Of a DNA stretch of 32,000 bases, positions 1 to 32,000 are shown piece by piece (within the stretch, counting starts at the first letter, position 1; each line of letters begins with the position of its first letter). The DNA lies in NCBI RefSeq assembly GCF_000936425.1, contig NZ_AVFK01000047.1, forward strand, positions 1 to 32,000. Direction: 5' to 3'. Source of the stretch: Skermanella aerolata KACC 11604 (GTDB taxonomy: Bacteria > Pseudomonadota > Alphaproteobacteria > Azospirillales > Azospirillaceae). Both the position numbers and the translations under genes were made by a program. The notes beneath the pieces are model-generated. The model was not told where the DNA came from. It ran no database searches and worked only from the letters and a program-made list of their open reading frames with translations.

Positions 1-109
1 TGGCCCAGTTGTTCGGGTCCTTCTGCAGCTTCATCACTTCGTCGTTGGCGAAGGCCCCGGCGGCACTGAGCATAAGTGCCGACGTCATCAGGATTGTCTT
101 CAGTTTCAT
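1..109 (-). CDS. First 36 codons of a PQQ-dependent methanol/alcohol dehydrogenase large subunit (MxaF/XoxF family); continues beyond the left edge
   Basis: Reverse-strand ATG at 109-107 with GGGAGG (revcomp of 119-124) upstream. Translation MKLKTILMTSALMLSAAGAFA/NDEVMKLQKDPNNWA is a signal peptide followed by the ND-x-x-x-KL...NW start typical of mature MxaF/XoxF quinoproteins, and looks more XoxF-like. Absent from the ORF track because there is no stop in the window. Confidence 0.55.
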   Translation of the reverse strand, partial: MKLKTILMTSALMLSAAGAFANDEVMKLQKDPNNWA

Positions 110-680
110 AACCCGCAACCTCCCGGTCCTTGTTGAAGATATTATTGTTTCCAGGATAGATTTGTTTGCCTGACGGTTTGGCTTCGATCAGTAAGTGGCG
201 CCGCTATCACGGATCTCGTCACGGAACTCACTGTCACCGCCCGTAAAAGCAAGAGCCACAGAAGCAAGAGCGATGCCAGTCCGGCGCAGTTTACGAAACT
301 GAGCAAATAACGGTGCCGCTGGCCAGCTTCCGCCCGAAATGCATTGGCTATCGACAAGAATGGCGGAAGCTCACGTATCATTTTTGGGCGGATCAATGTA
401 TTGAATCTATACACTTGTGTAATTTTAAGACTACACTGCCAGTTAGTTAGCGCTTATCATCAGAATTAATTTGATTTTTCTCCGTACCTTAAAATGAAAT
501 CACCTGATATAGGTCTTCTATCATTTACAAGACAGCCGAGTTATGCCCTATTATAGGGTGGCGACGTCTTGATATGGACGCACGTCTTCAAATCGGCGAG
601 TCGTGACTTCCGGTAACCGCCCCGAAAAGGGTTACGGTCGATAGGCGACTTTCCTGATCACTCATTCGGGAGGAATCAGC

Positions 681-1553
681 ATGGAAATCCGGAACCCCAT
701 CGACTGGGGTGTCGATCAGTTCAAGAATGCCGGTACTGTCCTGGGAACCGCGGGACATGAGTTCCGCCGCACAGCCGACCTGTCTCGCCCGGCTCCCATG
801 ATCCGCCGCATCAGGATCTCGGACCTCCGCGACGCCTTGACTTCAGGAATGGAGGACTTCGGTGCAAACCGTACCGATGTGCTGTTCCTCTGTATCATCT
901 ATCCATTGGTCGGCCTGTTCCTGGCTCGGGTCACCTTCGGCTATGACATGCTGCCGTTGCTGTTTCCTCTGGCATCGGGTTTCGCGCTGATCGGCCCGGT
1001 GGCTGCTCTGGGTCTCTATGAAATGAGCCGCCGTCGCGAAATGGGCATCGAGACGACTTGGATGAACGCCATCGACGTCCTCCGCTCGCCCTCGCTCGGC
1101 TCGGTTATCATGCTCGGCATGATGCTGTGTGCGATCTTCCTGCTCTGGGTCCTGACCGCCGACCTGATCTACTCGGCCACGCTCGGGCCGGGCGCTCCGG
1201 ACTCGGCAAGTTCCTTCGCCCGGAACGTCTTCACGACCGAAGCTGGCTGGACGATGATCGGCCTTGGCGTCGGCGTCGGTTTCCTGTTCGCAGCCGCCGT
1301 GCTGGCGATCAGCGTCGTGTCGTTTCCTTTGTTGCTGGACCGCCATGTCAGCTTGAGAAAGGCCGTACGGGTATCGGTCGATGCCGTTCTCGCCAGTCCC
1401 GGTCCGATGGCCGTCTGGGGGATGATCGTCGCAGGCAGTCTGGTGCTGGGCTCGATACCGCTGTTCCTCGGCCTGATCGTCGTCCTACCCGTCCTTGGCC
1501 ATTCCACATGGCACCTGTACCGCAAGGTCATCGTGTGCTTCGATCCGGTCTGA
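681..1553 (+). CDS. Polytopic inner-membrane protein, DUF2189-like, function unknown
   Basis: 290-aa ORF with GGGAGG at 668-673, 7 nt before the ATG. A soluble N-terminus of about 60 aa is followed by several long hydrophobic helices. Resemblance to the DUF2189 family is from memory only. Confidence 0.5.
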   Translation: MEIRNPIDWGVDQFKNAGTVLGTAGHEFRRTADLSRPAPMIRRIRISDLRDALTSGMEDFGANRTDVLFLCIIYPLVGLFLARVTFGYDMLPLLFPLASGFALIGPVAALGLYEMSRRREMGIETTWMNAIDVLRSPSLGSVIMLGMMLCAIFLLWVLTADLIYSATLGPGAPDSASSFARNVFTTEAGWTMIGLGVGVGFLFAAAVLAISVVSFPLLLDRHVSLRKAVRVSVDAVLASPGPMAVWGMIVAGSLVLGSIPLFLGLIVVLPVLGHSTWHLYRKVIVCFDPV

Positions 1554-1774
1554 GGAACGATCCGTCGGGGATAAAGGTCCGGGACGCAAAGGTGGCGGTC
1601 TCGCGGGGACCATTCCGCAGGGCCTCCACCCACCTCCGCTTCCATCGGATGCTCATTCCGGTCATTGAAAAGGCATAAGTTTTAGGATACAATCAGAGGT
1701 ATATTTTACATACCGACTTTGAATCTGAATTGTTCAGGTGGATAGTAATAAAACACCCGCCATGTAGGAAATCT

Positions 1775-1790
1775 ATACAGGTGTCTGTAT
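1775..1790. promoter_or_regulatory. Perfect 6-4-6 palindrome ATACAG-GTGT-CTGTAT; candidate upstream activator (MmoR) site for the mmoX promoter
   Basis: Read directly. It lies about 145 bp upstream of the -24/-12 element in an AT-rich spacer, the usual distance for bacterial enhancer-binding protein sites. Confidence 0.35.
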
Positions 1791-1934
1791 GGAAATCATG
1801 CAAAGCGTTTAGTCAAAGCGTCTAGTCTACGTACCCATTTACGCCAAGACGCCGGATTGTCACGATCCATATCCTGACAATCGTCTTTACGCCTGCTGAA
1901 GTTGTGATGGTTGTGCAGGGGAGCTCCCCTTGAA

Positions 1935-1950
1935 TGGCATATGGTATGCA
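1935..1950 (+). promoter_or_regulatory. Sigma-54 (-24/-12) promoter of mmoX: TGGCAT-ATGGT-ATGCA
   Basis: GG at 1936-1937 and GC at 1948-1949 have exactly the consensus spacing (TGGCAC-N5-TTGCW). It sits 65 nt upstream of the mmoX ATG. sMMO operons are known to be sigma-54/MmoR dependent. Confidence 0.55.
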
Positions 1951-2014
1951 AAGAGCTCAGAAAGAAGCTTGCGGAGCACGCAACCGCATATAAGCAAACC
2001 GGGAGGTCAACGTC

Positions 2015-3595
2015 ATGCCGATCAGCGCCGCGACAGAGGCCGCATCGAGCGCCCTGCAAACGAACCGTGCTCCGATCAGTGTCAATCCTCAGGAAGTGCA
2101 TCGCTGGATGCAGAGCTTCAACTGGGACTTCGAAAAGAACAGAACGAAGTACCCGACCAAATACACCATGGCGGGCGATACGAAGGAACAGTTCAAGCTG
2201 ATCGCCAAGGAATATGCCCGCATGGAGGCCGCCAAGGACGAGCGCCAATTCGGGACTCTGCTGGACGGACTGACCCGCCTGGGCGCCGGCAACAGGATGC
2301 ATCCCAAATGGGGCGAGACCATGAAGATCGCGTCCAACTTCCTCGAAGTCGGGGAATACAACGCGATAGCCGCATCCGCAATGCTTTGGGATGCAGCGAA
2401 CTCGGCCGAGCAGAAGAACGGATATTTGGCCCAGGTTCTGGACGAGATCCGCCATACCAACCAGTGCGGCTTCGTCAACTACTACTACTCTAAACACTAT
2501 CACAATCCGGCCGGCCACAACGACGCACGGCGCACCCGGACCATCGGTCCCTTGTGGAAGGGCATGAAGCGGGTGTTCGCCGACAGCTTCATCTCCGGCG
2601 ACGCGGTGGAATGCTCGATCAACCTCCAACTGGTTGGTGAAGCCTGCTTCACGAACCCCCTGATCGTCGCGATAACGGAATGGGCATCGGCCAACGGCGA
2701 TGAAATCACGCCGACCGTCTTCCTGTCGATCGAGACCGACGAACTCCGCCACATGGCGAACGGCTATCAGACCGTGGTGTCGATCGCCAACGATCCTGCC
2801 GCGCAGAAGTATTTGAACGCGGACTTGAACAATGCTTTCTGGACGCAGCAGAAATATTTCACGCCTGTTCTGGGAATGCTTTTCGAATACGGCTCCAAGT
2901 TCAAGGTCGAGCCCTGGGTCAAGACCTGGAACCGCTGGGTCTACGAAGACTGGGGCGGCATCTGGATCGGCCGGCTCGGCAAGTACGGGATCGTGTCGCC
3001 GCCCAGTCTGCGCGACGCCAAGCAGGATGCCTACTGGGCGCATCACGATCTGGCCCTGATCGCCTACGCACTCTGGCCAACCGGCTTCTTCCGTCTGGCC
3101 CTGCCGGACGAGGAGGAAATGGCATGGTTCGAAGCCAATTATCCGGGCTGGTACGATCACTATGGCAAGATCTACCGGGAATGGAAGGACCTGGGCTGTG
3201 AAGACCCCCGGAGCGGCTTCATCCCCATCCAATGGCTGCTGGAGCGCGGCCACCACATCTACATCGACAGAGTTTCGCAAGTTCCCTTCTGCCCGACTTT
3301 GTCGAAGGGATCGAGTTCGCTCCGCGTCCACGAATATAATGGCCGTAAGCACTCGTTCAGCGACGACTGGGGCGAGCGCATGTGGCTGGTCGAACCCGAG
3401 CGCTACGAATGCCAGAACATCTTCGAACAGTATGAAGGACGTGAATTGTCGGAGGTGATCGCCGAGGGCCATGGTGTCCGAAGCGACGGCAGGACGCTGA
3501 TCGGTCAGCCCCACATCCGGCCGGATACCATGTGGACGCTTGAGGATGTCCGGCGTGCCGGGTGCGTCTTCGTCGACTCGCTGGACAGGATGTAA
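2015..3595 (+). CDS. mmoX: Soluble methane monooxygenase hydroxylase alpha subunit
   Basis: 526 aa with GGGAGG 8 nt upstream. Near end-to-end resemblance to MmoX as I remember it (NRAPISVNPQEVHRWMQSFNWDF...). Di-iron ligand motifs are present: EVGEYNA, LDEIRH, ETDELRH. Confidence 0.97.
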   Translation: MPISAATEAASSALQTNRAPISVNPQEVHRWMQSFNWDFEKNRTKYPTKYTMAGDTKEQFKLIAKEYARMEAAKDERQFGTLLDGLTRLGAGNRMHPKWGETMKIASNFLEVGEYNAIAASAMLWDAANSAEQKNGYLAQVLDEIRHTNQCGFVNYYYSKHYHNPAGHNDARRTRTIGPLWKGMKRVFADSFISGDAVECSINLQLVGEACFTNPLIVAITEWASANGDEITPTVFLSIETDELRHMANGYQTVVSIANDPAAQKYLNADLNNAFWTQQKYFTPVLGMLFEYGSKFKVEPWVKTWNRWVYEDWGGIWIGRLGKYGIVSPPSLRDAKQDAYWAHHDLALIAYALWPTGFFRLALPDEEEMAWFEANYPGWYDHYGKIYREWKDLGCEDPRSGFIPIQWLLERGHHIYIDRVSQVPFCPTLSKGSSSLRVHEYNGRKHSFSDDWGERMWLVEPERYECQNIFEQYEGRELSEVIAEGHGVRSDGRTLIGQPHIRPDTMWTLEDVRRAGCVFVDSLDRM

Positions 3596-3691
3596 GCCGA
3601 ATTCTCGCCGGGCGCGATGCCGCTCCCGTCCTTCATGCGGAAACAAGCTTCCCCGCATGAAGAACGGGTGAATTTAGATGGGAGGAAGCAT

Positions 3692-4870
3692 ATGGCCCTC
3701 ATCGACGCGAACAAGCGCGGCTTGACCGATCCTGAAAGGGCTGCGGAGATTCTCAAGGCGATACCGGCTGTCCCGCTCGATAGCCAGAGGAGGATGAACT
3801 ACTTCGTCCCACCGCGATGGAAACGGCTCAGCGAATACGAAATCCTCACCCTTTATTGCCAGCCGACGCCCGATTGGGTTCCGGGAGGTCTGGATTGGGG
3901 CGACTGGACGCAGAAATTCCATGGCGGCCGTCCGTCCTGGGGCAACGAATTCACCGAGTTGCGCACGACCGATTGGCACCGCCACCGCGACCCCAGCCGC
4001 CGCTGGCACGCTCCCTACGTCAAGGACAAGTCGGAGGACTGGCGCTACACCACGCGTTTCCTTGAAGGCTATTCCGCCGATGGCGCTATCCGGACGATGG
4101 AGCCGTTCTGGCGGGACGAGATCCTGGACCGGTACTGGGGCGCTCTGCTCTTCAACGAGTACGGCCTGTTCAACGCCCATTCCTCCGTCCTGCGCGACTG
4201 CCTGTCGGAAACTATCCGGACCAGCGCCGCCTTCGCGGCCCTGGACAAGCTGGACATCGCTCAGATGATCCAGCTGGAGCGGACCTTCATCGCCAAGCTC
4301 GTGCCGGTCTGTACCGATTCCACCGATGCGCCTAAGCGGGTTTGGCTGGAAGACCCAGTCTATCGCGGCGCCCGGAAGACGGTCGAGGAGCTGTGGCGCG
4401 GCATTCATGACTGCAACGAGATCCTATGGTCGGTCCATGCCGTCTATGACAGCCTGTTCGGACAGTTCGTCCGGCGGGAATTCTTCCAGCGGCTCGCTCC
4501 CTATTTCGGCGATACGCTGACGCCCTTCTTCGTCAATCAGGCGCAGACCTATTATCAGATCACGCGGGGCGCCATCAGCGACCTGTATCTGCACTGCCTT
4601 GCCGACGACCCGGAGTTCTCCAGCTACAACCGGCGTTTCCTCAGGGTCTGGACAGGCAAATGGCTGCCCCACACGATCGATGCCCTCGGCGACTTCGTCG
4701 CGATCTACCAGAGGATCAGCCTGATCAGGGGCGTCACCGACAAAGCGTCGATCGAGGAGTCCGTGGAGCGCGTGATCTGCGACTGGGCACAGGATTATGC
4801 GGACAGGATCGATTTCAAAGTCGACCGGTCCAGGCTGACGAGCCAGATCGTCAGCCGCATCGGGCAGTGA
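3692..4870 (+). CDS. mmoY: sMMO hydroxylase beta subunit
   Basis: The track ORF starts at 3617. ATG 3692 has GGAGGA 5 nt upstream and gives 392 aa, the usual MmoY size. Position between mmoX and mmoB supports the call. Confidence 0.9.
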   Translation: MALIDANKRGLTDPERAAEILKAIPAVPLDSQRRMNYFVPPRWKRLSEYEILTLYCQPTPDWVPGGLDWGDWTQKFHGGRPSWGNEFTELRTTDWHRHRDPSRRWHAPYVKDKSEDWRYTTRFLEGYSADGAIRTMEPFWRDEILDRYWGALLFNEYGLFNAHSSVLRDCLSETIRTSAAFAALDKLDIAQMIQLERTFIAKLVPVCTDSTDAPKRVWLEDPVYRGARKTVEELWRGIHDCNEILWSVHAVYDSLFGQFVRREFFQRLAPYFGDTLTPFFVNQAQTYYQITRGAISDLYLHCLADDPEFSSYNRRFLRVWTGKWLPHTIDALGDFVAIYQRISLIRGVTDKASIEESVERVICDWAQDYADRIDFKVDRSRLTSQIVSRIGQ

Positions 4871-4899
4871 TGGACCATGATCAACGGGAAGGACTCCTG

Positions 4900-5310
4900 A
4901 TGAGCAAGAACAGCTACGGCGCCGGCATCATGGCGAAGACCGGCGAAGCCTTTGCCAGAGAGTTCTTCGCGGAAGAAAACCAAGTGGTCAAGGAAGCGAA
5001 CAAGGTCGTCCTGGTGCTGATGAAAAGCGACGAGGTCGATGCCATCGTCGAAGAGATGATCCTCAAGGACGGGATCATCCGGAATCCGACGATGACTGTC
5101 GAAGACCGCATCAGCTTCTGGTGGATCAAGGCGGATGGCAAGATCGAAGTGGATGCCGACGAAGCCAGCGCCATCCTGGGAAAGACCTACAGCATCTTCG
5201 ACTTTCTGGTGAATGTCTCGTCCACCGTCGGACGGGCCTACACCCTTGGCAACACCTTCACGATCACAGCGGAACTGATGGGGCTGGAGAGAAAGCTGAC
5301 CGACATTTGA
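4900..5310 (+). CDS. mmoB: sMMO regulatory protein B
   Basis: Internal ATG of track ORF 4660-5310, giving 136 aa (MSKNSYGAGIMAKTGEAFAREFFAEENQVV...). Size, position and sequence are typical of MmoB. Confidence 0.9.
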   Translation: MSKNSYGAGIMAKTGEAFAREFFAEENQVVKEANKVVLVLMKSDEVDAIVEEMILKDGIIRNPTMTVEDRISFWWIKADGKIEVDADEASAILGKTYSIFDFLVNVSSTVGRAYTLGNTFTITAELMGLERKLTDI

Positions 5311-5346
5311 AAACCAGGCGATGGGCAGATCGGGGAGGGACCAGGG

Positions 5347-5856
5347 ATGGGCGGATATCCGGTACATGACAATCCCGTACGCAGACGATGGCTGAGCAAG
5401 ATCGATGAACTGCATTCCGTCGATGAGGCGACCAAGTTCATCCAGCAGTTCCGGCGCGATTGCACGTCGCATTTGCGCAAGACATACGATCTCGACCTCG
5501 ATTACCTCTGGATCGAGGGCCAGATCGAACAACGGCTGGCGATTCTGAAGGAAAGCAAGTTCTCGGACGCCGACCTTCTCGCAAAATGCACGACCGGCGA
5601 GGATGCGGGGACGACGGCCGACCAGTGGGTCGAGCGGATGGTGAATACCCAAGATAAATACGAAGCGGAGAAGATGCTGATCGAGTTCCGCCAGGACTAC
5701 AAGCCACCGGTGATGCCGGTCAATGCTTTCCTGAAAGCCGATGCTGCGATGGGATCGCGGCTCATGGAACTTCGCAATTTGAATTACCATACCCTGTCGC
5801 TCGAAGAACTTCGCAGAGAGCGTGGAGTAGGCGTCATCTACGTGGCGGAAAGATGA
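5347..5856 (+). CDS. mmoZ: sMMO hydroxylase gamma subunit
   Basis: 169 aa. HDNPVRRRW...SVDEATKFIQQFR...YKPPVMPVNAFL matches the MmoZ pattern. GGGGAGGGA lies upstream. Confidence 0.9.
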   Translation: MGGYPVHDNPVRRRWLSKIDELHSVDEATKFIQQFRRDCTSHLRKTYDLDLDYLWIEGQIEQRLAILKESKFSDADLLAKCTTGEDAGTTADQWVERMVNTQDKYEAEKMLIEFRQDYKPPVMPVNAFLKADAAMGSRLMELRNLNYHTLSLEELRRERGVGVIYVAER

Positions 5857-6080
5857 GGGGCGAAATGGACACTTCGGCTGATAGGGAATCGATAGAGATC
5901 TTTCGGAACGAAAGGTTCGAAGCCTACGCCCAGGACCTCGGATTCATGTGGCGCTGGGAAATCCATTCCGACGGCAAATTGATGCAGGAGGGCTGCTCCC
6001 TCACCAAGCGCGCGGCAGACGAGGCGGTCGGCTACGTAGTCGCCTATTTCGGGCGGATCCGTGGTGTAGGTCCCGACTGA
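5853..6080 (+). CDS. mmoD: MmoD (OrfY), short 75-aa form
   Basis: The core YAQDLGFMWRWEIHSDGKLMQEGCS...VVAYFG matches the conserved MmoD core (YAKDLDFMWRW...VQEGCS...NYFG). The ATG overlaps the mmoZ stop (ATGA at 5853-5856). Confidence 0.75.
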   Translation: MRGEMDTSADRESIEIFRNERFEAYAQDLGFMWRWEIHSDGKLMQEGCSLTKRAADEAVGYVVAYFGRIRGVGPD

Positions 6081-6175
6081 TGCCCGATGCGACGAGCGCC
6101 TTTGGAAGAAACGATGGAGACCCTTCTTCGGAAAGCGTTGCCTTGAGTACCGAGAGCCGATCCGGAGACTGCGGA

Positions 6176-7210
6176 ATGTATAGAATAGAAACCATAACCG
6201 AGGACTCTCAATCCGTCGTGTTCGATTGCAGGCCCAATGAGGACGTTATCAGTGCTGCTTTCAGAAACAACGTCATACTCCTGTCGTCTTGCCGGGAAGG
6301 CGGCTGCGCAACATGCAAGGCCGAGTGTCTGGACGGCCGGTACGACCTCAAGAAATGCAGCGTCCAGGCGCTGCCTTCGGATGAGGAGGAGGCCGGCATG
6401 ATCCTGCTCTGCCGGACGTTTCCGCAGAGCGATCTCGTCATCAGCCTTCCCTATACCCATGACCGGATCTCCTTCGGCCAGGTGCAGTCGAATTGGACGA
6501 GCGAGATCATGCTGTGCCAGCAGGTCTCGTCGAACGTCGTCCGGCTGGTGCTGAACTGTCTCGACCCCATCTCCGGCACCTCTGTGGCGATGCCGTTCCT
6601 GCCCGGCCAATACGTCGATATAGAAATTCCGGGCACGCCGCTCCGCCGGTCCTTTTCCATGGCGTCGCTGCCGGGAATGGTAGACATGGAGTTCTTCATA
6701 CGCCTGCTGCCGGACGGACGTTTTTCCTGCCACCTGATGCGCAAGGCCGCTGTCGGTCAGAGATTGTCGCTGCGAGGCCCCGCCGGTGGGTTCATGCTGC
6801 GCGACAAGGGTCCACCGCGACCCTATTGCTTCGTCGCGGGCGGCACCGGCCTGTCACCGGTGCTGTCGATGGTCCGTCATTTGAAAACGGCGGGCGATCG
6901 ACAGCCGGTTCTGCTGCTGTTCGGCGTGACCCATCGGCATGAGCTGTTTTGCCAGGATGAATTGAGGCATCTGGCCGAAGACATGCCCAACCTGTCCGTC
7001 GACGTTTCGGTGATGTGCCCCGATGGCGCCTGGCCAGGCGCCGGTGGTACTGTCGTCGACCTGCTGCGCCGGCATCTGGCCGAGGCGGATGTCAAACCGG
7101 AAATCTACCTATGCGGCCCGCCTGCCATGATCGACCGCGCCGTCATCACGGCGCTAGACTCCGATATCAAAAAAGAAAATATCTATTTCGAAAAGTTTTT
7201 TCCGTCGTAG
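6176..7210 (+). CDS. mmoC: sMMO reductase (2Fe-2S ferredoxin / FAD / NADH)
   Basis: MYRIETITEDS... start is typical of MmoC, with GGAGAC 8 nt upstream. Motifs: CREGGCATCKAEC...LLCRT, RRSFSMAS, GGTGLSP. An alternative upstream ATG at 6080 overlaps the mmoD stop and would add 32 aa. Confidence 0.9.
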   Translation: MYRIETITEDSQSVVFDCRPNEDVISAAFRNNVILLSSCREGGCATCKAECLDGRYDLKKCSVQALPSDEEEAGMILLCRTFPQSDLVISLPYTHDRISFGQVQSNWTSEIMLCQQVSSNVVRLVLNCLDPISGTSVAMPFLPGQYVDIEIPGTPLRRSFSMASLPGMVDMEFFIRLLPDGRFSCHLMRKAAVGQRLSLRGPAGGFMLRDKGPPRPYCFVAGGTGLSPVLSMVRHLKTAGDRQPVLLLFGVTHRHELFCQDELRHLAEDMPNLSVDVSVMCPDGAWPGAGGTVVDLLRRHLAEADVKPEIYLCGPPAMIDRAVITALDSDIKKENIYFEKFFPS

Positions 7211-7398
7211 TAAATAATATTATACATACAAGATTTTTCACGAGAATTTTCTATATTCTAAGGTCGATTCAGTATTTTCCAAATCGAAACCTGGCATTCA
7301 ATATTGATATTTCAGGGGTCTAATTATTGATTGTCCTCTGAATATCTTACTAGTTTGATCCGTTTCAAGGATAAGAATGATCAGAATGACAAAAAAAT

Positions 7399-9603
7399 GT
7401 GACGAGGAAACCCCAAGAGGTTGGCAGGTTCGGGATGATAGCAAGATCTGGGCACGCGTCGTCGGACACCATGACAGTCAAATGGCCGCCAAATCCTTTG
7501 TTCATGCACGAAAACGAACAAGCGATTAGCGGACGGGAGGCGGAAAACGAAACGGGTCTGTTCGGCGTCGATCGTCCGGGCGTAGCCTGGGACTGGATGA
7601 AGCAGACTGAACAGGCTCCTTTCGGAGCCGATTGGGTTCGGCCTCAGGTCGCGGAAGCATGGAGCCGATGTTTGGAAGACCACTGCCTGCGGGTCGGGGT
7701 CGACCTGCCGGCCGGAGACCGCTTACAACAGGGTTTCAGGCCCGGCAGCGACCTGCCGGAGGCGGTAAGGACCAGCCTGACGGTCATGATCTACAAGGTG
7801 AAGCTGTTTCTACGCGAAACCAACGTGACGCTGCTGCTGGCGGATGCCGCCGGCACCCTGATCCACGTCATGGATGCCGGACTTCAGCTTTGTCCGATCG
7901 GTCGGCAGCTCGTCAGGCTGGGAGTGAACTGGCACGAGGCCAGCATCGGCAACAACGGCATGGGGACGGCGGGGCTTTTGAGGGAACCGGTCGCTTTCGA
8001 GGGCAAGGAACATTTCTATTGCGGCCTGCATCCCTTTGCCACGGCGGGCTACCCGATTACCGGCCCGGACGGCAGCCTGACGGCGCTGCTGGGTGCCGTT
8101 ACCGACCGCCGGGACTCGTCCAAGTCGCTGCTGGGTTTCCTGCGGCTGGCCGGCTACCTGATCGAGGCCAACCTGTTCGAGCGGCACAGCCCTCCGGGAC
8201 TGATGCTGCGCCTGCGCCCAGCCGACATGACGGAAAGTCTGGGCGTTCAAGAATGCCTGCTGGACGGACTTGTCTCGGTCGACCAGAGCGGCAGCATCCT
8301 CGGCGCCAACCGGACCGGGCTGCTGCTCATGGGGGCTGAAAACCACGACAGCATCCTGCACAAGGACCTGTCCACCGTAACCGGCCTGGGCTTTGGCGAC
8401 CTGCGCGCCCGGATGGCGACCGGCGGCGGGACGATCGAGCATACCCTGCCGTCCGGAACCCGTCTGATCATCGAAACCGACATCAGCCTTAGCCATGTCA
8501 CTCCCCCGACCAGTTGCCCAGTGCGAAATCTCACCGGCGATTCCTCTCGTAGCGCCGGGACCAGGGCATCCGAACGGAGCCGGATTCCCGCCATCCCCGC
8601 CGCACCTTCCAGCCAATTCCGCGATGTCGTGCTTGAAACAGCGCTGTATAAGGCGGTAGGCCTTGAAAGCCGGAAGATACCGATCCTGATCACGGGGGAG
8701 TCAGGGGTCGGCAAGGATTATCTCGTCCGCCAGATGCGGGCCAGCGGACCGCGCAGCACGCAGCCGCTGGTCGCAATCAACTGCGGCGCAATCCCGCGCG
8801 AACTGATCGCCAGCGAGTTGTTCGGTTACGAGGCCGGTAGTTTTACCGGCGCCCGGATCAGGGGCAAATCCGGCAAGTTCGTCGAGGCGGACAAGGGCAT
8901 CCTGTTCCTTGACGAGATCGGCGACATGGCGCTCGACCTCCAGGCGACGCTGCTCCGCGTGCTGGACACGTCGGAGATCGTGCCGATCGGCGGAGCAAAA
9001 TCGATCCCGGTCGATGTCCATGTGGTCGCCGCCACCAACCGGAATCTTCCGGAGAGCGTGCAGAAGGGAACCTTCCGCCGTGACCTCTACTACCGGCTCA
9101 ACGGCGCCCAGATTTGGCTTCCGCCGCTGCGCGAACGTCCGGACAAGATGAAGCTGATCCAGCACATGCTTCAGATCGAACAGGAGGCGCTGGCTATTTC
9201 CGAACCGAAGCAGTTGGGCGAAGAACTTTGGCAGATCTTCATGAAGCACCCCTGGCCGGGGAATATCCGGGAGCTGCGCAACGTCCTCCGCTCCTCTCTC
9301 GCCATGACGGTCGGGCCGGATATCCGGATCACAGATCTACCTCCCGACTTCCTCGACGAGATGGAGCATTCGCCTTCCCGGACCGAGCAGATGCCGGACC
9401 ATGGTACGTCCGAATACAGGACACCGGAGCCGAGAGGGAGCGAACAGGGCACCGGATCTGCGGTGCTGGCCGACTGGGAGGAGCAGGCGATCCGTTCCGC
9501 CCTGGCGGCGAGCAGCGGCAACATTTCGCGCGCCGCCCGCATGCTCAGCATCACGCGGGCGACGCTCTATCACAAGATGGCGCGTTACGGCCTTAAGAAG
9601 TAG
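7399..9603 (+). CDS. mmoR: Sigma-54-dependent transcriptional activator of sMMO
   Basis: GAF-like N-terminal sensor region. AAA+ core has Walker A GESGVGKD, a GSFTGA loop and Walker B FLDEIG. C-terminal Fis-type HTH is ISRAARMLSITRATLYHKMARYGL. The start is uncertain: GTG 7399, or ATG 7432, 7471 or 7504. Confidence 0.85.
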   Translation: MTRKPQEVGRFGMIARSGHASSDTMTVKWPPNPLFMHENEQAISGREAENETGLFGVDRPGVAWDWMKQTEQAPFGADWVRPQVAEAWSRCLEDHCLRVGVDLPAGDRLQQGFRPGSDLPEAVRTSLTVMIYKVKLFLRETNVTLLLADAAGTLIHVMDAGLQLCPIGRQLVRLGVNWHEASIGNNGMGTAGLLREPVAFEGKEHFYCGLHPFATAGYPITGPDGSLTALLGAVTDRRDSSKSLLGFLRLAGYLIEANLFERHSPPGLMLRLRPADMTESLGVQECLLDGLVSVDQSGSILGANRTGLLLMGAENHDSILHKDLSTVTGLGFGDLRARMATGGGTIEHTLPSGTRLIIETDISLSHVTPPTSCPVRNLTGDSSRSAGTRASERSRIPAIPAAPSSQFRDVVLETALYKAVGLESRKIPILITGESGVGKDYLVRQMRASGPRSTQPLVAINCGAIPRELIASELFGYEAGSFTGARIRGKSGKFVEADKGILFLDEIGDMALDLQATLLRVLDTSEIVPIGGAKSIPVDVHVVAATNRNLPESVQKGTFRRDLYYRLNGAQIWLPPLRERPDKMKLIQHMLQIEQEALAISEPKQLGEELWQIFMKHPWPGNIRELRNVLRSSLAMTVGPDIRITDLPPDFLDEMEHSPSRTEQMPDHGTSEYRTPEPRGSEQGTGSAVLADWEEQAIRSALAASSGNISRAARMLSITRATLYHKMARYGLKK

Positions 9604-9625
9604 CGGCCTGAAGATCCAAGGGGGA

Positions 9626-11314
9626 ATGCCGGTGGCGCGGGATATCGTCTACGGCGCCGACGCGCGCCACCGGCTGATGGCCGGGATCGACCGGCTGGCC
9701 GATACGGTCGCGGTGACTCTCGGCCCTCGGGGCCGCAACGTCCTGATCGAGCACCGGACATCCGGTTTTGCTCCCCTTGCGACGCGTGACGGAGCGACAG
9801 TGGTGCGCTCCCTGACGCTGGGCGACAAGGTCGGGAACATCGGCGTCGCCTTGATCCGGCAGGTGGTCAACACGGTTTCCCGCGAGGTCGGCGACGGCAC
9901 CTCGACAACGGTCCTGCTGACCCGCTGCCTGGCGCGGGCCGCCGGCAAGGGGATGGCGGCGGGCATGAGCCCGCGCGACATCCGGGCCGGCATGGACATG
10001 GCCGGCCGCGCCGTCACTTCCGATCTGACGCGGCAGGCAAGGGACTGCGCCGGCCATAAGGCCCTGGCGCATATCGCGGCACTGGCTGCCCACGACGAGG
10101 CCGCAATCGGCGCGCTGATTTCCAAGGCGATCGAGACGGCTGGAACCGACGGTACGATCGTCATCGAGCTGGGTGCCGGGCTGACGGACGAGATCGAGCG
10201 GGTCGAGGGCATGCGATAGGAGCACGGCTATCTGTCGCCCTACTTCGTCACCGACCGGCACCGCAAGCTGGCCGAGCTTGACGATCCCTATATCCTGATC
10301 TACGACCGCCCGGTCGAAGTCTTCGACGAGCTGATACCGGTGCTGGAGTTGGTCCGCGCCAGCAACCGGTCGCTGCTGATCGTCGCCGAGAATGTCGTCG
10401 AGGCGGCGCTGCCCGGCATCCTGATCAACCATATCAGGCGGAACCTGTGCGCTGTTGCGGTCCGGGGACCGGGCCAGGGCGACAGCCGGCTCAACCGGCT
10501 GGAGGATCTGGCCGTGCTGACCGGAGGTCGAGCGATCCTGAGCTCCCAAGGGGATACCCTGACGGGTGTGACGCTGGACGATCTCGGCCAGGCCCGCAAG
10601 GCGGTGATCGGTGAGGACGATACGACCATCATCGGCGCGGCGGGCGCCGAACCGGCAATCCGGGAACGGCAGTCGGGCATCCGGTTCGAACTGGAGGCGA
10701 TCCGCAACGCCGACGGCGCCGCCGGGTCGCCCAAGGCGCGGTTCGACGATATCGAAAAGCTGGAAGAACGCCTGCGCAACCTGTCCGGCACATTGACCGT
10801 GGTGAAGATCGGCGGCATCAGCGACGTCGTGATAAAAGAGCGCCTGCAACACGCGGAAAACGCCCGCAACGCCGCCGCTGCCGCCGGAGCGGAGGGAATG
10901 CTACCGGGGGGCGGCGTCGGCCTGCTGCGCTGCGGCAGGGCGCTGACAGGCCTTAGGGGGGACAACCACGCACAGGACTACGGCATCGACATTGTCCGCA
11001 AAGCTTTGGAAGAACCCCTGACCCGCATCAGCATGAATGCCGGGTTCGAGCCTGCCGAAGTCCTGTTCAGGGTGCGCAACGCCAACAGCGAATCCTGGGG
11101 CCTCGACGCCAGGACCGGCGTCTACGGGGACCTGTTCGATCTGGGAGTCGTCGATCCGGCAAAAGTGACCAGACTGGCCTTCCAGAACGCTGTCGGAACG
11201 GCAGGAATGCTGATGACCGCCGAATGCGTGGTGACGGAGCGGCCCCTCCAGGACCCGTCGTTCGGCTATACACCGGAATGGGCGGCGCGGACCCGCGAAG
11301 ATCCGCGCCTGTAG
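9626..11314 (+). pseudogene. mmoG: GroEL-like chaperonin MmoG interrupted by one in-frame TAG (10217-10219)
   Basis: Track ORFs 9401-10219 and 10340-11314 are in the same frame. The ATG at 9626 follows AAGGGGG. Reading through gives ...ERVEGMR*EHGYLSPYFVTD..., colinear with GroEL EGMQFDRGYLSPYF. There are no other stops, and the total of 563 codons is normal for MmoG. Confidence 0.85.
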
Positions 11315-11332
11315 CCGCCGGCAGTAAATGCA

Positions 11333-11446
11333 TCAATCCTTGAGGACCCAGCGCACGAACAGATAGACGGCACTGGCGGCAATCAGTGCAGCGACGATGC
11401 CCAGCGGTGATTTCATCATGTCCACCAGTTCAAGGATCGCTCCCAT
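11333..11446 (-). CDS. Possible 37-aa single-helix membrane peptide
   Basis: Not in the track (under 60 aa). GGAGAGACGAA precedes the ATG. Translation is MGAILELVDMMKSPLGIVAALIAASAVYLFVRWVLKD. It lies 67 nt downstream of the 5-TM ORF on the same strand. Confidence 0.3.
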   Translation of the reverse strand: MGAILELVDMMKSPLGIVAALIAASAVYLFVRWVLKD

Positions 11447-11513
11447 TTCGTCTCTCCCTTTCTGTGGTCCGCCGTAAATCGGCGGGCCGGTTGATGGAAC
11501 CGTGCCGCCGCCC

Positions 11514-12110
11514 TCATGCGAGCACGACGTAGGTCTCTCTCAAAGCGGCTGCGAGCAGCAGCAGGTAGGCGACGGCAAGGCCGAAGGCGTGGTAAGGCCG
11601 TCCCGACAAGGCATGGCGATACAGATTGGCGTAGATGAGCATGTGCCACAGCACCAAAGGAAACAGCAGGAACTGTGCCAGCTCCGTGATGGGAAAAGGC
11701 GGCGGCAGCACCGTCACGAGGAGAAGCCGCAGCCCGAAGCCGGTCAGGGTGACGACGCTGCCGGCCGCCGCCAGCGCCGTCAGGGTCTGCGGTACGCGCC
11801 ACCCGTAACCACCGATCATCAGCGCCCCTGCCGTGAAAGCCACGAGCAGGAGGATGGTGACGATCGCCGCTGCGACCGCGGTCTCCATCGTTTGTTCGAG
11901 CAATACCAGGATGAACTCGCTCAAACCATAAGCCGCGAGGCTCAGCCCCAGGAGTGCCGGAGAGGATGGCAGCGCCTGCGGTCCCTGGTTCATCCGGCAG
12001 ATACCGATAAGCACCCGCGGCACAGTGATGGAAGAAGCAGGCACGGTAACAAACACCTTATCATCAGGGATGCTCAGCCTTGATAGAAAATGACATGAAT
12101 CTTGAAGCAA
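11514..12110 (-). CDS. Hypothetical multi-pass (about 5 TM) membrane protein, Yip1-like topology
   Basis: 198-aa ORF with GC-rich codon usage and a series of hydrophobic helices. The true start may be the internal M at 11993. No family was recognised with confidence. Confidence 0.45.
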   Translation of the reverse strand: MLQDSCHFLSRLSIPDDKVFVTVPASSITVPRVLIGICRMNQGPQALPSSPALLGLSLAAYGLSEFILVLLEQTMETAVAAAIVTILLLVAFTAGALMIGGYGWRVPQTLTALAAAGSVVTLTGFGLRLLLVTVLPPPFPITELAQFLLFPLVLWHMLIYANLYRHALSGRPYHAFGLAVAYLLLLAAALRETYVVLA

Positions 12111-12243
12111 GTCGAGTGCTTATAGCATTCACTAACTGTATAAACTTCCGACATGCTAAATAAATAGTGTTTCTGCATGAGGATAAGGATGCCGATTTCT
12201 GATAGTATGTTCATTTAATGTACAATTTTGTTTTCAGAAGATA

Positions 12244-12268
12244 CACCTGTTTAGAACTTTGACAGGTG
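12244..12268. promoter_or_regulatory. Inverted repeat CACCTGT-N11-ACAGGTG upstream of pmoC
   Basis: Perfect 7-bp arms, read directly. It lies about 75 bp upstream of the sigma-54-like element. The arm ACACCTGT is the reverse complement of the ACAGGTGT core of the mmoX palindrome. Confidence 0.35.
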
Positions 12269-12340
12269 CCATCTCATGGTGACCCAGGGTTTTGAAGCAG
12301 ATGATAAACATTTCCAGGAAAAAAGGGTCGTCGCAACAAC

Positions 12341-12356
12341 AGGCATGCATATTGCT
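12341..12356 (+). promoter_or_regulatory. Sigma-54-like -24/-12 element AGGCAT-GCATA-TTGCT upstream of pmoC
   Basis: GG at 12342-12343 and GC at 12354-12355 have exact consensus spacing, and the -12 TTGCT is perfect. It lies about 190 nt upstream of the pmoC ATG. Confidence 0.45.
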
Positions 12357-12544
12357 TAATTGTCCCTGCGTAAGTCGGACACTCCTAAAAGCGGCCAAGG
12401 ACGATCATCGAGCGCCGACGGCCTCGAATGACTGCAAGCCGCTTGAAACGGCCGACCAGACGACGATCGACCGCATATCTTCACCCGGGAGCGAAGCGGC
12501 GCTCCATCATCCGAAGGTGACAATAAAATGCACGGAGGTCACAG

Positions 12545-13459
12545 ATGAGCAACAGTATCACTGACCGCATCATCGACACGGTCGGGAACGCCGCAACCGG
12601 CGTTTTCGGGGCCAGGAGCCGTACTGAGGCCGGGGAGGCGAAGCAGGAACGCGACACCGCACTCAGTGAAGACCTGTTCAAGGCCAAGACGGTCTATATA
12701 GGCCTGGGGGTGATGTTCGCCTTCTATTTCTTCATCCGCATCTATGAACAGATCTTCGGCTGGTCGGCCGGTCTCGATGCATTCAGCGACGAATTCCAAA
12801 CCTATTGGATGACGATGCTTTGGATCGAGCTTCCGCTAGAGGGTCTGGCCTTCTTCGGCCTGATGGGCTACCTGTGGAAGACCCGCGACCGGGAGGTCAA
12901 CAAGGTCGAACCGCGCGAGGAACTGCGCCGGCACATGACCCTGCTGACATGGCTGGTCATGTACGCTTCGGCCCTGTACTGGGGCGCCAGCTTCTTCACG
13001 GAGCAGGACGGCACGTGGCACCAGACCGTGGTACGCGACACCGACTTCACGCCCAGCCACATCATCGAGTTCTACCTGAGCTATCCGATCTACATCATCA
13101 TGGGCTGCGGCGCCTTCATGTATGCCAAGACCCGGATTCCGATGTTCGCCAACGGCTACTCGGTGGCGTTCCTGATCCTGTTCATCGGACCGTTCATGAT
13201 CTTCCCCAATGTCGGCCTGAACGAGTGGGGCCATACCTTCTGGTTCATGGAAGAACTGTTCGTGGCCCCCCTGCACTGGGGCTTCGTGTTCTTCGGCTGG
13301 ATGGCGCTCGCGGTCTTCGGCGTCACCCTCCAGATCCTCGACCGCGTCCGGGAACTGGCCGTCGGCTACGTTCAGGACTGCACCTTCGACGAGACCGCGG
13401 CCGTGGCTGCCACCGGTCAGACGATCGAAGGCGCAGCGGTGCCGAAGGCGGCCGAATAA
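12545..13459 (+). CDS. pmoC: Particulate methane monooxygenase subunit C
   Basis: 304 aa with a GGAGG RBS. Conserved metal-site residues are present: EQDGTWHQ...TPSHIIEFY and NEWGHTFWF...PLHWGF. It carries a C-terminal extension of about 40 aa relative to typical PmoC of about 255-260 aa. Confidence 0.95.
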   Translation: MSNSITDRIIDTVGNAATGVFGARSRTEAGEAKQERDTALSEDLFKAKTVYIGLGVMFAFYFFIRIYEQIFGWSAGLDAFSDEFQTYWMTMLWIELPLEGLAFFGLMGYLWKTRDREVNKVEPREELRRHMTLLTWLVMYASALYWGASFFTEQDGTWHQTVVRDTDFTPSHIIEFYLSYPIYIIMGCGAFMYAKTRIPMFANGYSVAFLILFIGPFMIFPNVGLNEWGHTFWFMEELFVAPLHWGFVFFGWMALAVFGVTLQILDRVRELAVGYVQDCTFDETAAVAATGQTIEGAAVPKAAE

Positions 13460-13481
13460 TCGTCATCGATCGATCTCGACA

Positions 13482-13505
13482 GTAGCCCGCTTCAGGGCGG
13501 GCTAC
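13482..13505 (+). promoter_or_regulatory. Perfect 9-bp stem / 6-nt loop hairpin (GTAGCCCGC ttcagg GCGGGCTAC) in the pmoC-pmoA spacer
   Basis: Read directly. No U-tract follows, so it is more likely an mRNA processing or stability element than an intrinsic terminator. Confidence 0.5.
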
Positions 13506-13631
13506 CTCCTCCATCGGCAACAACGAAGGCAAAGAGGGCATCTTCGACCCCGGCGACCGGCGCTCTTGGCGGAAGCCTCGGAAAAACGAAAACCAATCAA
13601 AGGGCAGGAAACATCGAAGGAGAGCAATACA

Positions 13632-14447
13632 ATGTCAACGCAAGACCCGACTGCTTCGGATACCTTTCAGACCGCCTATGGCGGGACGACGGTCGAAACC
13701 GGACCCAAGGTCACCGGGCCGGCGCTCAAGTCCAAGGGCGAAGCCCTGGCGCTGGGCCGCACCATCGACTGGCTGCTGCTGTTCATCCTGTTCTTCGTCT
13801 GCCTCGCGTCGTTCCACATCCATGCGATGCTGACGATGGGCGACTGGGACTTCTGGGTCGACTGGAAGGACCGCCGCTATTTCCCGACCGTTCTGCCGAT
13901 CGTCCTGATCGCTTTCGCTGCCGCCGGACAAGCGTTCTTCTGGGAGAAGTTCCGGCTGCCGTTCGGGGCGACGTTCATGGTCGTCGGCCTGATCTTCGGT
14001 GAGTGGATCAACCGGTACTTCAATTTCTGGCTTTGGACCTATTTCCCGATCAACATGGTCTGGCCGACAATCCTGATCCCCAGCGCCCTGTTCCTCGACA
14101 TCGTGCTGCTCATCACCCGGAGCTACCTGATCACCGCGATCGTCGGGGCGATGGGCTGGGCGCTGCTGCTGTACCCCTCCAACTGGCCGGTCCTGGCGCA
14201 GTTCCACGTCCCACTCGAGAAGGACGGCCTGATCATGACGCTCGCTGACCTGATCGGCTTCGAATATGTCCGTACCGGCACGCCGGAATACATCCGCATG
14301 GTCGAACGCGGCACCATGAGGACCTTCGGCAAGGACGTCGTGCCGGTTTCAGCGTTCTTCGCGGGCTTCATTTCGATGATCGTGTACTTCGTCTGGGCAT
14401 TCGTCGGCCGCTGGTTCTCCACGACGCGCTTCATCGGCCGCATCTAG
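13632..14447 (+). CDS. pmoA: Particulate methane monooxygenase subunit A
   Basis: Internal ATG of track ORF 13566-14447, with GAAGGAG upstream; 271 aa. The core GDWDFWVDWKDRR...GEWINRYFNFW.WTYFPIN...TGTPEYIRMVE.GT.RTFGKDV.PVSAFF is classic PmoA. The N-terminus is about 20 aa longer than usual. Confidence 0.95.
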   Translation: MSTQDPTASDTFQTAYGGTTVETGPKVTGPALKSKGEALALGRTIDWLLLFILFFVCLASFHIHAMLTMGDWDFWVDWKDRRYFPTVLPIVLIAFAAAGQAFFWEKFRLPFGATFMVVGLIFGEWINRYFNFWLWTYFPINMVWPTILIPSALFLDIVLLITRSYLITAIVGAMGWALLLYPSNWPVLAQFHVPLEKDGLIMTLADLIGFEYVRTGTPEYIRMVERGTMRTFGKDVVPVSAFFAGFISMIVYFVWAFVGRWFSTTRFIGRI

Positions 14448-14548
14448 CGGCCCTTGGATGAACGGCTGCCGGTGCTGACACACCGACAGCCGCCCAGTGG
14501 ATCCAACGGTACGGATAGGCATGCACCATAAACGTCGGAGGAAAAGTT

Positions 14549-15832
14549 ATGAGGGGTTGGCAGAAGTTCAAGTCCATCGCGCGCAAAATCATGACACGCC
14601 GTGTCTTTGGACTGGCGATGGGAGCCGCGGTGGGACTGACGGCGAACGTGATGACGACGGCGCCGGCGGAGGCCCACGGCGAGAAGTCGCAGATGGCGTT
14701 CCTTCGGATGCGCACCGTCCAGTGGTACGATCTGAAGTGGTCGAAGACCGACGTCAACGTCAACGATGTCGTCGAGATATCCGGCAAGTTCAATGTCTTC
14801 TCCAATTGGCCGCAGGCCGTGATGAACCCGGACGTCTCGTTCCTGAACGTCGGCGAACCCGGTCCGGTATTCGTCCGCGAGGCCGCCTATATCAACGGTC
14901 AGCCGGTTCCCCGGTCGTTCTCTCTGACGCCCGGCGAGCGGTACGATTTCAAGATCCTGCTGCGGGCGCGGCGGGCCGGCGACTGGCACGTCCATACCCT
15001 GATGAACGTCGAGGGCGGCGGCCCCATCATCGGGCCGGGCGAGTGGCTCAAGATCAAAGGATCGATGGCCGACTTCATCAACCCCGAGACCACGCTGGAC
15101 GGGCGCAAGGTCGATATCGAGACCATGGGCATCGGCACGATCTACGGCTGGCACTTCCTCTGGTTCGTCGCCGGCGTGGCCTGGATCGGCTACTGGTTCT
15201 CACGCGGCGGCTTCGTCGGGCGGTACTTCGGCGTGGTCGCGGGCAAGGGCGACACGATGATCTCGCCCAAGGACGAGAAGATCGCCTTCGCGTCGCTGGC
15301 GGCGACGCTGGTCGTGGTCCTGGTCGGGTACAGCATGGGAGAATCCGGCAGCCCGCGCACGCTGCCGCTCCAGGCGGGCCTCCTGAACATCCCGGCGTCC
15401 GATCCGGCTCTCTACCCGAAGGACGTTTCCATCAAGTACGAGCGGGCGACCTACAAGGTCCCCGGCCGAGAACTCGACGTCACCTTGCAGATCACGAACA
15501 ACGGCACCTCGCCGCTGCGGATCGGCGAGTTCGCGACGGCGGGTGTCCGTTTCCTCAATCCCGATGTCATGAAGGAGCCGGTGAACTATCCGGACTACCT
15601 GCTGGCGCCCCAGGGCCTGTCGCTGTCCGACGCACAGCCGATCCAGCCGGGCACCACCAAGACCCTGGTCATCAAGGCGCAGGACGCGGCCTGGGACGTC
15701 GAGCGGCTTTCCGACCTCTACTACGACACGGACAGCAGCATCGGCGGCCTTCTGTTCCTGTTCGACGAACAGGGCAACCGCCACGTGCTCGAGATCGGCG
15801 GCCCTGCCGTTCCCGATTTCCAGACGACCTGA
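14549..15832 (+). CDS. pmoB: Particulate methane monooxygenase subunit B
   Basis: 427 aa with a GGAGGA RBS. The signal peptide ends AEA/HGEKSQ (canonical N-terminal His). The WHVH motif (GDWHVHTLMNV) is present. Confidence 0.95.
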   Translation: MRGWQKFKSIARKIMTRRVFGLAMGAAVGLTANVMTTAPAEAHGEKSQMAFLRMRTVQWYDLKWSKTDVNVNDVVEISGKFNVFSNWPQAVMNPDVSFLNVGEPGPVFVREAAYINGQPVPRSFSLTPGERYDFKILLRARRAGDWHVHTLMNVEGGGPIIGPGEWLKIKGSMADFINPETTLDGRKVDIETMGIGTIYGWHFLWFVAGVAWIGYWFSRGGFVGRYFGVVAGKGDTMISPKDEKIAFASLAATLVVVLVGYSMGESGSPRTLPLQAGLLNIPASDPALYPKDVSIKYERATYKVPGRELDVTLQITNNGTSPLRIGEFATAGVRFLNPDVMKEPVNYPDYLLAPQGLSLSDAQPIQPGTTKTLVIKAQDAAWDVERLSDLYYDTDSSIGGLLFLFDEQGNRHVLEIGGPAVPDFQTT

Positions 15833-15869
15833 ACCGGCACTGCTCGAACGTCCGCACTTGATGGGAAAT

Positions 15870-15906
15870 GCCGTCCTGGATCGCTGAAACGGCGGCTCAG
15901 GACGGC
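15870..15906 (+). terminator. Stem-loop after pmoB (GCCGTCCTG-N19-CAGGACGGC) followed by GATTTCTTC
   Basis: Perfect 9-bp arms, read directly, with a weak T-run. It may be a partial terminator or attenuator between pmoCAB and the downstream copper genes. Confidence 0.45.
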
Positions 15907-15984
15907 GATTTCTTCACCGCGGGGATGCCGCGCACCGGCTTCGATGCCCGCGCGTCTTCACCGCCCAGCCTTCGGTCAAGGATC

Positions 15985-16650
15985 ATGCATGTGCCCGTGA
16001 AAAAAACTCTCAGCCGGGCGATCGGCGCCGCTGCGCTTGTCCTGACCCTGCTGCATGCCCCGGATATCCAGGCTCACGGAGGGCTCAGCGTCGAAGAGGA
16101 TACCTGCGTCCTTCGCCTGGGACCGTACAAGATGCACTTCGTCGGCTACCAGCCCGACAGCACCAAGCAGGAATTTTGCGAAGACATACCTGAAACCGGC
16201 CACACCATCATCGTTCTCGACTACTTCGATCCGGCTTTGCGCAGAATGACGGCCGAAGTCAGGATCATCAAGGACGTCGGCGCACCCGAAACCGGCGACT
16301 TGACGCCGATCACGGTATTCCATCTGCCGCCGGCGCTTCATCCGACCGGCACCTTCAATTTCCAGTACAATTTCCCGCAGCCGGAAAAGTTCATCGGGCT
16401 GATAACGATCCGGGATGGCCAACGGGAATACGTGTCCCGTTTCCCGTTCTCGGTCGGCATGCCGACTTCAAACTGGAGCCTTACCCGCTATGCCGCGATC
16501 TTCGCGGGGCTGGTCATGGCGCTGCTGCTTTACTTCTGGTACCGCCGGCAACATCACACCGTCAAGGTCGCCAGCCCTGCGGGCGCTTCGCCGGACGACG
16601 GATGGGTGCGCGATATTCCGCCGCCGGACCCCAGGCGTGGGCCGCTTTAG
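15985..16650 (+). CDS. Exported, C-terminally membrane-anchored protein with predicted mature N-terminal His; occupies the pmoD position
   Basis: Internal ATG of track ORF 15868-16650, with AAGGA upstream. The signal peptide ends IQA/HGGLSVEEDTCVLRLGPYKMHF. A domain of about 150 aa contains 2 Cys and several His/Met. A TM helix (YAAIFAGLVMALLLYFWY) lies near the C-terminus. This architecture matches PmoD/AmoD-type proteins; homology is not verified. Confidence 0.6.
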   Translation: MHVPVKKTLSRAIGAAALVLTLLHAPDIQAHGGLSVEEDTCVLRLGPYKMHFVGYQPDSTKQEFCEDIPETGHTIIVLDYFDPALRRMTAEVRIIKDVGAPETGDLTPITVFHLPPALHPTGTFNFQYNFPQPEKFIGLITIRDGQREYVSRFPFSVGMPTSNWSLTRYAAIFAGLVMALLLYFWYRRQHHTVKVASPAGASPDDGWVRDIPPPDPRRGPL

Positions 16651-16656
16651 GCGAAA

Positions 16657-18435
16657 GTGGGACCGATGACCATGAAAAGGGCTCATCTGCTCACCATCGG
16701 GCTGACCTGCGGCGTGGCGGCGTTGGTGAACGGAGCGCTGGTGCTCCGTGACATGCCCGCGCTCGGACTGCTCAGCGCGACCGCGCAGGGTATCGACACG
16801 CGCATGCCGTCGATGCCTATGGCCTCGCCCGGCGAGCCTGAAGCGGTCTGCCCGCCGGGCAACGACGAGGCCCGCGCCGGCATCACCGTCGAGGGGGTGG
16901 AGATCGCCCCCTCGACCGCCTGCGTCGCCGACGATCCCTATGTCGTCGCGGCATCGGTCCTGGGCACCAACAACGTATCGGAAGATACGCTGATGCGCTC
17001 CGGCCTGTCGCGCGACGCCGTCATCAAGGGCCGCGACGGCGATCCCAACTACGTCGAGATCCACCTGGAGGTGGCCGAACTCAACGGGTTCAACCCTGAC
17101 GGCGGGCCGCCGCTCCCCGGCTACGCCATCGCCCCCGGCATCAAGCCCGGATTCTGGACATTCGCGCCGAAGCATCGCGGGATGTCCACGGTCAGTTCGG
17201 AATCCAGCGACGCCGGCCCGCTCCTCCGGATGCCGCCGCCCTCGATACGGGTCAAGGTCGGCGATACCCTGCGGATCGTACTGGAGAACACGCACTACCT
17301 GCCGCACACGATCCACCTGCACGGCGTCGATCACCCCTATCTGAACTCTGCCGGGGAAGGCAACGACGGCGTGCCGATGTTCGGCGAGGAAGCCGTCCAG
17401 CCCGGCGAAAGCCGGGTCTATGAGGCCAAGCTTCGGCATGCCGGCACGATGTACTACCACTGCCATGTCGATGAGCAGGCGCACGTCCCGATGGGACTGG
17501 CCGGCATGATAATCGTCGAGGAGAAACAGGCGGAAACGCCGGTCCAGACCCTCAACATCGGCGCCGGCGAGGTCAGGTACCGGTCGGGAGCGGTGCGCAG
17601 TGCCGGCTATGCCGGTGAACACGACCTCGTCTACGGCGATGTCCTGCGTGGGCTGAACAGCCTGCTTTCGACCTCGAACAATGCCCGCGTGATCGAGCGG
17701 CACATCCAGCAGGACTTCAACGTCACCCAGGCCCAGCCGGAGTATTTCCTGCTCAACGGCCGAGCATTTCCCTACACGCTGCGGGAATCCATGATCGCGA
17801 TCGAGCCGGGCCAGCGCGTTAAGCTGCATGTGCTCGACGCCAGCAGCGAATACATCGCCCTGCACACGCATGGTCACAAAGTTCTGATCACGCACCAGGA
17901 CGGGGTCGCGGTACCGCCCGGCGCCCGGACCATGCGCGACGTGGTGGACCTGATGCCGGGCCAGCGGGTGGACCTCGACCTCGATGCCACGGATGACGGC
18001 CTGCACAGCTACGGTCCCGGACTGTGGATGATCCACGATCACCGGCCCAAGGCTGTGACCAACAACGGGATCGGACATGGCGGAAGCATGACCTTCCTGG
18101 CCTATCCCGGATTCCTCGACACTCAAGGCATACCTCGCGCGGCGGCTGATTTGGCGAAGCTTTTCGTGCCGGGCCATTACGCGACCCATGCGTCGGGCAT
18201 GCCGATGCCGGACGGTGCCGGCTCCACGTCTGGTTTCGCCGGGACGGACTGGGCGGGAACCTTGAGGATGGTGGCGCTGCCCTTGCTGCTCACGGGAATG
18301 CTGGTGAGTTTCGGCAGCCTGTTCCGGCGGCGGCGCGCAAGTACTCATGGAGCGGAAGTGAACGGCCGGAACGAACGATCCCCTTCGATCAGAACGATCC
18401 ATTCAGCGAAAACAGCGAAAGGACGACGGAAATGA
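16657..18435 (+). CDS. Two-domain-type multicopper oxidase with a C-terminal membrane anchor
   Basis: Copper motifs occur in the order HTIHLHG (17305-17325), YHCHVDEQAHVPMG (HCH at 17458-17466), HTHGH (17863-17877) and IHDH (18031-18042). The T1 plus half of the trinuclear ligands are therefore in the first cupredoxin domain and the remaining His pairs in the second. The N-terminal region is Met-rich (MPSMPMASPG). A hydrophobic C-terminal helix (LRMVALPLLLTGMLVSFGSLF) is followed by RRRR. The start is uncertain: GTG 16657, or ATG 16666 or 16672. Confidence 0.85.
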   Translation: MGPMTMKRAHLLTIGLTCGVAALVNGALVLRDMPALGLLSATAQGIDTRMPSMPMASPGEPEAVCPPGNDEARAGITVEGVEIAPSTACVADDPYVVAASVLGTNNVSEDTLMRSGLSRDAVIKGRDGDPNYVEIHLEVAELNGFNPDGGPPLPGYAIAPGIKPGFWTFAPKHRGMSTVSSESSDAGPLLRMPPPSIRVKVGDTLRIVLENTHYLPHTIHLHGVDHPYLNSAGEGNDGVPMFGEEAVQPGESRVYEAKLRHAGTMYYHCHVDEQAHVPMGLAGMIIVEEKQAETPVQTLNIGAGEVRYRSGAVRSAGYAGEHDLVYGDVLRGLNSLLSTSNNARVIERHIQQDFNVTQAQPEYFLLNGRAFPYTLRESMIAIEPGQRVKLHVLDASSEYIALHTHGHKVLITHQDGVAVPPGARTMRDVVDLMPGQRVDLDLDATDDGLHSYGPGLWMIHDHRPKAVTNNGIGHGGSMTFLAYPGFLDTQGIPRAAADLAKLFVPGHYATHASGMPMPDGAGSTSGFAGTDWAGTLRMVALPLLLTGMLVSFGSLFRRRRASTHGAEVNGRNERSPSIRTIHSAKTAKGRRK

Positions 18436-19004
18436 TTGGCGGACGCTGCGGAATTGCGCTTCTTGCCTTCGCTTTGCCGATACTGCCTGCGATGGTCGTG
18501 GCACACCCTTACATCGTGGGGTCGGAAGTCGAGCCCGGAGAACATTTCGAAGGCAAGCTCGTGCTGACCCATGACTGCAACAATCAGCCGACTGTCGAAG
18601 TGGTGCTGCGGATGCCCAGGGAGGCGACCCATATCGAGGCGGACAGCCCCAAGGGCTGGAAGAGTTCGGTCGATCCGGCGAAGGGCGAGATCGTCTGGCA
18701 AGGCGGCCCGACACCGGACCGGATGGAGCTTGGGGTATCGTTCGAAGTCCCGCAGGTCGCGGAAGGCACGAAACTCTACATCCCGGTCGTCCAGCGCTGC
18801 ACGGGTGGCGAGGTCCAGCGCTGGGTGGAAATGCCCGACGCGGAAAAGAAGCAGGAAGACTTAGGCTTCCCGGCAGCCTTCGTGATCGTCGGTAAAAAGG
18901 CCGACCTGCCCGAGGGTGAGGAAGCAGCCGACGAGGCGGCGGCGGGCGGCGGGCATAAGCATCATCACCACGGACATCACGGCGATAAGAAGCCGTCGCA
19001 ATAG
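18432..19004 (+). CDS. YcnI/DUF1775-like periplasmic copper-binding protein with an acidic, poly-His tail
   Basis: The ATG overlaps the MCO stop (ATGA at 18432-18435). The signal peptide ends VVA/HPYIVG. The DUF1775-like core reads ...PKGWKSSVDPAKGEIVWQGG...LYIPVVQRCTGGEVQRWVE. The C-terminus is EGEEAADEAAAGGGHKHHHHGHHGDKK and has no TM helix. Confidence 0.75.
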   Translation: MIGGRCGIALLAFALPILPAMVVAHPYIVGSEVEPGEHFEGKLVLTHDCNNQPTVEVVLRMPREATHIEADSPKGWKSSVDPAKGEIVWQGGPTPDRMELGVSFEVPQVAEGTKLYIPVVQRCTGGEVQRWVEMPDAEKKQEDLGFPAAFVIVGKKADLPEGEEAADEAAAGGGHKHHHHGHHGDKKPSQ

Positions 19005-19047
19005 GTCGGCAACCGACATGCGGCAAGGCTGACGACGGAACCAACAC

Positions 19048-21348
19048 ATGCGACAGGGCGGCACTTCAGCAGGGGGAAGACCCTTCCGGGCGGCATTGAT
19101 CTTCATGCTGATCCTGTGCTGGTTCTGTGCTGCCGGCAGCGCCCCGGCGCGGGCCCACGCGATGCTCGTGGGGACCCAGCCCGCCGCCGATGCGCAGCTC
19201 GAACGCGCGCCCGACCGGTTTCAGTTCGAGTTCAACGAGCCGGTCCTGCCGCTCCGGTTCAGCCTGTTCGACCAGACCGGCGCTCCGCTGGCGCTCAATC
19301 CGCCGCAGCGGGAGCCCGGCGACCGCATCGTGCTGCGGCCGGAGGCGGCGCTGGGATCCGGGACCTATCTGCTGAGCTATCGCGTCACCTCGGCGGACGG
19401 CCACCCAGTCGCCGGCTCGGTCCGGTTCCAGGTCGGCGCCGCCGAAACCTCAGCCATCCGCAGCGAGGCTCTCGCCCGCCTGCAAGCCGAAGCGGGGACC
19501 GAGGCATGGCGATGGACCGTCGTCACGCTGCGCTGGCTGCTCTACGCCTCCCTGATCTTCGGCGTGGGCGGCGCCATCGCCCTGGCCCTCATCAAGGCTC
19601 CGGCGTCGATCATGGGGCCGGCCCGCAAGATTGCGCTCCGAGCCTGCGGCTGCGCCGCCGTCCTGCTGGTGCCCTATCACCTGTTCGCCACTGCGGCACT
19701 CCTGGGGGCGACCGGTTTCGCGGTGCTGATGCCGGGAACATGGTGGCTCATGGTGTCGGGGCCGCGTGCCTGGACTCTGGCGGCGACGGCCGCCGGACTG
19801 GCCGCCATCATCTGGCAGCTGTCGAAGGCAGGCAACAAGCTGGTGACGGCGGCTGGCGCCATCGTCGTGGCGCTGGGATTCACCCTGACCGGCCACACCG
19901 CCAGCGCGGAGCCGGCGGCCCTCGTCCGCTCGGCGCTGATCCTCCACATCCTGACGGGTGCGTTCTGGCTGGGGTCCCTGCCTCTCCTGCTGCTGGCCGC
20001 GCGGAGGCTGACGGCGCCGGAGGCCAAGACCGTTCTGGGACGGTTCGCCATCGTCGCGGGGCCGGCCGTCCTGGTGCTGCTGGCCTGCGGCGGGCTGATG
20101 ACCTGGGTTCAGACCGACGGCGACCTGACGGCGCTGTGGACGTCCGACTACGGGGTGCGTCTGAGCGTCAAAGTCCTGCTCGTGTTGGGGCTCCTGGCGG
20201 TCGCGGCCGTCAATCGGGCGAAGCTTACCCCGTCCTTGGCGACGAGGCAGTCGCCCGGCGGCAAGCGTTGGCTCGTCCGGCTGCTGACGGTCGATCACGG
20301 GCTGGCTTTCGTCGTGGTCGCGGCGACGGCGATCCTGTCGCTCGACCCTCCGCCCCGTCTCGCCATGCTTCACGGCACGCACGGCATCAGCCCTTTGGCG
20401 ATGGGATCGGAGATGCGGCTGAGCGCCGGGGAGGAGAAGCTGACTGTCCTGTTCTCCCCCAGCGTGACCGACAGGACGACGGTGACGCTGGACTATCTCG
20501 ACGCCGAGGGCAAGCCGGCGGCGGTCGGGGAAGCGGATCTGCGTCTGGCCCTGCCGGAACGCGGCGTCGAGGAAATGCAGTGGCGGGCGCATCGTGACGC
20601 CGGCGGCAAGCTGCGCGCCGAGAACGTGACCGTTCCCTTCGCCGGCCGCTGGACGCTGGCGGTCGATCTGTTCGTCGACGACTTCACCAAGCGGACCTTC
20701 ATCGGGGAGGCGCGGTTCGACGCAGGCCCCGCGGGGCACGACATGGCCGCGATGGGTGGCGGCGCGCATGAGGGGCCGCACGTCATGATCAGCGATCTCG
20801 ACGGCGCCGTCATGAACGAGAACGCGGACCATCTGCCGATCGACTGCAAGAGCCTGACCGGCGATATCGCGATCACCCTGCATGCCGGCAAGCGCTATGC
20901 CCTGCCCGGCTTCGTGTTCGGCTACGACCGCTATCAGTGGGATGTGCCTGCGTGCAGCCGCGTGACCGTGACGATGGTCAACGAGGACCATGTCCGCCAC
21001 CAGTTCATGATGCACGGCCTGCCGCGCTATCTCTATCCGCAGGGCATGATCCACCTGGAGGCCGATGGCGGAACGAGCCGGCGCGCGACCTTCATCGTGC
21101 CGGCGGCGCCGAAGACCTATTTCGTCCACTGCGACATGGCGCAGCACACTGAGAAGGGCCTGAAGGCCCAGTTGAAGGTAGCGGGAGGCAACGGAGACCT
21201 CCCCAACATCCCCGGAATCACTGCACCCAATCCAGCGGAGGCCGGCCCTGTCCAATGGGTTCCGGCGACCTACCCGACGATCATCGCGGGCCTGCTGCTG
21301 CTCGTGGTGCCGCTGATCTTCGGCGCCGCCGCGTTTGCGCGGCGCTGA
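19048..21348 (+). CDS. copCD: CopC-CopD fusion (YcnJ-like) extended by a YtkA/FixH-like domain, a cupredoxin-like domain and a terminal TM helix
   Basis: 766 aa. The signal peptide ends [12 protein letters not shown], followed by a CopC fold ([20 protein letters not shown]). About 8 hydrophobic helices (CopD) follow, then a beta-rich segment (LTVLFSP...RWTLAVDLF). A His/Met-rich linker ([18 protein letters not shown]) precedes the cupredoxin-like VRHQFMMHG...[15 protein letters not shown] (Cys codon at 21130-21132). The final TM helix is [19 protein letters not shown]. Confidence 0.85.
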
Positions 21349-21410
21349 AGCCCGCTCGGATGCCCGATAAGGACATCACGTGGAAAAACCCGACCAATGG
21401 GAGAGGAAAA

Positions 21411-22046
21411 ATGGCCTGGTGGAAGAAGCACAGCAACGGAAACGGAAACGGAAACAACAACAGGGTCGGCGATAGCTCGATCCACATACACCCCTCGGTG
21501 GATCACGGCGTCGTCCCCGGCAGCGCCAACTTCGGCGGCGGGACCTTGCGCTGCCATTGCGGCCGCGATCCGGTGGAGGTCACGATCAAGGGCAACTCCG
21601 CCCATAACCATGTCTGCGGCTGCACCAAGTGCTGGAAACCGGACGGAGCGCTGTTCTCGATGGTCGCGGTCGTGCCGCGCGACAATCTCCGGGTCACGGC
21701 CAACGCCAACAAGCTGAAGATCGTCGATCCCTCGGCGGCGATCCAGCGCCACGCCTGCGTCGAATGCGGCGTCCACATGTACGGCAGGATCGAGAACAAG
21801 GGACACCCGTTCTACGGCCTGGATTTCATCCACACCGAACTGTCGAACCAGGTGGGATGGAGCGCTCCGGAATTCGCGGCCTTCGTCTCGTCGATCGTCG
21901 AGGCCGGGACCCGGCCCGACGACATGCCGGCGATCCGCGCCCGCCTGCGGGAACTGAGACTGGAGCCGTACGACTGCCTGTCTCCCGCCTTGATGGACCT
22001 GATCGCCGCCCATACCGCCAAGTCCAAGCGTCTTGAGACGGTCTGA
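21411..22046 (+). CDS. gfa: S-(hydroxymethyl)glutathione synthase (glutathione-dependent formaldehyde-activating enzyme)
   Basis: Internal ATG of track ORF 21255-22046, with GGGAGAGGAAAA upstream. Signature motifs [44 protein letters not shown] and [13 protein letters not shown] match Gfa as I remember the Paracoccus enzyme. There is an extra N-terminal [20 protein letters not shown]. Confidence 0.88.
21435..21461 (+). repeat. In-frame microsatellite (AACGGA)x3 (AAC)x3 encoding NGNGNGNNN
   Basis: Read directly in the 5' end of gfa. Confidence 0.9.
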
Positions 22047-22079
22047 CGGCTCGGGCGACTGATTCCCGATTGAGAACCG

Positions 22080-22535
22080 ATGGAAGGACGCGGCAGGCGC
22101 ATGGATCAGAGCGGAACCACGGGGCGCGTGTCCGGGACACGACGCATGGGATGGATCGGCATCGTCGCCGTCCTTGCCATGCTCGTGCGGGCGCTGGTCC
22201 CGGAGTTCTCCATGGCGCTTGCCGGCCCCGCCGGGCAGCATCCCGTCGAGCGTCCGATTGCCGCCGTTTCGGCCGACTGCCATGACGGCGCTTCCTTGGC
22301 CCAGCCGGGTCCCAAGCCCGCTTACGATCCCGGTTCCGATCCTGGTCCCGGCCAGCCATATGGCCCCCATTGTCCGTTCTGTCTGGTTCAGCATGCGGCC
22401 GCCCTGCCCCCGCCGCCGCAGCCCGAAATCTTCATTCCCGCTGAGGACGCCAACTCGCCGTCGCTGCCGGAAACGGATGCAGCACCTCAGCGCCGGCTGC
22501 CGAGCCCGATCCAGCCGAGGGCGCCGCCGGTCTGA
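22080..22535 (+). CDS. DUF2946-like small exported/membrane protein (HCPFC motif)
   Basis: N-terminal hydrophobic segment WIGIVAVLAMLVRALV, a Pro-rich middle, and a GPHCPFCLVQHAA motif characteristic of DUF2946. The start is uncertain (22080, 22101 or 22146). Confidence 0.6.
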   Translation: MEGRGRRMDQSGTTGRVSGTRRMGWIGIVAVLAMLVRALVPEFSMALAGPAGQHPVERPIAAVSADCHDGASLAQPGPKPAYDPGSDPGPGQPYGPHCPFCLVQHAAALPPPPQPEIFIPAEDANSPSLPETDAAPQRRLPSPIQPRAPPV

Positions 22536-22594
22536 ACTTCCCGACCGAACATCCACGATACCCGCTGAAACTCTGACGCGACGGAGTTCCGACC

Positions 22595-23983
22595 ATGACC
22601 CATGTCCTGGGCCAAGCGCGCCCTTACGCCGCCGAGGCGGCACCAGCCGGTAAGCTGTACCGCGCCATCTGGCGCTGGCATTTCTATGCCGGCCTGCTTG
22701 CAGTCCCCTTCATGATCCTGCTGGCCGTCACCGGCTCGCTTTATCTGTTCAAGGATGAGATCGACAACTCAGTCTTCGCCTACCGCAACGTCGTCGCCGA
22801 AGCGGCGACGCCTCCCCTGCCCGTCAGCGTCCTCGCCGCAACGGCAGCGGATGTCGTTCCCGGATCGGCGGCGACCGTCTACCGGACGCCACGCAGCGCC
22901 ACCGGCTCCGCCATGGTCACCGTCAAGACCGATACGGACGGCGACAGCGGCGGCAACATTGTGTTCCTGAACCCCTATTCTGGAGCGGTCCTCGACGTCG
23001 TTCCGGCCCATGGCGAATTCCAGTGGGTGGTCAAGCGGCTGCATAGCCTGGAATATTTCGGCGACTACACCAACCGGATCATCGAAGCCGTCGGCGGCTT
23101 CGCCCTGGTGCTGGTGGTGACCGGGATCTATCTCTGGTGGCCACGCGGGCAATCGGGCGGCGTTCTTACGGTCCGGGCGCAGCCGGCGCAGCGGGTCTTC
23201 TGGCGCGACCTTCATGCGGTCACGGGCGCCGTGGCCGGTCTGGTGATCTTCTTCCTCGCCCTCAGCGGAATGCCGTGGTCAGGGTATTGGGGCAATGCCG
23301 TCAACAAGATCGCCAGCGACAATGGCGTCGGTTATCCGAAGTTCCTGTGGGACGACGTACCCGTTTCGAAGGTCCCGGCCAAGGACGCCTTGGGCAAGGT
23401 AGGCTGGACGGTCGAGAACGCGCCGATGCCGCTTTCCGGAGCACCTTCCGGCGGCGGCGCTCCGGTCGGCATAGACAGGGCGGTCGAGGTCTTCAAGGCG
23501 CGCGGCATCGGTCCGGGTTTCGATGTCACGCTGCCGGACGGCAAGACCGGCGTCTACTCGGCATCGCTGTTCCCCGACATGATCCAGGACCAGCGCATGA
23601 TCCACCTGGACCAGTATACCGGAGAACCGCTCGTCGACCTGAACTTCGCCGACTATGGCGGTTTCGCCAAGGCGGTCGAACTGGGCATCAACATCCACAT
23701 GGGGCAGGAGTTCGGGCTGGCGAACCAATTGCTGATGCTGACGACCTGCCTTGCCATCATCCTGACGTCGGTGGCGGCGGTGATCATGTGGTGGAAGCGC
23801 CGGCCGAGCGGCAAATTGGGCATTCCACCCTATCCACGGGGCCGCGCCGCTTATATAGCACTCTGGGTCGTGGCGGCCATCTTCGGCATCGCTTTCCCGA
23901 TTACCGGGCTCGCCATACTGGCGATGCTGCTGATCGACGCCGCGATCATGGCGATCGCGTCGCGCAGGCGTTCACCGGCTTAG
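22595..23983 (+). CDS. PepSY-associated TM-helix protein (PiuB-like)
   Basis: 462 aa. It has the LYRAIWRWHFYAGLLAVPFMILLAVTGSLYLF opening typical of this family, a large periplasmic region and C-terminal TM helices. ACGGAG lies upstream of the ATG. Confidence 0.75.
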   Translation: MTHVLGQARPYAAEAAPAGKLYRAIWRWHFYAGLLAVPFMILLAVTGSLYLFKDEIDNSVFAYRNVVAEAATPPLPVSVLAATAADVVPGSAATVYRTPRSATGSAMVTVKTDTDGDSGGNIVFLNPYSGAVLDVVPAHGEFQWVVKRLHSLEYFGDYTNRIIEAVGGFALVLVVTGIYLWWPRGQSGGVLTVRAQPAQRVFWRDLHAVTGAVAGLVIFFLALSGMPWSGYWGNAVNKIASDNGVGYPKFLWDDVPVSKVPAKDALGKVGWTVENAPMPLSGAPSGGGAPVGIDRAVEVFKARGIGPGFDVTLPDGKTGVYSASLFPDMIQDQRMIHLDQYTGEPLVDLNFADYGGFAKAVELGINIHMGQEFGLANQLLMLTTCLAIILTSVAAVIMWWKRRPSGKLGIPPYPRGRAAYIALWVVAAIFGIAFPITGLAILAMLLIDAAIMAIASRRRSPA

Positions 23984-24006
23984 GCGCGCGAGGGGAGCGG
24001 GGGGGA

Positions 24007-24036
24007 GCCACGTCGGGTCTTACTACCCGACGTGGC
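24007..24036. terminator. Perfect 12-bp stem / 6-nt loop hairpin between convergent genes (GCCACGTCGGGT cttact ACCCGACGTGGC)
   Basis: Read directly. It sits between the PepSY stop (23983) and the csp1 stop (24047), so it is likely a bidirectional terminator. Confidence 0.6.
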
Positions 24037-24046
24037 GAGCCTGGGG

Positions 24047-24529
24047 TCACGCGTCGACCTTGCGGCACTCCTCCGCGCAGGAAGCGCAGGCGTCCGCACA
24101 GGCCTTGCAGGTCGCATGCTTCTCGTGTTTCCGGCATTCCTTCTCGCAATCCTGGCAGACTTGCAAAACCACCTTGCTCATGGCCGGGACGTAGCTGGAG
24201 CCCATGGCGGAAAGCTCGGCGAGGCTGCCTGTCGCGGCTATCAGTTCGCGAACCTTGCTTGCACAGACTGCAAGGGTGGTGTCACCCCCCGCGAAGGTTT
24301 CGAGGCAATGATTAAGGCATACTTCGCCCGTCGTGACGCAGTGGGTGGCCTCCTTCATGAGGTCGCCGTACTTCAGCTTGCCCATGCCGGCGTGGTCATG
24401 CCCGTGCTGGTGTTCGTGCACATGCTCGCCGCCTGCCGGCTTTTCCGGCTGCTGTGCGGCAGCTATCGCGGTCGTAGCAAGGACGCTGGTCGCCCCCGCC
24501 GTCAGGAAGATGCGTCGGTCCATTTCCAT
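24047..24529 (-). CDS. csp1: Csp1-type four-helix-bundle copper storage protein, Tat-exported
   Basis: ATG at 24529 with GGAGG 6 nt upstream (the track ORF start at 24718 is too early). Tat motif MDRRIFLTAGA. His-rich stretch HVHEHQHGHDH. Twelve Cys in heptad-like spacing end ...CKACADACASCAEECRKVDA, closely matching my memory of Methylosinus trichosporium Csp1 (...CKACGEACQACAEECHKVAA). Confidence 0.85.
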   Translation of the reverse strand: MEMDRRIFLTAGATSVLATTAIAAAQQPEKPAGGEHVHEHQHGHDHAGMGKLKYGDLMKEATHCVTTGEVCLNHCLETFAGGDTTLAVCASKVRELIAATGSLAELSAMGSSYVPAMSKVVLQVCQDCEKECRKHEKHATCKACADACASCAEECRKVDA

Positions 24530-24635
24530 AAGCCACCTCCATGTCAAAGTGCGTAAGTTCGGGGTAATCTCCCGCAGTCGGCCGGAGCCGCTGTTGGTCC
24601 AGCGATTCCGGCTGCTGAGGCTATTCAGCCTTGCG

Positions 24636-25490
24636 CTAAGCGTCGATTGACCCGGTGGCGCGACCTTGCTTGCAGTAAGCTGGGTCGACAAATGATGCCC
24701 GCTGGTTCTGCTCGGCAAGGAATGCTGGCGGCAGATCGGATACTTCGACGATTTGGGCGGGTGCCACGGCGATCATCGAGCGCAGCAAGCTGCGGAGTTC
24801 CCGAATGTTGCCGGGCCAGGGATGGGTCATGAAGATTTCCCAGACTTCCTTGCTGAGATATTTGGCTGACTTCACGCTTAAGGCTTCCTGTTCAACATGC
24901 AGGAGATGCCGGATCAGCGCTCTCCTGTCCGGTCGCTCGCGCAGCGGCGGCAGACTGATCTGAGCGCCATTGAGCCAGTCGTACAAGTCGCGGCGGAACG
25001 AACCTTCACATACCGCATCCGACAGAGTCCGATCGGTCATCGCAATGACTTGAACATCGATGGTAATGCGATGTCCCGATTTCCGAAATACGGTCTGCCG
25101 GTACTCGAGGGCCCGGAGAAGCAGCACCTGGAGTTCCGGAGTGAGGTCGCCGACGGCATCGAGCAGCAAGGTGCCTTTGTGCGCATTTTCGAACGCGGGT
25201 GGCGCCATACCGCCCTTTGTGGCGCCGAGCAGTTTTTCCGCTATGGATCGGGCCGGCAGCGTGTCGAAGCCGAGCCGAACCAGAGGCCGATGGCGGCGCA
25301 GCCCTCGGGCATGTATCTGGGTGACGATATAGTCTTTACCGACGCCCGATTCCCCGGACACCAGGATGGGAAGAGTGGCGGCCTGTGCATGCTTCGTGCA
25401 GGCAACGGCCCGGTCGAGTATTGTATCCCGAAATTGGACATTTTGAAAAACCGGGAGGAACGGCATTGATTGAGCGAGTTGGATCGCCAT
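24636..25490 (-). CDS. Stand-alone degenerate AAA+ domain, paralog of the MmoR central domain (no sensor, no GAFTGA loop, no HTH)
   Basis: Walker A GESGVGKDY is identical to MmoR. A long colinear match is RRDLYDWLNGAQISLPPLRERPD...HPWPGNIRELRS versus MmoR RRDLYYRLNGAQIWLPPLRERPD...HPWPGNIRELRN. The GAFTGA region is replaced by LGATKGGMAPP and Walker B reads LLLDAVGD. The protein ends without a Fis-type HTH. The start at M 25490 (ACGGAG upstream) is assumed; the ORF is open to 25667. Confidence 0.7.
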   Translation of the reverse strand: MAIQLAQSMPFLPVFQNVQFRDTILDRAVACTKHAQAATLPILVSGESGVGKDYIVTQIHARGLRRHRPLVRLGFDTLPARSIAEKLLGATKGGMAPPAFENAHKGTLLLDAVGDLTPELQVLLLRALEYRQTVFRKSGHRITIDVQVIAMTDRTLSDAVCEGSFRRDLYDWLNGAQISLPPLRERPDRRALIRHLLHVEQEALSVKSAKYLSKEVWEIFMTHPWPGNIRELRSLLRSMIAVAPAQIVEVSDLPPAFLAEQNQRASFVDPAYCKQGRATGSIDA

Positions 25491-25686
25491 CGGATGTGAC
25501 TCCGTTCGAACTGACAGGCATGACGAAAGGTTCGGGGAGCTGCCGAAGCGCTGACGGCCGTGCGTGACGGTGGCGCTTGCGGGCGCTGAGCAGCGCCCGG
25601 TGATGACCATCGACGACCATGCTCGACGTTTGTGCTCCGCAGAACCGACGGTGCGGTTTCCAGACATTTCCGCAGCAGGAAGCTTT

Positions 25687-26079
25687 TCAGGTGCGCTTAT
25701 CCGGCGGTGGAGCCCGGCTCCTCACGCAGCTCAAGAAGTGCATTGCCGCAGGAGCGCCCATTTTGGCCGGCAGCGATGGCGAAATCCCGGTTAAGCTCGC
25801 GGAACGAGCGCCAGCGTTGTGGGCTGGCGGCAGCAGCGGGGCCGCCTGGACCACGCAGAATGGGCACAGGCCAGCGTGGTCATGGGTCACCGGCTTCGAC
25901 GGGGCACCCGGGTCGCTATCGTGGGAGGGGTGTCCCGCGACGTTGTCAGGACGAAAATCGAGGTCGACCGGTACAATGTTCCGGAACGCCATGGCCAGAT
26001 CGGGCACGGCGATTTGGATGAGAAGGGCAAAGACACCCAACCATGCAGTCAGCCGGTGGCATGCAGCGTGATGCTTCAT
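25687..26079 (-). CDS. Second DUF2946-like protein (LCPFC motif)
   Basis: The internal M at 26079 gives MKHHAACHRLTAWLGVFALLIQIAVPDLAMA (signal-like). The motif HAGLCPFCVVQAAPLLPP parallels GPHCPFCLVQHAAALPP of the first copy. Confidence 0.55.
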   Translation of the reverse strand: MKHHAACHRLTAWLGVFALLIQIAVPDLAMAFRNIVPVDLDFRPDNVAGHPSHDSDPGAPSKPVTHDHAGLCPFCVVQAAPLLPPAHNAGARSASLTGISPSLPAKMGAPAAMHFLSCVRSRAPPPDKRT

Positions 26080-26116
26080 CGGGTCCTGCTTCACTCCATC
26101 CTGTCGCACGGGAGGC

Positions 26117-26132
26117 TGCGAAAGCACCGCCA
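26117..26132 (-). promoter_or_regulatory. Weak sigma-54-like element TGGCGG-TGCTT-TCGCA (minus strand) ahead of the DUF2946-2 / AAA+ / csp1 unit
   Basis: GG/GC spacing is exact, but there are 3 mismatches to the core consensus. It lies about 40-55 nt upstream of the 26079 start. Confidence 0.3.
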
Positions 26133-26452
26133 AGAAAGATGTTTATCGCCGATTGGTGATCGTTGTTGAGTTGGATATGCTTCGATTTGATCACACCAGT
26201 AAAGCTAGCAATAGTCATGCCGATATTCGGAGGCATTGGGACCGGCGGTAGTACTTCGACAACAGGCTGTCCGATATAAAATTGCTCAACACCAAGGCTA
26301 TGTTTCACTTGTGTAATCTGAATACAGTTGTTCAACAATCAAACAGAATTGTTCAATTTTTTGATAGATGTAAATCGGCGCGTCTTCGACCGGCGATCGG
26401 GATTGTCACGACAACGGTGGTGCAGCGACAGCGGTGACGATAATCTGCCAGG

Positions 26453-26584
26453 ATGCAGCCGCTCTCCTATGCCCGTCACCATTTTCCACCCGCCGCCATC
26501 CAGCACGCTGTGTGGCTGTGGTGCATGGAGGTCGGAGAGCACGGACTTCTGCCCAGGTTCGGTGATCTTCAAGCGGCGCGGACG
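26453..26584 (+). pseudogene. N-terminal fragment of an IS6-family transposase, cut off by the IS903-like element
   Basis: Translation ...ARHHFPPAAIQHAVWLW...GDLQAAR resembles the conserved IS6-family start (RHRFPPEVIQHAIWLY...VEDLLAERG). It stops exactly at the neighbouring IS terminus. A possible IR lies near 26398-26415. Confidence 0.35.
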
Positions 26585-27690
26585 GACGTTGGTGCAGAAA
26601 TCAGCGGGCGGGCAGACTTCGCCCATTGCCACGGCGGTCAGGCAATCCGACGGGACACCGGCATGCCGAGGTCGGTCATGATGTTGATGACCTTGCATCC
26701 GGCGGTTGCTTCGACCTTCTGGGCACGCAGACTCCGGGCCCGCAGGCTGCGGCCGATCAGGGCCTTGTACCGAAACACCGCCACTTCGACCAAGGATCTT
26801 TTCCCGTAGCCGACGGCCCGCTGCCAACCCAGCCGTCCGTGGTCGGCGATCCACTGGATATGGCGGTCGCGCTGGGTCGGGTCGGTGTCCACCTTGGCGC
26901 TCAGCACCGCGGTCGAACGGGGCGGGATGACCACAGCGACGTCAGGCGTATGGTCGGTGACGGACCGGTATGTCGGCTCCCCGTCGTAGGCGCCGTCAGC
27001 CAACACCGCGGAGATCGGGCGGTCGATCTGCTCGAGCAGCGGACCGACCAGGGACGCGTCGCCGTCGTCCGTGGTGGTCAGCTCAGAGGCGAGGATCTCA
27101 CCGCTCCCGGGATCGACCGCCAAGTGCAGTTTCCGCCAGGTCCGATGTGGCTTCCCGCCGTGCTTCTCGTGCAGCCATTCACCGGCTCCGACCACCTTCA
27201 GGCCGGTGCTGTCGATCACGACGTGGACCGGTTCCTTCGCCTTCCTCAGCGCCGTCGCGACACCCAGGCCGGCGCTACGGCGCGAGAGCGTTGTGTGGTC
27301 CGGAACCGGCAACTCCAGGCCGAGCAGGCCCATGACCGAGCTCAGCAAGCCTTCGGTCTGGCGCCACGGCCGGCCGAACGCCAACCTCAGCATCAGCCCG
27401 GTCTCGATGGCGACGTCGGAATAGGCCCGCGGCCGACCCCGCCGCCCGGTCGCCGCCGGCATCCAAGCCGCGATTGCTTCGGGCGTCACCCACACAGTCA
27501 GGCTGCCGCGCCTACGCAGCGCCGCGTCGTACTCGGCCCAGTTCTCGATTCTGTACCGGGCTTTCGGGATCCTGTGACGACGCGGTTCATTCGCCTTGTA
27601 CGGCATGCGGCACTCTGCTCCAGCGGGCTATCTCTATACCCACCTGCCCATCGCCGCGATAGCCCTCATCGCCATTTGTGCACCAACGTC
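26585..27690 (-). mobile_element. Intact IS5-family (IS903-group) insertion sequence, 1106 bp
   Basis: The terminal inverted repeats are GACGTTGGTGCAGAAAT (26585-26601) and the reverse complement of 27674-27690 (GACGTTGGTGCACAAAT), identical at 16/17 positions. They contain an AAATCAG-type end like IS903. There is a single transposase ORF. The flanking 9-mers differ (gcgcggacg vs tcggtgcaa), so there is no target-site duplication. Confidence 0.8.
26638..27606 (-). CDS. IS5/IS903-group DDE transposase
   Basis: 322 aa. It is colinear with IS903 transposase as I remember it (NW.EYD.AL..RGSLT.W......AW...RGRP..YSD.AI.T......F.L..RQ.EG...S; VIDSTGLKV.G.GEW...KHG...R.WRKLHLAVD; ADGAYD; GMP.S.RIA end). 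Confidence 0.9.
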   Translation of the reverse strand: MPYKANEPRRHRIPKARYRIENWAEYDAALRRRGSLTVWVTPEAIAAWMPAATGRRGRPRAYSDVAIETGLMLRLAFGRPWRQTEGLLSSVMGLLGLELPVPDHTTLSRRSAGLGVATALRKAKEPVHVVIDSTGLKVVGAGEWLHEKHGGKPHRTWRKLHLAVDPGSGEILASELTTTDDGDASLVGPLLEQIDRPISAVLADGAYDGEPTYRSVTDHTPDVAVVIPPRSTAVLSAKVDTDPTQRDRHIQWIADHGRLGWQRAVGYGKRSLVEVAVFRYKALIGRSLRARSLRAQKVEATAGCKVINIMTDLGMPVSRRIA

Positions 27691-28172
27691 TCGGTGCAAG
27701 ACATCGGTCGCCTCCCTGAATGCGATTGGGCAACAGTATTTTACCAAACCGGCTGCCGCCTACACCGTCATGGAATCTGTTTGAGGCGATCATTTCCTGA
27801 ACGGGCGGTCTAGCTCCGCCTGGGCGAAATACGCCGATGCCTTGCGCAGGATCTCGTTTGCCTGGCGCAGTTCGCGGACCTCGCGCTCCAGCGCCTTGAT
27901 CCGTTCCCGGTCGTCCGTCGTCGGGCCGGCCCGCTTGCCATGATCGCGCTCGGCTTGCCGGACCCAGCCCCGCAGCGTCTCCGCCGTGCAGCCGATCTTC
28001 GCCGCGATTGAGCTGATCGCTGCCCACTGCGAGACGTGTTTTCCGGAGTGCTCGAACACCATCCGGGCCGCGCGCTCGCGCACTTCAGGGGCGTATTTGG
28101 GTGATGTCTGCTTCGTCATGATAACCCCAGTCTCTCAAGAAATGGCATCTCCGATAAACCCGGTACGATTCA
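27691..28172 (-). mobile_element. IS3-family remnant: left IR, intact orfA and the first ~30 codons of orfB, truncated by the IS903-like element
   Basis: The minus-strand end starts TGAATCGTACCGGGTTTATCGGAGATGCC at 28172 (a TG...-type IS3 IR). An orfB-like frame, ...[23 protein letters not shown] (compare MIAFID.HR..YGVEPIC.VL), runs into position 27691. Confidence 0.65.
27790..28119 (-). CDS. IS3-family transposase OrfA (HTH)
   Basis: 109 aa: [21 protein letters not shown]...[22 protein letters not shown]...[34 protein letters not shown], the typical IS3 orfA pattern. Confidence 0.85.
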
Positions 28173-28275
28173 GTCGTGTTTGCGCCCGAGGTTTGCCCTG
28201 AAGCCATGCGTCGAGATGGGCGAGGTTCATGGCCGCTGCGGTAAAGACGTGCTAGAGATGGGTTTGAAGATTTCG
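28173..28275 (-). pseudogene. C-terminal remnant of an IS1182/IS5-type transposase with an internal stop, abutted by the IS3 end
   Basis: The minus-strand translation ...RRNLQTHL*HVFTAAAMNLAHLDAWLQGKPRAQTR resembles the conserved C-terminus (..AKTHLQH.LTAAA.NL.RL..WL.G.P.A.TR). The stop sits where Q is expected. Confidence 0.4.
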
Positions 28276-28340
28276 ACGTGGCCCGTCGCGCGCGGCATCG
28301 GCCAGCGGGCGGTGACCGGGTTCGGGCTGCGAAAACCCAG

Positions 28341-30146
28341 TCAGTCGGACGCTTCCGACAGCAGTCTTTCCACGGCGACGTTGAGTTGACGCGAGCTGAT
28401 CGGCTTTTGGGCTATGCTCAGGCCGTGCATGGCGGCATCGGCGGCACATTCCGGGCCGGTTTCACCGGTCAGGAGTACGCCGGGAATGTTGCTGTCGAAC
28501 AGTTCACGGATCTTCACGATCGCTTCCGTGCCGACCCGTCCACCGCGCAGTCGGTAATCGGCGACGATAATGTCAGGCTCACGGATGCCGGTGCGCAGCC
28601 GCTCCAGTGCCTGGTCGGTCGAGCCTGCCGCCAGCACCTCGTATCCCCAATCACGCAGGGTGCTCTGTAAACCCATTAGGACGATGGCATCGTCATCGAC
28701 CAGCACGGCATAGCGGCCTCCAGTCGGACCGGCAATAGGGGCCGGCTCCGGCCGGGCTATGGCTGAGGTCTGGCCGAGTGGAACTTCGATGCTGAAGATG
28801 GAGCCGCGCCCCAGGGCCGACACCGCCTCGACCCGGCAGTCGAGCAGCTTTGCCAGTCTTTGGACGATCGCAAGGCCGAGTCCGAGACCCTTGTTCCGGT
28901 CGCGTTCGGGATTGCCGACCTGATGGAACTCTGTCCAGATATCTTCCATCTGGTTCCTCGGAATGCCGATGCCGGTATCCTGCACCTCGATCCTGACCGA
29001 AGGGCCGACCGATCGGCAGTCAACGCATACGGTGCCCGCCCGAGTATACTGGATCGCGTTCTCGATCAGGTTTCCAAGGATGCGCCTCAGCAAGGTCGGG
29101 TCGCTTCGCACGGCGAGTTCGGAACCGGTGATTGAGAATGTCAGGCCTTTCGCTGCAGCTACCGTGCGATAGCTGCCTTCTATCTGGCTGAACAGAAGGC
29201 TGAGGGGAAAATCCTTGATGTCGGGTTCCTCCGCCTCGGCATCGAGGCGGGATATGTCGAGCAGCGCGTTGAGCAGTTCCTTCATGACGTCGAGACCGCG
29301 GCGCAGGTGCAGAAGCTTCTGTGACCCCTCCCGATCGACAACATGCCGCTCAAGCCCGTCGGCGAACAGGAACAGGGATTGCAAAGGCTGGCGCAGGTCG
29401 TGGCTCGCCGAGGCCAGGAACCTGGCCTTCGTCGCGATAGCCTTTTCGGCACACTCCTTGGCGTTCCGAAGTTCCACGGCATTATGCTGGAACGTCTGGA
29501 CGGCGTGGGCCATGCGGCCGATCTCGTCCGCCCGATGCCGGTTCGGAACGACGATATCGATCTCGCCGGCCGCCAGATCGGACATGACATCGGTCATTCG
29601 CACGATCGGCGCGGTAATTCCCCGCAGGACGTACACCGTGCCCCAGACCACCAGCACCAGGAAAAACAACCCGCTGCCTACCAGGAACAGGGCGTTCCGC
29701 TTGATCGCATCCAGGGTCGGATGGAGATCGAAGTCGACCCGGAGTGTTCCGAGTTTCTGAGGACGCCCTTGCCGGTCGGGATGGCTGATCTCGATGATCC
29801 TGGTCAGCAGCGCATCGTCGGGCACAGTATGCGCACCTGCCTTCATCATGAAAAAGAGTTCGCCCCGGGTACCGTAGACGGCGGCCTTGGCGAAGTCGTC
29901 CACGGCCCTGAGCGGGTCAAGCGCTACGGCGGCCTCTTCAGGACTGAGATTCCACACCGCTGCGGAAACGGCGTCGGCGACCATCTGGCCGGACAGGTCG
30001 GCTTTCCCAGCCAGCGTTGCTTTTGCCTGCCGAATATCCAGATGAACGAGCATCGCCACCGAAACACAGATCAGCATGGTGGCGACCAGGGCTGCGGAGG
30101 CGGTGATCCTGGCGACCAGGCTTCGATCAAAGACCTTCATTAGCAT
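28341..30146 (-). CDS. Hybrid sensor histidine kinase (periplasmic sensor, HAMP, HisKA, HATPase, C-terminal receiver)
   Basis: 601 aa. Two TM helices flank a loop of about 130 aa. H-box is FLASASHDLRQPLQSL. N/G boxes are present (NLIENAIQYT, DTGIGI, GLGLGLAIV). The receiver domain reads AVLVDDD...IIVADYRL. Confidence 0.85.
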   Translation of the reverse strand: MLMKVFDRSLVARITASAALVATMLICVSVAMLVHLDIRQAKATLAGKADLSGQMVADAVSAAVWNLSPEEAAVALDPLRAVDDFAKAAVYGTRGELFFMMKAGAHTVPDDALLTRIIEISHPDRQGRPQKLGTLRVDFDLHPTLDAIKRNALFLVGSGLFFLVLVVWGTVYVLRGITAPIVRMTDVMSDLAAGEIDIVVPNRHRADEIGRMAHAVQTFQHNAVELRNAKECAEKAIATKARFLASASHDLRQPLQSLFLFADGLERHVVDREGSQKLLHLRRGLDVMKELLNALLDISRLDAEAEEPDIKDFPLSLLFSQIEGSYRTVAAAKGLTFSITGSELAVRSDPTLLRRILGNLIENAIQYTRAGTVCVDCRSVGPSVRIEVQDTGIGIPRNQMEDIWTEFHQVGNPERDRNKGLGLGLAIVQRLAKLLDCRVEAVSALGRGSIFSIEVPLGQTSAIARPEPAPIAGPTGGRYAVLVDDDAIVLMGLQSTLRDWGYEVLAAGSTDQALERLRTGIREPDIIVADYRLRGGRVGTEAIVKIRELFDSNIPGVLLTGETGPECAADAAMHGLSIAQKPISSRQLNVAVERLLSEASD

Positions 30147-30457
30147 CCCACTTCGTTCCGTCCGCCCGGCAATCCATCGATCGCGTACCAGTTATTACGT
30201 TCTGAATCCTACAAATCCATGAACATTCAATAATAAAAACTGGCATGCTAGTGTTAACACACAATATAATTTTCTACCAAATAATGAAAAATTTTCCATT
30301 ACATTTCAATACAATAAAAACGTTTGCCTTTATATTTGATTTGCATTACGTAGTTCGCGACATAGGTGTCTATTGAAAGTGTCGAGCTGACACAGATTTT
30401 CAAATCATTGGTCAAGATCGGAAAACAGCGGCCCAAACGTCCCAAGGAAAGTTCAGA

Positions 30458-32000
30458 ATGTTCGCCACCATGAATCGCCGCGATTTGATGGCTATGCTGT
30501 GTTCCGGTGCGATGCTCGGCATGCTTGGCTATCCGAAAGCTGCTCTTGCCTGCGGCAGCACTCTGCTGAGAGTGGGCGTCGATGCATTTCCCCGGACGCT
30601 GAACCCGATCGAAGTGCGCGATCTCGTCGCCGGCCGGATATTGGTGGCCATGTACGAGGGGCTGACGAGGATCGATCGGACGGGAAAGGTCAAGCCGGCG
30701 CTGGCCGAAAGCTGGGAGCCTGCGGACGACGGCCGCGCCTGGCGCTTTCACCTGCGCCGTGGCGTCCGCTTTCACACCGGACGTGACTTCTCGGCCGAAG
30801 ACGTGAAAAAGACCTTCGAAGCGTTGCTCGAGAATCCGGCCGTGCCCAGCTTCGCCGTTCCTGGCCTGAAGAAGGTACTGGGGTACGAGGATGTGGTCCG
30901 GAAGAAGGGCGGACCCCTTCGAGGCGTCGTGGTCGTGGACGAGCACACGGTGGACATCCGGTTCTCCGAACCTTGCGCCATCTTTCCGTTCTTCAAGTTC
31001 CCGATCGCCGACATCGATTTCATCAGGTCGCAGGGTCCTGATTGGTACACCAGGTATTCGGCCGGAACTGGGCCATATCGCTTCTCCGCCTGGGTGCCCG
31101 GAGCCTATGTCGACCTGGTGGCGCATGATGGCTGGTGGGACGGCGACCCCGTGCATGACAAGGTTTCGTTCGTCGTGACCGGCGGGCGCGAAGCCTCCGT
31201 CACCGCCTTCAACAACAACGAGGCCGATTTCGTGCTGGTCGATGCTGACCTGGTACGAAAGACCGTCGACGGAAGCGGCTTCCAGCGGTCCTTGATATCC
31301 TGCCCACGCATGCAGACCCGTTCCGTCGCACTGCTCCAGGATCGCTATCCGCCGTTCCGCGACAAGCGCGTGCGCTTGGCAATGTCGATGATGATCGATC
31401 GCGAAGCTGTTGCCGAACGCTTCTTTCGGGGGATGGCCGTCGTCCACAACGGGCTCGTCCCACCCCTGCTTCTCGCCGACGCCGAGCATGAGCCCCTGGC
31501 ATATGATCCGCTGGGTGCCGAGAGGCTGCTGGCCGAGGCCGGGTTTCCCGGAGGCAAAGGAATGCCGCCTTTCCAGGTTACGACCTGGCCGGAATTTCAC
31601 CAGGAGTTTGCCTACTATGTTTCCCAGTGGAGCAACATCGGCATTCCGGTCGAGCTGAATGTCGTCCACAAGACCAAGTTCTACGAGAACTCCAGTCGAG
31701 GCGAGTACGTCGCCTACTACATGGGCTGGACCGCCGCCTATCCCGACGCGATGAACTTCCTTGGCGAGTTGTTCGGCGGCGACAGTCCCTTCAACCAGAT
31801 CGGCTGGCGGAACGCCAAGTTCGACCGCATCATCGGACAGGCGAATGCCGTCACCGATCCCACGGCACGCGAGGCCCTGTATCGGACAGCCGAGCGGATT
31901 GTGCTGGATGATTTCCCGATCCTCCCTCTCGTCGTACCCGACTACGTCGCACTTCGCTGCAACCCCATTGCAGATCAGCACCTGTCACCTTTCGGCGGAT
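30458..32000 (+). CDS. Family-5 (peptide/nickel/opine, DppA/OppA-like) periplasmic solute-binding protein, Tat-type signal; 3' end beyond the window
   Basis: Open frame with no stop from ATG 30458 (or 30470) to the window end (514 codons); not in the track for that reason. Translation begins MFATMNRRDLMAMLCSGAMLG...LRVGVDAFPRTLNPI...LVAMYEGLTRIDRTGKVKPALAESWE...WRFHLRRGVRFHTGRDFSAEDV, the classic SBP_bac_5 pattern. Minus-strand ORF 30299-31981 is its antisense shadow. Confidence 0.8.
   Translation, partial: MFATMNRRDLMAMLCSGAMLGMLGYPKAALACGSTLLRVGVDAFPRTLNPIEVRDLVAGRILVAMYEGLTRIDRTGKVKPALAESWEPADDGRAWRFHLRRGVRFHTGRDFSAEDVKKTFEALLENPAVPSFAVPGLKKVLGYEDVVRKKGGPLRGVVVVDEHTVDIRFSEPCAIFPFFKFPIADIDFIRSQGPDWYTRYSAGTGPYRFSAWVPGAYVDLVAHDGWWDGDPVHDKVSFVVTGGREASVTAFNNNEADFVLVDADLVRKTVDGSGFQRSLISCPRMQTRSVALLQDRYPPFRDKRVRLAMSMMIDREAVAERFFRGMAVVHNGLVPPLLLADAEHEPLAYDPLGAERLLAEAGFPGGKGMPPFQVTTWPEFHQEFAYYVSQWSNIGIPVELNVVHKTKFYENSSRGEYVAYYMGWTAAYPDAMNFLGELFGGDSPFNQIGWRNAKFDRIIGQANAVTDPTAREALYRTAERIVLDDFPILPLVVPDYVALRCNPIADQHLSPFGG

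Follow-up and report, generated by a model that had tools for sequence, protein, structure and literature searches.

Copper-handling genes behind the pmoCAB operon of Skermanella aerolata: a probable composite neighborhood of several regulatory units

Ten genes follow the pmoCAB operon of Skermanella aerolata, and the question they raise is whether they form one system dedicated to supplying the monooxygenase with copper, as the preliminary description had proposed. All ten open reading frames are present at the coordinates claimed there and are contiguous with pmoCAB, and profile searches reproduced the ten family assignments, with corrections. A copper-handling role is supported for most of the products, eight of the ten belonging to copper-linked families. 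The region is probably best explained as a composite copper-handling neighborhood behind a pMMO-type operon, made up of known families and comprising at least three regulatory units. The array is a form of the known extended pmo/amo operon, and a role in copper supply is plausible.

In the window, by which we mean the whole stretch of 32,000 nucleotides analyzed on contig BJYZ01000047.1, gene calls and Pfam matches place a complete sMMO cluster (mmoXYBZDC-mmoR-mmoG, 2015..11314, plus strand; mmoR at 7498-9603) ahead of pmoCAB and the ten-gene array. The gene order of this cluster is that of Methylocella, and its MmoX matches sMMO hydroxylase alpha chains of solved structure with 1084 bits. The operon that follows on the same strand (12545..15832) consists of pmoC (12545-13459), pmoA (13632-14447) and pmoB (14549-15832), whose products match the AmoC, AMO and Monooxygenase_B families of Pfam with 370-510 bits. 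PmoA scores 378 bits against pMMO versus 246 bits against AMO, and PmoB 493 bits against M. capsulatus PmoB versus 357 bits against AMO; in the alignment, His43 of PmoB falls on the first residue of the mature chains, and PmoB retains the WHVH motif. The right edge of the array is formed by an IS5-family element (26585..27690, minus strand) with DDE transposase domains and 17-nt terminal inverted repeats, 82-88% identical to IS copies carried by Skermanella plasmids. This wider setting, with the sMMO cluster upstream and the IS5 element downstream, had been missed earlier. Methane oxidation or growth on methane is undemonstrated for S. aerolata in the literature (PMC4678205, PMC6215863).

The first gene of the array is a pmoD/amoD homologue on the plus strand, recognized by its match to PDB 6CPD (E 8e-21) and without a Pfam match. 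It had been described as an anchored protein with an N-terminal histidine; the histidine is kept, and the identity is now PmoD/AmoD. The ORF could open at 15868, and alignment with homologues makes 15985 the most likely start (15985..16650), so that pmoB and pmoD would be separated by 152 nt holding a hairpin instead of by 35 nt. That hairpin, noticed in the preliminary description, was found by RNA folding to be a strong GC-rich stem-loop (15864..15915, plus strand) followed by GAUUUCUUC; its core stem, GCCGUCCUGG / CCAGGACGGC, is common to the MFE and centroid structures, and it is a candidate attenuator or partial terminator. The protein has a signal peptide, a His-Gly-Gly N-terminus after the predicted cleavage, a C-x8-MH-xn-C motif and a C-terminal TM helix (residues 166-184), and H31, C41, H51 and C65 are invariant across 789 homologues. 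It is closest to AmoD of ammonia oxidizers and falls in the AmoD motif class of PMC6189053; most PmoDs adjacent to a multicopper oxidase (MCO) gene carry C-x9-H. According to the same paper, CuA formation is confined to PmoDs with the C-x7-MxH motif, and PmoD genes are linked to pmo/amo operons, to copCD and, in some subfamilies, to MCO genes. The claim of an undescribed combination must be narrowed accordingly, as its families are known and its PmoD linkage to pmo/amo and copCD was already published.

The plus-strand genes downstream are as closely spaced as had been reported, with a 4-nt ATGA overlap of the MCO stop and the ycnI start and other gaps of 6-62 nt. The MCO (16666..18435, alternative start 16657; Cu-oxidase_3 and Cu-oxidase_2) is a membrane-anchored two-domain enzyme with a TM helix at either end; between the helices lie a conserved N-domain, which contains a Cys pair, and then two cupredoxin domains. 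The cupredoxin domains contain four HxH motifs and HCH, with ligand residues invariant in a family that is mostly gammaproteobacterial. The two-domain MCO 3G5W is the best PDB match of the sequence (E 1.7e-30), and Foldseek places 3G5W and 2ZWN at the top for the model (TM 0.72). Next is a YcnI-like DUF1775 protein (18432..19004, plus strand; 57.7 bits in Pfam) with a predicted N-terminal His and the C-terminal His-rich tail HKHHHHGHHG. It is followed by a CopC-CopD-beta-sandwich-cupredoxin fusion with a terminal TM helix (19048..21348, plus strand), in which CopC and CopD are identified by Pfam and NCBIfam and the tail has weak FixH-like and Cu-oxidase_2 matches. His37 falls on the first residue of mature CopC chains, and the CopC domain, as read from its sequence, has His1 and a DGH motif and is without the Met-rich site. 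The model of the sandwich region has pLDDT 70-84 and is similar to CrdA and FetP. YcnJ-like proteins, 530-560 residues long, are collinear with the fusion, and the importer YcnJ has the same CopC-CopD-sandwich architecture (PMC8424229). The C-terminal domain appears to be a type-1 cupredoxin: H92, H97, H135-C136 and H141 are invariant in its family, and the profile matches blue-copper proteins only, weakly (E 0.006-0.6). Four residues past H141 the family consensus is Met, and the window has Leu. The last gene of this string, gfa (21411..22046, plus strand), encodes an S-(hydroxymethyl)glutathione synthase (TIGR02820, 326 bits versus a cut-off of 234.55), which is a protein of formaldehyde handling and not of copper.

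The two DUF2946 ORFs require another interpretation. Rather than being uptake proteins or otherwise unknown copper proteins of the periplasm, both bear the hallmarks of CruR, an upstream ORF that senses copper and controls the genes after it by ribosome arrest and Rho termination, and that is characterized by an export signal, CXXC, a residue spacing and RAPP near the end (PMC9426467). For instance, cruR-a (22101..22535, plus strand; 40.3 bits in Pfam) has an export signal, CPFC, 45 residues, RAPP, and then V and the stop codon. Similarly, cruR-b (25687..26079, minus strand; the ORF may reach upstream to a TTG at 26133) has an export signal, CPFC, 46 residues, RAPP, and then PDKRT and the stop codon; its Pfam DUF2946 score of 19.8 bits lies under the cut-off, and it was assigned by motifs and alignment. 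Judged by these motifs, both are CruR. Homologues of cruR precede PepSY_TM genes and share operons with YcnI and CopC genes (PMC9426467), and a PepSY_TM gene (22595..23983, plus strand; 214.9 bits in Pfam) begins 59 nt past cruR-a after a C-rich spacer (C 23, G 12). By contrast with the first position found for cruR homologues by Roy et al., cruR-a is not first in its own gene string. The PepSY_TM product has five hydrophobic TM segments with His 29, 150, 207 and 368 at or beside them; by analogy with a PepSY_TM siderophore reductase cited in PMC9426467, these are candidate heme ligands. The protein is a putative periplasm-facing metal reductase.

Downstream of cruR-b, a 196-nt spacer (C 68, G 55) leads to a truncated MmoR paralogue (24636..25490, minus strand; Pfam) reduced to the sigma-54 AAA+ core and lid. 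It has neither sensor domain nor HTH, has lost the region of the GAFTGA loop, and carries DA in place of DE in Walker B. It is 45% identical to the MmoR of the window over 265 residues, the alignment leaving a gap of 7 residues at the loop; searches for orthologues found none, and it could be a decaying duplicate. No copper-ligand signature was seen in this AAA+ protein or in PepSY_TM, and the earlier statement that every product except Gfa carries one was overstated. The last minus-strand gene, csp1 (24047..24529), encodes a copper storage protein (TIGR04401, 150 bits versus a cut-off of 100), a Cys-lined four-helix bundle exported by the Tat route; it has the Tat motif RRIFL, 12 Cys and an N-terminal stretch rich in His.

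How the array is divided can be read from its signals. The sigma-54-type pattern GGYAY-N5-[TA]TGC, scanned over 64 kb (both strands), gave 5 matches versus 1.9 +/- 1.4 in shuffles, which are small numbers. Predicted promoters of this type occur in the window only before mmoX (1936-1949, plus strand), about 200 nt upstream of pmoC (GGCATGCATATTGC, 12342..12355, plus strand) and upstream of cruR-b (GGCATGACTATTGC, 26208..26221, minus strand), the last closely resembling the pmoC upstream sequence. No recognisable promoter of its own was found for pmoD to gfa. In the convergent gap lies a perfect 12-bp GC-rich hairpin (24007..24036), a candidate bidirectional terminator that folds on both strands (z -2.3 and -3.1); folding gave no hairpin in the copCD-gfa and gfa-cruR gaps. 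Because of the hairpin after pmoB, the two CruR-type leaders and the convergent hairpin, the claim of one ten-gene system was not upheld. In our reading the array falls into three or more units: pmoD, MCO, ycnI, the fusion and gfa; cruR-a and pepSY_TM; and, on the minus strand, cruR-b, the truncated mmoR and csp1.

Conservation follows a similar division. In an independent metagenome contig (L004), a sigma-54 activator gene is followed by pmoCAB, pmoD, MCO, DUF1775 and the CopC-CopD-sandwich-cupredoxin gene, the array genes there being about 55-60% identical and in the order of the window, so that the clustering is not due to chance. A second contig (L003) shows pmoCAB-pmoD-MCO as far as its end. 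Both have the same sigma-54 motif class before pmoC, with an MmoR-like activator gene upstream. In a set of 80 metagenome loci anchored on the MCO, a PmoD gene immediately precedes it in 51 of the 65 loci that could be evaluated, a cupredoxin gene comes immediately after it in 65 of 67, and 10 of 33 have a CuMMO operon immediately upstream. What is a separate cupredoxin behind the MCO in other loci corresponds in the window to the C-terminal domain of CopC-CopD. The PmoD-MCO-cupredoxin trio is a widespread self-contained module, whose cupredoxin is fused in Skermanella to a YcnJ-type importer. Its recurrence beside copper monooxygenase genes of many uncultured bacteria offers a way to test PmoD function. 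Of the parallels named earlier, ycnKJI is valid (PMC8424229), and amoCAB-amoE-amoD-copC-copD is present in 80 ammonia-oxidizer and comammox loci. The part of the neighborhood conserved elsewhere is pmoD-MCO-ycnI-copCD::cupredoxin, and only Skermanella showed the gfa, cruR-pepSY and cruR-AAA-csp1 parts; across the 160 related loci, gfa, both cruR units and csp1 had no conserved linkage to any CuMMO, and their position may be incidental.

A working scheme can be proposed. The first unit, having no recognisable promoter of its own, is probably read through from the sigma-54-type pmoC promoter, past the hairpin, and would be co-transcribed with pmoCAB. The His/Met-rich type-1 cupredoxin may capture periplasmic Cu(I) and pass an electron to the MCO, which would reduce O2 with it; the His/Met-rich segment and the fusion suggest Cu(I) as the substrate. 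The resulting Cu(II) would go to the N-terminal-His binders YcnI, the CopC of Cu(II)-only type and PmoD, and from there to import by CopD or hand-over to the monooxygenase. The other units, each headed by a CruR leader, would, by analogy with Bordetella, be on at low copper and undergo Rho termination at high copper. Copper storage protein would then be made at low copper, opposite to the up-regulation by copper implied for csp1 of M. trichosporium (PMC6189053). The direction of copper flow, the copper response and the requirement for pMMO activity are likewise what we infer.

Other explanations have to be weighed. It is unlikely that the ten genes are one co-regulated uptake, redox, storage and switch system dedicated to pMMO copper supply. 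Their tight, convergent packing on both strands right behind pmoB, the predominance of copper-linked families, the joint presence of sMMO genes, pMMO genes and array bounded by an IS element, and the similar sigma-54-type sequences before pmoC and the minus-strand unit speak for it; the leaders and hairpins subdivide the array, however, and only the proximal genes are conserved with CuMMO elsewhere. An alphaproteobacterial MAG (L088), in which a cruR-headed ycnI-copCD::cupredoxin-MCO cassette has no CuMMO within 10 kb upstream, speaks against dedication to the enzyme, and the one-system view is also weakened by two MAGs, of Methylococcus and of Pseudomonadales, in which the trio is found by itself with unrelated genes around it. 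Alternatively, the trio could be a periplasmic redox module for CuMMO electron transfer or for hydroxylamine or NO removal, with YcnI and CopCD merely adjacent, which we consider rather improbable. All three proteins are membrane-anchored copper proteins of redox type, the trio is joined to highly diverse CuMMO operons (PmoA 35-63% identical to that of the window), and the nearest solved MCO, 3G5W, is from Nitrosomonas europaea. An O2-reducing MCO, however, is an electron sink and not a donor. Some PmoD forms have a CuA-like electron-transfer center, and a role as electron-transfer partner was proposed (PMC6189053, PMC13058606); oxidation of hydroxylamine by an archaeal MCO is mentioned through a citation in PMC13058606. 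Nevertheless, the C-x8-MH and C-x9-H motifs differ from the one linked to CuA, and full-length importer fusions, rare as they are, recur in L004 and L088, tying the cupredoxin to copper transport in three independent loci. In L088 the MCO and fused cupredoxin stand behind the cruR-like ORF with no PmoD gene nearby.

A protective, copABCD-style island for copper resistance or general copper homeostasis, brought in on a mobile element along with the MMO genes, is improbable indeed. MCO, CopC and CopD make up the classical resistance composition, Csp1 is a copper store, the array has remnants of IS5 and IS3 at its flanks, and GC content runs from 52 to 71% across the window. The affinities are also mosaic, with a Methylocella-like sMMO order, an ammonia-oxidizer-like PmoD and a mostly gammaproteobacterial MCO family. 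The MCO, however, is unlike CopA/PcoA (TIGR01480, 43 bits versus a cut-off of 479), and no CopB, efflux ATPase, or CopRS, CusRS or CueR regulator is present in the 32 kb examined, nor did a search of a plasmid collection match the array. CruR-headed operons have been described as acquisition systems repressed by copper (PMC9426467). Uptake is favored over resistance within the composite neighborhood, since the L088 cassette is cruR-headed and includes an outer-membrane channel-like gene, and since the CopC domain has His1 and DGH without the Met-rich site in a fusion collinear with YcnJ-like proteins.

A minor observation concerns mmoG (9626-11314, plus strand), which has an in-frame stop at codon 198 in the window, where strain L002 has a Trp codon.

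The ten open reading frames that follow pmoCAB are pmoD, a multicopper oxidase (MCO) gene, ycnI, a copCD fusion, gfa, cruR-a and pepSY_TM on the plus strand, and csp1, a truncated mmoR and cruR-b on the minus strand. All ten and their family assignments, as given in the preliminary description, were reproduced by profile and homology searches. The array is regarded as a variant of the known extended pmo/amo operon. In Methylosinus and Methylocystis such operons run pmoCAB-pmoD-copC-copD-PCuAC; those of beta-proteobacterial ammonia oxidisers and comammox Nitrospira run amoCAB-amoE-amoD-copC-copD (PMC6189053). The window has in common with them that CopC and CopD come after a member of the PmoD family encoded immediately behind the B subunit. 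Compared with these, a membrane two-domain MCO and YcnI are inserted in the window, CopC and CopD are fused to each other as well as to a beta-sandwich and a cupredoxin, PCuAC and AmoE are absent, and the promoter sequence is of the sigma-54 type. PmoD has been linked to pmo/amo operons, copCD and PCuAC, and one subfamily to MCO genes (PMC6189053), and CruR, YcnI/YcnJ and the Csp proteins have been described one by one. In the open-access literature searched, no description was found of the trio of PmoD, MCO and cupredoxin as a unit attached to operons of copper membrane monooxygenases (CuMMO), of the CopCD-cupredoxin fusion, or of the Skermanella array.

The pmoD gene directly follows pmoB. 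Alignment of homologues sets its start at 15985, and pmoB ends at 15832; the pmoB hairpin (15864-15915) therefore falls within the 152-nt gap between the two genes and outside pmoD. PmoD matches PDB 6CPD, a solved periplasmic domain of a PmoD, over query residues 79-197 (E 8e-21), with no match in Pfam or NCBIfam, and its 789 homologues are mostly AmoD and AmoE of ammonia oxidisers. A signal peptide ending in IQA is followed by an invariant His-Gly. C41, H51 and C65 are invariant in the family (C41 and C65 in a 28-sequence alignment), and a hydrophobic C-terminal transmembrane (TM) segment spans residues 166-184. The motif C-VLRLGPYK-MH is the C-x8-MH of the AmoD type, and the greatest similarity is to AmoD of amo operons (180-190 bits), which has C-x8-MH as well. 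The C-x7-M-x-H motif required for a CuA-type centre (PMC6189053) is not present. The protein, judged by its sequence, is a member of the PmoD/AmoD family for which CuA formation is not predicted. Most of the PmoDs adjacent to MCO genes carry an N-terminal HGG and a C-x9-H-xn-C motif.

The closest sequence match of the MCO is 3G5W of Nitrosomonas europaea (E 1.7e-30). Foldseek also placed 3G5W (E 5.5e-23) and 2ZWN at the top with target TM scores of 0.72-0.73, for a model with a mean pLDDT of only 65.5. Pfam assigns Cu-oxidase_3 and Cu-oxidase_2. Like 3G5W, the protein has four HxH motifs and carries its type-1 Cys within HCH of the first cupredoxin domain, with H217/H219, H265-C266-H267, H400/H402 and H457/H459 invariant in 16 family members. 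The protein is a two-domain multicopper oxidase, as predicted from these ligands and the modelled fold. The window protein and its family have a TM helix at each end and, as a further conserved part, an N-domain that spans about 130 residues and holds two invariant Cys. Both helices and the N-domain with its Cys pair are additions relative to 3G5W, and the family is encoded between PmoD and cupredoxin genes.

The two genes that follow encode YcnI and the copCD fusion. YcnI scores 57.7 bits for DUF1775 (cut-off 25) and contains the sequence ...MVVA/HPYIV, which would leave an N-terminal His after the signal, the cleavage site being assigned by reading. It lacks a hydrophobic C-terminal segment and ends in a His-rich tail. 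The copCD fusion (19048-21348) has 766 residues, with CopC at 73.9 and CopD at 68.2 bits. In alignments, H37 falls on the first residue of mature CopC chains, and the CopC part, as read from the sequence, holds the SADGHPVAG motif of the D-x-H Cu(II) site without the Met-rich Cu(I) site. Over its first 555 residues the protein aligns collinearly with YcnJ-like proteins (CopC, CopD, sandwich), of which there are hundreds with 530-560 residues, and the last 200 match stand-alone proteins of 200-345 residues. When the C-terminal part was modelled by single-sequence AlphaFold, the sandwich domain alone was resolved (pLDDT 70-84, resembling CrdA and FetP), the cupredoxin domain remaining below 35. 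In this candidate cupredoxin domain, which is preceded by a His/Met-rich segment, the predicted type-1 copper-site residues H92, H97, H135-C136 and H141 are invariant in 19 homologues. The axial position is Leu in the window, and Met is the consensus among the homologues. Blue-copper proteins were the sole matches in profile searches with this domain, and these matches were weak (E 0.006-0.6).

Bacillus subtilis ycnKJI likewise pairs YcnI, a DUF1775 Cu(II) binder, with YcnJ, which comprises CopC-CopD and a C-terminal sandwich (PMC8424229, PMC12154828). In contrast to ycnKJI, the window lacks the repressor YcnK, its fusion extends further into a cupredoxin domain and a terminal TM helix, and YcnI has the His-rich tail in place of the hydrophobic C-terminal segment. 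The host is also Gram-negative, and the genes adjoin an MCO and a CuMMO.

Conservation of the neighbourhood was followed from two anchors. A PmoD-anchored genome scan gave 80 loci, every one from an ammonia oxidiser or comammox organism with the order amoCAB-amoE-amoD-copC-copD; it did not recover Skermanella itself, the window region being perhaps absent from the genome collection or masked in it. Within 10 kb at these 80 loci, no gene for MCO, YcnI, Gfa, DUF2946, PepSY_TM or Csp1 was found. The nearest relatives of the window PmoD and MCO come from metagenome assemblies. One such contig, L004, carries a sigma-54 activator gene, pmoCAB, pmoD, an MCO gene (59% identity), a DUF1775 gene and a CopC-CopD-sandwich-cupredoxin fusion that is split, probably by a frameshift, in this contig of 4x coverage. 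Another, L003, carries pmoCAB-pmoD-MCO and then ends. An MCO-anchored metagenome scan also gave 80 loci, and counts were taken from those with sufficient flanking DNA. A PmoD-family gene lies directly upstream of the MCO in 51 of 65, a homologue of the cupredoxin domain of the fusion directly downstream in 65 of 67, and a CuMMO B-subunit gene within 1.5 kb upstream in 10 of 33. PmoA of the CuMMO loci shares just 35-63% identity with that of the window, and the CuMMOs at these loci are therefore very diverse. In Methylomarinovum and in two MAGs, one of Methylococcus and one of Pseudomonadales, the trio stands by itself with unrelated genes around it, and the MCO gene of Nitrosococcus wardiae is solitary. 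In L088, an alphaproteobacterial MAG, the MCO gene is preceded by the full four-part fusion, and this in turn by ycnI, a gene resembling those of outer-membrane channels and, at the head, a cruR-like ORF. This fusion is collinear with that of the window at 37% identity, and no CuMMO was found within 10 kb upstream. Full-length fusions are rare, forming about three or four clusters among 1.84 billion representatives, and all three that could be placed adjoin this MCO.

An SBP56-family gene is found 1-1.5 kb downstream of the MCO module in both the Methylomarinovum locus L005 (13042-14382, minus strand) and L088 (12782-14089, minus strand), and L088 has a SCO1/SenC gene (11862-12641, minus strand) downstream of the module as well. 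The SBP56 family includes copper-dependent methanethiol oxidases.

The DUF2946 genes, cruR-a (22101-22535, plus strand) and cruR-b (25687-26079, minus strand), had been taken for periplasmic copper proteins, and this assignment is replaced here. According to PMC9426467, the Bordetella DUF2946 protein Bp2923 is CruR, an upstream ORF. Its nascent peptide senses copper via CXXC, ribosome arrest at a C-terminal RAPP is relieved, and Rho-dependent termination ensues ahead of the genes downstream, which encode a TonB-dependent transporter and a PepSY_TM protein. The hallmarks taken from this account are CXXC, a C-terminal RAPP and about 45 residues between them. cruR-a consists of CPFC, 45 residues, RAPPV and the stop (PF11162, 40.3 bits, cut-off 23.7), and cruR-b of CPFC, 46 residues, RAPPPDKRT and the stop (19.8 bits, below that cut-off). 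Each has an N-terminal hydrophobic segment as an export signal. Since the CPFC, the spacing, the RAPP and the export signal fit CruR, both ORFs would best be read as regulatory leader ORFs and not as periplasmic copper carriers.

The setting of the two ORFs partly resembles that of the copper-repressed cruR-bfrG-bp2921 operon of Bordetella pertussis, which is described in PMC9426467 as being under leader-peptide control and with which the window shares the CXXC, the spacing, RAPP and the export signal. cruR-a begins 54 nt after gfa and lies directly before a PepSY_TM gene, from which a C-rich stretch of 59 nt separates it. The minus-strand string starts with cruR-b; after it come a long spacer, as in Bordetella (196 nt here, 162 nt there), the truncated mmoR, a structured gap and csp1. 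Unlike the Bordetella operon, the window has no TonB-dependent transporter, and cruR-a is located inside a longer gene string and is not its first gene. The cargo of cruR-b, a truncated paralogue of a sigma-54 activator and csp1, is not among the families named in the available part of PMC9426467.

The remaining proteins of both strings were assigned by profile. Gfa reaches 326 bits against the TIGR02820 equivalog (cut-off 234.55), and PepSY_TM is well above its curated cut-off. Csp1 scores 150.2 bits for TIGR04401 (cut-off 100) and contains an RRIFL Tat motif and 12 Cys. It shares the Tat signal and the Cys-rich four-helix-bundle signature with Csp1 of Methylosinus trichosporium OB3b (for the family, see PMC5171941), and differs from it in its 12 Cys and in the position of the gene, ahead of which stand a CruR leader and the truncated paralogue of mmoR.

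The truncated MmoR (24636-25490, minus strand) is 45% identical to the AAA+ core of the MmoR of the window, including the unusual GESGVGKDY Walker A, and 50% identical to a fragment of MmoR of Methylocella tundrae. It has neither the N-terminal sensor domain nor an HTH_8 match, 7 residues are missing at the GAFTGA-loop region, and Walker B reads LLLDAVGD with Glu replaced by Ala. Because the HTH, the GAFTGA loop and the Walker B Glu are missing, the protein is an MmoR paralogue predicted to be unable to serve as a conventional sigma-54 activator. Orthologues of it were looked for and none was found. One short match in Methylocella tundrae was considered and turned out to be part of a full-length mmoR broken by a frameshift; in that assembly (locus L167, LR536450.1, 6719-8815) mmoR is split into pieces of 464, 254 and 26 residues. 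The truncated gene may be decaying. The gap between it and csp1 (24530-24635, minus strand) contains a strong hairpin (z -2.8, unmatched by any shuffle) that could be a processing, stability or attenuation element.

The strict sigma-54 pattern GGYAY-N5-[TA]TGC, searched on both strands, occurs five times in the window, compared with 1.9 +/- 1.4 in shuffles. Three of the five are intergenic, correctly oriented and just upstream of mmoX (1936-1949, plus strand), pmoC (12342-12355, plus strand) and cruR-b (26208-26221, minus strand). Similarly, a near-consensus TGGCAC-N5-TTGC precedes pmoC in L003 (about 3120-3135) and L004 (about 5798-5813), with an MmoR-like activator gene upstream. A loose pattern with 2 mismatches was uninformative (32 found, 32 expected). 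A shared activator site resembling AACAGGTGT, present before mmoX and pmoC and in L004, was not significant (6 matches versus 2.8 +/- 1.6), and a scan of the window for consensus sigma-70 sites and terminators gave sites no commoner than chance. The pmoCAB operons of established methanotrophs have sigma-70 promoters. The clade with a sigma-54-type sequence before pmoC may control its CuMMO differently from these.

No promoter-like sequence was found in the pmoB-pmoD gap and no hairpin in the gaps between copCD, gfa and cruR-a; a perfect 12-bp hairpin lies in the convergent gap. In the simplest model there would be two transcripts. One would run from the pmoC promoter through pmoCAB, the pmoB hairpin and pmoD-MCO-ycnI-copCD-gfa-cruR-a to a CruR checkpoint and pepSY_TM. 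The other, on the opposite strand, would start at its own promoter, take in cruR-b and, beyond a CruR checkpoint, continue into the truncated mmoR and csp1.

The adjacency of the MCO and the cupredoxin is repeated at many loci and the cupredoxin is fused to a CopC-CopD importer, which argues that oxidase and importer share a substrate, and this would be copper. A route from Cu(I) to Cu(II) is proposed on account of the His/Met-rich segment before the cupredoxin, the His1 and D-x-H site of CopC, and the N-terminal His that YcnI, PmoD and PmoB are all predicted to expose. Cu(I) would be oxidised at the cupredoxin and the MCO, and the resulting Cu(II) captured by the His1 proteins and then imported via CopD or passed to the monooxygenase. 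In this scheme Csp1 would store copper in the periplasm, and PepSY_TM would act as a reductase repressed by copper. Alternatively, the genes could constitute a copper resistance system of the copABCD type. This candidate is judged unlikely: the profile of the three-domain CopA/PcoA MCOs, TIGR01480, gives the MCO just 43 bits against a cut-off of 479, and CopB and CopRS were not found in the window. Acquisition is favoured over resistance, as judged from the L088 cassette being headed by cruR, the YcnJ-like architecture, and no efflux or resistance regulator being found.

Several observations stand against the proposed function. With csp1 behind CruR, its expression is predicted to be copper-repressed rather than copper-induced and thus to occur at low copper, unlike the up-regulation by copper implied for csp1 of M. 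trichosporium (PMC6189053). Other genes precede cruR-a in its string, no orthologues of the truncated MmoR were found, and linkage of the distal genes to a CuMMO is not conserved. The preliminary description had proposed a single copper system of ten genes dedicated to the pMMO. Its families stand, and the single dedicated system is only partly supported. A broader reading appears unlikely to us as a whole. It holds that the trio is a conserved CuMMO accessory module in many lineages, either metallating the enzyme through Cu(I) oxidation and Cu(II) hand-on or exchanging electrons with it, and that the CruR-gated truncated MmoR is a copper-dependent modulator. As a modulator, an ATPase-dead MmoR without a DNA-binding domain could join MmoR hexamers. 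Both MMO operons, sMMO and pMMO, would then be linked to copper sensing by way of their sigma-54 promoters, which would provide a concrete mechanism for a copper switch.

The locus bears on the questions of how copper is supplied to pMMO and AMO and what PmoD and AmoD do. The PmoD gene is very often accompanied by genes for a particular membrane-anchored MCO of two domains and for an anchored, predicted blue-copper protein. A CuMMO operon lies immediately before about a third of these trios, and three independent loci have the predicted blue-copper protein joined to a copper importer of the YcnJ type. This gives PmoD specific, testable partners and a testable route of Cu(I) oxidation, Cu(II) capture by N-terminal-His proteins, and import or insertion. 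If true, the metallation or electron-exchange reading of the trio would provide a defined biochemical partner for PmoD. S. aerolata is a cultured, non-canonical host that could serve to dissect the copper control of methane monooxygenase expression: it has a true sMMO as well as an enzyme of the pMMO type, both operons are preceded by sigma-54-type promoter sequences, and two leader peptides of the CruR type are encoded. The CuMMO of strain KACC 11604 had already been recorded, with growth on hydrocarbons unstudied (PMC4678205), and the species has been termed non-methanotrophic (PMC6215863). In a preprint of 2026 it is counted among the putative methanotrophs, the copper genes being absent from the main-text discussion.

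The PmoB of the window is encoded with every residue unchanged on contig BJYZ01000047.1 (assembly GCA_007991775.1), where the locus matches 4549-25832 at 100% identity, and the exact match of the MCO in the protein collection bears the name Skermanella aerolata. The array belongs to a larger block with a complete sMMO cluster upstream, mmoX, Y, B, Z, D and C followed by mmoR and mmoG. MmoX scores 1084 bits against solved sMMO hydroxylases. PmoB scores 493 bits against solved pMMOs and 357 against AMOs, and PmoA 378 and 246. H43 of PmoB aligns with residue 1 of the mature chains, and the WHVH motif is retained. By these comparisons the CuMMO of the window is of the pMMO type, its subunits being clearly nearer to solved pMMOs than to AMOs. 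At the right edge of the block lies an IS5 element (26585-27690; transposase 26638-27606) with 17-nt terminal inverted repeats, which were the sole yield of a repeat search of the window. Copies of the IS5 region occur on Skermanella plasmids at 82-88% identity, and an IS3-type HTH ORF (27790-28119), an IS3 remnant, adjoins the element. The MMO and copper block may be located on a mobile or recently rearranged segment. A plasmid origin was rejected: searches of 72,556 plasmids with 12000-27000 (megablast) and with the MCO (tblastn) yielded nothing beyond fragments of gfa, amoC and IS elements. No Rfam family reached its gathering score anywhere in the window.

Several further features of the region were observed. 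A DUF2189 membrane-protein gene lies just upstream of mmoX (681-1553, plus strand) and another directly after the copCD fusion in L004 (14947-15915, minus strand); it may be a further conserved companion. The order mmoXYBZDC-mmoR-orf-mmoG of Methylocella tundrae is that of the Skermanella cluster. Between mmoG and pmoC, on the opposite strand, is an ORF of 159 hydrophobic residues (11514-11993, minus strand) without a Pfam match, which is called as a gene in both Skermanella strains with zero differences between them. Beyond the IS elements are a hybrid sensor histidine kinase gene (28341-30146, minus strand; CHASE8-like, HAMP, HisKA, HATPase and receiver) and a 560-residue ORF without a Pfam match (30299-31981, minus strand).

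The second Skermanella strain (Logan SRR31513799) is 99.64% identical to the window and has the same genes up to its contig end. In the assembly of KACC 11604, mmoG (9626-11314), the chaperonin gene associated with the sMMO, has an in-frame stop at codon 198 (about 10217-10219), where the second strain has Trp and an intact gene of 562 residues. Expression of the sMMO may be impaired in KACC 11604, or the stop may result from a sequencing error. The coding differences between the two strains, 19 synonymous and 22 non-synonymous, are too thin for a selection test. The copCD fusion holds 23 of these 41 differences, and they cluster at codons 343-402, within the membrane part of CopD, perhaps as a patch left by recombination.

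Follow-up and report, generated by a model that had tools for sequence, protein, structure and literature searches.

We found in Skermanella aerolata KACC 11604 a single protein that physically combines a CopC/CopD-type copper importer with a type-1-like cupredoxin, and which most likely represents a YcnJ-type copper uptake protein plus a captured cupredoxin. Its gene is part of a copper membrane monooxygenase (CuMMO) operon in the window, by which we mean the whole analysed stretch of 32,000 nucleotides (contig NZ_AVFK01000047.1, positions 1 to 32,000). The captured domain belongs to a large, previously uncharacterised cupredoxin family. Because this family normally partners a copper oxidase of the MCO type, copper uptake for the adjacent CuMMO is probably tied to a redox step.

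Architecture of the fusion protein

The fusion ORF (19048..21348; this and all further features lie on the + strand) starts with ATG and encodes 766 amino acids, which comprise a signal peptide, a CopC domain, a CopD domain, a YtkA-like domain, a His/Met-rich linker, a cupredoxin domain and a transmembrane anchor. An earlier note on this DNA had read the same succession, from CopC-CopD through a YtkA/FixH-like segment and a His/Met linker to a cupredoxin and a final transmembrane helix, and Pfam, alignments, AlphaFold, Foldseek and hydropathy all bear it out. The reading frame is continuous across the junction of the YtkA-like domain and the cupredoxin, with zero ambiguous bases. An identical gene call is present in NCBI record GCA_007991775.1 (contig BJYZ01000047.1), and a copy in a Logan assembly retains the 766-aa ORF with 3 residues changed relative to the window protein. 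The fusion is thus genuine and not an assembly artefact.

The predicted signal peptide (aa 1-36, 19048..19155) includes a hydrophobic segment (aa 15-33) and ends in SAPARA, which is followed by HAMLVG. Cleavage after the A-R-A motif would expose His37 as the N-terminal residue of a predicted histidine brace. The CopC domain (aa 37-129, 19156..19434) matches Pfam PF04234 with 73.9 bits against a cut-off of 23.3 (E 2.2e-20) and carries ligands of the Cu(II) type, His37 after the ARA motif and Asp117-Gly-His119 (D-x-H), as checked residue by residue; its sequence contains no Met-rich Cu(I) site. In the CopD membrane domain (aa ~150-435, 19495..20352), hydropathy indicates multiple hydrophobic segments, and Pfam PF05425 matches aa 329-430 with 68.2 bits (cut-off 32.1, E 9e-19). 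The NCBIfam CopD equivalog model aligns with aa 156-435, at a score of 91.6 against a threshold of 195, so that this domain is to be seen as a CopD-family member and not as the P. syringae equivalog. The third module, a YtkA/FixH-like periplasmic beta-sandwich (aa ~455-558, 20410..20721), matches Pfam FixH weakly (19.1 bits, under the cut-off of 23) and PF13115 (YtkA) not directly. Residues 470-558 align by BLASTP with a region of the homologue P0128 that lies above the Pfam YtkA threshold (33% identity, E 2e-12), and the AlphaFold model of this module is an eight-strand beta sandwich with a strand pLDDT of ~85-92.

These first three modules, the YtkA-like one probably included, occur in the same order in YcnJ of B. 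subtilis, with which the window protein also shares the histidine-brace Cu(II) ligands of the CopC domain and an adjacent ycnI (DUF1775) gene. Homologues of the YcnJ type, 520-570 aa in length, align over 67-71% of the window protein at an identity of ~30-36%. YcnJ stops after the YtkA domain, whereas the window protein adds the His/Met-rich linker, a T1-type cupredoxin and a transmembrane anchor. The gene context differs as well: YcnJ is encoded in a ycnKJI operon, the window protein in a CuMMO operon together with an MCO. YcnJ's CopC domain and YcnI bind and exchange Cu(II) (PMC12362106, PMC13344008), and YcnJ has no known reductase, as a recent study of B. subtilis states (PMC13344008).

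A cupredoxin family that accompanies MCO genes

The additional part begins with the linker (aa 560 to ~588-592, 20725..20811), which contains 3 His and 4 Met within 33 residues and is homologous to the His/Met-rich N-terminal region of stand-alone members of the cupredoxin family. The cupredoxin domain itself (aa 589-716, 20812..21195) was assigned to this MCO-associated family by AlphaFold, Foldseek and alignments. Modelled alone, it reached a pLDDT of 93.7 and a pTM of 0.87, and Foldseek matched it with a probability of 1.00 to C-terminal domains of MCOs, auracyanin, NirK, AcoP and the CuA domains of N2OR, so that the C-terminal region, suggested to be a cupredoxin in the earlier note, does model as this Greek-key fold. 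The domain-alone search replaced a fold search with a two-domain segment (aa 440-766), whose matches, to two-domain laccases and N2OR, had a high RMSD and mixed both beta-sandwiches. The window domain scores 17.1 bits with Pfam Cu-oxidase_2, below the threshold of 20.4, which a stand-alone Methylobacter homologue passes with 23.6 bits. A PDB sequence search with the family profile returned no solved close relative (best match E 0.022). Hydropathy indicates a C-terminal transmembrane anchor (aa ~743-763, 21274..21336) with its helix at aa 745-763, followed by Arg-Arg, and the stand-alone homologues have the same tail anchor; the cupredoxin would face the periplasm.

The family consists of membrane-anchored proteins of ~220 aa and is present at at least 593 genome loci, mostly of methanotrophs, Binatia and other CuMMO carriers, with 680 protein matches at 50-65% identity to the window cupredoxin. 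Stand-alone members are annotated as 'copper oxidase' or 'cupredoxin domain-containing protein'. Residues C600, C636, H651, M654, H656, H669, E671, H694, C695, D696 and H700 are invariant in the family, and the window domain, which shares 61-76% domain identity with 120 members, has kept 27 of 27 invariant columns.

Most characteristic is the genomic company of these proteins. An MCO homologue is encoded immediately upstream of the cupredoxin in ~75 of 80 loci, the order pmoCAB(-pmoD)-MCO-cupredoxin is found in 12 of the 80, and in Methylobacter the two genes overlap. Most MCO-cupredoxin pairs of Methylococcales have no adjoining copper-transport or pmo genes. The two proteins are also found fused (P0240, P0264, P0268), and more distant proteins combine cupredoxin, CusF and MCO (P0337, P0341). 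As fusion partners of the cupredoxin we recorded CopCD in five cases and CusF in two, but never Pmo subunits.

Stand-alone cupredoxins, for example those of Nitrosococcus watsonii, N. halophilus, Methylobacter and Binatia, resemble the window domain in sequence (50-65% domain identity, same invariant residues), in the His/Met-rich leader, in the C-terminal anchor and in their MCO partner gene. Unlike the window domain, they are separate secreted proteins of ~220 aa, are encoded directly after the MCO and possess an axial Met in 85-88% of cases. In the window, the CopCD-YtkA fusion takes the place of their signal peptide, and ycnI and copCD are located between MCO and cupredoxin. The signal peptide was lost cleanly at the fusion junction, with none left between the YtkA-like module and the cupredoxin. 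In the literature, we did not find a description of the fusion or of the MCO-cupredoxin pair in CuMMO organisms, but a survey of the CopC family (PMC5260838) may list such an architecture.

Gene neighbourhood and related fusion loci

The genes pmoC-pmoA-pmoB-pmoD (12545..16650), a CuMMO operon with a PmoD homologue, stand immediately upstream, within the same closely packed run of genes. They are followed by the partner gene of the fusion, two genes upstream of it in the same operon, which encodes a membrane-anchored two-domain MCO of type C (16657..18435); this MCO is complete and is closest to the blue copper oxidase 3G5W of N. europaea. The intervening gene for a YcnI/DUF1775 Cu(II)-binding protein (18432..19004) has a 4-nt overlap with the MCO stop, and its counterparts adjoin all four fusion genes. 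Downstream of the fusion ORF, a PepSY_TM protein is encoded, a member of a family that includes haem reductases. A pMMO-like CuMMO has been reported for Skermanella, which is not a methanotroph (PMC6215863).

Four further loci contain the architecture of the window protein, completely or in part. The four modules are colinear in L001, L083 and L084, at ~49-63% identity to the window protein, and P0214, P0223 and P0221 are CopC-CopD-FixH-cupredoxin fusions. The triad of MCO, YcnI and fusion genes is kept in four independent loci, three of which lie beside pmoCAB; at L083, the triad is present and pmo genes are absent within 18.8 kb. In a weakly resolved neighbour-joining tree of the domain, all CopCD-fused members fall among stand-alone proteins of the Leu type, and such a tree would be compatible with either one or two origins of the fusion.

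Predicted type 1 copper site and putative second metal site

The ligand loop of the window cupredoxin reads H694-C695-D696-M697-A-Q-H700-T-E-K-G-L705 (21127..21162). Residues H651, C695 and H700 occur without exception in 120 of 120 homologues and align with the ligands of auracyanin and MCOs, and in the AlphaFold model C695 follows a strand while H700 lies in a short helix preceding the last strand. The His/Cys/His ligand set proposed in the earlier note thus occupies canonical positions. Two other copper centres were rejected, a CuA site on the ground that a single Cys is present in the ligand loop, and a red copper site of the nitrosocyanin type because the spacing is C-x4-H-x4-L and not C-x2-H-x4-H as in nitrosocyanin.

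The typical axial Met is absent from the window domain, which instead has Leu705 (codon CTG, 21160-21162). As this position holds Met in 106 and Leu in 14 of 120 homologues, it is the family's axial position, with Leu as a genuine variant, so that both codon and homologue alignment confirm the replacement that had been noticed in the window alone. Leu is a recurrent minority (~12-15%) in the family, the remaining members having Met. An axial Leu is well known from fungal laccases, and laccase sites that naturally have Leu or Phe there count as T1 sites; the Leu is expected to raise the T1 potential. Of the three-coordinate, high-potential site predicted previously, the axial Leu therefore stands, but three-coordination is not assured, because the Leu co-varies with a Met at Cys+2, which is found in 19 of 25 Leu-type members as opposed to 7 of 157 Met-type members and corresponds to M697 in the window protein.

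By its sequence motifs, the window cupredoxin is MCO/NirK-derived and not plastocyanin-like; the plastocyanin/pseudoazurin-type framing that it had been given gives way to membership in the MCO-neighbour family. Its best structural matches are the T1 domains of CueO, Pediococcus laccase, 3G5W and NirK, with which it shares the C-x4-H-x4-(M/L) loop, the His before the Cys and a first-His motif in register. In hhalign alignments, H651-x2-M654-x-H656 corresponds to H-x2-H-x-H and H694-C695-D696 to H-C-H, and both motifs are in register with the T1/trinuclear-cluster motifs in domain 1 of the neighbouring MCO itself, within an overall weak match (E 0.1). Unlike MCOs and NirK, the window cupredoxin is a single domain that has HCD for HCH and H-x2-M-x-H for H-x2-H-x-H. 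Two of the four trinuclear-cluster His are hence replaced, by the invariant Met (M654) and Asp (D696), and the domain therefore cannot build a trinuclear cluster. Since two of the inter-domain copper ligands are retained, with Met and Asp invariant at the other two positions, a second metal site (H656, H694, M654, D696, perhaps H669) is likely. This putative site had escaped the earlier note. Auracyanin and AcoP, which are membrane-tethered electron carriers, are comparable in size and fold (TM-scores 0.56-0.66) at an identity of only 15-19%; neither the additional invariant His/Met/Asp set nor the partnership with an MCO, both of which characterise the family of the window domain, is present in them.

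Possible function of the fusion protein

We tentatively propose, at chances that we would put a little below even, that the fused cupredoxin relays electrons in the periplasm between copper ions and the MCO, and that this relay is physically coupled to Cu(II) uptake of the YcnJ/YcnI type, by which the neighbouring CuMMO is supplied. The O2-reducing MCO (16657-18435) is the most likely electron-transfer partner because its homologues are conserved neighbours of the cupredoxin and sometimes fused to it. The YcnJ-type uptake protein would have captured its tail-anchored cupredoxin by in-frame fusion; this cupredoxin belongs to the conserved two-gene module of MCO and cupredoxin that typifies carriers of copper membrane monooxygenases. 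A copper ion could be bound by the linker and the vestigial inter-domain site (H656, H694, M654, D696, perhaps H669), from where an electron would cross the His694-Cys695 bridge into the domain's own T1 centre (H651, C695, H700; axial L705/M697) and continue to that of the MCO, the enzyme that would reduce O2. The histidine-brace sites of CopC and YcnI might then take up the resulting Cu(II), which would go on either to CopD or, by way of YtkA, to targets in the periplasm, thereby metallating the adjacent CuMMO/PmoD; we infer this link of cupredoxin and uptake system to CuMMO metallation. As for the direction of electron flow, we favour Cu(I) oxidation before capture over Cu(II) reduction for import, since the MCO partner reduces O2 and the CopC and YcnI sites are Cu(II)-specific. 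The earlier note had suggested redox-coupled Cu(II)/Cu(I) uptake: the connection between redox chemistry and uptake is upheld, but its Cu(II)-reducing direction is disfavoured by the MCO partner.

A complete MCO has no obvious need of a separate cupredoxin for Cu(I) oxidation. Furthermore, most Methylococcales pairs do not adjoin copper-transport or pmo genes, and the substrate of the pair could therefore be other than copper. Since copper import into the cytoplasm calls for Cu(I) in the end, reduction would be favoured, which counts against a relay by oxidation.

This demand for Cu(I) would be satisfied by a cupric reductase, in which the cupredoxin takes electrons from the respiratory chain or from some other donor and passes them to the Cu(II) on CopC or YcnI, and CopD carries the resulting Cu(I). 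The Cu(II) nature of the CopC and YcnI sites, the lack of a known reductase in YcnJ-type importers, the tethering of the cupredoxin beside CopC, CopD and YtkA and the downstream PepSY_TM gene would all suit such a function. We nevertheless consider it unlikely, as the conserved and sometimes fused partner is an O2-reducing MCO, which takes up electrons and does not donate them, the axial Leu is expected to raise the potential and thus to make the site a poorer reductant, and a conserved cytochrome or quinol-binding partner was absent from the loci examined.

Somewhat less probable again is a non-redox role, with the T1-like site and the linker passing or buffering copper among YcnI, CopC, YtkA, CopD and the CuMMO, so that the cupredoxin would be an additional chaperone domain. 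The abundance of His and Met in the linker and the CusF fusions of distant relatives agree with this, as does the fact that many cupredoxin-fold proteins of the operon (CopC, YcnI, PmoD) are binders and not redox proteins. However, the full T1 ligand set with MCO-type spacing and the invariant His-Cys bridge are a signature of electron transfer, and the coupling to an MCO is nearly always kept.

An improbable reading, finally, is that the MCO-cupredoxin pair is an accessory of the CuMMO, which gives electrons to the monooxygenase, takes them from it or detoxifies a by-product such as hydroxylamine, and that the CopCD fusion reflects co-localisation only. The loci with the order pmoCAB-pmoD-MCO-cupredoxin and the concentration of the family in CuMMO-carrying lineages point in this direction, and an archaeal MCO oxidises hydroxylamine, as reviewed recently (PMC13058606). 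Yet the cupredoxin is fused to modules for the handling of copper ions and never to Pmo subunits, the L083 triad has no pmo genes in its 18.8 kb, and most Methylococcales pairs have no pmo genes close by. That the long ORF is a decaying pseudogene, a frameshift joining of copCD and cupredoxin genes, or a joining of separate genes in assembly, as the earlier note had considered, is so improbable as to be effectively refuted already: two frame changes interrupt the L001 homologue, whose contig label indicates 4x coverage, but the ORF is kept in an independent assembly that differs in 3 residues, unrelated metagenomes hold intact fusions of 766 and 722 aa (~58-63% domain identity), all functional residues are conserved in the window cupredoxin, and the loss of the stand-alone signal peptide at the junction is clean.

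Significance

Copper acquisition and delivery in organisms with copper membrane monooxygenases, and the oxidation state of copper during its passage through CopC/CopD-type importers, are the two questions touched by the electron relay that we propose. The fusion gene gives an importer of this kind a physically attached copper centre of the redox type, and the relatives of the gene link the unstudied MCO-cupredoxin pair, present in hundreds of genomes of methanotrophs, nitrifiers and alkane oxidisers, to the handling of copper ions. The system is experimentally tractable, with a soluble domain of 140 aa, an MCO as defined partner and Met/Leu variants that occur naturally, and the exchange Met705Leu together with Val/Ile697Met provides a natural series for axial-ligand tuning in a single-domain cupredoxin.

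Beyond this, it is conceivable, if rather doubtful, that the MCO-adjacent cupredoxin represents an unrecognised kind of copper protein, in which a T1 centre and an exposed His2-Met-Asp(-His) site for substrate copper are connected by a His-Cys bridge, and in whose Leu subtype the axial thioether has moved to Cys+2 (M697). Together with the two-domain MCO, it could constitute a copper redox machine of the periplasm, from which CopCD/YcnI uptake is fed and copper membrane monooxygenases thereby obtain their metal. If this is true, the fusion in the window would be the key that reveals a dedicated MCO-cupredoxin machine for copper redox chemistry.

Architecture and authenticity of the fusion protein

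We found the fusion gene (19048-21348, + strand) to be an uninterrupted frame of 766 codons with zero ambiguous bases, which continues unbroken across the junction of the third and fourth modules. The four-module architecture that an earlier note had read from this frame is borne out. In profile searches, CopC was recognized at residues 37-129 (73.9 bits against a cut-off of 23.3) and CopD at residues 329-430 (68.2 bits against 32.1), with the NCBIfam CopD model aligning over residues 156-435; FixH (463-539) and Cu-oxidase_2 (683-712) matched below threshold. The third module is YtkA-like, as judged by transitive homology: residues 470-558 align with P0128, a 565-aa CopC-CopD protein (33% identity, E 2e-12), and the aligned part of P0128 scores above the Pfam YtkA threshold. 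The closest full-length relatives are CopC-CopD-YtkA/FixH proteins of 520-570 aa, which cover 67-71% of the query. A His/Met-rich linker (residues 560-592, three His and four Met) precedes the cupredoxin, and a strong hydrophobic helix (745-763) forms the C-terminal end. CopC has all three of its ligands, His37, Asp117 and His119, and its sequence shows no Met-rich Cu(I) site. Since CopC is probably exported and the number of CopD helices probably even (about eight as counted by sequence inspection, not cleanly resolved by a crude hydropathy scan), the YtkA-like domain, linker and cupredoxin would be periplasmic, anchored by the last helix with the Arg-Arg tail inside.

The fusion is real. An identical 766-aa gene call exists in the public record, and an independent Logan assembly holds a copy of the same length with only three residue differences. 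The metagenome contig L001 carries a syntenic operon with a colinear homologue of residues 5-758, although two frame changes break this copy, whose contig carries a 4x coverage label. When 1.84 billion representative proteins were searched exhaustively by profile, further four-module proteins emerged, two intact (P0214, 766 aa; P0223, 722 aa) and one partial (P0221). We therefore give next to no credence to an artefactual origin of the long frame, and conclude that the architecture is rare but evolutionarily maintained.

The fourth module and its family

As the earlier note expected, the C-terminal domain models as a cupredoxin: the AlphaFold model of the domain alone (residues 583-722) is confident (pLDDT 93.7, pTM 0.87), and Foldseek matched it with probability 1.00 to type 1 (T1) copper-bearing C-terminal domains of multicopper oxidases (MCOs; Pediococcus laccase and CueO, 20-23% identity), to auracyanin (TM 0.62-0.66) and to NirK, AcoP and the CuA domains of N2OR. 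No solved structure was similar at sequence level (best E-value 0.022). A search with residues 442-766 yielded 680 proteins, nearly all of about 220 aa and 50-65% identical. In these, a signal peptide and a His/Met-rich stretch precede the cupredoxin domain, and a membrane anchor lies at the C-terminus; where named, they are called "copper oxidase", "multicopper oxidase" or "cupredoxin domain-containing protein". The fourth module thus belongs to an uncharacterised cupredoxin family with at least 593 loci in species-representative genomes. Methylococcales methanotrophs account for about 50 of the best 80 loci, the others including Binatia, Methylomirabilota, Sinimarinibacterium and unclassified Proteobacteria; Nitrosococcus members appeared in the protein search.

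Residues invariant in 120 homologues include, in the numbering of the fusion protein, C600, C636, N645, D647, R650, H651, M654, H656, M667, H669, E671, H694, C695, D696, H700, E702, K703 and G704. Aligned by profile with domain 1 of the window's MCO, the domain matches weakly overall (E 0.1), but the motifs are in register: VRH651-QF-M654-M-H656-G pairs with LPH-TI-H-L-H-G, V-H694-C695-D696 with Y-H-C-H, and H700 with the second T1 His. H651, C695 and H700 are thus the predicted T1 ligands. At the trinuclear-cluster positions of MCOs, His is kept at two of four (H656, H694), the other two being an invariant Met and an invariant Asp. The same two positions bind the type 2 copper of NirK, where the H-x4-H and H-C pattern recurs. 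The domain may therefore have a second metal site, probably exposed at the surface and joined to the T1 centre by the His-Cys bridge. The family is akin to the T1 domains of MCOs and NirK but lacks the full trinuclear/type 2 ligand set that defines them.

The axial leucine

The ligand loop reads exactly as first reported, H694-C695-D696-M697-A-Q-H700-T-E-K-G-L705, with Leu705 (codon CTG, 21160-21162) five residues after H700; in CueO, the axial Met likewise lies five residues past the second T1 His. Leu is the minority state, found in 14 of the best 120 protein hits (106 Met), at 10 of 82 loci (72 Met) and in 25 of 182 family sequences (157 Met). All five CopCD-fused members are of the Leu type, as are some stand-alone proteins, including ones in pmoCAB-MCO-cupredoxin operons (e.g. 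loci L041 and L070). The axial residue co-varies family-wide with the Cys+2 position (Met697, 21136-21138), which is Met in 19 of 25 Leu-type and 7 of 157 Met-type sequences (Fisher p = 3e-15, not corrected for phylogeny). In CotA laccase, the equivalent residue (Ile494) is packed against the T1 copper on the side opposite to the axial Met. M697 could therefore supply a thioether, and Met at Cys+2 may represent a compensatory relocation of this group. Given this co-variation, the three-coordinate, high-potential site deduced earlier from the Leu is reasonable but not secure. Taken by itself, the axial Leu is of minor importance.

Genomic context

Between pmoC and PepSY_TM, neighbouring genes are spaced -4 to 106 nt apart, in the order pmoC, pmoA, pmoB, PmoD homologue, MCO, ycnI, fusion gene, gfa, DUF2946, PepSY_TM. 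The PmoD homologue (260-aa ORF, 15868-16650, +; PDB 6CPD, E 8e-21) has no Pfam match and features a C-x8-M...C motif as well as a TM helix at the C-terminus; this Cx8M class commonly lies near MCO genes (PMC6189053). The type-C two-domain MCO (592 aa, 16657-18435, +) matches best to PDB 3G5W (N. europaea blue copper oxidase, E 1.7e-30) and 2ZWN, and shows all HxH/HCH motifs on inspection of its translation. It is extended by about 190 aa at the N-terminus and bears a hydrophobic anchor at the C-terminus. Its stop overlaps by 4 nt with the start of ycnI (18432-19004, +). A His-rich tail, GGGHKHHHHGHHGDKK, closes the encoded YcnI/DUF1775 protein, in which hydropathy detected no C-terminal TM helix, whereas the B. 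subtilis protein has one.

Directly downstream of the fusion gene lies gfa, encoding a glutathione-dependent formaldehyde-activating enzyme (21411-22046, +; NCBIfam 326-330 bits), which hints at formaldehyde production by the copper membrane monooxygenase (CuMMO) pathway. It is followed by the DUF2946 and PepSY_TM pair (22101-23983, +), whose PepSY_TM protein could be a copper-relevant membrane reductase; DUF2946 also stands upstream of ycnI-copCD in two ordinary cassettes (L086, L087). A Csp-family copper storage gene (24047-24529, -) has a twin-arginine-like leader in its longer ORF (MDRRIFLTAGA), which suggests an exported Csp1-type protein. Upstream of pmoC, a sigma-54 activator precedes two adjoining Cpn60/GroEL-like ORFs of 197 and 324 aa (7399-11314, +), which have the appearance of one chaperonin gene that is split or frameshifted; the syntenic activator in L001 has a MimR_N domain, and the arrangement resembles that of alkane/acetone monooxygenase clusters. 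IS-type transposase genes (DDE_Tnp_1, HTH_Tnp_1; 26638-28119, -) about 5 kb downstream of the copper cluster, and several transposases beside the fusion gene of L083, suggest that the module is mobile.

Partners and proposed function

Elsewhere, a homologue of the window's MCO (41-53% identity) lies directly upstream of the stand-alone cupredoxin gene at about 75 of 80 related loci, 12 of which show the order pmoCAB(-pmoD)-MCO-cupredoxin; the pair overlaps by 4 nt in Methylobacter tundripaludum. Among fusion loci, L001 mirrors the window, L083 reads YcnI-fusion-MCO and L084 MCO-YcnI-fusion-pmoCAB. Of the non-fused YcnJ-type genes, the closest are found in ordinary clusters that have neither MCO nor cupredoxin (L085, YcnI-CopCD; L086, DUF2946-YcnI-CopCD-PCuAC). 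In the simplest history, the insertion of a ycnI-copCD(ytkA) cassette separated the MCO gene from the cupredoxin gene, whose product lost its signal peptide on becoming fused. Cupredoxins of this family are also fused to the C-terminus of two-domain MCOs (P0240, P0264, P0268), with HCD changed to HCS or HCG and, in P0264, the MCO fusion inspected, Asn at the H669 position; more distant relatives (P0337, P0341) combine cupredoxin, CusF repeats and MCO in one protein. The family is thus fused to an O2-reducing copper oxidase and to modules that handle copper ions (CopC/CopD, CusF), and never, among the fusions found, to monooxygenase subunits.

In its first three modules the protein probably belongs to the YcnJ-type CopC-CopD-YtkA importers, and it would work like them. 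In such relatives, histidine braces hold exchangeable Cu(II) both in YcnI and in the CopC domain of YcnJ; function depends on residues of CopC and CopD, the YtkA domain aids CuA assembly, and YcnJ has no known reductase (PMC12362106, PMC13344008). We tentatively favour, at somewhat less than even odds, a model in which the cupredoxin connects bound copper ions to the MCO as an electron relay. It would oxidise Cu(I) that had been caught at the His/Met linker or at the putative second site, the electron would pass to the MCO, and the resulting Cu(II) would enter the YcnI/CopC/CopD pathway, supplying the adjacent CuMMO and PmoD. Reduction of Cu(II) for import would fit the cell's need for Cu(I) but is at odds with the MCO partner, and we consider it unlikely; a non-redox copper relay is somewhat less probable again. 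A CuMMO-directed electron carrier or by-product oxidase is the least plausible role.

Neither the four-module fusion nor the MCO-cupredoxin pair was described in the literature that could be searched, the coverage of which is incomplete. More valuable than the axial Leu is the connection of copper uptake in CuMMO organisms with a large and unstudied MCO-cupredoxin module.

Follow-up and report, generated by a model that had tools for sequence, protein, structure and literature searches.

A MmoR-related AAA+ core that has lost its catalytic and sigma-54-contact motifs lies beside csp1 in Skermanella aerolata

The window analysed here, a 32,000-nucleotide stretch of contig NZ_AVFK01000047.1 from Skermanella aerolata, carries an island that codes for both types of methane monooxygenase, with family matches to an sMMO operon, to pmoCAB and to copper genes. 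The MmoX protein of the window scores 1084 bits against that of M. trichosporium OB3b, which identifies a true sMMO operon. S. aerolata has been listed as a putative methanotroph only recently. Amid the copper genes, about 15 kb away from mmoR and mmoG, a DUF2946-like gene (25687-26079), a gene for a 284-aa AAA+ protein (24636-25490) and csp1 (24047-24529) follow one another on the minus strand. This three-gene unit had been described in an earlier note made from the sequence, and it is borne out by the open reading frames and by family profiles. The features considered are:

7498..9603, plus strand: full-length MmoR-like activator, called at 701 aa, that retains GSFTGA, the Walker B DE pair, the arginine finger and HTH_8
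24008..24035, no strand: GC-rich inverted repeat of 10 bp, CCACGTCGGG-N8-CCCGACGTGG, in the interval separating csp1 from the convergent PepSY_TM gene
24047..24529, minus strand: csp1, 160 aa, predicted Tat-exported, Cys-rich four-helix-bundle copper storage protein (family profile)
24636..25490, minus strand: stand-alone AAA+ core ("PARA"), 284 aa, RefSeq WP_169789457.1 (ORF, Pfam and alignment)
25687..26079, minus strand: DUF2946-like gene, 130 aa from its ATG, with the reading frame open to 26133 (sub-threshold Pfam match and alignment)
26117..26132, minus strand: sigma-54-like element of the earlier note, TGGCGGTGCTTTCGCA, 3 mismatches, chance level
26207..26222, minus strand: better sigma-54-like match, CGGCATGACTATTGCT, 2 mismatches with GG and GC kept, not significant

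The csp1 product passes the NCBIfam profile TIGR04401 with 151.7 bits (cut-off 100), and its homologues carry the name Csp1 family. It has a twin-arginine leader (DRRIFL) and 12 cysteines, and its gene has a strong ribosome-binding site (GGAGGTG). The DUF2946-like protein, which combines a signal-anchor-like N-terminus with a CPFC motif, reaches 19.8 bits against PF11162, below the Pfam cut-off of 23.7; it shares 30% identity (E 2e-6) with the product of a clear DUF2946 gene at 22080-22535, which also carries CPFC. The closest csp1 neighbourhood elsewhere consists of Csp, DUF2946 and CopCD without an AAA+ gene, and such a gene was absent from beside csp1 in all three of the closest contexts examined. 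The three genes of the unit are separated by gaps of 196 and 106 nt, and given these gaps the co-transcription of the AAA+ gene with csp1 is no more than putative. About 500 nt upstream there is an IS5-type transposase.

The weak sigma-54-like element that had been proposed ahead of the unit is present with 3 mismatches, but it does no better than chance: the window holds 103 matches at this level where 120.7 are expected from shuffled sequences. The candidate enhancer of mmoX, ATTGTCA-N12-TGACAAT, occurs once in the window, at mmoX, and is absent from the csp1 unit. With consensus matches at or below chance and a repeat found only at mmoX, we reject both a sigma-54 promoter and a shared MmoR enhancer upstream of the unit. 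A scan for sigma-70 promoters and terminators returned one intragenic promoter-like match and no terminator that would separate the three genes. The inverted repeat at 24008-24035, which lacks a T tract and was read from the sequence rather than called by the terminator scan, probably marks where the transcription unit ends.

The AAA+ gene begins at an ATG (25490) with a plausible Shine-Dalgarno sequence (GGAG) 9 nt upstream; the frame stays open on to 25667, and we found no homology of that extra stretch to anything. The protein matches Sigma54_activat (PF00158; 100.3 bits, cut-off 20.2, E 1.3e-28) and AAA_lid_14 (PF25601; 58.9 bits, cut-off 27, E 4.6e-16). Across Pfam and NCBIfam it hits only sigma-54-activator and AAA-type families and no anti-activator family; any likeness to the anti-activators NifL, PspA, HrpV and FleN would lie in function alone. 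AlphaFold predicts the fold with confidence (pLDDT 87.6, pTM 0.82), and the top Foldseek matches of the model are the AAA+ domains of LuxO, NtrC1, NtrX, FleQ and PspF; the VpsR structure 7v2b is also among the structural matches. The earlier note had called the protein sensor-less and HTH-less, and this holds. It begins 8 residues ahead of the core alignment, without a MimR_N-type sensor domain, and has no match to HTH_8, with only about 18 residues after the aligned core. Remnants of an N-terminal domain or of an HTH were absent from the flanks in every frame, which leads us to reject a truncation by frameshift or nonsense mutation. Long spurious ORFs are frequent in the window.

Motif states were scored against 20 family members and activators of known structure from the PDB:

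25332..25355, minus strand: Walker A, G46-ESGVGK-D53, kept and identical to the MmoR of the window
25197..25226, minus strand: remnant of L1/GAFTGA, G89-ATKGGMAPP-98, followed by a 7-residue deletion (alignment)
25155..25160, minus strand: Walker B D111-A112, catalytic Glu replaced (alignment)
24975..24980, minus strand: D171-W172 in place of the family Tyr-Arg, arginine finger lost (alignment)
24693..24950, minus strand: alpha-helical lid with sensor II (GNIRELR, R230), the best-kept part

This alignment confirms the replacement of GAFTGA and the change of Walker B from DE to DA that had been read from the sequence. GAFTGA has become GGMAPP, with F to M95, T to A96 and G to P98 all falling at sites that are invariant in the 20 relatives; across alleles, residue 95 (the former Phe site) is M or I. 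Among 267 retrieved relatives checked, the AAA+ protein alone lacks the Walker B DE pair, a change equal to the engineered NtrC1 E239A (PDB 3M0E; PMC7175178). Further losses are R to W172 at the arginine finger, which acts in trans and corresponds to R299 in NtrC1 and R168 in PspF (PMC7175178), Y to D171, the switch Asn to G74, the sensor I Asn to D153, and P135F with G137K in L2. None of these (arginine finger, Y171, switch Asn, sensor I, L2) was in the earlier list. The elements of the nucleotide pocket are retained: Walker A G46-K52, Walker B D111 and sensor II R230. From these motif losses and the established mechanism of bEBPs (PMC7175178), the protein is predicted to be unable to hydrolyse ATP, to provide an arginine finger or to contact sigma-54. 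The motif states likewise predict no activation of sigma-54 RNA polymerase, in line with the earlier proposal that the protein cannot activate transcription.

The colinearity with the MmoR core that had been noted is real, with 45% identity over 265 aa to the core encoded in the window (E 5e-76), as is the near identity around Walker A and sensor II, where GESGVGKDY and HPWPGNIRELR are the same in both proteins. More broadly, the closest relatives in sequence are MmoR/MimR-type regulators (43-47% identity in the best single-domain matches), whose genes neighbour a monooxygenase reductase or a GroEL-like gene. With these activators of soluble di-iron monooxygenase operons the AAA+ protein has the strings GESGVGKD(Y), LNGAQ.xLPPLRERPD and HPWPGNIRELR in common; it differs from them in lacking the MimR_N-type sensor, HTH_8, GSFTGA, the Walker B Glu and the arginine finger, and its gene adjoins neither the sMMO operon nor mmoG. 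The lid is 55% identical to that of the window MmoR, against 48% for the average family member, and the lid region is 70% identical to mmoR at the nucleotide level over 224 nt. The earlier suggestion that the gene was copied from the mmoR 15 kb distant is not supported. In neighbour-joining trees the AAA+ protein falls outside the whole set of 19 ingroup family members sampled (bootstraps 225/300 and 208/300, with long-branch attraction a caveat for the full-length tree), and it has no derived or unique residues in common with the window MmoR. We therefore reject a recent duplication of that gene. We also rejected an import by recombination of the module at residues 69-146 from another AAA+ lineage: among 394 retrieved proteins there was no better donor, the best being generic activators with roughly 40% identity.

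The gene is an orphan restricted to one species. Outside S. aerolata-type sequences, none of about 15 billion proteins is related to it at more than 50% identity. Word-indexed searches (5.8 billion proteins), exhaustive HMMER searches (1.84 billion representatives), a scan of GTDB genomes and a scan of JGI metagenomes yielded no orthologue beyond S. aerolata-type sequences. The protein had been put forward as a plausible missing link in the copper repression of sMMO. This is not borne out: the gene is limited to S. aerolata-type sequences, so that the model methanotrophs switch without it, and since it is absent from every other sequenced organism it cannot be the general, classical copper switch.

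Constraint on the gene is mosaic. Outside residues 69-146, the AAA+ gene differs from three full-length regulators by a dN of 0.42-0.56 (dN/dS 0.19-0.32), against 0.42-0.53 (dN/dS 0.30-0.46) among the three regulators themselves. Inside this module its dN is 0.68-0.80, about 5 times higher than the 0.13-0.16 found between regulators, and its pairwise dN/dS across the L1-to-L2 segment is 0.6-0.7, below 1. The ratio of dN in the module to dN in the rest is accordingly 1.3-1.6 for the AAA+ gene and 0.30-0.33 for the regulators, with bootstrap intervals that do not overlap, which implies that, during one and the same period, constraint differed between the two parts. The protein keeps 72% of 54 family-invariant positions and 29% of variable ones, and 15 of the 15 invariant positions lost are in L1, Walker B, L2 or the arginine finger. 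Identity at codon positions 1, 2 and 3 is 0.58, 0.72 and 0.41. Bacterial pseudogenes gain indels fast; the AAA+ gene has a single in-frame deletion of 7 codons and neither frameshift nor stop across 855 nt, and the frameshifts that would speak against a working gene are thus missing. Decay of the whole gene is unlikely in light of this pattern, which weakens the alternative of a decaying duplication raised in the earlier note. Orthologues in relatives, on which a cross-species dN/dS would be computed, were not found in the protein, GTDB genome or JGI metagenome searches. Within the species, three alleles (including those of Logan assemblies L001 and L003) show 6 differences, 3 synonymous and 3 non-synonymous (pN/pS 0.34, P = 0.18); with so few differences the variation is compatible with neutrality and uninformative. 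The GC3 of the gene, 0.67, is the lowest among 23 genes of the window and may point to weak expression or to a relaxation of synonymous constraint.

Activators without a DNA-binding domain and activators without GAFTGA are both already known. The former include FleT of Cereibacter sphaeroides, which works jointly with full-length FleQ, FlgR of Helicobacter and CtcC of Chlamydia; like the AAA+ protein they have no C-terminal HTH, but they keep GAFTGA and ATPase activity and activate transcription. The latter include TyrR, VpsR and the NtrC of Rhodobacter capsulatus, which act at sigma-70 promoters; here too the sigma-54 contact loop is lost from a recognisable AAA+ core, but the sensor and DNA-binding domains are kept and the proteins act on DNA themselves. 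HrpR and HrpS, two paralogous cores, retain GAFTGA and the ATPase residues. The Caulobacter NtrC is another GAFTGA-less member that acts at sigma-70 promoters (10.1101/2023.06.06.543975). In Pseudomonas syringae, HrpR and HrpS form a hetero-hexamer in which both are required, and its authors describe a "partial paralogue degeneration" that creates a new control point (PMC3105312). They resemble our case in being cores of paralogous activators that lack a sensor domain, active solely as a mixed hexamer (PMC3105312), but both keep their HTH (PMC3105312) whereas the AAA+ protein is fully degenerate and has no DNA-binding domain. In Azotobacter vinelandii, interactions between the paralogous activators VnfA1, VnfA2 and VnfA3 set a metal-dependent hierarchy of isoenzymes, the alternative nitrogenases (PMC9542535). 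The logic is that proposed in the earlier note for copper and sMMO/pMMO, but the Vnf paralogues bind target promoters and co-activate genes, with no dead subunit (PMC9542535). The nearest parallels in the catalytic site are laboratory constructs. PspF E108Q and R168A and NtrC1 E239A bind ATP, are defective in hydrolysis and have been used to trap assemblies and to mix subunits (PMC7175178, PMC3467059); NtrC1 E239A was crystallised as an ATP-bound ring, a heptamer (PDB 3M0E; PMC7175178). They carry, singly and with L1 intact, the changes of the Walker B Glu and the arginine finger that in the AAA+ protein are natural and combined.

We tentatively propose, with a probability of roughly 0.4, that the gene is a real, selectively kept pseudo-ATPase core, likely a dominant-negative subunit of an activator or a decoy for it. 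The protein keeps the predicted fold, the residues of the nucleotide pocket and the lid, and has lost the elements required for hydrolysis (the Glu of Walker B and the Asn residues of the switch and of sensor I), the arginine finger that fires a neighbouring subunit and the sigma-54 contact (L1 GAFTGA, L2), along with its DNA-binding and signal-sensing parts. Its most likely mode of action would then be protein-protein: bound to nucleotide, it may associate with a full-length activator, for which the MmoR-like protein of the island (7498-9603) is the sole candidate in view. Mixed rings with dead subunits would leave the cooperative ATPase cycle incomplete and lower the output of the activator; HrpR/HrpS (PMC3105312) and the VnfA paralogues (PMC9542535) are precedents for paralogous activators that act in mixed assemblies. 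The place of the gene between the DUF2946-like gene and csp1 suggests that its level may follow that of the copper-handling unit. A non-activating subunit of MmoR, or a decoy on it, is in this sense plausible from the motifs. We consider it very improbable, by comparison, that a dead subunit co-expressed with Csp1 enters or caps MmoR rings and stops sMMO transcription during copper storage. The loss of residues from the arginine-finger helix might also weaken ring assembly, which counts against mixed rings. The mmoG gene of the island is interrupted by an in-frame TAG, and since model methanotrophs need mmoG to express sMMO (PMC7994243), the circuit to be modulated may be broken in the sequenced strain.

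It is possible, if rather unlikely, that the gene is instead a functionless relic, a fragment of an MmoR-family gene left at the IS-bounded margin of the island, which is open by chance in GC-rich DNA or was recently freed from selection, having earlier belonged to a working regulator. The orphan distribution, the disappearance of every catalytic and sigma-54-contact motif, the extreme GC3, the nearby IS5-type transposase, the long spurious ORFs of the window and the fit of the allele data to neutrality are all consistent with this, and the nonsense codon in mmoG shows ongoing decay within this island. In neutral simulations the frame stays open in 1-8% of runs when stop codons alone are considered, which is not negligible. 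A relic would nonetheless be hard to square with a dN outside 69-146 no higher than that between working regulators next to a module with about 5 times more change, with the difference in retention between invariant and variable sites, or with codon position 2 being far better kept than position 3. The intact 855 nt, the clean domain boundaries without flanking remnants, the confident fold prediction and the plausible Shine-Dalgarno sequence argue in the same direction. Counted against a maintained core, on the other hand, are the lack of an orthologue, the low GC3, the absence of special kinship to the window MmoR and the mmoG TAG, and also the missing enhancer, the chance-level sigma-54-like sites and the 196- and 106-nt gaps.

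A maintained protein need not be a brake; a positive or neutral partnership is conceivable, in which it serves as a decoy for an inhibitor of the MmoR core (PspA, HrpV, NifL and FleN target AAA+ cores), a competitor for the MmoG chaperonin, or an obligate co-subunit in the manner of HrpR/HrpS or FleT/FleQ. Surfaces outside L1 and L2 are conserved at the family level, with a notably MmoR-like lid, and there are precedents for co-dependent paralogues and accessory proteins (PMC3105312, PMC9542535, PMC12998190). We nevertheless find this improbable: an inhibitor of MmoR is neither known nor visible in the window, the co-activating partners described so far, the Hrp pair (PMC3105312) and FleT, retain GAFTGA and the catalytic residues, and a subunit without the catalytic Glu or the arginine finger is expected to lower the ATPase activity of a ring. 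A role in the operon that is independent of sigma-54 and of MmoR, for instance as a nucleotide-gated binder of pre-Csp1 before Tat export or of the DUF2946 protein, strikes us as very doubtful. It would account for the arrangement of the three genes on one strand with a hairpin after csp1 only, and the fast-evolving L1-to-L2 face might have been remodelled for a new partner. Against it, the csp1 genes of the three contexts examined elsewhere have no such neighbour, a pairwise dN/dS below 1 in the module gives no positive support for adaptive change, and an AAA+ protein dead for hydrolysis is incapable of mechanical work.

We found no description in the literature of a natural core-only protein that combines the loss of the sigma-54 loop with that of the catalytic Glu and of the arginine finger and is nonetheless constrained at the protein level outside this module. 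The reach of the observation is limited by its confinement to a single species and by the broken mmoG of the sequenced strain. Should the protein function through mixed assemblies with a full-length activator, it would represent the bacterial equivalent of the paralogue-derived "microprotein" inhibitors, and a natural version of the trap mutants that are used on these ATPases. Set in an island that unites sMMO, pmoCAB and copper genes, the gene offers a concrete handle on the metal-dependent choice between isoenzymes. If the protein is indeed a brake on MmoR, it would provide a paralogue-derived link between copper status and the choice of sMMO or pMMO in a non-canonical, putatively methanotrophic alphaproteobacterium.

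The AAA+ gene sits between a DUF2946-like gene and csp1, and all three ORFs have the same orientation on the minus strand (24047-26133). These genes lie in a compact island with the following content:

Within 2015-15832: sMMO-type operon (alpha, beta, MmoB, gamma, reductase)
7498-9603, plus strand: MmoR-like activator, 701 aa
9626-11314, plus strand: mmoG, GroEL-like
After mmoG: pmoCAB, multicopper oxidase, DUF1775, CopC-CopD fusion, GFA, DUF2946, PepSY_TM
25687-26079, minus strand: DUF2946-like gene, its DUF2946 match under Pfam's cut-off
24636-25490, minus strand: AAA+ gene, 284 aa from ATG, GGAG 9 nt upstream of the start
24047-24529, minus strand: csp1, NCBIfam TIGR04401 at 151.7 bits (cut-off 100)
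24008-24035: 10-bp GC-rich hairpin 3' of csp1, read from sequence
After the csp1 unit: IS5-type transposase, hybrid histidine kinase

The AAA+ protein was aligned with activators from the PDB and with 20 family members that an exhaustive HMMER search supplied. It is colinear with the core of the window's MmoR, as the earlier note had proposed (45% identity over 265 aa, E 5e-76, no frameshift), and the two share identical Walker A (GESGVGKDY) and sensor II (HPWPGNIRELR) strings. The reported motif losses were also recovered: GAFTGA is replaced by GGMAPP followed by a 7-residue deletion, and Walker B DE is changed to DA. A regular-expression check detected the DE pair in each of 267 retrieved relatives, leaving this protein as the only one without it; the same change was engineered in NtrC1 E239A (PDB 3M0E). 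We found four further losses: the switch Asn (G74), the sensor I Asn (D153), the L2 loop (P135F, G137K) and the trans arginine finger (W172, equivalent to NtrC1 R299 and PspF R168); the roles of these motifs follow PMC7175178. Sigma54_activat (E 1.3e-28) and AAA_lid_14 (E 4.6e-16) are the only Pfam matches, and the flanks of the gene hold no trace of a sensor or HTH domain in any frame. AlphaFold nevertheless models a confident AAA+ fold (pLDDT 87.6, pTM 0.82), with confidence reduced solely at the L1 and L2 remnants and the cores of LuxO, NtrC1, NtrX, FleQ and PspF as best structural matches.

The protein belongs to the MmoR/MimR family, which gives the best matches to both its N- and C-terminal thirds; in two relatives looked up, the neighbouring gene was a monooxygenase reductase or a GroEL-like gene. 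That it was copied from the mmoR gene 15 kb away could not be demonstrated. Its identity to the window's MmoR (47%) is barely higher than to other members (35-46%), and no residues uniquely common to the two stand out. In neighbor-joining (NJ) trees it branches outside all of the 19 sampled ingroup members (225/300 and 208/300 bootstraps), with or without the fast-evolving module of residues 69-146 (L1 remnant, Walker B, L2), a placement from NJ rather than likelihood methods in which long-branch artefacts are possible.

The gene could instead be a duplication in decay, as the earlier note had allowed: its GC3 of 0.67 is the lowest among the 23 window genes, an IS element adjoins the csp1 unit, and it has no orthologues. 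The pattern is not that of whole-gene decay, however, because divergence is concentrated in the module and the rest is constrained like working regulators. Scaled to the family average, identity to MmoR falls to 0.40-0.59 over L1, Walker B and L2, stands at 0.85-0.94 across the rest of the alpha/beta part and reaches 1.13 for the lid. In codon-level comparisons with the three full-length regulators whose DNA was fetched, dN outside residues 69-146 was 0.42-0.56 for the AAA+ gene (dN/dS 0.19-0.32), comparable to 0.42-0.53 among the regulators themselves (0.30-0.46), whereas in the module it was 0.68-0.80 (0.59-0.70) against 0.13-0.16 (0.18-0.26). The ratio of module to remaining dN is thus 1.3-1.6 for the AAA+ gene and 0.30-0.33 for the regulators, with bootstrap intervals that do not overlap. 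The protein retains 72% of 54 family-invariant residues against 29% of variable ones, and all 15 lost invariant residues fall in L1, Walker B, L2 or the arginine finger. Starting from the MmoR core, neutral simulations with substitutions only (no indels) kept a stop-free frame in 7.6% of runs at 72% residual identity, in 2.9% at 60% and in 1.0% at 47%; the real gene carries one in-frame deletion and no frameshift. Against MmoR, identity by codon position is 0.58/0.72/0.41 and NG86 dN/dS about 0.31, with dS near saturation. Taken together, the codon, regional, retention and simulation data speak for an ATPase and sigma-54-remodelling module that was freed from constraint long ago, the remainder of the protein staying under ordinary purifying selection. 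Differences between alleles (three synonymous, three non-synonymous; pN/pS 0.34, P = 0.18) are too few to decide; one of them, M95I, affects the site of the former GAFTGA Phe.

Among 5.8 billion clustered proteins, the AAA+ protein (WP_169789457.1, labelled 'sigma 54-interacting transcriptional regulator' in RefSeq) forms a single cluster at ≥90% identity, whose five members all come from Skermanella aerolata or from two sequencing runs assembled by Logan; after them, the best matches are full-length activators at 43-45% identity. It stands alone in its 50% cluster in an index-free HMMER search of 1.84 billion representatives, and genome and metagenome scans revealed no close relative. The gene is an orphan and, being confined to one species, cannot be the 'missing link' of the copper switch in general.

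The product of the neighbouring csp1 gene is a true Csp1. It has 12 Cys and a twin-arginine leader, and its homologues go by the names of Tat-exported Cys-rich four-helix-bundle protein or Csp1 family protein. The closest homologue on a long contig (Logan SRR22387790, 1-10220) is full-length, 50% identical and directly 3' of a methanobactin operon (TonB receptor, MbnP, MbnH-like, MbnA, MbnB, MbnC). The order there is Csp, DUF2946, one unknown ORF, CopCD and Sco1, without the AAA+ gene, which is also missing from two other csp1 contexts. Csp and DUF2946 are therefore a recurrent pair, to which the AAA+ gene is a lineage-specific addition. Csp, DUF2946 and CopCD form a recurring copper module.

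The DUF2946-like protein shares 30% identity and a CPFC motif with the product of the clear DUF2946 gene (22080-22535). Between the window and a Logan allele of the region, its gene shows three non-synonymous (T11I, G15S, S55N) and no synonymous differences; csp1 shows one and two, and PepSY_TM one and three. A terminator scan found no terminator-like site between the three csp1-unit genes, which are separated by gaps of 196 and 106 nt and may be co-transcribed. Upstream lies an AT-rich stretch (26140-26640, GC 0.54) with a repeated TTGAACAA motif; since it abuts an IS5-type DDE transposase gene (26638-27606, minus strand), the unit is probably at a rearrangement boundary of the island.

The weak sigma-54-like element noted earlier before the unit (26117-26132) exists, with three mismatches, but at chance level: 103 matches of this quality occur in the window, where shuffled sequence would give 120.7. 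A two-mismatch site at 26207-26222 is not significant either. Upstream of mmoX, a perfect inverted repeat, ATTGTCA-N12-TGACAAT (1856-1881, plus strand), the sole copy in the window, precedes by about 55 nt a good sigma-54-like site, TGGCAT-N5-ATGCA (1935-1950, plus strand), a candidate MmoR enhancer plus promoter. The csp1 unit has no such repeat. Another sigma-54-like match, AGGCATGCATATTGCT (12341-12356, plus strand), lies about 190 nt upstream of pmoC; two-mismatch matches of this kind are not above chance window-wide.

A complete sMMO-type operon, mmoR, mmoG and pmoCAB occupy 14 kb, and MmoX matches that of Methylosinus trichosporium OB3b at 1084 bits. About 320 nt (5857-6175, plus strand) separate the gamma-subunit gene from the likely reductase start (MYRIETI...), the listed reductase ORF being merely prolonged upstream into them; in model operons, mmoD lies between these two genes. 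A 260-aa ORF directly 3' of pmoB (15868-16650, plus strand) has no match in Pfam or NCBIfam, and a 560-aa ORF beside the hybrid histidine kinase (30299-31981, minus strand) none in Pfam. S. aerolata is not an established methanotroph. The CuMMO of this strain was noted in 2015, growth on hydrocarbons then not yet studied (PMC4678205), and a 2026 preprint lists the species among putative methanotrophs (10.64898/2026.02.02.703227); we found no mention of this sMMO cluster in this literature, which mentions CuMMO and a putative pMMO. Because of this literature and the island's gene content (sMMO operon, pmoCAB, copper genes), the proposed sMMO/pMMO/copper frame is reasonable.

How might such a protein work? 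With P-loop, Walker B Asp, sensor II and lid intact, it would be expected to bind nucleotide. Lacking the catalytic Glu, switch Asn, sensor I and arginine finger, it would be unable to hydrolyse ATP or to trigger an adjacent subunit, and without L1, L2 and HTH it should contact neither sigma-54 nor DNA. Its simplest use would be to join a full-length activator, either as a dead subunit or as a cap. There are documented cases of paralogous activators that assemble together: HrpR and HrpS form a hetero-hexamer, termed 'partial paralogue degeneration' (PMC3105312), and VnfA paralogues underlie a metal-dependent choice of nitrogenase (PMC9542535). Subunit mixing in PspF revealed distinct roles for the subunits within one ring (PMC3467059). 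We give this reading, with its weaker parts (MmoR as the partner, a negative effect) included, a probability of roughly 0.4; for the link to copper, the position of the gene is the sole basis. The earlier observations hold and are extended, while their interpretation is supported in part only.

The circuit itself may be damaged. mmoG carries an in-frame TAG (10217-10219) within its conserved EGM..GYLSPYF motif, and an independent assembly (GCA_007991775.1, two samples) has it called as the same two fragments. Judging by the high GC3 that both halves retain (0.82-0.86), the lesion looks recent. In model methanotrophs, the mmo genes are no longer transcribed when mmoG or mmoR is mutated (PMC7994243), so the type strain may lack an active sMMO circuit for the paralogue to tune. 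The broken mmoG and the missing mmoX repeat in the csp1 unit call for caution in reading the protein as a brake. The AAA+ protein is a natural motif-dead, core-only sigma-54 activator paralogue under mosaic constraint.
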